NCBI GenBank assembly: GCA_965240325.2
Contig: OZ251232.1
Location: 1,922,001-1,986,000 of the forward strand
Direction: 5' to 3'
DNA: 64,000 bases
Source of the DNA: Rebecca billardiae RCC1528
Taxonomy: Eukaryota > Protista > Haptophyta
The notes below the pieces were generated by a model. That model was given only the letters and a program-made list of their open reading frames with translations, was not told where the DNA came from and searched no databases. A program made the translations under genes and the position numbers. Every line of letters starts with the position of its first letter. Position 1 is the first letter of the stretch. Below, piece by piece: positions 1 through 64,000 of this stretch.

Positions 1-888
1 TCCGGTGCTCCACCCGGCCTTAAACGGGGCTGTGCATCAAGCAGTGGGCGCGCTTATAGTCCCCCTCGGGCTTGTGACTCAAACCCGTGAAAGGCGGCAC
101 CGTGCCCCCGGTGCCGCTGCGAGCGGACCTCGCGAGCGTCGGTGCGGACGAATACGGCCCGTGCGCGCGGACGCGATGAGCCTGGTAGTCGACCAAGGTC
201 ATACGTAGTCCCCAGGTACGCGTCGGCGGTCGCTCCTCGCCTCTCTCCGCCAACGCGAGCAGCGCGCGCAAAGGCGTCGCGGCTCGGATGCAACTTGCAC
301 CGCGCACGCACGTGCACTGCGCCCACCTGATGACCGTGCAGGACCCAAAATCGTTGGTGTCGGGTAGGCCTATGGTTACTGCGACCAGACACGCGCGTGC
401 GCCCGCAACCTGAGGACGTACACTGCCCACGCACGGGCATGACAGAGTGCGTCGACACGCGCAATTCAAACGCAGTCGTGTAGCAGAGCCAACAACTCAC
501 TCTAGAGACGCCTCGAGATAGACCACTGAGCGCGGGGAAGACGCATAACATCCATGTGCACGCTGCCCACCGGGCGCACCAGGGGCTAGAGCGCAGCTCA
601 GCCTCTGGGTGCAGCTTCTCATCCGGCGTGTGCAAGCTGAGTCGCGTCGCCGGCGTCGCACGGCGCCCGCGCTGAGCAACGCGGGTGAGATGAGGTGACG
701 AGCGGCGGCAGAGGGCGGCAGTACACGTGCTCTTGCTCGGCGCACCATGCGCCGCGCGCGCGGGGACGTCCTCGCGGCCTACGTCGCGTTCTCGCGCGGC
801 GGCGCGACGTGGGAAGGGCGACCCGGACTCAAACCTCGCAACGCCCGCGGCAGCGGCGGCCGCGCCCGGACTCGAAGAGTGCCTCAGG

Positions 889-3056
889 GAGACCCCTTCA
901 GGGAAATCGTGCTCGGCTGGGGTCGCGGCTGCGCTGGCGGCTGAGGTCGGACCTCAGCCGAGCCGAGGCCGGCTGAGGTCGATCTCCACATACGGGGAAA
1001 GCGCGAGATAGTAGGCGCCGCGCGCGCCGAGGCGCCTTGCGCCTCCTCGCACGTCGCACCGACGCGTGGCACGCGACTCACGCGGCTGCGCATCGGCGCT
1101 GAGGTACAATGGTCCATCCGCGCCGATCGCGCGCGTGCGCACGCCCTTCCTCGCCGCTGCGGCAGGCGCACGCGCTTCGCGAGCCGCCATGCGTGCGCTG
1201 GGAGGCAAAAGCGCTCGCGCGCGGCGAGGCACGTTGAACGCCCCAGACGCAGCGATGCGTCGTATGGCGTAGCACATGTCACACACGTGCCCTCAGCTTC
1301 GCGTGGCGCCGCGCGTGTGCACGGTCTCGGCGGTGCGCGTCGCGCGCTTTGCGCAGCCGCCAGCACACAGCCAGCTGACCCACGTGCGCGCGGCGTCGTC
1401 GAGTGGGCTGTGCACTGCGCGCACGAGGCGTGGCGCTGCGTGCGTGGCTCGTGGGTGGCATTATGCCCGCGCTCTGCGCCCCGCCTGGCGCTTGGCCAGC
1501 GCTGTGTACCTCCGCGGCCAAGCTGTTCCGCGGCGTGGCAGACGGGGCGATCGCAGGGCGCGGCCGGTTCCAGCCGCCGGCTCGCCGGCCATGCGCACCG
1601 GGACATGCGGTGCCATGTCGGCCTCGCGAGCGCGCGCGGGTGCCACGCAGTGATGCGACTGCCCCTCGGCGGCCGCAGGGCGGTCGCGGCCGCAGCCTGG
1701 CTCATCTCGTCCCCCGCTGCTGATCTGATTGACAAGCTGGTTGCGGCCTACGGTGTTGTTCGGACACAGCAGCCGAAGTGCACAGGTCGGGTATTGTCAT
1801 CAGGTGCAGCGCAACTCGAGAACAACTTGGCATGTCTCTGAGATGGAGGCGTTGCCATTTGCCGGGCAGGTTGCGCACATGTCAAGTCTGGCGGCTGGAT
1901 TCGTCGCATTGTGACTCGATGGCTGCCAAAACCGTGCAGCATGCCTGTGGCTGTGTCGCATGCACGGCCCAGTCCACAGAGCCGCTGAGCAGATGAGAGA
2001 TGCCAGCTAGCAACAGGCGACGATATGTTGCTGCGACAGCCTACTATTGATCATCAGCAGCGCCAGCGGAAGTCCACCCGCTTGCTACCGACAACCAAAT
2101 GGCGTGGGCTGGCGAGTCTCGGTCACTCGTCCGAGAGGCGAGCTAGAACCAGCAGATGGCCGCGGCAGATTCACAGTGCGCCAAGCTGCTGTCGTGCTCA
2201 TCTGCCTGCTGCATGAGCTGACCGCCATGCGCGATCCCAGGGCGCCAGGCTGCGGCCGCGACCGCCCTGCGGCCGCCGAGGGGCAGTCGCATCACTGCGT
2301 GGCACCCGCGCGCGCTCGCGAGGCCGACATGGCACCGCATGTCCCGGTGCGCATGGCCGGCGAGCCGGCGGCTGGAACCGGCCGCGCCCTGCGATCGCCC
2401 CGTCTGCCACGCCGCGGAACAGCTTGGCCGCGGAGGTACACAGCGCTGGCCAAGCGCCAGGCGGGGCGCAGAGCGCGGGCATAATGCCACCCACGAGCCA
2501 CGCACGCAGCGCCACGCCTCGTGCGCGCAGTGCACAGCCCACTCGACGACGCCGCGCGCACGTGGGTCAGCTGGCTGTGTGCTGGCGGCTGCGCAAAGCG
2601 CGCGACGCGCACCGCCGAGACCGTGCACACGCGCGGCGCCACGCGAAGCTGAGGGCACGTGTGTGACATGTGCTACGCCATACGACGCATCGCTGCGTCT
2701 GGGGCGTTCAACGTGCCTCGCCGCGCGCGAGCGCTTTTGCCTCCCAGCGCACGCATGGCGGCTCGCGAAGCGCGTGCGCCTGCCGCAGCGGCGAGGAAGG
2801 GCGTGCGCACGCGCGCGATCGGCGCGGATGGACCATTGTACCTCAGCGCCGATGCGCAGCCGCGTGAGTCGCGTGCCACGCGTCGGTGCGACGTGCGAGG
2901 AGGCGCAAGGCGCCTCGGCGCGCGCGGCGCCTACTATCTCGCGCTTTCCCCGTATGTGGAGATCGACCTCAGCCGGCCTCGGCTCGGCTGAGGTCCGACC
3001 TCAGCCGCCAGCGCAGCCGCGACCCCAGCCGAGCACGATTTCCCTGAAGGGGTCTC
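889..3056. mobile_element. Non-autonomous foldback DNA transposon, 813-bp inverted arms, GAG...CTC termini, 5-bp TSD TCAGG
   Basis: 889-1701 is the reverse complement of 2244-3056 (mirrored ORFs, coordinate sum 3945), with a 542-bp spacer. TCAGG lies at 884-888 and 3057-3061. Confidence 0.85.
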
Positions 3057-3120
3057 TCAGGAGGGGGAGGGGGGGGGGGGGCTCCTGAGGCATTCGCTTC
3101 ACGCGTTTGTCTCAGAAGCC

Positions 3121-3821
3121 CAAGGGCCTAGGGCACCCAACTCCCAGTGCGGAGGTTGGGGCGCCTCTGTTGTGCTCGCCTCCGTGAGTGCCCGCGGTGA
3201 GTGGCCCGTCGCCGAAGACGCGGGAGGCGAGGGTGCGGGCATGACGGGGCGCCACGGCGGGCGGGGCGCGGCGGGCGAGGCGGACAGTGCTGATGGCGAG
3301 GCGGAGGTGGAGGCGGAGGTGGGGGCGAGCCGAGCGCAGCTCGGCTGAGGCCACCGGACGCGCGACGAGTCGAGCAGCCGACCGCCGGGAACGGAAGTGA
3401 GTCAGGCGGACATGGAGGCTGCCCGTAGGGGCCTACAAGCCAAAGTGCGGGCGCACGCCCACGCTTGCCCCTGCGTGCCCGGTGCAGGAAGCCCGAGCGC
3501 TCCGTTTGCTGCTGGCGCGCACGGCACGAGTGAGCTCGCGCGCCGCGTTGGCAACTGCCGATTGCACGGGCCGAGAGGCGAAAGAGGCGAGCCTCGCGGA
3601 CTCACGCGCGTGCCAGGAGAGCCTTGACCCGCGCCGCTCAGCGGCGAGCCGTCCGGGTTCGGCATCGCCGCCAGTCATCCAGGCAGAGCGCTCGACGTCG
3701 CGCCCTCGCGCAGCGTTTGAAGCACGCCGGCCGGACGCGAGTCGCGAGGCCACGAGACAGACAGAGGCACCTCAACCTCCGAGCTGGCCGCACTGGGAGT
3801 TGGGTGCCCTTACGGCCCTTG
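3121..3821. mobile_element. MITE with P-like CAAGGG...CCCTTG termini (about 33-bp TIR)
   Basis: Left end CAAGGGCCTAGGGCACCCAACTCCCAGTGCGG; right end reverse complement CAAGGGCCGTAAGGGCACCCAACTCCCAGTGCGG. The 7-bp flanks match only 4/7 (AGAAGCC vs GCCAGCC). Confidence 0.65.
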
Positions 3822-4308
3822 GCCAGCCGCCGTCTTCGCCATCAGCGTCGGCGGCTAGCTGCCTTGAACCTCACGGAGCCAGCGAGCCAGCGGCTCCCCT
3901 TCGCTTTGACGCACTCTACAGTTTACTATGTTTTAACGTGCACACTTGGTTAAGGCGTGTACTCGAGTCTCGACCCGAAGGCCGAAGCCCTTCCGCTCGC
4001 AAGCGATCTCGTCCAGGCCTCGTGGAGGTAGAGAAGGACACAAAAACGCAGCGAAGATTGCTGAGATGCTAAGGAGATTGCGGCCAAGCCATCATGTCTT
4101 CCGGGACGACCATTGGCTCGTTTTCTTTCTGATTCCAGTCTTTCGCCTGATGGTATTGAGATAATATGTCTCAGTTTGGCAAACGCTCATTTTTCGATCC
4201 CCCCCCCCAACCGACCAATGGGAAGGCGGAGCCGCGACTCGCTCTTAAAATGCGTGAATTGTTTCGCGGTTTGGCGGACCGGCCCGTGGAAAAACGCAGC
4301 GGCTATAC

Positions 4309-4323
4309 GTGTGTGTGTGTGTA

Positions 4324-4398
<75 letters not shown>
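4309..4398. repeat. (GT)n-(TA)n compound microsatellite
   Basis: Directly visible: a short GT run followed by about 70 bp of TA. Confidence 0.97.
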
Positions 4399-4400
<2 letters not shown>

Positions 4401-4748
4401 GCCTATTTACTGATATAAATAGCCCAATTATTCAGGACGAAATCGGCCGGCGTATTCGCCTTCCCTGAGTCGGGGCACGGCCTGAGAGTGCCAGCAGTGA
4501 CTACTCAGTCTCAGTACTCCGACCTCGGACACTGACAAGTGACAGCTCCGCGAGTAGTCCGTACTCGCGGGTGCTGTGGTCCGGGCGCACACGACCCCTC
4601 CCGGACTCTCACCGGTGCGCGGCAGTTTGTGGCGGTGCGTACCGGTACGCACCGGTACGCACCGGTACGGTATTTACCGGTGTCCGGTGTACCGTCTTGG
4701 AGCCCTGGCGATGAAGGATGGCGCGGCAACCTGCCACCGTGAGCCTTA

Positions 4749-7062
4749 GGGCCATTCTGGACCCGGCGGAAAAATTTCCGCCGAGGGTATTCGGGGTAAA
4801 AGCCCGTTTTTTCTTGCCGGCATAGCTATGCCGGCAAAAAGTAACGAGCGTTTGGAAAAAATCTCAACTCGACCCCCAGATGAGATTTTTGCCGTATGTA
4901 CTACTATGGAAATTGTAAGCTCTATCTGGCGACCTGTCCTTTGTGAAGCCGAAGTTGGGGGGTCGTCGGAACCCGCCCCGCGGTACTGGGCTGCCCCGGC
5001 CGGCGCCGATCATGGTGTCCCGCCGCCGCACCCGCCCCGCTGCCCCGTGAGCTGGAGCGCGCGGGTGGGAACGGTGCGATCGCGGGTCCACCTTCCCCCA
5101 CACCAAGCGATGTGCTGCGATTCGCTTTCCTCCGTGGTCACCAAGCGCGCGCACGCTCCTGCTCTTGCGCCTCCGCGCCAAATGCGCAGATGTGCGACCG
5201 CACGCGACAGCGTACGCTGACGCTGCATCAGGGCTTGAAGTACGCACTGGTACGGCATAATGCTCTGATTGCGCATACGCCGCGCTTTGCCCCCGCGCGC
5301 GTTACCGTCATCGTGACGTGCATGCGCATCCGGAGGCATCGAGGAGTGAATCGGCACGAGAGCATGATGTTCACCCTTTTCTTGCGGCGTCGCCAGATGC
5401 CGTTCGCGGTGCCAGTGCGCGCGCCCACGTGCCCCGGCTTTTTGTTATCCACGCGCTACTCAGAAGCCTACGCCGCTTGGTGCTCCCCCTGCACGGGCAT
5501 CAGCGTGCTGGCCTTCGTGCCACTCCCAAGGCCAGACGTGCGACTCAGATGGGGCGAATGCGCGACACGCCTTGTTTGTTACCTGTGATGGCATGTACGT
5601 TGAGCACTCGACGTGCGGCTAGCGCGATTGGTGCTCATTAGGAGTCTTGCGGTGGAGAGCAGTCCAGAGCCTAAGTTGCCAGCGCTTACATCTACACCAC
5701 CCCTGATCGCGCGTGACAACTCTCAGCCTCAGGCTGTAAAATGTCATGCTGTGCACTCATGCCAGCTCATCTACTCAACGTCTCACGCCAAAGGGCGTTT
5801 GGCCGCGACTGCGGCTCAGCGCTGGCGACTTTGCCCGGACGTGAGCAAACGTACATTCGCCCCCACAACCGCGCCGGCGCCATTCAAGATGCGCTCGTGC
5901 CGACCCACTGTCAGTGCTCTAGTAGCTCACTGAGGACGTGCTCGCGCTTTTCATGCCGACACCAGTGTGCATTGAGCTAGGCGCTCTTGTCACTCGCGCG
6001 CGCAAGAGCGAAGTGAGTACGTACAAGGCCTGGCCAGAGACAAGGGCGGTAAGGGCTGTCAACTCCGAGTGGCGCCGAGTGGCGGAGGTTGGGCGCCCCT
6101 CAACTCGTGCGGCCTCGCGGCGCAGCGGCTAAGTCTCCTGGGGCGCAGCCCTGGAGGGCGCGTGGGGTGCGCACGCCGCGTGCTCCTGCGGCCGCGGCAG
6201 CGGCCGCGGACACGGCGCGCGTGGTTGGTCGTATCATCTGGCGCGAGGCGGCATGACGCGCGCCCATCATACGTGAGCCTCGCCCCGGGCGCGCGCCCGA
6301 CCCGCGCCGACCGCACAGCTCACCGCGCGCGCGCCGGCGGCTGGCGCGTGGCCACGGCTGGCTCTTGGTGCGGCGCGCGTGCGCGGCTGGCCTGAGGCGC
6401 GGCGAGGGCGCCGGCAAGCGCGGCGCGCGGCGTGAGAGGGTACTACGTGCTGTCTAGCAGGTGACCAACCACGCGCGCCGTGTCCGCGGCCGCTGCCGCG
6501 GCCGCAGGAGCACGCGGCGTGCGCTTCCCCACGCGCCCTCCAGGGCGGCGCCCCAGGAGACTTAGCCGCTGGGCCGCGAGGCCGCACGAGTTGAGGGGCC
6601 CAGAACCTCCGCCACTCGGCGCCACTGGGAGTTGACAGCCCTTACCGCCCTTGCCAGAGATCAGGTGTGGGAGCGCTGCACGCTGCTGCAAAGCCGTGCC
6701 TGGTGCCACATCTGCAAGTTGGCTGCCGTCCTCGCCGTGCTCGAGCACTTCGCCCAGCGCTAGCGCCCAGCGCGCAAGCACGCCCTTGACCCGCTCACAC
6801 GCGCATGGCTCGCGCCGTGCGCCTCGCCGCTGCCCATCGCGACAGGTGTCTCCGGGCGGTGCGTGGGCGGCGCTTGCAGCACGGGCGATGGCTGATGGCG
6901 TTCTGCGACGAGCCCTGTTGCGACATCGGTCCGCGTCCTATGAGCTCGCGTTCGATCTCGCGACCTGTAAGTCGTTTCGTACGCGAACCGTCGGCCCAAA
7001 AAAACGGGCTTTTACCCCGAATACCCTCGGCGGAAATTTTTCCGCCGGGTCCAGAATGGCCC
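4749..7062. mobile_element. Non-autonomous PIF/Harbinger-like transposon, 64-bp TIR, TTA TSD
   Basis: TTA|GGGCCATTCTGGACCCGGCGGAAAAATTTCCGCCGAGGGTATTCGGGGTAAAAGCCCGTTTTTT at 4749-4812, with its reverse complement at 6999-7062 followed by TTA. GGGC ends with a TWA TSD are typical of PIF/Harbinger. No transposase ORF seen. Confidence 0.85.
6041..6653. mobile_element. P/Galileo-like MITE nested in the Harbinger element, about 190-bp TIRs, 7-bp TSD CCAGAGA
   Basis: CCAGAGA|CAAGGGCGGTAAGGGCTGTCAACTCC...GGGAGTTGACAGCCCTTACCGCCCTTG|CCAGAGA; arms at about 6041-6230 and 6463-6653. Confidence 0.85.
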
Positions 7063-7126
7063 TTACGCACGTTAAAACAAATAAACTGTAGTCATCATCA
7101 AGCAGATAGTTGAGATGGTCCATTCT

Positions 7127-8918
7127 GGAAACCCACGAGAACAAAGGCACGACTTCACGCTGGGGACCAGCCCTTTTTAAATTCCCCTTTATAACGGGCT
7201 CCGGGTGATCAGACTGGCGGCCGAAGCCTCCAGCCCTACCCTGGCCAGCCCCCAACCAACCACCACCCTCACCCAACCTCAAACCACTGACCGATACACC
7301 GAGTGCCTTGACACCACTCCGCTGTGGACAGCCCGCCTCCAGAGGGGGCGGGGGTAGTCGCAGGCCTTTTTTTGACGCCCCCCTAACCGCCCATTCATCC
7401 GGGTCACATAAGCGCAATTCGCGTACCCACTTACGCGCTCGATAGGACAAAAACCGCTCGTCGTTCGGTCGAAAACCGCTCGTCGTTCGGCGCTTTGCGT
7501 ACTCACATTCGCGCGAATCGCATCGGCCCATTCGTCGTGTCGCGAGTTCACACTTCACATTCGCACGAACCGTCACTTTCTCGCTGAACAATTCACGAGC
7601 GAAAGGGCGCGCTGATAGTGGCACGCGGGTATCATCTTGCATTGGACTACGAGCATCGGAGCAACCTCGCGCGGCCTCGCGTCGACGACGTCCCGTGAAG
7701 GACGACAAGGCGGAGAGCCCACTACGCCATTCCCGGAGGGTCGCCCTTGCGTTGACGTCTCGTTCGGTCGCGCGACGAGCGGCTCGCGTGCGGCGCCAAG
7801 CGAGAGACGCGGGGCGCGCGGCGGGCGCACGCGCGAGGCTGCCCACCACGCGTGCGCTAGTGGCACGCGGGTATCATCTTGCATTGGACTACGAGCATCG
7901 GAGCAACCTCGCGCGGCCTCGCGTCGACGACGTCCCGTGAAGGACGACAAGGCGGAGAGCCCACGCCATTCCAAGGGTCGCCCTTGCGTTGACGTCTCGT
8001 TCGGTCGCGCGACGAGCGGCTCGCGTGCGGCGCCAAGCGAGAGACGCGGGGCGCGCGGCGGGCGCACGCGCGAGGCTGCCCACCACGCGCACGCGCGCGA
8101 CCCCGCCGGCTCGGGCGACACGCCGCCGCCTCAGCTCGAGCACGAGCGCGAGGTGTGGCCGCCGGCTCGGTGGGCGGCGGAGGGCTCGACCTGCACTGCG
8201 GTGCCAGCGGATGAAGCGGCAAGCCCGGCGGGTGCATACGCGCAGGTCCGCCCTCCACGCGCGAGCGCGCGACTGCGTGTTCCACGAGCTGCAGCAGGCG
8301 GCCGCGGGCTGGTCGGCGGCCGGCGAGGTCGGCGGAGTGCCGCCCGGCCCGCGTTCTCGCTTGGGCGCGGGCCACACTCTCACTCACAGCGCGGGGCGTG
8401 GTGCTGCGGACGGGCCAGTCATTGCAGCGCGCACTCCGTGGTCAGACGTGCACACGCGCGCGCGTCGTCAGCCCCGCCGCTGCGCCCCTGTGGCGCCGTT
8501 GGCAGCGTCGGAATTCCGAGCTCGGGCTACTGGCTGCGAGCCATCATGCGTTTCAGAAACAGGTTTCCAGCCCAAGTTGACGCACAGCGCCAACCCATAT
8601 TATTCAATGGAAACCCACGAGAACAAAGGCACGACTTCACGCTGGGGACCAGCCCGTCGCAGGCCTTTTTTTGACGCCCCCCCTAACCACCGGCCCACCC
8701 ACCGGCCCACCGGGTCACATAAGCGCAATTCGCGTACCCACTTACGCGCTCGATAGGACAAAAACCGCTCGTCGTTCGGTCGAAAACCGCTCGTCGTTCG
8801 GCGCTTTGCGTACGACTCACCTTCGCGCGAATCGCCATCGGCGCATTCGTCGTGTATGTACAGTACTCGTGTCGCGAGTTCACACTTCACATTCGCACGA
8901 ACCGTCACTTTCTCGCTG
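7127..8918 (+). repeat. Dispersed direct repeat (7127-7586 similar to 8609-8918) enclosing a 242-bp tandem duplication (7616-8089)
   Basis: GGAAACCCACGAGAACAAAGGCACGAC... and GTCGCAGGCCTTTTTTTGACG...TTTCTCGCTG each occur twice. TAGTGGCACGCGGGTATC starts at both 7616 and 7858. Confidence 0.85.
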
Positions 8919-9084
8919 TAGTGTTGGTCACAAGGTGGTAAACTTCGAAACGTCTTTTTTGCTTATAAGCAAAGAAAGGCCAATCGTGAGATCGGGGCGG
9001 GAAACCCTACCGAGCTGAGTTCGGTAATCTCATATTGACGAGGACACTGGCTATCCGCAAGTAAGCGTGTCTTTGGGTGCCAAT

Positions 9085-9142
9085 AATGGTTCCAAGGTGG
9101 TTCCAATGGTTCCGGGAGAGGTCAATACTATTTCTCTCCCGG
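9085..9142 (-). other. Stem-loop resembling a CRESS-DNA virus rolling-circle origin, with iteron-like repeats
   Basis: Stem CCGGGAGAG/CTCTCCCGG (9112-9120 and 9134-9142). The loop reads AAATAGTATTGAC on the minus strand (canonical nonamer TAGTATTAC plus 1 nt). TGGTTCC occurs three times immediately adjacent. Confidence 0.45.
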
Positions 9143-11389
9143 TACTACTTATAGAAATCTTATAGGAAATGTCTTGATGCATTATAATCAAACTGCCATG
9201 TAAACGGGTGTGGTTCCATGGTTCCAATATTTTGGAGTTTGCGCTGAGGCTTGGACTCCAAATATTGCAGAAGTCTCCATTGGTCTTTGGTGAATCTACT
9301 AGTGAGACCGGGCTCGGGCTTACGCCAACTTCGCCCTTCTTCGTTACCCAGGGGAATAGGTGGTAACACCTTTTCCTTATAGGGTTCGGCCCCTCCGCTA
9401 TCGCTTCGGAAGGTTACGCTCGGTGCAGTTGCTCCTTCGCTACCCTCACCCTATTTTTCTAGGTGGGCCCACTGGCTACTGTGGGATTATAGTGGCGCAG
9501 AGCGCGAGCTCATAGCGCGGTGTTTACTTTCGTCTCGAGCTGGATTCGACCACTGGATTCCAGCCCCAGGAGATGGCCCCTGGCCTGCCTGGTAAAAAAA
9601 ACAGTGGTACATGCTGCCGTAAATATAGGGCGTAACGGTGACCCTATTTACTTATTGGAAGTGGACTGTGCCCAATGTAACGACCATGTAACGGGCGTCT
9701 TAAACGTGACATATAGGGTCGGCAGACGTCACTTTGATATAGCACTTTGATCATTTGATGGTCTGATCATAGGTCTTCAGCAGCATGCACACCCATCATT
9801 GTCACATGTACGGCGTATATGGGCACTCTGAGAATACGGGATAACGGCCGTTACACCCGTGCGTTACATATACACCGCCATGCTGATCAGCATGGCTGCC
9901 ATAGTATTTCAGACTGTAGTTTCAGACTGCTCTCGTAGCAGCCGTACGGCGTGCATGTGATACCTAATATTTTTTCCAACCCTTCTACCCTCGATGGATG
10001 AGTCTTGAGGAGCCGTGGGCAAAGATTGAGCCGCATCGAGTCGTGGCGCCAGCCCTCCTGCCGTGCTCAAGGCAAGCAGGAGTGGTGCACGCGGCGCCGG
10101 GCACATCCAGCAGCCCGCACTGGCCGCAGCGTGAACACGGACAAGGTTCGTCGAGCACTCATCTGTGGTCGCGTGGCGTTCAAGGCAGGCGGCACTGCTA
10201 TGCATCGAAACGCCTTTCCTCATGACCCGACCTAACCGTTGCTCTACACTGCGACCAAGCTGTGTCCGAGCTGTCCTCAGCTCGACCGTCCTCTGCCTAA
10301 CTGTGTGCAACGGCCGCTTCGTCACAGCGCCGAGCTGGCTCGCCGTGGTGCGCGCGCGCGCGTAGCGATGTGCATTCATCACCGCTTCCTGCGTGGCAGC
10401 AGGGCGAGACATGGCTCGTCAGTAAGCGGGTACGCCTGCCGACCGTGCATCGGCATCGGCGGCGTCACCAACGTGCTCGGGCAGGCTCACGAAGGGCTCA
10501 AATCACTTGTGAACGGATCAACTGTACTGTCCGCAGCGAGCACGGCGCACAGCGGATGACCAAGCAGAGGCGGGGCGACGGCTGTGCGGCCGCGCGGGGG
10601 AGTAGCTGGGCTATCGAGGTACACGTAGAGCCACGACAGGGCTCAACAAGCGCATCAGCTGCGATCTACCCGGTCTGATGTGCAGCCCGACCTCGTGCAA
10701 TTGTGTGGCTCGAGGCCCTTAAAGGGGCTCGTAGCTTCCAAACACCCGAGGAGCGTCGGCGCTGAGGGTTGAGTCGAGGCCGGGGAGGTAAGAGACGGCC
10801 TACGCATCCACTTTGACCGTGGTATGACAATCAGATCCTTCCCCAAGTGCCCACGATGATGTGCGAGGCCACCTCGCCCAAGCGTACCGCCCTCATCCGT
10901 CGGGGACCTGACCGACGGGGGCAGTCTCCACAGGGCCGCAGAAGTAGCTGGGCCTTGCCAGGACACCATGTAGACGCTGTCCCAGTTACGTCCCGGAGTG
11001 TGCCAGTTCGTTCAAGGGTGTCCCAAGCTCGCGTTGTGCACGCATTACAATCCCCAAAGCTGTTCCCGTGTTTGAACGCGCGACTGTCGACGAGAGATGG
11101 CCAACCGGGAAGATGGCCCAGGGATGAACCGTTCGCATGGCTCGTTCCAGAGTGTGAGGTGTGAGATCGTGGTCGGCCCAGAGCTTCAGCAGCTTTGGGC
11201 TCCAGGGGGTACCGAGGACGAGGCGCTGAAGCTGCTAGGGGTCGGCCCTGCGATCGCCAACGTCGCGGACGCTCTCGCCGCCGTGATGCGTGCCACTTGG
11301 CGCGTGAGGCGGCTGAGGAAGGCACATGTGTGTACCGCAGCAGCCTTCCAGAGTCTGAGTGCCGCAGAGGCTGGACGACACCCTTACGC

Positions 11390-11420
11390 CAAAGGACCAT
11401 CGGTATTTGATGGTCCTTTG
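11390..11420. mobile_element. 31-bp mini-element or probable P-type excision footprint, 7-bp TSD CTTACGC
   Basis: CTTACGC|CAAAGGACCATC-GGTATTT-GATGGTCCTTTG|CTTACGC. The empty site with a single CTTACGC is at 16838-16844 and in the other two tandem units. Confidence 0.85.
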
Positions 11421-12169
11421 CTTACGCGCACGCGCGCGCGCATTTGCATCGGGAGTCGCATACAGGCCGCGGCACCGGTCCACCGCACCTGCACTCGCGC
11501 CCCCCGTCGTCAGGCCAGCGCTCCTCGCTCTCGCGGCGCTGAGTCCTTTGTGAGAGCGACCCACCCAGTGGCACGTGCTGTTGGCAGCCGTGCACTGTAG
11601 TGCCGCTAAGTGCCGTGTGTGTACGAGGTAGCCATCCGCTGACCGACACACGCTTTCGTGCGCATCGGCTGAGGCGACTGTTCGCCCGCATTCCGCCGCC
11701 TCCTCTCGTCTGTCGCGTGACCCACCTGCACAGCTCCACCACAGCTCGCACGTGTGCGGAGGCTGCTGATGGGCGGAGTGCCGCCCACTTGCGCGCTGGT
11801 CCGCTGACTGCGTGGCGTGATACCGTGCCTGAGATGCGCCTCACTCGAGCGCTCCTCTTGCTCGGCAGCAGTGGTCGATGAGTGAAACAGCCAGACGCCC
11901 ATTGAATGCATCGGCATGTGTTTGTGACGGCAGGGCGTGTGCGCACCGCTACCGCCTCACTGAGCCCAGGTCTGACGGCGTGCGCTTTGCCTGCGGCGGA
12001 GGGTCACTGTCGTCGCCTGTCGTCACAATCACGGCACGACGACAGTGATTTCGAAGCGCCGAGCGCGCGACGACGAGCAGGCGTAACCGATTCAGCCACT
12101 ACAGTCGACGGATCTCACGTCTGTAGCCGAGACATGATGTCCCTGGCCGAGCGCCCAGCTGTATCAGAC

Positions 12170-14283
12170 CAAAGGAATGAAAGAGAGATAGGACGGCAAC
12201 TCCAGTGACCGAGGTCATGCGAAAGACGCCATCGTGCGGGGGGCCGCAGCCCGCTGAGCCGAGGCGCAAGCCGGGGCCGCACCCTCCCTCCTGCTCCCGG
12301 GCGCCGCTCCGCCACGGGCGTGCACGCCGCGAGTTCGACGCGCGCGGCGCTGCCATGCTGCCGACGCTTCGACCGGATCGTCGACCGGCTGCCGCCGCGC
12401 CCGCGCCCGCCGCCGAGCCCACCGGGTGCGCCACGCGCTGCGCGGCATGCGCGGGCGCCGAACTGACCGGCGCCGCCGCGAGCGCCCGCACGAGGGGCGA
12501 GAGAGTGGCAATTTCGCGGGTGTTAAGGTTTGAATGTGGGGTTGGGCCAATCAAGCTCCCATACAGACCTTAACACCCGCGAAAATGTCCCCAGACCGTG
12601 CGCTCACGACGCGCGTATGCTACCTGCCTGGGTGCAATGAAGCTGGTTGTGCACCTCTGCGAGCGCCGTCGCCCAAGTCGAGAGAGCGGATATTTCGCGG
12701 GTGTCTTTGTTTGGGCAGTGCCCCGTGTTACTACTCTCGGCATACACGCCCAAAGACCCGCGTTCTAGACCACAGGGCGCGAGCAGACCACGACGCGCAC
12801 ACGCTGCGCGCCTTGGCACAATGCACCTGGCCATGCGACGCCCGTGCGAGCGTCGTCCGAGGCGAGAGAGGGGGCGATTCGCGGGTGTCTTTGCTTCTTT
12901 GGAGGGTTGTGCCCATGCCCTTGGCACGCAGACCTTAACACCCGCGGTTTGTCCGAAGACCGCGCGCTCACGACAGCGCGCGCGCGCTGCGCGTCGTAGT
13001 CAAGCGAATGCAGACTGCCTAGCCCCAACCAGCGTTCGGCACTGGCGGATATCGACGACGATGCTGAGTCGCGGTCGGACAGAGACGATGGCAGTCACCT
13101 GGGTCAGATTGCAGCCGCTAGAGTCGGCACATACAACAGAGGCTTCGGACTAGGTGCTAGGCAGCGTGCGCAACGATGATGTTCGGTCTATGAAGTGATC
13201 GCGCCTAGCGACTACTGTCCCGCCCGTGATGATAATACCCTGGGCCACTCGGTTGCATCATGCCATTCATGGCATCGCGGTGGATATGAATGGCACGCGC
13301 ATGATGTCTCCGGCAGGTTTCCTTGAAGATGATACGAGCATCTGCCTGCGTTGGGCGACGCTCTCTAGGCTCTAGCGCGTTCAAGGATGGCGCAGTTGCT
13401 GTTGGCAGTGCTTGCAGCTAGCCGAGTCCTCCATGACGCGCAGCGCGCGCACGCTGTCGTGAGCGCGCGCTGTCGTGAGCGCGCGGTCTTCGGACAAACC
13501 GCGGGTGTTAAGGTCTGCGTGCCAAGGGCATGGGCACAACCCTCCAAAGAAGCAAAGACACCCGCGAATCGCCCCCTCTCTCGCCTCGGACGACGCTCGC
13601 ACGGGCGTCGCATGGCCAGGTGCATTGTGCCAAGGCGCGCAGCGTGTGCGCGTCGTGGTCTGCTCGCGCCCTGTGGTCTAGAACGCGGGTCTTTGGGCGT
13701 GTATGCCGAGAGTAGTAACACGGGGCACTGCCCAAACAAAGACACCCGCGAAATATCCGCTCTCTCGACTTGGGCGACGGCGCTCGCAGAGGTGCACAAC
13801 CAGCTTCATTGCACCCAGGCAGGTAGCATACGCGCGTCGTGAGCGCACGGTCTGGGGACATTTTCGCGGGTGTTAAGGTCTGTATGGGAGCTGGATTGGC
13901 CCAACCCCACATTCAAACCTTAACACCCGCGAAATTGCCACTCTCTCGCCCCTCGTGCGGGCGCTCGCGGCGGCGCCGGTCAGTTCGGCGCCCGCGCATG
14001 CCGCGCAGCGCGTGGCGCACCCGGTGGGCTCGGCGGCGGGCGCGGGCGCGGCGGCAGCCGGTCGACGATCCGGTCGAAGCGTCGGCAGCATGGCAGCGCC
14101 GCGCGCGTCGAACTCGCGGCGTGCACGCCCGTGGCGGAGCGGCGCCCGGGAGCAGGAGGGAGGGTGCGGCCCCGGCTTGCGCCTCGGCTCAGCGGGCTGC
14201 GGCCCCCCGCACGATGGCGTCTTTCGCATGACCTCTGCCCGCGCCGCACTGGGAGTTGCCGTCCTATCTCTTTCATTCCTTTG
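12170..14283. mobile_element. Galileo/P-like foldback element, about 825-bp TIRs, 7-bp TSD ATCAGAC
   Basis: ATCAGAC|CAAAGGAATGAAAGAG...CTCTTTCATTCCTTTG|ATCAGAC; arms at about 12170-12995 and 13435-14283; internal ACACCCGCG motifs in both orientations; empty site at 17578-17584. Confidence 0.9.
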
Positions 14284-15652
14284 ATCAGACTGACCACTAT
14301 CACCGACTACGATGATCCTCCTTTTCCTCCCTCTCTTCTTCCCCCTCTCTTCTCCCTCCTTCCCTCCTCCCCCTCCTTTTTCCTCCCCTCTCCTTTTTTC
14401 TGGCGCGAGTTTACAAAACAGCGGGGGCCTGGCGGCCTTGTCCCGGTGGGGCTGGTCGAACACAGCGCGTCTAGGACGCGACCGAGAAGCTTGCCAGGGC
14501 CGGCAGACCCGACGACGATGGGACGAGTTGGTCGTTCAGCGCTGACTACCCGTATACCGGTATCACCCGTATCATCCGGTGGCGCGCACGGCGCGCGCGC
14601 GGCGCAGCAGCGCGGCACCGCACCGCCACCGCGCTCTGCAAGGCCCATCGAGACGCCGGCGAGGCGCGCGTCGATGCAGTCGTCGCTGCGCACGGCCGCT
14701 CGGGCACACGCACCGCGGATGGCCCACCGGTCTGCAGGCGGTGGCTGCTGCAGGCGCGGGGCGAGCGGCGCAGGGCACAACCTGCACGGCAGCGTAGACT
14801 TGCAGCCGTCGCTGAGCACGGCCCGTTGGGCACGACGTGGTACGAGCGGCTCGCGTCGGTGCGCATGTTGTGTTGTGCAGCTCGCGCCGGCGGGCACGCA
14901 CCTCCAGGATGGCGCCGCGCGCCGCGGGCGGCGCGGGTGACGGCTCGAAGGCCGCGCCCGTTGATGACGAGCCAGCGCTCCGCGTGTAGCGTAGTCAAGT
15001 CGGGCATTATTAGTCGGAGAGGGGGTGGCTTATGGTAGGCTTGTGGTACGAGCTTCTCCATCAGGCCGTTCGTGCACGTCATCTGATGCGGTTGCGGCTG
15101 CTTGATCGTGGCCACGTGCCGCTGGATCTCCGCCAGATCGGCGCAGTACCTCGCGCCGCCGACGATGGCATCTGGCGCTGGGTTCGCCAGAGGCCCGCGG
15201 AGCTGATCCTCGTGCGAGCGCGAGTGCCGGCAGCGTCGTCGAGCCACGCCGGGTGAGCGCCATTCTGCGTGTCGCGCGCGGCCTTCGCCTCCTGCAGTAG
15301 CGCGCTCGTTCGTCATACTCAATCGTGTGTGCCGAGCGCACGCGGCGCGGCGGCGAAAGCACTCGTGCGTCGCGGTTCCGCCTCGACTTGGGGAGCGATG
15401 GTCGTAGAAAAGCGTCAACAAATAGGTGGGAATCGCAACGACGTCCCTATGGCGCGCGCTCAAAAAGGTAACGACATGCGTTCTCGATTCCCGCGGCGCG
15501 CCTAATCAAAAAACGTTTGAGGCCCCATTCTTCGTATTCCTACTCCGGTATTACTCTCCCCATCAGTACGTCACAACCAATTAAAGGGGGTCGGAGCTGG
15601 GTCTCCCAGGGCTTTGTCACGAATTAAAATTGTTTAAAGCTGTGTTCACCAG

Positions 15653-18600
15653 AATAACTCCACCAGCATATGGACAATTTGCCCCGCCGCCGGGTGGCTA
15701 CTAGGGCATGCTGGTGGACTCTTTGGGCTGTCCGGAAGGGCTTGGGCAGGACTTTTACTTATTGGGCTATCTTTTGGCTCACATAGGACTTCAGACTGCC
15801 ATCTTTTGGCTCAGCCAATGGTTGCACGAGTTGGCGGAGGCCTCGTGGCGACAACGCCCTTGGCCCTCGTTGACTCCCCTCCTCCGGCCCTCGCACTTGG
15901 TCGCTGACGATGGCGCCCGGCGAGGGGTTCAAACTCCCTCAGACCGCGCGTGGGAAGCGACCTCAAGGCGCGTTTGGCAACGCACGATCGACGCTAAACG
16001 CCGTGGCATCGCGTGCATCACTCCGACTGGCACATATGCACGTGTCGGCAGGGGACGCGCCTGACCACCCACGTGGCGTCTGACAGCTCACGTTGCTGAC
16101 TTCTCAGCGGCGGCCGTATCTCGTGTCGCCATGCCGGCCGCGGCAGATGCGGGGCGCCGTGGCGTTGCCCTTTCCCGACGACGTGACGCACACACGCGCG
16201 CCCGCGTGCACGCTCGGCGGCGCGCGGCACACCTACGCCGCCAGTACGCGCGGCCCTCGGCGGCCACCGCTGCAGCCAGCGGTCGGCGACGCGGGTGATG
16301 GGTAGACGCGCACCGCAATCTCAGCTGCGAGCGCGCGGCCTCTGTGGCGCCAGCAGTGCCGAACGCGCCGCCCGCCGCCGCGCCGCACAGCGCACCGCCT
16401 GCCGTCGCGTGCCTAGCCGCGGCCGCCCTCGCGCGCGCCGACAGCCGCGGCGCTGCGCAGCTTGTCGCGGCGGCGCTGGGCGCATGGCTGAGAGGCGCGA
16501 TCAGCAGCGGATTTGCGAGAGCAAGCACACCGTGGAGCAAGGGACCATGCACGTACGACCGCGCTCGCGAAGCAGGCCCCTGCTGCACGGTAGGTGAGTG
16601 TGAGATCGTGGTCGGCCCAGAGCTTCAGCAGCTTTGGGCTCCAGGCGGTACCGAGGACGAGGCGCTGAAGCTGCTAGGGGTCGGCCCTGCGATCGCCAAC
16701 GTCGCGGACGCTCTCGCCGCCGTGATGCGTGCCACTTGGCGCGTGAGGCGGCTGAGGAAGGCACATGTGTGTACCGCAGCAGCCTTGTACCGCAGCAGCC
16801 TTCCAGAGTCTGAGTGCCGCAGAGGCTGGACGACACCCTTACGCGCACGCGCGCGCGCATTTGCATCGGGAGTCGCATACAGGCCGCGGCACCGGTCCAC
16901 CGCACCTGCACTCGCGCCCCCCGTCGTCAGGCCAGCGCTCCTCGCTCTCGCGGCGCTGAGTCCTTTGTGAGAGCGACCCACCCAGTGGCACGTGCTGTTG
17001 GCAGCCGTGCACTGTAGTGCCGTGTGTGTACGAGGTAGCCATCCGCTGACCGACACACGCTTTCGTGCGCATCGGCTGAGGCGACTGTTCGCCTGCATTC
17101 CGCCGCCTCCTCTCGTCTGTCGCGTGACCACCTGCACAGCTCCACCACAGCTCGCACATGTGCGGAGGCTGCTGATGGGCGGAGTGCCGCCCACTTGCGC
17201 GCTGGCCGCTGACTGCGTGGCGTGATACCGTGCCTGAGATGCGCCTCACTCGAGCGCTCCTCTTGCTCGGCAGCAGTGGTCGATGAGTGAACTGTGAAAC
17301 AGCCAGACGCCCATTGAATGCATCGGCATGTGTTTGTGACGGCAGGGCGTGTGCGCACCGCTACCGCCTCACTGAGCCCAGGTCTGACGGCGTGCGCTTT
17401 GCCTGCGGCGGAGGGTCACTGTCGTCGCCTGTCGTCACAATCACGGCACGACGACGACAGTGATTTCGAAGCGCCGAGCGCGCGACGACGAGCAGGCGTA
17501 ACCGATTCAGCCACTACAGTCGACGGATCTCACGTCTGTAGCCGAGACATGATGTCCCTGGCCGAGCGCCCAGCTGTATCAGACTGACCACTATCACCGA
17601 CTACGATGATCCTCCTTTTCCTCCCTCTCTTCTTCCCCCTCTCTTCTCCCTCCTTCCCTCCTCCCCCTCCTTTTTCCTCCCCTCTCCTTTTTTCTGGCGC
17701 GAGTTTACAATAACTCCACCAGCATGGACAATTTGCCGCCGGGTGGCTACTAGGGCATGCTGGTGGACTCTTTTGGCTGTCCGGAAGGGCTTGGGCAGGA
17801 CTTTTACTTATTGGGCTATCTTTTGGCTCACATAGGACTTCAGACTGCCATCTTTTGGCTCAGCCAATGGTTGCACGAGTTGGCGGAGGCCTCGTGGCGA
17901 CAACGCCCTTGGCCCTCGTTGACTCCCCTCCTCCGGCCCTCGCACTTGGTCGCTGACGATGGCGCCCGGCGAGGGGTTCAAACTCCCTCAGACCGCGCGT
18001 GGGAAGCGACCTCAAGGCGCGTTTGGCAACGCACGATCGACGCTAAACGCCGTGGCATCGCGTGCATCACTCCGACTGGCACATATGCACGTGTCGGCAG
18101 GGGACGCGCCTGACCACCCACGTGGCGTCTGACAGCTCACGTTGCTGACTTCTCAGCGGCGGCCGTATCTCGTGTCGCCATGCCGGCCGCGGCAGATGCG
18201 GGGCGCCGTGGCGTTGCCCTTTCCCGACGACGTGACGCACACACGCGCGCCCGCGTGCACGCTCGGCGGCGCGCGGCACACCTACGCCGCCAGTACGCGC
18301 GGCCCTCGGCGGCCACCGCTGCAGCCAGCGGTCGGCGACGCGGGTGATGGGTAGACGCGCACCGCAATCTCAGCTGCGAGCGCGCGGCCTCTGTGGCGCC
18401 AGCAGTGCCGAACGCGCCGCCCGCCGCCGCGCCGCACAGCGCACCGCCTGCCGTCGCGTGCCTAGCCGCGGCCGCCCTCGCGCGCGCCGACAGCCGCGGC
18501 GCTGCGCAGCTTGTCGCGGCGGCGCTGGGCGCATGGCTGAGAGGCGCGATCAGCAGCGGATTTGCGAGAGCAAGCACACCGTGGAGCAAGGGACCATGCA

Positions 18601-21600
18601 CGTACGACCGCGCTCGCGAAGCAGGCCCCTGCTGCACGGTAGGTGAGTGTGAGATCGTGGTCGGCCCAGAGCTTCAGCAGCTTTGGGCTCCAGGCGGTAC
18701 CGAGGACGAGGCGCTGAAGCTGCTAGGGGTCGGCCCTGCGATCGCCAACGTCGCGGACGCTCTCGCCGCCGTGATGCGTGCCACTTGGCGCGTGAGGCGG
18801 CTGAGGAAGGCACATGTGTGTACCGCAGCAGCCTTGTACCGCAGCAGCCTTCCAGAGTCTGAGTGCCGCAGAGGCTGGACGACACCCTTACGCGCACGCG
18901 CGCGCGCATTTGCATCGGGAGTCGCATACAGGCCGCGGCACCGGTCCACCGCACCTGCACTCGCGCCCCCCGTCGTCAGGCCAGCGCTCCTCGCTCTCGC
19001 GGCGCTGAGTCCTTTGTGAGAGCGACCCACCCAGTGGCACGTGCTGTTGGCAGCCGTGCACTGTAGTGCCGTGTGTGTACGAGGTAGCCATCCGCTGACC
19101 GACACACGCTTTCGTGCGCATCGGCTGAGGCGACTGTTCGCCTGCATTCCGCCGCCTCCTCTCGTCTGTCGCGTGACCACCTGCACAGCTCCACCACAGC
19201 TCGCACATGTGCGGAGGCTGCTGATGGGCGGAGTGCCGCCCACTTGCGCGCTGGCCGCTGACTGCGTGGCGTGATACCGTGCCTGAGATGCGCCTCACTC
19301 GAGCGCTCCTCTTGCTCGGCAGCAGTGGTCGATGAGTGAACTGTGAAACAGCCAGACGCCCATTGAATGCATCGGCATGTGTTTGTGACGGCAGGGCGTG
19401 TGCGCACCGCTACCGCCTCACTGAGCCCAGGTCTGACGGCGTGCGCTTTGCCTGCGGCGGAGGGTCACTGTCGTCGCCTGTCGTCACAATCACGGCACGA
19501 CGACGACAGTGATTTCGAAGCGCCGAGCGCGCGACGACGAGCAGGCGTAACCGATTCAGCCACTACAGTCGACGGATCTCACGTCTGTAGCCGAGACATG
19601 ATGTCCCTGGCCGAGCGCCCAGCTGTATCAGACTGACCACTATCACCGACTACGATGATCCTCCTTTTCCTCCCTCTCTTCTTCCCCCTCTCTTCTCCCT
19701 CCTTCCCTCCTCCCCCTCCTTTTTCCTCCCCTCTCCTTTTTTCTGGCGCGAGTTTACAATAACTCCACCAGCATGGACAATTTGCCGCCGGGTGGCTACT
19801 AGGGCATGCTGGTGGACTCTTTTGGCTGTCCGGAAGGGCTTGGGCAGGACTTTTACTTATTGGGCTATCTTTTGGCTCACATAGGACTTCAGACTGCCAT
19901 CTTTTGGCTCAGCCAATGGTTGCACGAGTTGGCGGAGGCCTCGTGGCGACAACGCCCTTGGCCCTCGTTGACTCCCCTCCTCCGGCCCTCGCACTTGGTC
20001 GCTGACGATGGCGCCCGGCGAGGGGTTCAAACTCCCTCAGACCGCGCGTGGGAAGCGACCTCAAGGCGCGTTTGGCAACGCACGATCGACGCTAAACGCC
20101 GTGGCATCGCGTGCATCACTCCGACTGGCACATATGCACGTGTCGGCAGGGGACGCGCCTGACCACCCACGTGGCGTCTGACAGCTCACGTTGCTGACTT
20201 CTCAGCGGCGGCCGTATCTCGTGTCGCCATGCCGGCCGCGGCAGATGCGGGGCGCCGTGGCGTTGCCCTTTCCCGACGACGTGACGCACACACGCGCGCC
20301 CGCGTGCACGCTCGGCGGCGCGCGGCACACCTACGCCGCCAGTACGCGCGGCCCTCGGCGGCCACCGCTGCAGCCAGCGGTCGGCGACGCGGGTGATGGG
20401 TAGACGCGCACCGCAATCTCAGCTGCGAGCGCGCGGCCTCTGTGGCGCCAGCAGTGCCGAACGCGCCGCCCGCCGCCGCGCCGCACAGCGCACCGCCTGC
20501 CGTCGCGTGCCTAGCCGCGGCCGCCCTCGCGCGCGCCGACAGCCGCGGCGCTGCGCAGCTTGTCGCGGCGGCGCTGGGCGCATGGCTGAGAGGCGCGATC
20601 AGCAGCGGATTTGCGAGAGCAAGCACACCGTGGAGCAAGGGACCATGCACGTACGACCGCGCTCGCGAAGCAGGCCCCTGCTGCACGGTAGGTGAGAGTG
20701 AGATCGTGGTCGGCCCAGAGCTTCAGCAGCTTTGGGCTCCAGGCGGTACCGAGGACGAGGCGCTGAAGCTGCTAGGGGTCGGCCCTGCGATCGCCAACGT
20801 CGCGGACGCTCTCGCCGCCGTGATGCGTGCCACTTGGCGCGTGAGGCGGCTGAGGAAGGCACATGTGTGTACCGCAGCAGCCTTGTACCGCAGCAGCCTT
20901 CCAGAGTCTGAGTGCCGCAGAGGCTGGACGACACCCTTACGCGCACGCGCGCGCGCATTTGCATCGGGAGTCGCATACAGGCCGCGGCACCGGTCCACCG
21001 CACCTGCACTCGCGCCCCCCGTCGTCAGGCCAGCGCTCCTCGCTCTCGCGGCGCTGAGTCCTTTGTGAGAGCGACCCACCCAGTGGCACGTGCTGTTGGC
21101 AGCCGTGCACTGTAGTGCCGTGTGTGTACGAGGTAGCCATCCGCTGACCGACACACGCTTTCGTGCGCATCGGCTGAGGCGACTGTTCGCCTGCATTCCG
21201 CCGCCTCCTCTCGTCTGTCGCGTGACCACCTGCACAGCTCCACCACAGCTCGCACATGTGCGGAGGCTGCTGATGGGCGGAGTGCCGCCCACTTGCGCGC
21301 TGGCCGCTGACTGCGTGGCGTGATACCGTGCCTGAGATGCGCCTCACTCGAGCGCTCCTCTTGCTCGGCAGCAGTGGTCGATGAGTGAACTGTGAAACAG
21401 CCAGACGCCCATTGAATGCATCGGCATGTGTTTGTGACGGCAGGGCGTGTGCGCACCGCTACCGCCTCACTGAGCCCAGGTCTGACGGCGTGCGCTTTGC
21501 CTGCGGCGGAGGGTCACTGTCGTCGCCTGTCGTCACAATCACGGCACGACGACGACAGTGATTTCGAAGCGCCGAGCGCGCGACGACGAGCAGGCGTAAC

Positions 21601-21838
21601 CGATTCAGCCACTACAGTCGACGGATCTCACGTCTGTAGCCGAGACATGATGTCCCTGGCCGAGCGCCCAGCTGTATCAGACTGACCACTATCACCGACT
21701 ACGATGATCCTCCTTTTCCTCCCTCTCTTCTTCCCCCTCTCTTCTCCCTCCTTCCCTCCTCCCCCTCCTTTTTCCTCCCCTCTCCTTTTTTCTGGCGCGA
21801 GTTTACAATAACTCCACCAGCATGGACAATTTGCCGCC
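15653..21838 (+). repeat. Tandem array of three near-identical 2049-bp units plus about 30 bp of a fourth
   Basis: ORF sets recur at +2049 (15708, 17757, 19806). AATAACTCCACCAGCAT starts at 15653, 17709, 19758 and 21807. Confidence 0.97.
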
Positions 21839-24585
21839 CGGCGTGCCATCATCAGTGGGGGGTCCATCTGATTAAATTAACGACGTGGTATGCAACGGGC
21901 AGGCGTCAAAGTCAGCAAGCTGTAGCAGCATCAGATCGAGCAGCAGAGACAAACACCAGGATCAGCGCTCCTCGCCGTCGTCCCCCCCCCCTCGTAGTCG
22001 CCCATCACTCCATCGCCGAGCGGAAGCTCGACGCACCGTCTGCCGTCTGGCGTCTGGCGTCGACGCGCGCGCGCCACCGCGGTGGTCGCGGTGCCACGCG
22101 TCGTCAGCCGTCGTCTCGAAGTAGTCGTCGTATGCAGCGCCCCCGCGGGCGCGTGCCCCCGGGCGCACGTGCGCCATGCGCATCTGATTAAATTGAGTTT
22201 TGATTTCTTTTCTTTTCCTTTTCAGAACTTGTTCGGCGTGTTTTCGCGATCGGCAGATTCTAAATCCGCGCTCGGCTGGCCCCGGCGCGGGAGCGGAGCT
22301 CTGAACGGGGTCGGCAAGGCTGATGGCCCTCGTCGACGGCCGTCCGCTCGCCATTGGGCGCGCCCACATCGGCGCAGGCGCCTCGCCGAGCGGCTCGGTG
22401 GACACGGACACGTAGCCACGGTTCGTGTGGACCGGGCTCTCGCTGGGAGTCGCTGGCCAAACGACGCTCGTGCTTCATCATTTGAATCTGCGTGCTCGAC
22501 GTGTGCTGCTCGCGACCAAGGAGCGCGTCCTAGGAGCACGTGCAGGAGAGCAATACGGAGACGAACATGCGCAATATGGTGGGATGGGCATCGACAACGA
22601 CTCGACACTGTCTCCTTCCCCACCCGTCGCTGCCATCTCGCCCTCGGACGTGCCCGCGACGCCTCTGCCGCAAGGGCCAGCTGCGGCCGACCAACTTGCG
22701 GACCGCTGTGCCGGGCATGACGAGGTCCAGGGCGCGGCAGATGATGATGCACGCGTGCCCATGGATGTGTGCGACCCGCCCGAGGTCCCCGCCGGCACCG
22801 CCGAGGGGCTCGCCTCCTCCGCGGACGGCCTCGACTGTGAGCAACCGTGCAGGCCCGAGCTACGGCCTGACGTCAACGTCAGCGCGCAGCAGCTCGAGGA
22901 GACGGCGGTGGCGGCGCGCGCCATCCACGTGCTACAGCCCTCGACCGGCTGGCGCATGGCCGGCACTCGCCCGCGGTACGCATCGGTGCTCGACTTCATG
23001 CTCCTCGACCTCCTCCGCACGCTCGTGGTCTCGTGGAGCTCATGCTCGAGAACTTGAAGAAGCACAAGCCGTTGGTCAGAGTGTTCACCCCTGCGTGCGC
23101 CCAGACCGCGCGCGACGGTCGGACGAAGAAGCCCAAGGCGCTCACGCTCGTCTGCGTTGATGCGCTCGGCATCTCGTTGCGCCACGACTCGCCGCGGCTC
23201 GAGGTGATCGGCATCTGGCTGATGACCGTGCACAGGTGGTGGAAGGGCAAGCACGAGGACATGGAGCGCATCCTGAGCCGGAAGCAGGGCGCGTCGGTGG
23301 CGGAGAGGAAGGCGGAGCTGGATGCCGACGACACGTCGCTGGGCGCCGGCGACGACAGCTGCCCCTTCCGCGACCTCTACTCGCCCCCCGACGCCGGCGC
23401 GCCGCGCGCGTCCGCAGCAGGCGGCTGCACTGACTCCTGCTTAGCACGCGATCATCTTGGAGCAGCAGGTGCGCCTGACGGAGCAGCAGGTGGAGCTGAA
23501 CTCGCCGCGCAAGGCGATCGCGCGCGCCGTCGCCGACGCTGCGCGCGCCAGCTTGCGCGCCGACGCAACCGAGCGCAGCGCGCGCGGGGGCACAGATCGC
23601 GCTGCGGCCGAGCGGGCTGCCATGGCTGCCGACTGCGCCGAGTTCGAGCGCGAGAGGAGAGCGGCGGAGCTCGAGGGCGAGCGCGCGGCGAAGCGCGCGC
23701 AGTCCGCCGCAGTACTGGTGGACCGATGACGCCCTCGCGTGGGCTAGGGTACGACGAACGGCGACGACGCCGGTGACACAGAGCACGGGCACGGAAGTCG
23801 CCGAACGGACCGCGGCAAGCTCGGCGGCGGCGACTGCTAGTCTGCGCACGCAAGCCTCGATGGCGGAGGACTCTCTCACGACTATGGGGATGGTGGCATG
23901 CTCAGATGTGGGCTTGGTAGTGTGCTTCGGCACGCAGCCCGCCGCCCGCATCAGGTCCGTCCGGGCCTGCTGCGGCACGGTTCGAGTGGCATGAGCCCGC
24001 CGTCTCCGGGCTCCGGCGCGGCGGCGCGGCCTATTCGGATGACCCAGCACGAATAGTGAACAAGGTACCCCCATATTGACAGCACCCTGAATATATATTT
24101 AAACGCACCCGCATTATGGCCCGCGGTGCAGGGCGGAGCGCGCAGCGTGGAGCCCGCACCAGCGGGCCCGAACCACGTTTCAAAAAGATCTTTGATCAAG
24201 AAAAAAGGGACGGGGGGCGATTTTTAGGGCTGGCGGAGACCGAGTTTCGAGTTTTTGAGATCGCATAGAGAGGTCTATTAGGCCGAAAATAACCGCGCCC
24301 AGCTGATTCCCTTAAGTAAAGTGCGATCTGGACGTCAGCTGGACGTGACATTAGTGTAACGGTTCGTTACGAGCGCGATTTTAAGTATGAGATTGCCGCC
24401 AACCGCCAACCGATAAAAACGGCAAGGCAAGGGCTCGGGAAACCTGATCACTTCTAAATGTGAATAGTAAAATGCTCTCCCCGAGCGCGCCTGTCGCCTC
24501 GCAGGCCGCGCGTCTCGCTCCCTCTCCCCGAGGCTGAGCTCGCGGCCCGCCTGTCACCTCGCAGGCGCGCGCCACGGACACATGC

Positions 24586-25835
24586 GCGACGAGATCGCGG
24601 CGGGGGCGGCGAGATCGCGGCGGGGGCGACGGGCAACAACCTGCCCGCGGGCGCGTTCGTCACTCGAGGAGCAGCGCGCAAGGGCGAGCCGAGTCCGGAG
24701 CACGCGAGCTCGTCGCTCGCCGACCGGAGCAGAGCGCGCCGCCCGCCGCCGCCGAGCGAGCGGCGCGGCAGAGCTGATGAGCCGGATGCGCCCGGAGCTC
24801 GCGCGGCTGAAGGGCGAGCTCGAGCACGCGAGCTCGCGCCTCGACGCCGAGCCCGAGCTCCTCCTCAACTCAGTCGACGGCGGCGCGGAGGTCCGGCAGC
24901 AGCGTGAGGACTCACAGACAGTGTGAGTGAGCCGCGCGCAGCTCAGCCTGCCGCTGGCAGCCGCCGTCTTCGAGGCCGACGCGGCGGAGGAGGCGGCGGG
25001 CGACGAGATCGCGGCGGGGGCGGCGAGATCGCGGCGGGGGCGACGGGCAACAACCTGCCCGCGGGCGCGTTCGTCACTCGAGGAGCAGCGCGCAAGGGCG
25101 AGCCGAGTCCGGAGCACGCGAGCTCGTCGCTCGCCGACCGGAGCAGAGCGCGCCGCCCGCCGCCGCCGAGCGAGCGGCGCGGCAGAGCTGATGAGCCGGA
25201 TGCGCCCGGAGCTCGCGCGGCTGAAGGGCGAGCTCGAGCACGCGAGCTCGCGCCTCGACGCCGAGCCCGAGCTCCTCCTCAACTCAGTCGACGGCGGCGC
25301 GGAGGTCCGGCAGCAGCGTGAGGACTCACAGACAGTGTGAGTGAGCCGCGCGCAGCTCAGCCTGCCGCTGGCAGCCGCCGTCTTCGAGGCCGACGCGGCG
25401 GAGGAGGCGGCGGGCGACGAGATCGCGGCGGGGGCGGCGAGATCGCGGCGGGGGCGACGGGCAACAACCTGCCCGCGGGCGCGTTCGTCACTCGAGGAGC
25501 AGCGCGCAAGGGCGAGCCGTCAGCCGAGTCCGGAGCACGCGAGCTCGTCGCTCGCCGACCGGAGCAGAGCGCGCCGCCCGCCGCCGCCGAGCGAGCGGCG
25601 CGGCAGAGCTGATGAGCCGGATGCGCCCGGAGCTCGCGCGGCTGAAGGGCGAGCTCGAGCACGCGAGCTCGCGCCTCGACGCCGAGCGCGAGCTCCTCCT
25701 CAACTCGGTCGACGGCGGCGCGGAGGTCCGGCAGCAGCGTGAGGACTCACAGACAGTGTGAGTGAGCCGCGCGCAGCTCAGCCTGCCGCTGGCAGCCGCC
25801 GTCTTCGAGGCCGACGCGGCGGAGGAGGCGGCGGG
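24586..25835 (+). repeat. Tandem repeat, 414-bp unit x3 (third unit +7 bp)
   Basis: GCGACGAGATCGCGGCGGGGG at 24586, 25000 and 25414. Confidence 0.95.
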
Positions 25836-26972
25836 AGAGCACGGCGGCGCGGTGGAGCAGGCGCGCACGCGCGGCGGCAGGCGCGACGCGCCGCTCGCCT
25901 CGTTCCACCGCCCCGAGCTCCGCTCGGTCGGTCTCGGTGCGCGGCTGCGCAGCCGGCAGGCCGGCGGGCCAGCAGTCTGCAGTGGCGCGCGCTCTCGCTC
26001 TGCCGGCACGAGGCGTGCCGGCTGAGCGACCAGCGGCCCGTCGTCGAGCGCATGGCGCAGGGCGAGTACCTCAAGCAGGTGCGCCCGCTCGCGCGCACGC
26101 GCCGGCTCGCGACCAGCGGCCCTTCGTCGAGCGCATGGCGCAGCGCGAGCACCTTGCAAGCTGAAGCAGGTGCGCCCGCACGCGCGCACGCGCCGGCCCG
26201 GCGCCGCGCGGCGCCTCTCGCCCTCTCGCCCTGCGCGCGCCGCCGCCCCGCTTCCCCGCGCGGCCCGTCCGCGCCTCTCGCCCTGCCTGCGAGCGCGCCG
26301 CCCCGCTTCCCCGCGCGGCCCGTCCGCTGGTGTCCCATGCCACCCTTGGCCGTGCGCGCCCGCATACTCGCGCCGAGTCCGAGACTCGGTCTCGGGTCTG
26401 ACTCTCCCTCTCAGAGTGGCTGAACTGTCTTTCTGACTCGGACTGACTGACTCGTCAGTCTCATTCTCAACCACTGCGCAGCGGGCCCCGAACTGCGTTG
26501 GTTCTACGGAAAAGGACCGCGGAACGCGGTCATATAATGAACGGGTAGATACGCGCATATATACGGGTACGTGTCTCTAATTAAATGGGTAACATGCTCG
26601 ATCTTGGAGTAGTTTTTCCTCGACCTCTACGCGCACTCATCGTGCCTTCTAAAAATCAGCAATTCCACCGTAATTTTATTGGGGCGGGTTGCAACGGTTA
26701 TGAATAAGTAAGATCGACGATATACCGTCATTAGCCGCCATAATAAGTCGTTGACGTTTGGCTGAATCTGTATGTGACACAGTGGCGCAGCTGGCACGCG
26801 CGCACGACCGCGCGACGGCACGCGGAGTCGGTTTTGAGTGCTTCTGACGGCTGGGCTGGGTTCCAGGACATATTTGTGGGTGCCTTCGCAAGCGCCTCGC
26901 TCGTCAGACACCTAAATCGCATGGTTGTCGAAAATCACAAATGAGTGGGCTGCTGTCATGGACCCCCTACGA

Positions 26973-28082
26973 TCATGCGTTTCAGAAACAGGTTTCCAGC
27001 CCAAGTAGTGACGCGCAGCGCCAACCCATATAGCTTTTTGATTTCCCCTTTATCAACGGGCTCCGGGTGATCAGGCTGGCGGCCAAGCCTCCAGCCCTAC
27101 CCTGGCCAGCCCCCAACCAACCACCACCCTGACCCTCACCCAACCTGTGGCTGTATTGTGTAAGATTGTCTTGACACAGACACACAGTTTACTAAGAATA
27201 ATGCGGCCTGTCGCCTCACTGCCTCAGATGGGGAGAGCGGGCCCGGGTTAGCGGACTCGCGGTGGGCCGTGCTGACGCAATCTGTCTCCGCCAGCGCAGC
27301 GGCGGATGCTGAGAGCCGATGATGCCGACTGTGACTGCACCGCCGAGCGGGCATACCCCAGAGACTGGCAGAGCCAACGCCGGCCGGCTTGGCCCGAGTC
27401 ACCGTAAATTGCTGACTCTAGCTGGCTACGTCCGCCCGGCGGCTGACTGATGAATTGATGATCAATGCGGGCTCTGTTCAACAATAGGGGCCCGTTCAAC
27501 AATAGGGATTACGTCTTAATTAAGACGCTACGTTGGTTCTACGGATAACGGAAGGACCGCGGAACGCGGTCATAGGCTCTGGCTCCGGTTGACCCCTGCC
27601 AGTCCGGTCATAGAAACCGGGCGTACCGAAAATGATCTTCGCATTCCTGCGGCCGAATGAACGCCCGAAGTGTCCCACAGGGCTCCAAGTAGGGTTACTA
27701 TCAACTATGGATGGCCAATAAGTGCCCAGGGTGTGAAACTCAGTTTATGTGATACTACTTCAGACTGAGACTCTATTTTTCATAGCTATTTACCCAGCCC
27801 GGTGACATATTTCCAATAGCTACGGGTGCATCCGGATCGCTCCCGGACCGTGTTCTGACCAGAGTCTGAAATGGGTAAATACATAGTAAAAATAGAGTCT
27901 GAACTATAGAGGATGCTTGTTGGCCCAATATCGCTCTGAAAGTCTGAGTGAAGTCATCATCTAGCCCGGCATCCATTGAGGTCCTCCTGTGCAGTTTTCA
28001 CGAGTGACTTCATGAAGGAGCTCAGCAGTGCCCGTCTCTGGCAGCGGGGTCAACCGAAGCCAGAGCCCATATATCATACTAG
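26973..28082 (+). mobile_element. Probable non-autonomous Helitron (5' TC, 3' hairpin plus CTAG, A/T insertion site)
   Basis: Starts A|TCATGCGTTTCAG, the same start as the copy at 8544 with a different upstream flank. Removing the nested MITE gives the 3' end GACCGC-GGAAC-GCGGTC, 10 nt, CTAG|T. Confidence 0.55.
27575..28067. mobile_element. 493-bp MITE, about 29-bp TIR GGCTCTGGCT(C/T)CGGTTGACCCC, 4-bp TSD CATA
   Basis: CATA|GGCTCTGGCTCCGGTTGACCCCTGCCAG...CTGGCAGCGGGGTCAACCGAAGCCAGAGCC|CATA. An uninterrupted GCGGTCATATA is at about 26526-26536. Confidence 0.8.
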
Positions 28083-28166
28083 TTAACGAGGATCGTCGAT
28101 TGCTGACGATTCATATTTATTAATTTGATTAAATATTATGACGACGATTGGCACCCGTGGTCTTAG

Positions 28167-29636
28167 TCAGTCTGACTCGGTCATGACCTCCACTGCACGC
28201 CACTCAGTACAGTGCGGCTTGTGCACTTTCCACGCACTCAGCAGGTGCTCGCGGCAGCAGAAGACCGCCACGAGGCACCGCTTGCACTTCTTCACTCCAC
28301 GGCCAGACTTGGCGCACACCATGCAGCACGCAGTGGCCACCTCGCGATCTCCTGCATGGTCACAGAGCACCTTGCTCGGATCCACCACGGAGCCGTCAAG
28401 CCCCTGCCCGCTGCACAGCAGCTGCACTCCCTCCGTCACGTCGCGCTGCACTGCCTCGCCTGCAAGCAGCAGGAGCGCCAATGCCAAGTGGGCATGTGGC
28501 TGGCCACTGTCGATGGCCAGCCGGTACCAGCGCACTGCCTCCGCCATATCCTGCAGCGCACCGTCGCCTCCTGCGTAGCACCTGCCCAGGTTGTACTGTG
28601 CAACCGCATGGCCCTGCTCGGCCGCCCGCCGGTACAAGCGCACTGCCTCAGCCATTTCCTGGGGCACGCCCTTGCCTTGTTCGTAGCACAAGCCCAGGCT
28701 GGACTGTGCATCTGCATCACAGTGCTCGGCAGCTAGCCGGTACCAGCGCACCGCCTCGGCCATATCCTGTTGCACGCCCTCGCCTCGTTCGTAGCACCTG
28801 CCCAGGTTGTGCTGCCCACTTGCAGTGCCCTGCTCGGCCGCCAGCCGGTACCAGCGCACCGCCTCTGCCCAGTCCTGTGGCATGCCCTTGCCTTGTTTGT
28901 AGCACACGCCCAGGTTGATCTGTGCAGCTGCATTGCCCTGCTCGGCCGCCAGCCGGTACCAGCGCACTGCATCGACCCAGTCCTGCTGCACGCCCTCCCC
29001 TTGATCGTAGCACACGCCCAGGCTGTACTGCGCACCTGCATTGCCCTGCTCGGCCGCCAGCCGGTACCAGCGCACTGCCTCTGCCCAGTCCTGCTGCACG
29101 CCCTCACCAGCCTCACCTTGATCGTAGCACACGCCCAGGCTGTACTGCGCACCTGCATTGCCCTGCTCGGCCGCCAGCCGGTACCAGCGCACCGCCTCGG
29201 CCCAGTCTTGTGGCACGCCCATGCCTTGTTTGTAGCACACGCCCAGGTTGTACTGCCCACCTGCATTGCCCTGCTCGGCAGCGAGCCGGTACCAGCGCAC
29301 CGCCTCGGCCAAGTCCTGCTGCACGCCCTTGCCTTGTTTGTAGCACACACCCAGGTTGCTCTGTGCATCTGCATTGCCCTGCTCGGCCGCAAGCCGGTAC
29401 CAGCGCACTGCCTCGGCCCAGTCCTGCTGCACGCCCTCGCCTCGTGTGTAGCACACGCCCAGGCTGTACTGCGCACCTGCATTGCCCTGCTCGGCCGCCA
29501 GCCGGTACCAGCGCACTGCCTCGGCCCAGTCCTGCTGCACGCCAGCACCTTGATCGTAGCGCACGCCCAGGCTGTACTGCGCAGCTGCGTAGCCATGCTC
29601 AGCCGCCAGCCGGCACAGGCGCATCGCCTCGGCCAT
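28167..29636 (-). CDS. Sel1-like repeat protein with C-terminal MYND zinc finger (about 10-11 repeats; 5' end uncertain)
   Basis: 36-aa repeats AQYxLGVCYxxGxGVxQDxAEAVRWYRLAAEQG followed by CMVC..CKRC..FCCREH..WKVHKPHC. The ORF is open to 29801, but homology begins mid-repeat at the ATG at 29636, so an upstream exon or truncation is likely. Confidence 0.9.
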   Translation of the reverse strand: MAEAMRLCRLAAEHGYAAAQYSLGVRYDQGAGVQQDWAEAVRWYRLAAEQGNAGAQYSLGVCYTRGEGVQQDWAEAVRWYRLAAEQGNADAQSNLGVCYKQGKGVQQDLAEAVRWYRLAAEQGNAGGQYNLGVCYKQGMGVPQDWAEAVRWYRLAAEQGNAGAQYSLGVCYDQGEAGEGVQQDWAEAVRWYRLAAEQGNAGAQYSLGVCYDQGEGVQQDWVDAVRWYRLAAEQGNAAAQINLGVCYKQGKGMPQDWAEAVRWYRLAAEQGTASGQHNLGRCYERGEGVQQDMAEAVRWYRLAAEHCDADAQSSLGLCYEQGKGVPQEMAEAVRLYRRAAEQGHAVAQYNLGRCYAGGDGALQDMAEAVRWYRLAIDSGQPHAHLALALLLLAGEAVQRDVTEGVQLLCSGQGLDGSVVDPSKVLCDHAGDREVATACCMVCAKSGRGVKKCKRCLVAVFCCREHLLSAWKVHKPHCTEWRAVEVMTESD

Positions 29637-32186
29637 GAAGACCCTCACGCTCCTACAAGTGGGCAGCCTTGGGCGCCGGACGCTCATGATCAGAGTTACG
29701 AGGGGAGGGGGCAGCCGAAGGCCCAAGGCTTCTGAGACAAACGCGCGACGACCCCCCCGCCCCCTCCCTAAATAAAGGGTCGTTCTTCCGAGCCCCCGCA
29801 CGCGTTTCCCCCAGCCCGAGCCCGAACATTGTTGTATGAGGACCTATTGCGAGCGCGGGGGCGTGGAGGCCTCCCCAGGATGACGAAACTTTGTCGGGAC
29901 AAAGTGTTGTTGGAAATCCGAACAACACTTTGTCCCAACAAAATCTCGTCGCCTAACATCTCGTCCCGAAAGATCGCAGGACGGAAGCTTCTGTGCCTTC
30001 CAACGTCGGCCCACAAGAGGGCCGAGAGCATGCCGTGCGTGCGTGCGGCGGTCGGCGGGGACAAGTACGACCGGTGCGTTCGCGCGCGATCTCGTATGCT
30101 CGGCGGCGGTGGTGTTGCGGCTGGCCAGTCACATGTGATGCCTGGTTGCGCTCGCGTGCTTGAGCGCAGCTTGTGCTGCGCAAGCCTCCGTTGTGCAGAT
30201 CTGACGTGCACCTAATGCACTCTCCTCGCGCCGTGCACCTGGAGCGTTTGAATTCGTAGAAGATTTCGACTCAGCCACGATGCACACGGTCGTGCGTGTC
30301 TCCAGAAGACACTTACGAGCAGGGCTCGACCGTGGCATGCCCACCGTCTCCTCATATCATCTCGCTTAGCTGTCTGCGCACACGCGACCAGCTCCACCGT
30401 GCTCGGCTGTCGGCGCCCGCTTGCGCGGTCGGTCGGTGGGACACCTGGTTGCCTACATTGCACACACGAGCTTATCTGTGCCGCTCAAGTGTGCGTTGGC
30501 GCTCTGACTGCCGCCCCTCGCCGACATCGTGCGCACGAGAAGGGCCTGCACGTGCACGACAAGGACGCTAGGGTCGCGGGCTGCCCTCGCTGCTTCTCCT
30601 AGGCTACCTTGTGCCGATCCTCCCGCAATCTCAATACTGTAGCTACCGGCGCAACTCCAAAACGGAAAGGAAATGCTCGCAAGAACGCCAGCGGCCCCTC
30701 GTTTTGAGCCCGAACATTTTTCCGCGGGGGGGCACGTCCCGTAGCATCAAGGAGAGTCCGGAAATGGAATCCGGGGACGCTCGTCAACTCGCGGGGGGGG
30801 CCTGTTGACGGCCGCGCCGAGCACCCGAGCGTCTCGACCCGCGCCTCGCCTATACACGCGCATTTGGCGGGGCGCGCGCGGGGCGCGCTGCGAGTGGGCG
30901 CGTCGGCCCGTACGCTCGGAGCCCTCTTTCGGAAAAGTCCGAGCGCGCCGCGCCGCGCCCGTCGCGCCGCGCTGCGTCGTGCGCCGTGCACGCGTTCGGC
31001 TCGGCTCGGGTGCCGAGCGCCGCCGACGAGCGGGAAGAGCGCCAGGGGCGGGTGCGCTGGCGCGGGCGGGGTGTGGATGCACGATGTGGGAGTCTACCTC
31101 TCGTACCAGGCGCGCGCGCCCGCTCGGCGCCGTCGCTTCGCGCGGCCGTAGGCGTCCAAGCGTCGATGGTTGGCCTCGAGAACCGCTAGAAGGGGGGCCG
31201 CCAGCCGCAAGCGACGCGGGTAACGATTGACGAGACCGAGCACGCATCTGACAAAGATCTGACAAGACCGAATACGTGGCACAGCAGGTGTGCACCCAGC
31301 ACCGCCGCCCCACGCCCCCACGCGCAACAGCCCCCCGCATGGAGGCTCGATGGCCAGCGCCGCCCCCGCGCTCTGCGGCCGCGCGCCGCGCGCACATCAG
31401 GCGGGGCGCGCGCGAAGTCCGCCGCGCGTGGGGGCCTCGGGCCCCCGGGAGAAGCAAGCGCGGCATCACCGCGCCGCGCCCGCGCCACGGCATGCGTCCA
31501 ACGACCCAGTCCCAGGTGCGACCGCGCACTGCCGTGCGCTGCGCGCAACTGGCACTGGGGCGGATGGTCATGGTGCGCGCCGCGCGCGCGGGGGCTGCAT
31601 GTGCAGGCGGGCGGTGGTTGCCCGGCTCGCTCGGTGCGCGCGCGCGTCGCCCTGCGTTACGCTCTGAACTCTTTGTGCGCGCGCGGTGCGGATGCTGCAC
31701 GAGTTGAGCCCGACGGTGCTTAGTGGTCTTGGTCCACTCACCACTGTCTCGCCGCGCCAGCACGTTGCGGCTGCAGCAGCCGCAGCTCACTGGACCATTG
31801 ATGCCAGGTGTCACGGCAGGGAAGCGGAAGGAGCGCGCCACCTTAACGTGCGGCTCGTTAGCTGGAGGCGCCCTGGTCGGACGCACTACTGTACAGACGC
31901 CCGTGGCCGTGCGGCCGCGTGAGGCGAGGGCAGGTGCCGTGACCACTGAGTCACAGGTCTGGCCAGGCTGCAGCGCCGCACGATGAACCCGGCTGGTCGT
32001 CACGCATGGGCACATCGTCAGTCTCCTCATCAGATGCCCGGTTGCTAAGTTGGTCACTGTCCGACTGTTCGATTCAGACACTGAGACTCAGAGTAGTAGC
32101 CGCAGTCACCCGTGGGTGTTGATGGTCAGAGGCGGATATCGTTTGCGTAGCACGGCCGGGCCGCGGATCCTTTTCCTCGAGTTATA

Positions 32187-33998
32187 GTCCCCCTCGGGGC
32201 ACGATGGCTGCCGGCAGTTGAGGCAAAAGCCTTGCCGCAAGGCTTTTGGTTCGTGATGGCGACCCGCTGCGTGCCAGTGCGGCACGACGCACAAGGGCCG
32301 AGGTATGGGAGGCATGAGAGTGCGGGCACGGCAGGGCGCGGGGGTTTGGTGGTCGTAGATGACTCTTCTTCAGGCCTTGGCATCGCTGGGCGACTCGTAT
32401 CCACCTCTCTTCAGCTCCTCTTGTCCCTGCTTCCGCATGGCCAGTGATCGACGTGCACGCCGACCGTGCACGGGCAAAGGCAAGTGCATAACGCCGGGGG
32501 AGGTCGGAGTTGTGGGTGGTGGATGCTTGCGTATCTTTCATGGAACGCCGTCAGCGCTCGCAGCTCGCCTGTAGCTTCGCTCGCCGCTCCAGGGCCGGCG
32601 TCTCCGTTCCCGTGGTAGTATACCAGGCATGACGGTGATTGCTTTTTGAATTGGGATTTTTCTGCAGCTTCTGTCGTGTATGGCTCTGGAGCTCTTCTTG
32701 GGGGTGTCTGCAAGGATCGGATGGGCTCGAGAGCTCGCGCACGCGCTGGCAGCCTCCCTCTGTAGGCTACGTGCACTGCTCACTTTCACCCATCCAGGAG
32801 CGCAGGGTAAGAAACCGAGCAGGGAGCCGTGCGGGCAGGCGTCCGATCAAAGATCACAGCAGCGGTCGCTTGCACATGCCAAGCGACAGTGGAGGTAGAT
32901 TGCAGGCGCCAATGTGCATAGATACCTCATGCACGTGCATGCCACACAACCCGTAACGCCACACGCGCCGTCGCGCCCGTGGTGTCCGGGTGGGCGCTCC
33001 CTCGTTGTGCGAGAGATGGCCCACGCTGGGAGCGATGGGCAGCCATCTCGCGGATCGCGGCAAGGCTTTTGAGCCGGACTGGCGCCCCGACCGGTCGGGG
33101 CACGATGGCTGCCGGCAGTTGAGGCAAAAGCCTTGCCGCAAGGCTTTTGGTTCGTGATGGCGACCCGCTGCGTGCCAGTGCGGCACGACGCACAAGGGCC
33201 GAGGTATGGGAGGCATGAGAGTGCGGGCACGGCAGGGCGCGCGGGTTTGGTGGTCGTAGATGACTCTTCTTCAGGCCTTGGCATCGCTGGGCGACTCGTA
33301 TCCACCTCTCTCCAGCTCCTCTTGTCCCTGCTTCCGCATGGCCGGTGATCGACGTGCACGCCGACCGTGCACGGGCAAAGGCAAGTGCATAACGCCGGGG
33401 GAGGTCGGAGTTGTGGGTGGTGGATGCTTGCGTATCTTTCATGAAACGCCGTCAGCGCTCGCAGCTCGCCTGTAGCTTCGCTCGCCGCTCCAGGGCCGGC
33501 GTCTCCGTTCCCGTGGTAGTATACCAGGCATGACGGTGATTGCTTTTTGAATTGGGATTTTTCTGCAGCTTCTGTCGTGTATGGCTCTGGAGCTCTTCTT
33601 GGGGGTGTCTGCAAGGATCGGATGGGCTCGAGAGCTCGCGCACGCGCTGGCAGCCTCCCTCTGAAGGCTACGTGCACTGCTCACTTTCACCCATCCAGGA
33701 GCGCAGGGTAAGAAACCGAGCAGGGAGCCGTGCGGGCAGGCGTCCGATCAAAGATCACAGCAGCGGTCGCTTGCACATGCCAAGCGACAGTGGAGGTAGA
33801 TTGCAGGCGCCAATGTGCATAGATACCTCATGCACGTGCATGCCACACAACCCGTAACGCCACACGCGCCGTCGCGCCCGTGGTGTCCGGGTGGGCGCTC
33901 CCTCGTTGTGCGAGAGATGGCCCACGCTGGGAGCGATGGGCAGCCATCTCGCGGATCGCGGCAAGGCTTTTGAGCCGGACTGGCGCCCCGAGGGGGAC
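32187..33998. mobile_element. Head-to-tail dimer (901-bp period) of a TA-flanked MITE with GTCCCCCTCGGGGC TIRs
   Basis: TA|GTCCCCCTCGGGGC...GCCCCGAGGGGGAC|TA; ORFs recur at +901; the junction reads GCCCCGA-CCGG-TCGGGGC at about 33084-33101. Confidence 0.8.
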
Positions 33999-34002
33999 TA
34001 TT

Positions 34003-34869
34003 GAGTCCGGGAGCCCGGGAGGGACTGACGGTCCGGACTCACTCACACGGAGCCCGGCCGTCTCGATCGCGGATCTGTGAAAACTCGCAGAATGGCGCGC
34101 GCTCATTCGCGGTAGGTTGAGCATGCCGCCCGCAGTGAAGCTTCAACTGGTCAGAACCAGCCGGGAATGACCAATGTAAGCGTTGGGCAGGACGAGACGC
34201 GCGCATACACGCTCCCCGGAGGCCGGCTGGCTGGCCACTGTGGCATCCTTGCACAGCATTCGCACGGCGTGCACGCGGCCACGGGCGCCGGTCTGGGCCC
34301 GACCCGACTCTGCACGAGCACCATTATCAGGGAGCTCTCGTGCGTGCCATCGCGGGGACTTTCGGGTGGGAAGGGTCGCGTGTATGCAGGCACGCGAGTG
34401 TGAGCACGTATGCCCCCGTACTACATGAATACACCGGTAGTGAGTGACTCGTGCGGGAGCTCGTAGACTGATTCATCTAGGGGCTCTTTGATTCGCCAAG
34501 TACCGGTGTATCCATGTAGTACGGGGGCATAGGTGCTCACACTCGCGTGCCTGCATACACGCGACCCTTTCCACCCGAAAGTCAAAGTCCCCGCGATGGC
34601 ACGCACGAGAGCTCCCTGATAATGGTGCTCGTGCAGAGTCGGGTTGGGCCCAGACCGGCGCCCGTGCACGCCGTGCGAATGCTGTGCAAGGATGCCACAG
34701 TGGCCAGCCAGCCGGCCTCCGGGGAGCGTGTATGCGCGCGTCTCGTCCTGCCCAACGCTTACATTGGTCATACCCGGCTGGTTCTGACCAGTTGAAGCTT
34801 CACTGCGGGCGGCAGGCCGGGCTCCGTGCGAGCGAGTCCGGACCGTCAGTCCCTCCTGGCACCGGACTC
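34003..34869. mobile_element. Foldback/MITE-like inverted repeat (about 370-bp arms, 61-bp spacer), GAG...CTC ends
   Basis: 34003-34439 (with about 65 bp extra) is the reverse complement of 34501-34869. No TSD is evident. Confidence 0.7.
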
Positions 34870-35412
34870 GCCCAATGCTTATGGCGGCGCAGTCCGGAGG
34901 AGAGTACCAGACAGAAGACAACCCCGTGGCTATCTCGCCTGCCCAGGGCTGAGCTGTGTGCGTCTCTTATTCTTAGTAAACTGTACGGGCTGCAGCTGCA
35001 CCCACGCCAGCCCCTGCTGCCCCCCCGTCCACGATGACCGAGACTCGCGCCCGGGCGACGACTTGGACGACGAAGAGGCGTCGCCGCAGCGGGCAAAGCG
35101 CACCCTGGACGACGCCGCAGCGCCAGCCGCCGCCAGCCAGCCAGCTGGCTCGAGCAGCAAGCGCGTACGCGACCGCCCGTGGAGCATGGGGCAGGTACGA
35201 CCAGCTGCTACCCGCGGCTGAGACTGCCAGCTGACATCCGGACCTGCACCTTCGCCCTTGCTCGGGGCACAGCAGGTCCATGCGAGCCGCGCAGCGCAGG
35301 TGGATCGCGCTTCAGCAGCTCAAGGCCGCGCTCAAGCTTACGATCGCGGTGCAGGCTATGCTCTGCCACCAGCGCCGACTTCGTGTCGACGATCGGGCAC
35401 TGCCGCCGACGA

Positions 35413-36323
35413 ATTGACACTGGCCCACAGGGGGGGGGGTCCGAATTGGTCCCCCGACCTCGTGACGGGCTCGAGCTCGATGGCTGCCGCACGTGCGTGC
35501 CCAGCGTGCCTCGCGCGTGTACGTGCACGGTAGGGCGTCCCGACAGCGGCGGGGTGGCGTAGATGGTCGCATGGGAGGTGCATCCGTGTGTCGGAGACGT
35601 CTCGGCGCCTCGGTGGCGTGCCCACACCTCTCCTTGTCGCCGCTTGCCTGCTGCGTGCTCGGCCAGCCGTTTGGAGTGCACGCCTGCACGTGCACGGCCA
35701 GTGTCGGGCGGATCGAGCCGTAGCGAGTGTGCTTGCGGGTACTCCCACCCGATGCGGCTCTCTGCCGCCGTCGTAGTAGCTCTCGTGCATCAATCCCAAG
35801 CCGTGCACTCCAACCCACGACGTGTTCAGTGTTGTCATGGTGGTACACCACATGCTGTCCAGTTTTATTTTCAAATAGCGCATTTCTGATGCGATTCCTG
35901 GGCAATGTTCGCGAGCATGTTGGGCGCATGCCCGACTAGATTCGGCAGGTTCCAGGACACGCGCGAGGGCTTGCGACGGCGGCAGAGAGCCGCATCGGGT
36001 GGGAGTACCCGCAAGCACACTCGCTACGGCTCGATCCGCCCGACACTGGCCGTGCACGTGCAGGCGTGCACTCCAAACGGCTGGCCGAGCACGCAGCAGG
36101 CAAGCGGCGACAAGGAGAGGTGTGGGCACGCCACCGAGGCGCCGAGACGTCTCCGACACACGGATGCACCTCCCATGCGACCATCTACGCCACCCCGCCG
36201 CTGTCGGGACGCCCTACCGTGCACGTACACGCGCGAGGCACGCTGGGCACGCACGTGCGGCAGCCATCGAGCTCGAGGTCGGGGGACCAATTCGGAACCC
36301 CCCCCCTGTGGGCCAGTGTCAAT
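35413..36323. mobile_element. Foldback/MITE-like inverted repeat (about 350-bp arms, 200-bp spacer) directly upstream of the Sel1 gene
   Basis: 35413-35773 is the reverse complement of 35974-36323; ends read ATTGACACTGGCCCACAGGGGGGG. AAT occurs at both boundaries and may be a TSD. Confidence 0.8.
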
Positions 36324-36409
36324 CAGGAGACCCGCGTCGTCCTACCTGTGTCGTTAAATCATAGAATGAGCTGCTGAGAGCGAAGGTGCGTGCCGGCAAC
36401 CTGTCGACG

Positions 36410-38014
36410 ATGGCGGGCGATGCCGGCATCCGCATGCTCCGGCGCGCGGCGGGGCGGGGCGACGCACGTGCGACCTTCCTGCTGGCGAGGCGCACCGAAT
36501 CGGGCGACGGCGTCGCGCAGGACGTCGACGAGGCGCATCGCCTCTATGCCATCGCAGCGAATCACGGGTTTGTACAAGCGCAGCAACGTTTGGGCGAGAT
36601 CGAGATGGCCGCGGAGAATTGGGCAGAGGCTGCGCGCTGGTACTGGCTGGCTGCTGAGCAGGGCGATGCAGCTGCGCAATACACCATGGGCTTGTGCTAC
36701 GACCGAGGCGAGGGTGTGCAGCAGGACTTGGCCGAGGCGGTGCGCTTGTACCGGCTGGCGGCCGAGCAGGGCTACGCAGCTGCGCAGTACAGTCTAAGCA
36801 GGTGCTACGAACTAGGTGAGGGCGTGCCGCAGGATATGGCCGAGGCGGTGCGCTTGTATCGGCTGGCGGCCGAGCAGGGCTACCCAGCTGCGCAGTACTG
36901 CCTGGGCAGGAGCTACGCACTAGGCGAGGGCGTGCAGCAGGACTGGGCAGAGGCGGTGCGCTTGTATCGACTGGCGGCAGAGCAGAGCGATGCATTTGCG
37001 CAGCACGGCCTGGGCGAGCTCTACGAACGAGGCGAGGGCGTGCCGCAGGATATGGCCGAGGCGGTGCACTGGTATCGGCCGGCTGCCGAGCAGGGCTACG
37101 CAGCTGCGCAGTATGACCTGGGCGTGTGCTATGCAACAGGCGAGGGCGTGCAGCAGGACTGGGCAGAGGCGGTGCGCTGGTACCGGCTGGCGGCCGAGCA
37201 GGGTTTCGCAGCTGCGCAGACTAACCTGGGCGTGTGCTACGAACGAGGCAAGGGCGTGCCGCAGGATATGGCGGAGGCGGTGCGCTCTTACCGGCTGGCG
37301 GCCGAGCAGGGCTACGCAGCTGCGCAGTACGACCTGGGCGTGTGCACCGCAGGAGGCAATGGCTTGCCGCAGGATATGGCCGAGGCGGTGCGCTGGTACC
37401 GGCTGGCGGCAGAGCAGGGCTTCACAGCTGCGCAGTACAACCTGGGCGTGAGCTACGACCGAGGTGAGGGCGTGCAGCAGGATAAGGCAGAGGCCATGCG
37501 CTTGTACAGGCTGGCAGCAGAGCAGGGCTCTGCAGCTGCGCAGTACGACCTGGGAGTGTGCTACGAAGGAGGCGAGGGCGTGCTGCAGGATATGGCCGAG
37601 GCGGTGCGCTGGTACCGGCTGGCCATCGACGGCGGCCAGCCACATGCCCACTCTGCATTGGCGGTCCTGCTGCTTGCAGGCGGGGCTGTGCAGCGCAACG
37701 TGGCTGAGGGAGTGCTGCTGCTGCGCCTTGGGCACGAGCTTGACAGCTCAACGATCAATCCTAGTGAGGTGCTTGGCGACTATGCTGGAGACCACGAGGT
37801 GGCCGCTGCATGCTGCATGGTGTGCGCCAAGTCGGGCAGTGGCGTGAAGAAGTGCAAGCGGTGCCTAGTGGCTGTCTTCTGCTGTCGTGAGCATCTGCGG
37901 AGCGCGTGGAAATTGCACAAGCCGCACTGCACTGCGTGGCGCGACGCGGCGGCGGTGATGACTTCAGCTGCTAATCAGACAGAGGCTGCTGCCGACGATA
38001 AGAACTGCTCGTGA
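36410..38014 (+). CDS. Sel1-like repeat protein with C-terminal MYND zinc finger (about 12 repeats)
   Basis: Uninterrupted ORF (open from 36386, first ATG at 36410) of Sel1 repeats ending in CMVCAKSGSGVKKCKRCLVAVFCCREHLRSAWKLHKPHC; paralogue of the gene at 28167. Confidence 0.92.
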   Translation: MAGDAGIRMLRRAAGRGDARATFLLARRTESGDGVAQDVDEAHRLYAIAANHGFVQAQQRLGEIEMAAENWAEAARWYWLAAEQGDAAAQYTMGLCYDRGEGVQQDLAEAVRLYRLAAEQGYAAAQYSLSRCYELGEGVPQDMAEAVRLYRLAAEQGYPAAQYCLGRSYALGEGVQQDWAEAVRLYRLAAEQSDAFAQHGLGELYERGEGVPQDMAEAVHWYRPAAEQGYAAAQYDLGVCYATGEGVQQDWAEAVRWYRLAAEQGFAAAQTNLGVCYERGKGVPQDMAEAVRSYRLAAEQGYAAAQYDLGVCTAGGNGLPQDMAEAVRWYRLAAEQGFTAAQYNLGVSYDRGEGVQQDKAEAMRLYRLAAEQGSAAAQYDLGVCYEGGEGVLQDMAEAVRWYRLAIDGGQPHAHSALAVLLLAGGAVQRNVAEGVLLLRLGHELDSSTINPSEVLGDYAGDHEVAAACCMVCAKSGSGVKKCKRCLVAVFCCREHLRSAWKLHKPHCTAWRDAAAVMTSAANQTEAAADDKNCS

Positions 38015-39370
38015 TCGGCTTGAGCTGCAAGCCTTTGTCTGCGCATCGGGACAGGCAGGTTACTCGGTCCTGTCGCCGTCGGCTGGCTGGCAGCCGGGCC
38101 TGCACGTTCCTGTCGCCAGTCAATGTCGGTAGGGGGTCCAGCACACCAAAATAAAATCGAAAAAATGCCTCGACGGGTTTTCAAGTGGAGTGAGCGCGAG
38201 TTTCGCCATCCCCTTACTAAGGCCGCCGGCCTTACCGCACTAGTTCACTGACACTTTGCTTCGTATGGAAGCAAAGTTGACGGCGTCCGCTGAGGGCGCC
38301 CTGCGGCCAGTCAGGGCGCCTTTGGGCGCTGAACGCCGCATGACAATGTGCAGGCATGGTCTAGCTACCCTCAGACAGCCGCCAGACTGGTCCCTCCAGC
38401 TACAATGCCTCCACGATGGCATCCCGCGGCAGCGCGCCGAGCTGCCGTACGGGCGTGTCGTGCCCGCCAGGCTGGCCGTGTGCCCGCGACACCCGGCTGC
38501 ACGCCTTGCAGCTGCTTCAGGCAGGTAGGCGATCGGTCGAGATGGCTGTAGGCGGTGTACGTACTGCACGCGCTGGTCTGCGCGCGTTCACATGACTCGT
38601 CGCGCTGAACTCACTCACCTGCCAGTCGCGCGTGACACGCTTGGCGGCTTGCCGCACGCAGCAGCCGCAGGCCGCGCGCGCGGCGTGATTGCCGAGTGCA
38701 AGTCAGCCAGGAGCTCGGCGGGATGGGCGGTCATGTTTCTTCGTCTGTTTCGGTGTCGATCACATGCGCGACGCGCGCGCCCCGCTGCGCAAGTACACCC
38801 TCCTCATTGCCGACGTCACACAGGAAGCCGCATGATGGATCTCGAGCTCGGAGAGCAGCGTCCGAGCACCACAGGCACTGACTGGCAGCCCGAGAGCCGA
38901 CCGGCGGGTGACGTCCTTCACCCCGCCTGATGCGGTACCGCGTGCGGCACCATACCGCAGCGATACGAGCACCTCAGAGGCGAACTGAGCACCCCTCAAA
39001 ACTTTGCTTCTGGGCGTGCTCGAACACTCGTTTGGCACTCCGTTTGGACGCCGTGGCACCGGAGAAGGGGGAGGGCGGCGGCGATGAGGCTCGGGTGGCC
39101 CACGAACATGCTCACAAAGATGCCTCTCAGCCATCGCGCGCCCTCTCGCGGCGTCCACCTGCCCGCCGAGCACGCACCCGCGGGGGCGAACCCATCTTTG
39201 CTTCGTATAGAAGCAACCTGCGGTAAGGGGATAAATTCGAGCGCCGCGAGCGCGCGCGCCGAGCGGCCGGGTCGGGCTGAACCCCTTACGTATTCAGAGA
39301 ACATCTCTGTGAGAGAACATCTCTGGGCAAGCCCCGCCAGAGATGTTCTCTGGCCGGCAGCCGCCAGAGA

Positions 39371-41539
39371 TGTTCTTTCACAGAGAACGTTTTCGGAGCG
39401 CGCCACTGCCCGTCTCGCCTCTCGGGCTCTCGGCGGGCTGCCCTGCTGGGCTCCGACGACGCTCCGCTACTCGCGTGCGACGCTCTCCGCCAAGCGCGAT
39501 ACCGGCCCGCCCACCGCGCGTTGAAGCGCGCTGGTGCACGAGCTCGCATGTTGAGCGCCATGGACGCTCTACGTAGGGCAGCGGCTCGCTCGCTCGCGCC
39601 TGTGGTGCCGCGCGTGCACGCGCGCGCGCATGCGCAAGAGCCGCCGCCCGACAGGGCACATGCACGCACGCGAGAGCACTGCCTTGATGCTGACGAGCGT
39701 GGTGGCTCGCATCTCGCAAGACGAGACGATTCCGATGCTTGCTTTCACCGCCTTGCAGCCCTCTCGCGCGTGGCCGCCACAAGCACCCGCGTGCGCACGC
39801 ACTGAGCAGCGCAGCGCAACACGTCGCGTGTGCTCTTCGCGCGCTGCCGTCCATCTCCCGACGCAGAGGGCTCGAGCCTGTGTGCGCGCCTTGCCCTGCA
39901 GATGTGCGCATGCTCGCTGAACAGATCCTTGGGGGCGCCGAGCAGTCTGCGCCCACGCCGCCGACTGATGAGGGCGGTGCAGGTTGGGGGATCAGCTTGA
40001 GAGTTGGCCTCGCGCCGCTGCTGCAGAGCCCAAGTCTCCTGAGACGCAGCCCTGGCGGCGCTGGCCAGGGGCGCGCACAGCGCGCGCTCGTGCGGCTGTG
40101 GATGCGGCCGTGGAGGTCGAAGCCGCATATGCGTAGCCGCGAGAGAGCGCGCGGCGCCCTCTCACGCGGCGCGCCTCGCTCGCGCCACGTTCGCCTCGTC
40201 TCAGGCTAGCGCGTACGCGCACGCGTGCGCGAGCGCCAGCCATGCGCTCAGCCAACTGTCATCAGCTCGCGCGGGCGCGGGCCGCTGTGCGGTCGGCGTG
40301 GGCCAGGCGAGCCGCCGGGCAAGCCATCGGATGAGTTTGAGATGCCCTTGACGTGTATACTGCTTCTCGCATCGTCGCGCTCGCCCCACCCCCGCGCCCC
40401 CGCGCCCGTGCTGTCATCTGACGATGCGTACGCAGCTTGTGCTACAGTACTTACAATGTGGCCGCCCAGCGCACACAAGTCTTGGAGCACCTGATACGAA
40501 AGGAGCACGGCGCGAAGCTTGCGCACGGGACGTGAGCAAGCTCGTGCTAGGCGAGGTCACTTGCTTAGCACCAATGAGCTCTCAACCTTGCCCGGCGGCT
40601 CGCCTGGCTCACGCCGACCGCACAGCGGCCCGCGCCCGCGCGAGCTGATGACAGTTGGCTGTGCCCATGGCTGGCGCTCGCGCACGCGTGCGCGTACGCG
40701 CTAGCCTGAGACGAGGCGAACGTGGCGCGAGCGAGGCGCGCCGCGTGAGAGGGCGCCGCGCGCTCTCTCGCGGCTACGCATATGCGGCTTCGACCTCCAC
40801 GGCCGCATCCACAGCCGCACGAGCGCGCGCTGTGCGCGCCCCTGGCCAGCGCCGCCAGGGCTGCGTCTCAGGAGACTTGGGCTCTGCAGCAGCGGCGCGA
40901 GGCCAACTCTCAAGCTGATCCCCCAACCTGCACCGCCCTCATCAGTCGGCGGCGTGGGCGCAGACTGCTCGGCGCCCCCAAGGATCTGTTCAGCGAGCAT
41001 GCGCACATCTGCAGGGCAAGGCGCGCACACAGGCTCGAGCCCTCTGCGTCGGGAGATGGACGGCAGCGCGCGAAGAGCACACGCGACGTGTTGCGCTGCG
41101 CTGCTCAGTGCGTGCGCACGCGGGTGCTTGTGGCAGCCACGCGCGAGAGGGCTGCAAGGCGGTGAAAGCAAGCATCGGAATCGTCTCGTCTTGCGAGATG
41201 CGAGCCACCACGCTCGTCAGCATCAAGGCAGTGCTCTCGCGTGCGTGCATGTGCCCTGTCGGGCGGCGGCTCTTGCGCATGCGCGCGCGCGTGCACGCGC
41301 GGCACCACAGGCGCGAGCGAGCGAGCCGCTGCCCTACGTAGAGCGTCCATGGCGCTCAACATGCGAGCTCGTGCACCAGCGCGCTTCAACGCGCGGTGGG
41401 CGGGCCGGTATCGCGCTTGGCGGAGAGCGTCGCACGCGAGTAGCGGAGCGTCGTCGGAGCCCAGCAGGGCAGCCCGCCGAGAGCCCGAGAGGCGAGACGG
41501 GCAGTGGCGCGCTCCGAAAACGTTCTCTGTGAAAGAACA
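39371..41539. repeat. Long inverted repeat, 953-bp arms with 263-bp spacer (probable foldback transposon with truncated right end)
   Basis: 39371-40323 is the reverse complement of 40587-41539 (ORF coordinate sum 80910). Clustered GAGAACATCTCTG motifs in both orientations at 39296-39390 occur on the left only. Confidence 0.85.
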
Positions 41540-44500
41540 CTAATGTTGGCCCCAGAGTGCCAAAACTCGAAACTGCCACTCCTCCCTATCTTTGATGCGG
41601 TCGTTTCAATATATTATCAAAATAAGAAGTTAAAACTATAAACTAAATGACGAGGAACGGGCTGCCAGACGCGGAACGCACGATGCAGCCCGTGCTCGCA
41701 CGACCGCTCGCGCGGGATCGCGACGTGCGAGCTGCCGCGCGGCGCTCGACACGCTCTTTCTGTTCGGAGGCCGCGATCACTCCCAGGTGGGCCAGCACGC
41801 GAGCGCGCAGCTTCTCCTCGCCGCGCTCGCCGAGCATGAGCCGATCTGCAGCATATGTGCAAAGGGCCGCATGTGGCCGTGCTCGCGCGCGCGCCACGGC
41901 CGCACACGGAAATCGTGAGATGATACCTACCTGCGCGTTCTACAATTTGGGACAACAAGTGAACAACGCTCGACCTGTGAAGTAGGTATCGTCTAACGCT
42001 TTCGCTCCTCGCAGCTATGTGCACGCGCGCAAAGGAGCACTGCACAGGCAGCGACCAGGAGCATTCCTTCTCCCGGGCGGCCACCACGGCCTCGGACGTG
42101 GTGAGCAACGCGTCGGCGACCGCAGCATGGACCACCTCCGTCGCGCCGGACACTCCGCTCGCTCCTCGCCCGACTCCACCCTCGCCGCGCGCTGACAGTT
42201 TGCTGACCGGGCGGCTGCGCCGCCCGAGTGCCGCTTGCCCGCGTGGTGGCACAAGGCGGGTGAAGACGTGGCAGTGTGGTGGATCGTGCGATCGAGGGAC
42301 TCCATTTGAGCTACGACACAGGCGCGCGCGCGCATCCGTGCACATCACGGTGGTGGACGCGCCGCAGCGCGCTCGTCGGCTGTCACGGGCTGACCGATGG
42401 GCAGCTTTTGGCTATCGGCGGCGGCCACAGCTCGCGGGTACGGACTCGATGGTGGCTGCGAGTGGTACGCTGCGTTGTACCAGTTCCGTGCGCGTCACGC
42501 GCGAAGCTCTGCCGGCTCGCTCTCGGACCATTGGCTCAGCCCTGCGCGATGCGCGCACACCGCGCAGCAGCTGCTCGGCAGCTGCTCGAGGCGCGGAGCG
42601 GCGCGCCGCACGTGGGCGCGACAAGGTGGTGCGGCGAGCGTGCGCGAGTGTGTGCGTGTGTTGGCCAACCCCATGGCGCTACTCGCCATGCACATCTGCC
42701 TCTCGCCAAGCCTTCGACACGAATGCTGCAAGTGCTGCTCCCAGGCGCGCTCCCAGGCGCGCACGCGTTTGAATCTGGGCTCGGCGGTGACCGCGTGGGC
42801 GAGGGGCAGCGCGGTGCACGATGGCGGCGCGCGTGCGGAGCACAGCCTACACCTCCTACGCGCTCCATCCAGACGCAGCGCGCGTGCTCGCGCAACCTCC
42901 TCGGTCCATCACGCGTCCGCGCGCGCGCGCGAGCAGGCGTGCAGCCGGGCGCGAGCACGGCGCACCGCGTTGGCGCGCGCACACCGATACCAGTGCGCAG
43001 GTCGACGAGCGAGCGCGGTGCGTTTCGACGCGTATGGGACCTAGCAGTGGAGCCGCTGCTCAGCAAGCACTCAAGTCGGGTTGGTTCGCATCACTGCGCA
43101 CGCCCGCAGGTTCGACTCGGCACTCACCTACTCAGAGGCACTGACCAAGTCCGCCGCATGAAGAATACGGTCAATAACTTTGCATCGCCCTCGCCCCTGA
43201 CTGACCAGAGCCGGCTGAGCCTGAGGCGCCTGCAATGATGCCCAGAGGAGCCCCGCCCGACCGGCGACTGGCGTTCAAGCGTTCCCCGCCTGTGCTCGCC
43301 TACTAGACAAGCGCAGTCCGCGGCCCCTGACTGACGCGCCGAGTCCGCGCTGCACTAGTTGACTTCAGACTTGTCAGTGACCATCAGTGTCATTATGTGT
43401 CAGCATCATAATCATCCGTCATATCCGTCAGGCGGTCAGCACGGTTCGGCGACGATTGTTTCTGGAGTCCGACACCGCCCCCGGCATCGGATAGGCATCG
43501 GACCGCGAGGGCGAGTGGCGATTCACTTTCAGCAGACCATCCTGCCGCGTACTGTCAGTGACGAGTAGTGTGACCGAGCCGGCAGTGACTAGTCAGTGAG
43601 TGAGTGACTGACCGGCGGGCTACAGACACAGCAGTCGTGACCGGACTGCCGCTGGGCTGCCCGACTATATTATCAATCTCTGTCAGCATCATCATCTGAG
43701 TCTCTATAATAACTCATAAGCTAAGTGCCAGCGCGATTCAGCGGGCGATGCAGACTGGCACTGTCTGTCAGACTGGCGCCAGAGCCGAGCACGGTCGCGT
43801 GGCAAGTACGGCAGCACTACTTGTTGAGCTGACGCGGCCTGGGGCGCGCATCTCAGCAGATGGCGTCGCCGCCGGTGCGTCAGGGCCGGTGCTGCAGCAG
43901 GCAGACCGGCGGCGCAGCTGCTGCAGAGCAGCAGTGCGGACGAGCTGGCACGACCTGGGACACGCATCTCAGCAGATGGCGTCGTCGCCGGGGTGCCAGG
44001 GCCGGTGCCGCAGCAGGCGGACCGGTGGCGCGGCTGCTACGAGATAGCAGTGCGCGGACGCGCGGCTGCTGCGAGGCAGCAGTGCGCGGACGGCGCGCGC
44101 GCGCGCGGCGCGCGCGCAGCGGCTGAAGCAAGTCGGAGGCGCCCACGCGTGCTGACGCGGGGCGGCTCACCGATACCAAGCGCACACATCTTGCAGGTCG
44201 GCGCGCACGCGGGCTGCACGACCCGGCGCGACGCGCTGCGGCGAGCAGATGGCGAGCCACGCGAGCATCTCGGCGAGGCCGCCATGCTGCCGCCGTTGGA
44301 CTTTGATTCTTCATTAACCACCAGTGCTGAGTGGAATCGTATGAGCTGCTTCCCGCGACGAAGCTGCTCACCGCACGGATAATCTGTCTCGTTAACGACG
44401 TGATACTGCTGGCGCGAGCGCAGCCGCCAATTGGCCCAAAGGAGATTCAGTTCGGGGCAAGACGAATACGACTACGTACGAAGAACTCCGGTCGGCGAGG

Positions 44501-45799
44501 CTCGATCGATCAGCACGATTCAGCAGCGGCTTTGGCCGGGCGAGAGGCTTGGAACTAAGCTTGCCACAGCCAAGTTGCAGAGGCAATGTAGCCCGTGGAG
44601 GCGATGTCCGTCCTGTCGCGCGCGGTGAGCTTTTAGCAGGGCTCGTTAGCGCTCGGAGCTTCGCGGTTATCCCAAGATGCATGCTCGCAACCCCCTGGGA
44701 GGGAGTTGTCCGCGCTGTCCTTTCTCATCGATTGGGCTGACAGGCACGAGCGGCCGCGGTTGCGGGATGGACGAGGAACTCTGGCGTCGCATGAAATGCA
44801 GCAGAGGTTCCTGGCCGAGAGCGCTGGCAAACAGGCGACGCTCTCGATGGGGCATGGCGCTACGATGCCGGGGAGCATCGGCATCATCGTCGCGCATGGC
44901 CCGGACGCGGAACTACGCGTCGATTGGGAGGAGCAGCACCTGTCGGTGAAGAGACCCGACAGCCTCCCGGAAGCTCACGATTGGATCTGAGCGGACGCAG
45001 CTGGCGCAGGAGAGCTACTGCGCGCAGCAGCGGATGATCGAGCAGCGCTACTAGCGCAAGAGGCGCGAGCGCGAGATCATGACGGGGCAGCGCAGAGGCG
45101 CCAAGCCTACGTCTGCAGCTGACGCGAGGCGCAGCTGGCAGTGCCACCGAGTGGCGGCGCTGACGCGACCATGGAGTCGCAGAATCCGATCCACGTGCGC
45201 GCAAAAGGCGCGAGCGCGGGATCATGACGAGGCGGCGCAGCGGCGCCGAGCCTACGTCTGCAGCTGACGCGAGGCGCAGCTGGCAGCGCCACCGAGTGGC
45301 GGCGCTGGCGCGACCAATGAGTCGCGAGATCCGCGCGCGCGCGAGGCGTGAGCGCGGGTTGACGGCGGGGCGGTGCATGGCACTTGGCCTACGCCGGGAG
45401 CTGGCGCGAGGCACAGCTCGATTCCACGCTGCGCGTCGAGATCATTCGGCCGCAGGTGGGGACCCCGATGCTGAGGCGTCGGTGAAAGCACGCGCACAGC
45501 GCAGGGCGCCGGTGCGGCGTGCGTGCGCGCAAGTGCGCGCGGCGCGCACGAGTGCGCGGCAGGGACTCGGCGACGCAAGAGGCGCACCGAGCCGGGTGAC
45601 CGCACGCCCGATGGTGGCGGCGGCCCCAACACGCCTACGCTCGACGCACATCGCCTTGCTGAGGCGGCGGTGGCGGCAGCGGGGAGCGTGGCAGCGGCCG
45701 AGACGGCGGACAGCTACCGACTGGCCGCGACGGCGACGGCGACGGAGGCGGCGGCGGCGGTGCGCAGCAAATGTTGCACGCGCCGCGCGCGGAGCAGCT

Positions 45800-46830
45800 C
45801 CGTGGCTTCAACGTACTCGGGTACGTATGTCGCTTGGACGACGGACGTCTCATTCACTCGCGTGACGTACGCATCGACGAGACCGATCTGATCGAGGGGG
45901 GGGCACTCGTCGCTTGGCACACCCGGTGGGGCGCGTACGTGGGTGATGGTGACGGCGCCGCAGAGGCGGCGGGCAGCGTCCGGTCGGCGATGACACCGAC
46001 GGCGAGGACGACGATGGCAACGGCGGCGAGACGCCAGCCAAGTCCGATGAGGACGCCGACGCAGATACGTCGACGTCGGTGCGCGGGCGCAGCAGCGCGG
46101 GCGCGGAGCATCGCGGGCGCAGCAGCGGCCGGGCGCACGAGCGCACAGCCGCCGATGCCGCAGGGCGGCGATCGGGGCAGTGCGGGCGCGCCATGGGCGC
46201 AGCCGCACTGGTGGGATGAGATACCACCGGCGCAACTTTGACGCGGGACCGCTGCGCAGATGCGGGCGGGTTGCCGCGGGTCGCAGAGGCGATCGATGGC
46301 GGGCTCGAGCGATTCGGCACGAACGCGAGCACGCGGATACGGCTGCCAGAGGCAGCGACAGCGCGCGCGAAGCTGAGCGACGCGGACGAGGCGTTGGTCC
46401 GGCGCGCGGAGATTGAGAACTACCAGAATGGTGGGATGTCTCATGGTTGCGATGCTCACGGCGAGGCCGGGCATCGCGCACGCGGTGAGCATGCCGACTC
46501 GGCGTATGGCTCGACCGCGGGCGGCAGATCTGCTGAGTGCGAGGCTACTCACGTGGATGGCCGCGACGATGGGGAATCGTCGTGTTCGAGTTTGCGACAG
46601 ATTCCGAGCAGCACTTCTACTTGCTCGCTTTTGGTGACTCTGCTTGGTCTAACAACCCAGAGGAATCGGGGCGGAGGTCGACGAGTGGCTGCATCATTGT
46701 CTCCTACAATGGATCGCCGGTGTCGTTGCACAGCAGCGGGCTGCAGGGTTGGTCCAGCTGAGCTCGACGGAGGCGGAGTATGTGGCGTGAGGTCAATGTA
46801 CCACGCCGACATCATGACGAAGGCGACGGA
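45800..46830 (+). pseudogene. Fragmented copia pol remnants (integrase C-terminus, RT, RNase H)
   Basis: GYVCRLDDGRLIHSRDVRIDE (SRDVxFDE motif), MVGCLMVAMLTARPGIAHAVSM (GSLMY..TRPDIAYAV), FGDSAWS..RRSTSG..GSPVS, LSSTEAEYVA and ADIMTKA, in copia order with frameshifts and large deletions. Confidence 0.88.
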
Positions 46831-47791
46831 CGACGGTGCTGCGCTTGGACGGCACGTCGACGCCATCATGGTGTGCGACACCCGACGCGCGCGCGATGAG
46901 CGGCGCTACTCGCTCGCGGCTATGGCTGTCGAGGGGGGGTGTTGAGCTGACGCGGCCTGGGGCGCGCATCTCAGCAGATGGCGTCGCCGCCGGTGCGTCA
47001 GGGCCGGTGCTGCAGCAGGCAGACCGGCGGCGCAGCTGCTGCAGAGCAGCAGTGCGGACGAGCTGGCACGACCTGGGACACGCATCTCAGCAGATGGCGT
47101 CGTCGCCGGGGTGCCAGGGCCGGTGCCGCAGCAGGCGGACCGGTGGCGCGGCTGCTACGAGATAGCAGTGCGCGGACGCGCGGCTGCTGCGAGGCAGCAG
47201 TGCGCGGACGGCGCGCGCGCGCGCGGCGCGCGCGCAGCGGCTGAAGCAAGTCGGAGGCGCCCACGCGTGCTGACGCGGGGCGGCTCACCGATACCAAGCG
47301 CACACATCTTGCAGGTCGGCGCGCACGCGGGCTGCACGACCCGGCGCGACGCGCTGCGGCGAGCAGATGGCGAGCCACGCGAGCATCTCGGCGAGGCCGC
47401 CATGCTGCCGCCGTTGGACTTTGATTCTTCATTAACCACCAGTGCTGAGTGGAATCGTATGAGCTGCTTCCCGCGACGAAGCTGCTCACCGCACGGATAA
47501 TCTGTCTCGTTAACGACGTGATACTGCTGGCGCGAGCGCAGCCGCCAATTGGCCCAAAGGAGATTCAGTTCGGGGCAAGACGAATACGACTACGTACGAA
47601 GAACTCCGGTCGGCGAGGCTCGATCGATCAGCACGATTCAGCAGCGGCTTTGGCCGGGCGAGAGGCTTGGAACTAAGCTTGCCACAGCCAAGTTGCAGAG
47701 GCAATGTAGCCCGTGGAGGCGATGTCCGTCCTGTCGCGCGCGGTGAGCTTTTAGCAGGGCTCGTTAGCGCTCGGAGCTTCGCGGTTATCCC

Positions 47792-49748
47792 TAGGTGGGT
47801 CCCTCCCAACTGGGGCGATATTCTGGCGCACTCAGAATGGCGTCCTAGATTTCGTCTCTCACCCAGAATCGACGCTATAAATGCGTCCCATCGGGGCGGA
47901 GCAAAAGTTTCGACCTCAAAACCTACTCCGCGTGCCAGTCGCGCGGCCGAGCGCGCGCGCGCCGCGCCACTAGTGTCACATAGAGATTTTGCGAAGCGTT
48001 ACTTGATGGTTATGGTGGCTAGATGGCGACATGCGATCGGAATGACTTATTGGCAACCGTTGACACCCGACCGAACCATTTTATGAAGCAAAGAGTGGGG
48101 CTCTATGCTGTGCGCGGATACCTCCAACAAACTACAGCAAGATCGAGCAGATTACCCACTTTGTATATATCCAATTACCCGTATATAGAACGACGTTTAC
48201 CCACTTTATATTGACCGTGGATGTGGCTCACTATATATTCAAATTCGTTCCGATATGTGGGTACGTTTGTTGGGTCATCGAATAGGCGCCGAGCGACGCG
48301 GACACAGGCAAACCGGGCCGCGGCAACCGGACTGCCTGCGAGTGGCAGTGTTTGTGGCGGGCTGCGTGCCGAGGCACGCATCATCGCCCGCCACCGAGCA
48401 TGCCACCGTCGTCACACGGGAGCCCTCCGCCGTCGAGGCTGGACTATCAGCCAACGCCACCGCCGGAGCTTGCCGCGCTCGGCGGCTTCCGTGCTCGTAC
48501 TCCGCGTGTCACCGGTCGTCGTATGCCCACCCGCGTGAGGCCGCCACCAGTCCACGACTACCGCAGCTGCAGCCCATGCCGTCGACGATACCTCCTACAA
48601 TCTTCTTGCCAGGCAGCAATACGATAGGTTCACCGACGCTGCTGCTAGGCTGAGAGCACTCAGCCAGTTGGCCGGCGAGACGTCAGATGGTTGAGCTGCT
48701 GGCCTAGCCATCACGTTGCGGCTTCCGCTCGCTCAAGTACACCCAACGTGACGACGAGAACGTGCCGGGCAATCATCAGACATGCGTCTGAGGGGTCTAC
48801 CACGCCTAGCCGTAGATTTGCTGAGTACGAGTCTTCGCAGATAACAAGCGGAACGAGTGGGACCACCCGATGGCAGGAGCAACAGCGTGGGGTGGCAACC
48901 GCGCCTGTCAACGCGACCGCGTTCTGTCAAGAATGGGCCCATATCCTGCGACCACGCTCGAGCACCGCAAATTATGCCCACACTCGGCATAGGGAAGGAT
49001 CGCTGAGCGCCTGCTGCCGCTGTCAAAGGCCCTGCTGATCTTCCTGGCGCTTGATCGTGCACACGGATGGCAAGTCAGCGTGCTCGATGCACATCGCGGC
49101 GGCTTCTCAGCATCCCAAGTCCTCAGTGCACCCATCCCAGGCCTGCTGGTCGATGATTGGTATCAACCCCCACCAAACACGCCCTCTCGGAAGTCGCCAA
49201 TCGCTCACATGGCTCCCCGAGAGCCCGGGGCTGGCTGTCGTGCGTTCTCACGAGCAGCTTGCGCGCAGCCCAATTGTCACCTTCACGGTGCGTAGAGCTG
49301 CTCAAGATGGCGGGAGCGTCAAGAGTATGCACATGCCTGATGGTGACCCATGCCTCCCGTCGCCTGACCCGCCTGTAGCGAAAAGTGACCCTGCTCGAAG
49401 GCACGGGTCGAACACCTGCCGATCGATTCAAGTTGTCTGTACGCGTCTAGCCGGGCGAGAGTCAAACATGCGGGCACGTGCCAGGCGGGGGATGTGTGAC
49501 CACGGATCCCATCCGTGAGCACGCGCAAAGCGCTGGAGCGCGCGATAGGTGTTGGCAGTAGTCTACCCGACACACGGCGGCTCGGTCGCGCTGGAGAGGC
49601 GCTCCGACATCGTCGGGAGCGTTCAGATCGGGACCTCGGCCGGCGGCCCGGCGATTTTCCCGAGCCGCGCCCCGCGCGAAAAGAAATCCGGCCAGAGAAC
49701 CCGGTAAATGTTTAAAAGAACGCTGGAAAATCGCCAGGGACCCACCTA
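47792..49748. mobile_element. 1957-bp non-autonomous DNA transposon, 13-bp TIR TAGGTGGGTCCCT, 7-bp TSD TTATCCC, inserted in the 3' LTR
   Basis: TTATCCC|TAGGTGGGTCCCT...AGGGACCCACCTA|TTATCCC. The 5' LTR provides the empty site (GGTTATCCCAAGA). Confidence 0.88.
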
Positions 49749-50349
49749 TTATCCCAAGACTACTCTTATACTGCACGCTGATATGATATATCGTGATATC
49801 TGATCGGCTTTCTTTGCCCGACGGCTATAGCACAGCGCACTGCTACTGGCCTAATTAACTAATTGACTTCATGGGCCTGGCGGACACGGGACAGTCACAG
49901 TCTGTAAGTCACAGTCGTCATCACAGCAGTGTCAGATTCAGACAGAGGCTTCATCACAGACACAGACAGACGCGCCGAGCCACTCGCCGAGCAGTCAGAG
50001 CGCGCGCGCGCGGATTGCAGTAGCAGTAATACGTGCGTGTAAGAGACACTGAGTGACGCTGCGTGATGCATCACGCCTCGTCCGTGAGTGAGGCCCAGCC
50101 TGGTGTCGGACTCTCGGAGTGTCCGAGTAGTGATAGTCAGACGGCTGTTATTGCTACTAACTACGACTACGTATAGCGTGACGACGCGATCGCGATGTGA
50201 ACATATCCAGCTGACTACGATATGTTTGCCGCCCCTGGCAGCCCCTTGCCGGCCGCATGCGCGCTGGCCCATAATTGAGCGCACCTGCCGTCCTCGGTCC
50301 TGCGTCGGGCTGCGTGTCATCAGCCTGCCGCGCCCTGCACGACGCGCGC

Positions 50350-52640
50350 CCGGCAACGCGGCGCGGCGGCGCGCTCCGACCTCGACGGCTCGCCTCGCCG
50401 CTGCCTCACAGCGGCGTGGCGGCGGAGCGGCTCGCGAGAAGCGTGCTCATGCTTGCCGCTCGCCACTGCTGCACGCCACCCGCGCGCTCGCCGCGGCGGC
50501 GCAGCGGCACGCTCGACCTGGACGTCTCACCTCGCCGCCTGTTGGTGGCGCGGCGGCGGAGCCGCGCACGCAAAGCGTGCTGGTGCTCGCCGCTCGCCGC
50601 TGCTGCACGCCGCGCTCGCTGCTAGCCGCAGCCACTGGCCCGCCCAGGCGTGGGCGCGAGCCTGCGCGGCCGCATGTCAGCCTGCAGCCCGCCGCCCGCG
50701 CGCCTGCTGCCACGGCGCGGCGGCGTGCTCCGACCTGAACGGCGCGCCTCGCCACCACCTGTCGGCGGCGCGGCGGCGGAGCCGCTCGCGCGAAGCGTGC
50801 TCGTACTCGCCGCTGCTGCTCGCCGCGCGCGCTGCCAACCGCCGCCGCTCGCCCACGCAGGCGCGGGCGCGAGCCCGCGCGGCGGTGTGTCAGCCTGCCG
50901 CGTGCAGCGGGTGTAGCGCGCCGCCGAGGCGCGGCGGCACGCTACGCAGCTGAACACCGCGCAGGCGGCCGCCATCAGCCCCTCGCCCGCGCAGGGACGA
51001 ACGCTCGCCCACGTGGCTGCGTGTCAGCCTGCTACGCCCCACCTGCCCAGCCGTCATCGCGGCGCGGCCGCGCGCTGAACCTCGGCGGCTCGCCTCGCCG
51101 CCGCCTCTCGGCGGTGAGCCGCCCGGTCTGTTGCTCGGTCTGAGCGTGCTCGTGCACCCCACTCGCCGCGGCGCGACGGCGTGCTCGGACTTCGACCGCT
51201 CGCCTCGCCACCGCCTCTCGGCGGCGTGGCGGCGGAGCCACTAGGTCGAAGCGTGCTAGTACTCGACGCACGCCGCTGCCACGCGCCACGCTCGCCGCCG
51301 GTCGCCACCGCTCGCTCGCGCAGGGCTGGCGTGCCCGTCAAGCGCGCTCGGCTAAGGCCGTCTCCGCCTCCATCCCCGTGCGTACACCTGCAGCACCGCC
51401 ACGCCCCGTGCGCACATCTGCCGTACCGCCGCGCGCTACCGCCACGCGCCGCGCGCCCGCCGCCTCCGCCGAGGCGGCGGCACGGCCCCGACCGCGCCCG
51501 GCTGCAGCGCGCACGCATGCGCGCATGCGCGCTCGAACGCGGCACGCGGCGTCAAGCTGACGCACGCGCTGGGCGGCCGCGGTGGTGCACGCCAGCGCGC
51601 GCTCTGCCGAGGCAGCCTCCATCCATCATGGTATTCATACGTGGCTCTGCAGCACCGCCGGCGCCGCCGCCACCCGCCGAGCGCCCGCCGCCTCAGCTGA
51701 AGCCGCGGCGCGCACATGCGGCCACATGGCCAGGCAAATGTTCGGCATGCGTGGCCATGGCCGCGACGGGTGACAGCGAGCTGAGCGCGCCGGCGGAGGC
51801 AGCTGGCGTGCGGCACGTGACGGCGGCAGCATGATCACGCATAGAACGGGAGAGGCTCCCTGGATCGACCGCCCGCTCGCATGCACCGCCGCCGCCGCCG
51901 AGCGCGCGTGTCAGCTCAATGCCGCGCGGCGCGGCCGAGCTTGCGCGCATGCGCAGCCGGGGCCAACGCGGCAGCGCGTGCGCGCCGCCGCCTCAGCGGA
52001 GGTGGCGGACACTTGGCGCGTGACGGCAGGGTGCGGTAACGCTGCAGATTGGCGCACGACGGTGATGGCGGTGGCTGCCCCGTCCGACCACCCGCTTGCG
52101 CTACCGCCACGTGCCAGCTCGATGCTGCGCGCCGCGGCCGAGCGCATGCGCGCGCGCCGCCGCCTCTGCGAAGGCGGCGGGCGCTTGGCGCGTGGTGCTG
52201 CTGCAGATGTGCACACGGATACGATGACGGAGGCTGCCACAGTCGACCGCCCGCTCGCGCGCACCGCCGCCGCCGCCGAGCACGCGTGTCAGCACGATGC
52301 TGCGCGGCGCATCACAGCGCGCGTGTGTGCGCAGCCGCGTGCGCGTCACCGCCTCGACGGAGGCGGCAGGCGCTCAGCGCGTGGCGGCGGCGAGCGACAG
52401 CGCTGCAGGTGTACGCACGGCAGAGATGGCGGAGGCTGCCTCGTCCGACCGCCCGCTCACGCGCCCGCCGCCTCCGCTGAGGCGGCAGCGAGCGCGCATG
52501 CGCGGCGCGCGCGAACGCGCGCGGCCGCGGCGCGCAGCATCGAGCTGGCACGCGGCGGTGCGCACGAGCGGTCGGTCGGACGAGGCATCCTCCACCGGAC
52601 GAGGCAGCCTTCGCCATCGCCGCCGCGCGTGATCTCGCCG
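50350..52640. repeat. Degenerate GC-rich tandem repeats (two families)
   Basis: CTCGCCTCGCCGC..GGCGGAGCC..GAAGCGTGCT motifs recur over 50350-51320 and GCCGCCTC(A/C/T)GC..AGGCGGCGG motifs over 51440-52500. Unit boundaries were not resolved. Confidence 0.5.
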
Positions 52641-52741
52641 CCGCTGCCAAGCGCTGCCAAGCACGGTAACTCGGTCGCGTTGGCCGCCGATGGCGAACAA
52701 AACGCCGACGAGAATCTCATCACATCTACAGCCTGCATATA

Positions 52742-53549
52742 GTACCCCTCAGGTTTAAGCGTTCGCTTCGCTGGCTACGTGATTGCACGCCCGCTCACGC
52801 CGTGACGAGCGCACCATGGCGGCTCTCTCGCTCGTGGCGCACGGTCGGGGAGCACCCGCGTCTGCGCAGACACACGGCTCGCCCGCACGTGTGCTGTGTC
52901 GCGCACGCGCGCGCTCGCGCGGCCGGCCATCGCGCACAGACCTGACTGGTCTCACATGCACCAGCATGGTCGTGCACGCACAGCGCCGCTCCGCGCACGC
53001 AATAAATTCGAGCGTGGTGCGCATGCACGTACACTCTGTGTCCCTGGTCCACACACAGCGTGTGAGCTCGTGCTTTGACCACGTGCAGGCGCACCACAGA
53101 CTTTCGCGCAGCTGCCGCGCCGGGCCGTGCCAGCGGCTCGACAGGCTCAGCTCGTGGGCAGCGCTCGCTCGATTGCATGCTCCTGCCGCGCAGGGTGCCC
53201 AGCTTGCTGCGCTCGGTGTGTACTGGCGCGCTCGGACGGCACCCCGCGTACGCCTCGGGCCACGCGTGGGAGCCTAGCTCCACGCACGGAGGACTCGCAG
53301 GCGCAGGCCGGCGGCTGCCTCACACGGCTTGGTCGGGAGGCCGCCGCGCGGCTACCGTCGAGCTCGCCGATCGGCTGCACCTACTTTCAGCGCACGCTAC
53401 CGCCGCCTCGCGCACGACACGGCAAGGTTGAACACGTGACTGTGGGCGGGCATCAGCCCCAAGTACGCAGCCATCAGCACCACGGCCTTCACCTTCAGCG
53501 CCGACGATAGAGCCGCCGCTTGATTTTATCGCTTAAACTTGAGGGCCAC
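52742..53549. mobile_element. 808-bp MITE, 20-bp imperfect TIR, TA TSD (Tc1/mariner-like); copy 1
   Basis: TA|GTACCCCTCAGGTTTAAGCG...CGCTTAAACTTGAGGGCCAC|TA; empty site CCACT-TA-AGTCGG at 63211-63223. Confidence 0.85.
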
Positions 53550-56233
53550 TAAGTCGGAGGCTGCTGAAAACCCGCGTGAGACGTGAGCATCATCGTAGGA
53601 GGTGTCGACGAAGATTCACTCTGACGCGCGCAGTCCGTTTCGACTCTGGCTGGCGCGCGCGCTATATGGCTAGGACGGATCGTGCCGGAGCGCTCGGAGT
53701 AGCCAGCTTCTCCCCGTTGCACGAGACTGTGCTGCTCCATTGGCAACATGACTGGGTTGTCATTCGTAAGCGTCAGTCAGGGACGTGACATGTGATGACC
53801 ATGGCCTAGGCCACTGAGGCCGCAAGATCAAATCAGCCACAGGAGTTGTGACCTCGAGCGCGAGCGCGCGCGCTCGGCACGCCCCCCGCGCGTGTACCGC
53901 ATGCCCGAGCCCGCCCTTTAGATGCGCACGGCGCGCGCGCCGACTCGGCGCTTCTCGCTGGCTCTAGCCGCAGCCGCACCTCTCCGTAGCCGTTGGTCGT
54001 GACACGCCCAGCTCAGCTTGGTCAGATTCGAGCTCGAGCTCTCGCGCGCGCGACAGTAGAGGCGGGCCGCCGGTGCCATGTGTACGCTCATCGGGGCCGT
54101 ACCTGGCGCTGCGCGCCGCGCCGGCGCGCGCGCGTGTGCGCACGCGCCGCAGCAGCCGTGTCGTTGCTTGAGCCGTGAGGCGCCGGCTGATCGGCAGGTC
54201 GGGAGGTCGTGAGATCTGAGCTGAGCCGAAACTCCGGCCGTGGCGGCGGCGCAGGATGAGCGCCGAGCGCGCGCGCGCGCCCTCGCGCTCGGCACGCCCC
54301 CCGCGCGTGTACCGCGTGCCCGAGCCCGCCCTTCAGATGCGCATGGCGCGCGCGCCGACTCGGCGCTTCTCGCTGGCTCTACCCGCAGCTCTCCGTAGCC
54401 GTTGGCCGTGACACACCCAGCTCAGCTTGGTCAGATTCGAGCTCGAGCTCTCGCGCGCACGACGGTAGAGGCGGGCCGCCGGTGCCATGTGTACGCTCGC
54501 CGGGGCCGTACCTGGCGCTGCGCGCCGCGCCGGCGCGCCAGCTTGCGCGCACGCGCCGCAGCAGCCGTGTTGTTGCCTGAGCCGTGAGGTGCCGGCTGAT
54601 CGGCAGGTCGGGAGGTCGTGAGATCTGAGCTGAGCCGAAACTCCGGCCGTGGCGGCGGCGCAGGATGAGCGCCGAGCGCGCGCCCCCCCGCGCGTGTACC
54701 GCGTGCCCGAGCCCGCCCTTCAGATGCGCACGGCGCGCGCGCCGACTCGGCGCTTCTCGCTGGCTCTAGCCGCAGCCGCAGCTCTCCGTAGCCGTTGGCC
54801 GTGACACACCCAGCTCAGCTTGGTCAGATTCGAGCTCGAGCTCTCGCGCGCGCGACAGCAGAGGCGGGCCGCCGGTGCCATGTGTACGCTCACTGGGGCC
54901 GTACCTGGCACTGCGCGCCGCGCCGGCGCGCCAGCTTGCGCGCACGCGCCGCAGCAGCCGTGTTGTTGCCTGAGCCGTGAGGTGCCGGCTGATCGGCAGG
55001 TCGGGAGGTCGTGAGATCTGAGCTGAGCCGAAACTCCGGCCGTGGCGGCGGCGCAGGAGGAGCGCCGAGCGCGCGCGCGCGCCCTCGCGCTCGGCACGCC
55101 CCCCGCGCGTGTACCGCGTGCCCGAGCCCGCCCTTCAGATGCGCACGGCGCGCGCGCCGACTCGGCGCTTCTCGCTGGCTCTAGCCGCAGCCGCAGCTCT
55201 CCGTAGCCGTTGGCCGTGACACACCCAGCTCAGCTTGGTCAGATTCGAGCTCGAGCTCTCGCGCGCGCGACAGCAGAGGCGGGCCGCCGGTGCCATGTGT
55301 ACGCTCACTGGGGCCGTACCTGGCACTGCGCGCCGCGCCGGCGCGCCAGCTTGCGCGCACGCGCCGCAGCAGCAGTGTTGTTGCCTGAGCCGTGAGGCGC
55401 CGGCTGATCGGCAGGTCGTGAGGTCGTGTGAGCTGAGCTGAGCCAAAACTCTGGCCATGGTGGTGGCGCGCGGGCAGCTGTGACCTCAAGTGCGGGCGTG
55501 CACGCGCGTCGCACAGCCCTGCATCGACGTTACCGGCATCTGGCTCGGTGAAGTCCGTCCCAAACATATGAGCCCCAGCACCATCTCAATGGCTTGGCCG
55601 AGCCCGTCGTTCACGGAGAGGTCGTGGCGATCATAGGTCGCTGCCATCGCAGTCTTCGATACGCGCTGACCCTTCCTGTATGCCACGGCTAAGCTCAAGT
55701 TGGCCATGATCGTCGGCGCCGCTGCTCGCTGTGCGCATGGTCGCACCGTGGGGCTCTCGGCCGCCGGCGGCGGTCGCCCTGCAGCCATGCACAAGCTGCT
55801 TGCCGATTGGTCGGTTACAAGAATCTACTTTTGAATCGCAGCCATCATCCGTCCAAGAGCTCCGGCGACGGCCGCGTGCGGCGCGGTGGCGGCCGCCTGG
55901 GCGACACAGCGCGCGCAGCACCCGGCGTTAGAGCGCAATCGACGCATACAACCTCGAAGAGGCAGCGCTAGTGGGTCGTACTATCGTGGTTTGCAGCCCT
56001 TCTCTCCATGCTCTGCGCATTGCCACCGCCGCGCGCCGCAACGCTTAAGCATCAGCGAGCTCTCGCAAATCACTACGCGCATGGTCTCCTCCTCGCCCAC
56101 CAGGGCCGAATGATCGGAGGTCGCGCTGTGGTGGAATACCAACCTAAATATTGTCGTGCGCGTGGTGCAGCTCGGGCGCCTCAGCGCACCCCTGGCACCA
56201 GCGCACCATTTACCTCTCTTTTATTACCACTTA

Positions 56234-57041
56234 GTACCCCTCAGGTTTAAGCGTTCGCTTCGCTGGCTACGTGATTGCACGCCCGCTCACGCCGTGACGA
56301 GCGCACCATGGCGGCTCTCTCGCTCGTGGCGCACGGTCGGGGAGCACCCGCGTCTGCGCAGACACACGGCTCGCCCGCACGTGTGCTGTGTCGCGCACGC
56401 GCGCGCTCGCGCGGCCGGCCATCGCGCACAGACCTGACTGGTCTCACATGCACCAGCATGGTCGTGCACGCACAGCGCCGCTCCGCGCACGCAATAAATT
56501 CGAGCGTGGTGCGCATGCACGTACACTCTGTGTCCCTGGTCCACACACAGCGTGTGAGCTCGTGCTTTGACCACGTGCAGGCGCACCACAGACTTTCGCG
56601 CAGCTGCCGCGCCGGGCCGTGCCAGCGGCTCGACAGGCTCAGCTCGTGGGCAGCGCTCGCTCGATTGCATGCTCCTGCCGCGCAGGGTGCCCAGCTTGCT
56701 GCGCTCGGTGTGTACTGGCGCGCTCGGACGGCACCCCGCGTACGCCTCGGGCCACGCGTGGGAGCCTAGCTCCACGCACGGAGGACTCGCAGGCGCAGGC
56801 CGGCGGCTGCCTCACACGGCTTGGTCGGGAGGCCGCCGCGCGGCTACCGTCGAGCTCGCCGATCGGCTGCACCTACTTTCAGCGCACGCTACCGCCGCCT
56901 CGCGCACGACACGGCAAGGTTGAACACGTGACTGTGGGCGGGCATCAGCCCCAAGTACGCAGCCATCAGCACCACGGCCTTCACCTTCAGCGCCGACGAT
57001 AGAGCCGCCGCTTGATTTTATCGCTTAAACTTGAGGGCCAC
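56234..57041. mobile_element. 808-bp TA-TSD MITE; copy 2
   Basis: Matches 52742-53549 at +3492; flanks CCACT-TA and TA-AGTCGG match the empty site. Confidence 0.85.
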
Positions 57042-59725
57042 TAAGTCGGAGGCTGCTGAAAACCCGCGTGAGACGTGAGCATCATCGTAGGAGGTGTCGA
57101 CGAAGATTCACTCTGACGCGCGCAGTCCGTTTCGACTCTGGCTGGCGCGCGCGCTATATGGCTAGGACGGATCGTGCCGGAGCGCTCGGAGTAGCCAGCT
57201 TCTCCCCGTTGCACGAGACTGTGCTGCTCCATTGGCAACATGACTGGGTTGTCATTCGTAAGCGTCAGTCAGGGACGTGACATGTGATGACCATGGCCTA
57301 GGCCACTGAGGCCGCAAGATCAAATCAGCCACAGGAGTTGTGACCTCGAGCGCGAGCGCGCGCGCTCGGCACGCCCCCCGCGCGTGTACCGCATGCCCGA
57401 GCCCGCCCTTTAGATGCGCACGGCGCGCGCGCCGACTCGGCGCTTCTCGCTGGCTCTAGCCGCAGCCGCACCTCTCCGTAGCCGTTGGTCGTGACACGCC
57501 CAGCTCAGCTTGGTCAGATTCGAGCTCGAGCTCTCGCGCGCGCGACAGTAGAGGCGGGCCGCCGGTGCCATGTGTACGCTCATCGGGGCCGTACCTGGCG
57601 CTGCGCGCCGCGCCGGCGCGCGCGCGTGTGCGCACGCGCCGCAGCAGCCGTGTCGTTGCTTGAGCCGTGAGGCGCCGGCTGATCGGCAGGTCGGGAGGTC
57701 GTGAGATCTGAGCTGAGCCGAAACTCCGGCCGTGGCGGCGGCGCAGGATGAGCGCCGAGCGCGCGCGCGCGCCCTCGCGCTCGGCACGCCCCCCGCGCGT
57801 GTACCGCGTGCCCGAGCCCGCCCTTCAGATGCGCATGGCGCGCGCGCCGACTCGGCGCTTCTCGCTGGCTCTACCCGCAGCTCTCCGTAGCCGTTGGCCG
57901 TGACACACCCAGCTCAGCTTGGTCAGATTCGAGCTCGAGCTCTCGCGCGCACGACGGTAGAGGCGGGCCGCCGGTGCCATGTGTACGCTCGCCGGGGCCG
58001 TACCTGGCGCTGCGCGCCGCGCCGGCGCGCCAGCTTGCGCGCACGCGCCGCAGCAGCCGTGTTGTTGCCTGAGCCGTGAGGTGCCGGCTGATCGGCAGGT
58101 CGGGAGGTCGTGAGATCTGAGCTGAGCCGAAACTCCGGCCGTGGCGGCGGCGCAGGATGAGCGCCGAGCGCGCGCCCCCCCGCGCGTGTACCGCGTGCCC
58201 GAGCCCGCCCTTCAGATGCGCACGGCGCGCGCGCCGACTCGGCGCTTCTCGCTGGCTCTAGCCGCAGCCGCAGCTCTCCGTAGCCGTTGGCCGTGACACA
58301 CCCAGCTCAGCTTGGTCAGATTCGAGCTCGAGCTCTCGCGCGCGCGACAGCAGAGGCGGGCCGCCGGTGCCATGTGTACGCTCACTGGGGCCGTACCTGG
58401 CACTGCGCGCCGCGCCGGCGCGCCAGCTTGCGCGCACGCGCCGCAGCAGCCGTGTTGTTGCCTGAGCCGTGAGGTGCCGGCTGATCGGCAGGTCGGGAGG
58501 TCGTGAGATCTGAGCTGAGCCGAAACTCCGGCCGTGGCGGCGGCGCAGGAGGAGCGCCGAGCGCGCGCGCGCGCCCTCGCGCTCGGCACGCCCCCCGCGC
58601 GTGTACCGCGTGCCCGAGCCCGCCCTTCAGATGCGCACGGCGCGCGCGCCGACTCGGCGCTTCTCGCTGGCTCTAGCCGCAGCCGCAGCTCTCCGTAGCC
58701 GTTGGCCGTGACACACCCAGCTCAGCTTGGTCAGATTCGAGCTCGAGCTCTCGCGCGCGCGACAGCAGAGGCGGGCCGCCGGTGCCATGTGTACGCTCAC
58801 TGGGGCCGTACCTGGCACTGCGCGCCGCGCCGGCGCGCCAGCTTGCGCGCACGCGCCGCAGCAGCAGTGTTGTTGCCTGAGCCGTGAGGCGCCGGCTGAT
58901 CGGCAGGTCGTGAGGTCGTGTGAGCTGAGCTGAGCCAAAACTCTGGCCATGGTGGTGGCGCGCGGGCAGCTGTGACCTCAAGTGCGGGCGTGCACGCGCG
59001 TCGCACAGCCCTGCATCGACGTTACCGGCATCTGGCTCGGTGAAGTCCGTCCCAAACATATGAGCCCCAGCACCATCTCAATGGCTTGGCCGAGCCCGTC
59101 GTTCACGGAGAGGTCGTGGCGATCATAGGTCGCTGCCATCGCAGTCTTCGATACGCGCTGACCCTTCCTGTATGCCACGGCTAAGCTCAAGTTGGCCATG
59201 ATCGTCGGCGCCGCTGCTCGCTGTGCGCATGGTCGCACCGTGGGGCTCTCGGCCGCCGGCGGCGGTCGCCCTGCAGCCATGCACAAGCTGCTTGCCGATT
59301 GGTCGGTTACAAGAATCTACTTTTGAATCGCAGCCATCATCCGTCCAAGAGCTCCGGCGACGGCCGCGTGCGGCGCGGTGGCGGCCGCCTGGGCGACACA
59401 GCGCGCGCAGCACCCGGCGTTAGAGCGCAATCGACGCATACAACCTCGAAGAGGCAGCGCTAGTGGGTCGTACTATCGTGGTTTGCAGCCCTTCTCTCCA
59501 TGCTCTGCGCATTGCCACCGCCGCGCGCCGCAACGCTTAAGCATCAGCGAGCTCTCGCAAATCACTACGCGCATGGTCTCCTCCTCGCCCACCAGGGCCG
59601 AATGATCGGAGGTCGCGCTGTGGTGGAATACCAACCTAAATATTGTCGTGCGCGTGGTGCAGCTCGGGCGCCTCAGCGCACCCCTGGCACCAGCGCACCA
59701 TTTACCTCTCTTTTATTACCACTTA

Positions 59726-60533
59726 GTACCCCTCAGGTTTAAGCGTTCGCTTCGCTGGCTACGTGATTGCACGCCCGCTCACGCCGTGACGAGCGCACCA
59801 TGGCGGCTCTCTCGCTCGTGGCGCACGGTCGGGGAGCACCCGCGTCTGCGCAGACACACGGCTCGCCCGCACGTGTGCTGTGTCGCGCACGCGCGCGCTC
59901 GCGCGGCCGGCCATCGCGCACAGACCTGACTGGTCTCACATGCACCAGCATGGTCGTGCACGCACAGCGCCGCTCCGCGCACGCAATAAATTCGAGCGTG
60001 GTGCGCATGCACGTACACTCTGTGTCCCTGGTCCACACACAGCGTGTGAGCTCGTGCTTTGACCACGTGCAGGCGCACCACAGACTTTCGCGCAGCTGCC
60101 GCGCCGGGCCGTGCCAGCGGCTCGACAGGCTCAGCTCGTGGGCAGCGCTCGCTCGATTGCATGCTCCTGCCGCGCAGGGTGCCCAGCTTGCTGCGCTCGG
60201 TGTGTACTGGCGCGCTCGGACGGCACCCCGCGTACGCCTCGGGCCACGCGTGGGAGCCTAGCTCCACGCACGGAGGACTCGCAGGCGCAGGCCGGCGGCT
60301 GCCTCACACGGCTTGGTCGGGAGGCCGCCGCGCGGCTACCGTCGAGCTCGCCGATCGGCTGCACCTACTTTCAGCGCACGCTACCGCCGCCTCGCGCACG
60401 ACACGGCAAGGTTGAACACGTGACTGTGGGCGGGCATCAGCCCCAAGTACGCAGCCATCAGCACCACGGCCTTCACCTTCAGCGCCGACGATAGAGCCGC
60501 CGCTTGATTTTATCGCTTAAACTTGAGGGCCAC
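59726..60533. mobile_element. 808-bp TA-TSD MITE; copy 3
   Basis: Matches 52742-53549 at +6984. Confidence 0.85.
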
Positions 60534-63500
60534 TAAGTCGGAGGCTGCTGAAAACCCGCGTGAGACGTGAGCATCATCGTAGGAGGTGTCGACGAAGATT
60601 CACTCTGACGCGCGCAGTCCGTTTCGACTCTGGCTGGCGCGCGCGCTATATGGCTAGGACGGATCGTGCCGGAGCGCTCGGAGTAGCCAGCTTCTCCCCG
60701 TTGCACGAGACTGTGCTGCTCCATTGGCAACATGACTGGGTTGTCATTCGTAAGCGTCAGTCAGGGACGTGACATGTGATGACCATGGCCTAGGCCACTG
60801 AGGCCGCAAGATCAAATCAGCCACAGGAGTTGTGACCTCGAGCGCGAGCGCGCGCGCTCGGCACGCCCCCCGCGCGTGTACCGCATGCCCGAGCCCGCCC
60901 TTTAGATGCGCACGGCGCGCGCGCCGACTCGGCGCTTCTCGCTGGCTCTAGCCGCAGCCGCACCTCTCCGTAGCCGTTGGTCGTGACACGCCCAGCTCAG
61001 CTTGGTCAGATTCGAGCTCGAGCTCTCGCGCGCGCGACAGTAGAGGCGGGCCGCCGGTGCCATGTGTACGCTCATCGGGGCCGTACCTGGCGCTGCGCGC
61101 CGCGCCGGCGCGCGCGCGTGTGCGCACGCGCCGCAGCAGCCGTGTCGTTGCTTGAGCCGTGAGGCGCCGGCTGATCGGCAGGTCGGGAGGTCGTGAGATC
61201 TGAGCTGAGCCGAAACTCCGGCCGTGGCGGCGGCGCAGGATGAGCGCCGAGCGCGCGCGCGCGCCCTCGCGCTCGGCACGCCCCCCGCGCGTGTACCGCG
61301 TGCCCGAGCCCGCCCTTCAGATGCGCATGGCGCGCGCGCCGACTCGGCGCTTCTCGCTGGCTCTACCCGCAGCTCTCCGTAGCCGTTGGCCGTGACACAC
61401 CCAGCTCAGCTTGGTCAGATTCGAGCTCGAGCTCTCGCGCGCACGACGGTAGAGGCGGGCCGCCGGTGCCATGTGTACGCTCGCCGGGGCCGTACCTGGC
61501 GCTGCGCGCCGCGCCGGCGCGCCAGCTTGCGCGCACGCGCCGCAGCAGCCGTGTTGTTGCCTGAGCCGTGAGGTGCCGGCTGATCGGCAGGTCGGGAGGT
61601 CGTGAGATCTGAGCTGAGCCGAAACTCCGGCCGTGGCGGCGGCGCAGGATGAGCGCCGAGCGCGCGCCCCCCCGCGCGTGTACCGCGTGCCCGAGCCCGC
61701 CCTTCAGATGCGCACGGCGCGCGCGCCGACTCGGCGCTTCTCGCTGGCTCTAGCCGCAGCCGCAGCTCTCCGTAGCCGTTGGCCGTGACACACCCAGCTC
61801 AGCTTGGTCAGATTCGAGCTCGAGCTCTCGCGCGCGCGACAGCAGAGGCGGGCCGCCGGTGCCATGTGTACGCTCACTGGGGCCGTACCTGGCACTGCGC
61901 GCCGCGCCGGCGCGCCAGCTTGCGCGCACGCGCCGCAGCAGCCGTGTTGTTGCCTGAGCCGTGAGGTGCCGGCTGATCGGCAGGTCGGGAGGTCGTGAGA
62001 TCTGAGCTGAGCCGAAACTCCGGCCGTGGCGGCGGCGCAGGAGGAGCGCCGAGCGCGCGCGCGCGCCCTCGCGCTCGGCACGCCCCCCGCGCGTGTACCG
62101 CGTGCCCGAGCCCGCCCTTCAGATGCGCACGGCGCGCGCGCCGACTCGGCGCTTCTCGCTGGCTCTAGCCGCAGCCGCAGCTCTCCGTAGCCGTTGGCCG
62201 TGACACACCCAGCTCAGCTTGGTCAGATTCGAGCTCGAGCTCTCGCGCGCGCGACAGCAGAGGCGGGCCGCCGGTGCCATGTGTACGCTCACTGGGGCCG
62301 TACCTGGCACTGCGCGCCGCGCCGGCGCGCCAGCTTGCGCGCACGCGCCGCAGCAGCAGTGTTGTTGCCTGAGCCGTGAGGCGCCGGCTGATCGGCAGGT
62401 CGTGAGGTCGTGTGAGCTGAGCTGAGCCAAAACTCTGGCCATGGTGGTGGCGCGCGGGCAGCTGTGACCTCAAGTGCGGGCGTGCACGCGCGTCGCACAG
62501 CCCTGCATCGACGTTACCGGCATCTGGCTCGGTGAAGTCCGTCCCAAACATATGAGCCCCAGCACCATCTCAATGGCTTGGCCGAGCCCGTCGTTCACGG
62601 AGAGGTCGTGGCGATCATAGGTCGCTGCCATCGCAGTCTTCGATACGCGCTGACCCTTCCTGTATGCCACGGCTAAGCTCAAGTTGGCCATGATCGTCGG
62701 CGCCGCTGCTCGCTGTGCGCATGGTCGCACCGTGGGGCTCTCGGCCGCCGGCGGCGGTCGCCCTGCAGCCATGCACAAGCTGCTTGCCGATTGGTCGGTT
62801 ACAAGAATCTACTTTTGAATCGCAGCCATCATCCGTCCAAGAGCTCCGGCGACGGCCGCGTGCGGCGCGGTGGCGGCCGCCTGGGCGACACAGCGCGCGC
62901 AGCACCCGGCGTTAGAGCGCAATCGACGCATACAACCTCGAAGAGGCAGCGCTAGTGGGTCGTACTATCGTGGTTTGCAGCCCTTCTCTCCATGCTCTGC
63001 GCATTGCCACCGCCGCGCGCCGCAACGCTTAAGCATCAGCGAGCTCTCGCAAATCACTACGCGCATGGTCTCCTCCTCGCCCACCAGGGCCGAATGATCG
63101 GAGGTCGCGCTGTGGTGGAATACCAACCTAAATATTGTCGTGCGCGTGGTGCAGCCCGGGCGCCTCAGCGCACCCCTGGCACCAGCGCACCATTTACCTC
63201 TCTTTTATTACCACTTAAGTCGGAGGCTGCTGAAAACCCGCGTGAGACGTGAGCATCATCGTAGGAGGTGTCGACGAAGATTCACTCTGACGCGCGCAGT
63301 CCGTTTCGACTCTGGCTGGCGCGCGCGCTATATGGCTAGGACGGATCGTGCCGGAGCGCTCGGAGTAGCCGGCTTCTCCCCGTTGCACGAGACTGTGCTG
63401 CTCCATTGGCAACATGACTGGGTTGTCATTCGTAAGCGTCAGTCAGGGACGTGACATGTGATGACCATGGCCTAGGCCACTGAGGCCGCAAGATCAAATC

Positions 63501-64000
63501 AGCCACAGGAGTTGTGACCTCGAGCGCGAGCGCGCGCGCTCGGCACGCCCCCCGCGCGTGTACCGCATGCCCGAGCCCGCCCTTTAGATGCGCACGGCGC
63601 GCGCGCCGACTCGGCGCTTCTCGCTGGCTCTAGCCGCAGCCGCACCTCTCCGTAGCCGTTGGTCGTGACACACCCAGCTCAGCTTGGTCAGATTCGAGCT
63701 CGAGCTCTCGCGCGCGCGACAGTAGAGGCGGGCCGCCGGTGCCATGTGTACGCTCATCGGGGCCGTACCTGGCGCTGCGCGCCGCGCCGGCGCGCGCGCG
63801 TGTGCGCACGCGCCGCAGCAGCCGTGTCGTTGCTTGAGCCGTGAGGTGCCGGCTGATCGGCAGGTCGGGAGGTCGTGAGATCTGAGCTGAGCCGAAACTC
63901 CGGCCGTGGCGGCGGCGCAGGATGAGCGCCGAGCGCGCGCGCGCGCCCTCGCGCTCGGCACGCCCCCCGCGCGTGTACCGCGTGCCCGAGCCCGCCCTTC

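Follow-up and report, generated by a model that had tools for sequence, protein, structure and literature searches.

A 31-bp palindromic insertion in the genome of the haptophyte Rebecca billardiae RCC1528 is very probably the scar left by the excision of a cut-and-paste transposon, and the fuller reading, in which that scar goes back to cleavage some 19 nt within the element, is probable too. The insertion lies in a stretch of 64,000 nucleotides (contig OZ251232.1, positions 1,922,001 to 1,986,000 of the forward strand), which is called the window here and whose own coordinates are used below unless a contig is named.

The insertion at 11383–11427 and its empty counterparts

Direct reading of the sequence at 11383–11427 revealed a 31-bp insert between two copies of CTTACGC; the insert consists of an arm of 12 nt and its reverse complement, separated by a centre of 7 nt. 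A 17-mer ending in CTTACGC is present in four copies in the window (at 11373, 16828, 18877 and 20926), and when the copy at 11383 was compared by alignment and BLAST with the three paralogous units, the sole local difference consisted of 38 extra bases, corresponding to the insert plus the second 7-mer. The original prediction, that CTTACGC occurs twice around the insert and once in each of three paralogues, was therefore exact. The 12-mer that forms the arm had two matches in the window, mutually inverted and both within the scar, with shuffled sequences giving 0.08 matches each. The features of the scar and of the empty sites, the latter located by the 17-mer matches and the alignment, are as follows.

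11383–11389, + strand: left copy of the target-site duplication (TSD), CTTACGC, found once only in the paralogous units
11390–11401, + strand: nt 1–12 of the left terminus of transposon family A, kept in the scar and identical to the long copies; the match to the terminal repeat breaks off at nt 13
11402–11420, + strand: final 19 nt of the right terminus of family A, kept in the scar and identical to the long copies
11421–11427, + strand: right copy of the TSD, CTTACGC, found once only in the paralogous units
16838–16844, + strand: paralogous empty site with a single CTTACGC
18887–18893, + strand: paralogous empty site
20936–20942, + strand: paralogous empty site

In the scar, 12 nt from the left tip thus meet 19 nt from the right tip in a blunt join, in place of the 15–16 nt from each end that had been proposed. 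Its host is a more diverged member of the local repeat array, with 93–97% identity to the 2049-bp tandem unit at 15686–17734 (BLAST within the window), a unit in which Pfam scans found no match. This diverged unit is broken twice, and the alignments that flank each break overlap by 7 bp. The second break, 750 bp downstream of the 31-bp insert, is occupied by a 2114-bp element (12170–14283) that is described below.

Parent elements, sister families and genome-wide remnants

The whole genome (72 Mb in 41 contigs) was searched with the 12-mer of the insert. The possibility had been raised beforehand that the motif might be unique; instead it was found 118 times, compared with no match for the reversed control. 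The longer parent that had been sought does exist, as four long copies with these ends, three complete and one truncated, of a basic element of about 2.1 kb, which together account for 7 of the 118 matches. We refer to them as family A.

C10:1705170–1707728: complete long copy, with a nested 430-bp repeat inside
C13:2608784–2610905: complete long copy
C21:945155–947680: complete long copy
C5: truncated long copy, one end only

Exact 7-bp duplications flank two of the long copies (GGGCGGC and GTGAGAC). Their ends begin with CAAAGGACCATCAAATACC, with at least 33 nt identical among the long copies, and the inverted arms, of about 600 nt and 98–100% complementary, comprise segments of 259 and 315 nt in addition to the 33-nt tips, and enclose an unrelated centre. 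The expectation that the parent would start with the 12-mer followed by GGT was not borne out; the sequence after the 12-mer is AAATACC, because the apparent loop of the scar, GGTATTT, corresponds to nt 13–19 of the family-A right end. The open frames of the long copies had no Pfam match, and the copies are regarded as non-coding. No autonomous copy of family A was found in the genome, nor any coding copy of family A or of the two sister families, B and C, introduced below. A separate stretch of 11.4 kb bearing family-A tips (L034, L051), analysed in one copy up to its last 1.7 kb, was considered as an autonomous copy and rejected, as its 2322-aa frame is helicase/Helitron-like and not a DDE transposase.

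Two further elements of related design are found in the window.

12170–14283, + strand: intact non-coding foldback element of 2114 bp, family B; TSD ATCAGAC; site empty in three tandem units
6041–6653, + strand: element of 613 bp with CAAGGG ends, family C; TSD CCAGAGA

The arms of the family-B element measure 773 nt and are 100% complementary, and both A and B show foldback architecture, in which a non-coding element consists for the most part of long inverted arms. Alignment of their ends disclosed a common plan, composed of CAAAGG at nt 1–6, a family-specific part up to nt 19 and TAGGAnnnnAACTC at nt 20–33. Family C shares with these ends only its CAAGGG tips and an AACTC core, with a shorter spacing. 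A genome-wide census of family B with its own 12-mer gave 56 matches, which represent four 2.1-kb copies and variants of them and, otherwise, remnants of up to about 20 nt, several of which sit between exact 7-bp duplications. Family B consequently behaves like family A, with few long copies and many short remnants with 7-bp duplications. A Pfam scan of the open frames of a 6.4-kb family-B composite (L139) found nothing, and a search for two-ended family-C scars with 12-nt arms likewise found none.

For the census of family A, all 118 sites of the 12-mer were considered, and 94 remnant sites were left once the long copies had been set aside together with two segmental duplicates; from this set short scars are absent, and the lower part of the distribution of retained lengths is censored, because an intact 12-mer was demanded. 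Exact 7-bp duplications surround 46 of these remnants and duplications with one mismatch another 13, whereas in a control with a 20-bp displacement of the 7-mers only 2 of 110 had a partner. In the other 35 of the 94 no duplication was recognisable, which fits with loss of flanking sequence during repair. With parents present in the genome and duplications so far in excess of the control, the proposal of a P-style excision footprint is supported. As for the prediction of remnants of 28–34 bp with variable centres, the variable centres are indeed common, but the lengths are mostly 12–49 bp, with a few longer ones up to 121 bp.

The composition of the remnants was analysed for the 43 with exact duplications and a length of 60 bp or less, among which 24 retain both element ends and 19 only one. 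Half of the two-ended remnants (12) are joined bluntly, five through 1–2 nt of microhomology and seven with 4–24 nt of filler. Among the one-ended ones, 10 of the 19 consist purely of the duplication, n nt of one tip and the duplication again. Filler that looks templated is present in some remnants (L017, L047, L063 and L076). The scars hence provide a record of end-joining in an alga, mainly blunt, with 1–2 nt of microhomology and occasional templated filler, and palindromic scars of 12–49 bp should be annotated as transposon remnants and not as regulatory hairpins.

A logo of 48 target sites reads G/C-T-N-N-N-A/G-C/G, with three GC-leaning central positions (position 1, G in 29 and C in 15; position 2, T in 36; position 6, A in 25 and G in 17; position 7, C in 26 and G in 16). 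This logo agrees with the palindromic GT...AC target of the P superfamily, and the duplication of 7 bp observed at the window site, at the 46 remnants and at two long copies falls within the 7–8 bp of that superfamily.

Retention limit and proposed excision mechanism

The number of consecutive terminal-repeat nucleotides kept was determined for the 111 remnant ends in which 12 nt or more are retained. Retention of 12, 13, 14, 15 and 16 nt was observed at 18, 16, 17, 8 and 14 ends, respectively, and that of 17, 18, 19, 20 and 21 nt at 8, 8, 13, 6 and 3 ends, with none in the range of 22–44 nt. Retention stops at or before 21 nt in all 111 ends, even though the match between the terminal repeats extends over 33 nt or more; of the longest lengths retained genome-wide (17–21 nt), 19 nt is the most frequent. 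Among the 22 ends that reach 19 nt, nt 20 also matched in 9 and nt 21 in 3, where chance would give about 5 and about 1, so that the cut could lie anywhere between positions 19 and 21, as these matches somewhat exceed chance. A search with the 27-mer tip allowing up to 3 mismatches returned only the long copies and one chance extension, and the 27-mer tip occurs outside the complete long copies solely in the truncated C5 copy. Moreover, the sequence block that families A and B have in common begins at nt 20, directly after the retained part, and this conserved inner block (nt 20–33), which is likely the recognition part of the terminal repeat, is missing from every remnant.

This retention limit suggests a stagger that reaches about 19 nt into the element, compared with 17 nt in Drosophila P. 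From the natural scars, with their limit of 19 (to 21) nt and the existence of one-ended examples, we infer the long stagger that is characteristic of the P superfamily. The suggestion that staggered cleavage operates in this lineage is in this way supported by the sharpness of the limit, but with a value of 19 (to 21) nt in place of the 17 nt anticipated. To our knowledge, nothing in the mechanism of P transposase is as peculiar as its 17-nt staggered cut, for which biochemical proof comes from Drosophila alone.

The following sequence of events is proposed. A family-A cut-and-paste transposon would have entered the diverged 2-kb repeat unit, duplicating CTTACGC, and would have been excised later. 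The cut in the transferred strand would fall exactly at the boundary between element and target, and that in the opposite strand some 19 nt farther into the element; owing to this offset, each donor flank would be left with a 3' overhang of about 19 nt of element sequence. End joining would then trim, fill and ligate the two overhangs, and in the window scar 12 nt of the left tip would have been joined bluntly to the full 19-nt right tip to give 31 bp. One-ended scars with an untouched duplication are expected on this model because clipping of a single-stranded overhang would halt at the duplex boundary. Such a staggered cut would explain at once the hard ceiling on retention, the variable joins (blunt or through microhomology) and the frequent scars from which one tip has been lost.

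Candidate enzyme and alternative explanations

In a six-frame scan of the genome, the model for the N-terminal RNase H domain of P transposases (PF21787) matched a single locus, C21:1533970–1534365, which is part of an uninterrupted open frame of 1317 aa. The match is modest (32 bits, with the cut-off at 24.6 bits), and the short C-terminal RNase H model (PF21789) matched this same frame alone, with 18 bits, below its cut-off. The only PDB match of the frame was a weak one to 6p5a, the Drosophila P transposase (E = 0.2); it covers two motifs, SD.PHLIK..RN and D..EH.FG, that are signatures of the P and THAP9 proteins. The nearest language-model clusters were P-transposase families (0.96, with 217 shared features). 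The gene is single-copy, as a paralogue search of the genome found no other. A Pfam scan of the frame with E values up to 0.01 returned only PF21787 and detected no THAP domain, the N-terminal zinc-finger DNA-binding domain of such transposases, and the protein may have a divergent or different DNA-binding domain; nor was the GTP-binding insertion domain, which splits the RNase H fold of P-type transposases, detected by Pfam. A single-sequence AlphaFold model of the catalytic region had a mean pLDDT of 39, too poor for use. Word searches found no homologue of the protein, and 40 pattern matches in metagenomes contained no true relative. Similarly, the repeat architecture of the families gave 20 single matches in metagenomes, all without an inverted partner, which were judged to be due to chance.

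Terminal repeats and a duplication were looked for around this gene by BLAST self-comparison, by a search for 10-mer inverted repeats with duplications and by scans for CA..G tips and for the repeat architecture, which yielded GC-rich noise only and no such structure within about 10 kb. The tie between the gene and the elements is for this reason circumstantial, consisting in its being the sole P-type gene in the genome, and the gene is a plausible stationary source of transposase. The protein would in that case act in trans on family-A elements. That it is the family-A enzyme is a tentative identification, a serious candidacy that falls short of being probable, and we hold with somewhat greater reserve the broader proposal that this domesticated-looking gene still mobilises two or three foldback families, cutting about 19 nt inside their ends.

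An excision scar could also have been produced by an enzyme that is not P-like, such as a hAT-like or unclassified transposase with a long stagger. The terminal motif of hAT elements is YARNG, to which the CAAAG tip of family A conforms, and in hAT targets T is preferred at position 2 and A towards the end; the lack of physical linkage of the C21 gene to any such terminal repeat also speaks in favour of another enzyme. We nevertheless consider this improbable. The duplication is of 7 bp, as in Galileo and in 1360, a foldback-like P-superfamily element of Drosophila, and not of 8 bp as in hAT, and P transposase is the sole known case of a long 3' stagger. Furthermore, the enzymes of the hAT, Mutator and Transib groups form hairpins on the flanking DNA, so their scars lack element tips, whereas the scars described here keep up to 19 nt of them; with this and its 7-bp duplication, family A did not match the hAT superfamily. 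The title and abstract of PMC5499845 are consistent with flank hairpins in these three groups.

It is less probable still, and indeed very unlikely, that the remnants are internal deletions of a foldback element, caused by aborted gap repair or by hairpin collapse of the palindrome with no staggered cut involved. The parents are near-perfect palindromes, with arms of about 600–770 nt at 98–100% complementarity, and structures of this type are unstable; the templated-looking filler of the four remnants named above would also be accounted for. However, this mechanism predicts breakpoints scattered along the arms, and all 111 ends stop at or before nt 21 with none between 22 and 44, the 27-mer tip being retained outside the complete long copies in the truncated C5 copy only. 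Palindrome collapse would, in addition, hardly yield one-ended remnants with both duplications intact.

We give next to no credence to the remaining alternative, already named with the original prediction, that the 31-bp palindrome is a minimal mobile unit (micro-MITE) inserted here with a 7-bp duplication: an identical 31-mer is indeed found at one further site, C20:1724258 (L085), with a different duplication (GCCGCGG), and a handful of further remnant sequences are each present at two or three places, but some recurrence is expected from only about 20 x 20 possible junction combinations, the remnants span 12 to 121 bp with unlike centres, all of them lack the likely recognition block, and 19 of the 43 short ones hold a single tip, with which they could not have moved as one element, and yet are flanked by duplications.

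Comparison with known systems

The families are classified here as non-autonomous foldback-type members of a P/Galileo-like group, an assignment based on the length and motif of the target, the foldback architecture, the geometry of the footprints and the presence of one unlinked P-like gene. A literature search, which did not include Repbase reports, found no paper on P-superfamily elements in haptophytes.

Galileo, a member of the P superfamily, generates 7-bp duplications (consensus GTANTAC), and its terminal repeats are very long and foldback-like (PMC4168063). The elements described here resemble it in their 7-bp GT...AC palindromic targets, in their long foldback-like repeats and in the many copies without a transposase segment. 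They differ in that there is no sequence similarity and in that the targets of Galileo are AT-rich, whereas the centre of the targets here is GC-leaning. No description of excision scars or of cleavage geometry for Galileo was found in the literature examined.

The proposed scheme, in which non-coding elements rely on a P-type transposase that is produced by a separate gene and acts in trans, has parallels in the BuT5 MITE with its divergent P element (PMC3698922) and in zebrafish Pdre2 with THAP9 (PMC10983969). In those cases the partner is known, either experimentally or through shared repeats, in contrast with the candidate gene of R. billardiae, which has no repeats in common with the elements. 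Family-A ends and the C21 gene constitute a ready-made pair of substrate and candidate enzyme with which the age of the stagger could be tested.

The P element of Drosophila offers the closest parallel for the scars themselves, as the donor site keeps part of each terminal repeat, which is explained by a 17-nt staggered cut (PMC7776569). Both systems move by cut and paste, leave a stretch of each end in the donor after excision, use palindromic, GC-flanked targets and have non-autonomous copies that are moved in trans, in our case presumably, and the genome analysed here has one gene with the P-type N-terminal RNase H domain. The differences concern the length of the duplication (8 bp in P, 7 bp here), the retention limit (17 nt in P, 19 (to 21) nt here), the terminal repeats (31 bp in P, arms of about 600 nt here) and the THAP domain, which was not detected in the candidate enzyme. 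About 94 scars with a sharp 19-nt limit, together with 7-bp GT...AC targets and Galileo-like foldback elements, in a genome far removed from those of animals suggest an old origin and a wide distribution of the long stagger within the P superfamily, and if the C21 gene is indeed their active source, a long 3' stagger would be ancestral to the superfamily as a whole.

Elements and repeats of the window

The window carries members of two sister families whose ends resemble those of family A (~2.1-kb non-coding foldback elements with 7-bp target duplications), together with several tandem repeats.

Features of the window
6041-6653, family-C element of 613 bp with CAAGGG tips, flanked by the 7-bp duplication CCAGAGA
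~11154-14419, diverged, interrupted copy of the 2049-bp unit
12170-14283, intact, non-coding family-B foldback element of 2114 bp, flanked by the 7-bp duplication ATCAGAC
15686-21832, three tandem 2049-bp units
28343-29731 and 36507-37778, two arrays of 108-bp tandem repeats, on opposite strands
52740-63847, 3492-bp tandem unit, at least three copies

The arms of the family-B element, 773 nt each, are 100% complementary. This element and the family-A scar (the 31-bp excision remnant between two copies of CTTACGC) lie in one repeat copy, just 750 bp apart. None of the three tandem paralogues, which are 99.9-100% identical to one another, carries the element. No Pfam matches were found in the open frames of these 2049-bp units or of their diverged copy. 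The terminal repeats of the family-C element match at 20/20 positions, and a genome-wide search for two-ended family-C scars with 12-nt arms returned none. Both 108-bp arrays are located within long open frames, and the 3492-bp unit carries an internal repeat of ~400 bp.

A further repeat, of ~430 bp, is nested in a family-A copy on contig C10 (L031:542-968) and was also detected in the window at 4398-4707; it has more than 40 genomic copies, with identities of 74-99%. At another locus (L001), a one-ended family-A scar is located within another repeat.

Candidate transposase and long units between paired tips

Three loci elsewhere in the genome were characterized.

Loci outside the window
L037:5843-9796, minus strand (G000:C21), uninterrupted, single-copy P-transposase-like frame of 1317 aa with a P-transposase RNase H domain
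L139:501-6930 (G000:C38:661336-667765), 6.4-kb composite with the exact 7-bp duplication GTTCAAT
L034:501-10000 with L051 (G000:C10:221012-232411), 11.4-kb stretch between family-A tips

The N-terminal half of the P-transposase-like frame, the candidate enzyme, is long, of low complexity and Ala/Gly/Pro-rich; neither a THAP domain within the frame nor terminal repeats for it on C21 were detected.

The 6.4-kb composite is bounded by two family-B tips of different variants, and its left end holds one complete 2-kb family-B foldback. Its open frames gave no Pfam matches. This composite may be a macro-transposon mobilized by two non-sister ends.

A probable large element within a family-A scar

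The family-A tips bounding the 11.4-kb stretch on C10 each retain 15-16 nt, with the 7-mer TCTGAAC flanking the stretch on either side. It is most simply explained as a large element inserted into an old family-A scar, at its A/T-rich centre. The same end of this element recurs at L070, 7-9 nt away from a different family-A remnant; this is not the case at L142. Inside the stretch, a 2322-aa frame combines DUF6570 with PIF1-like AAA_30/AAA_19 domains and looks like a Helitron-type Rep/helicase.
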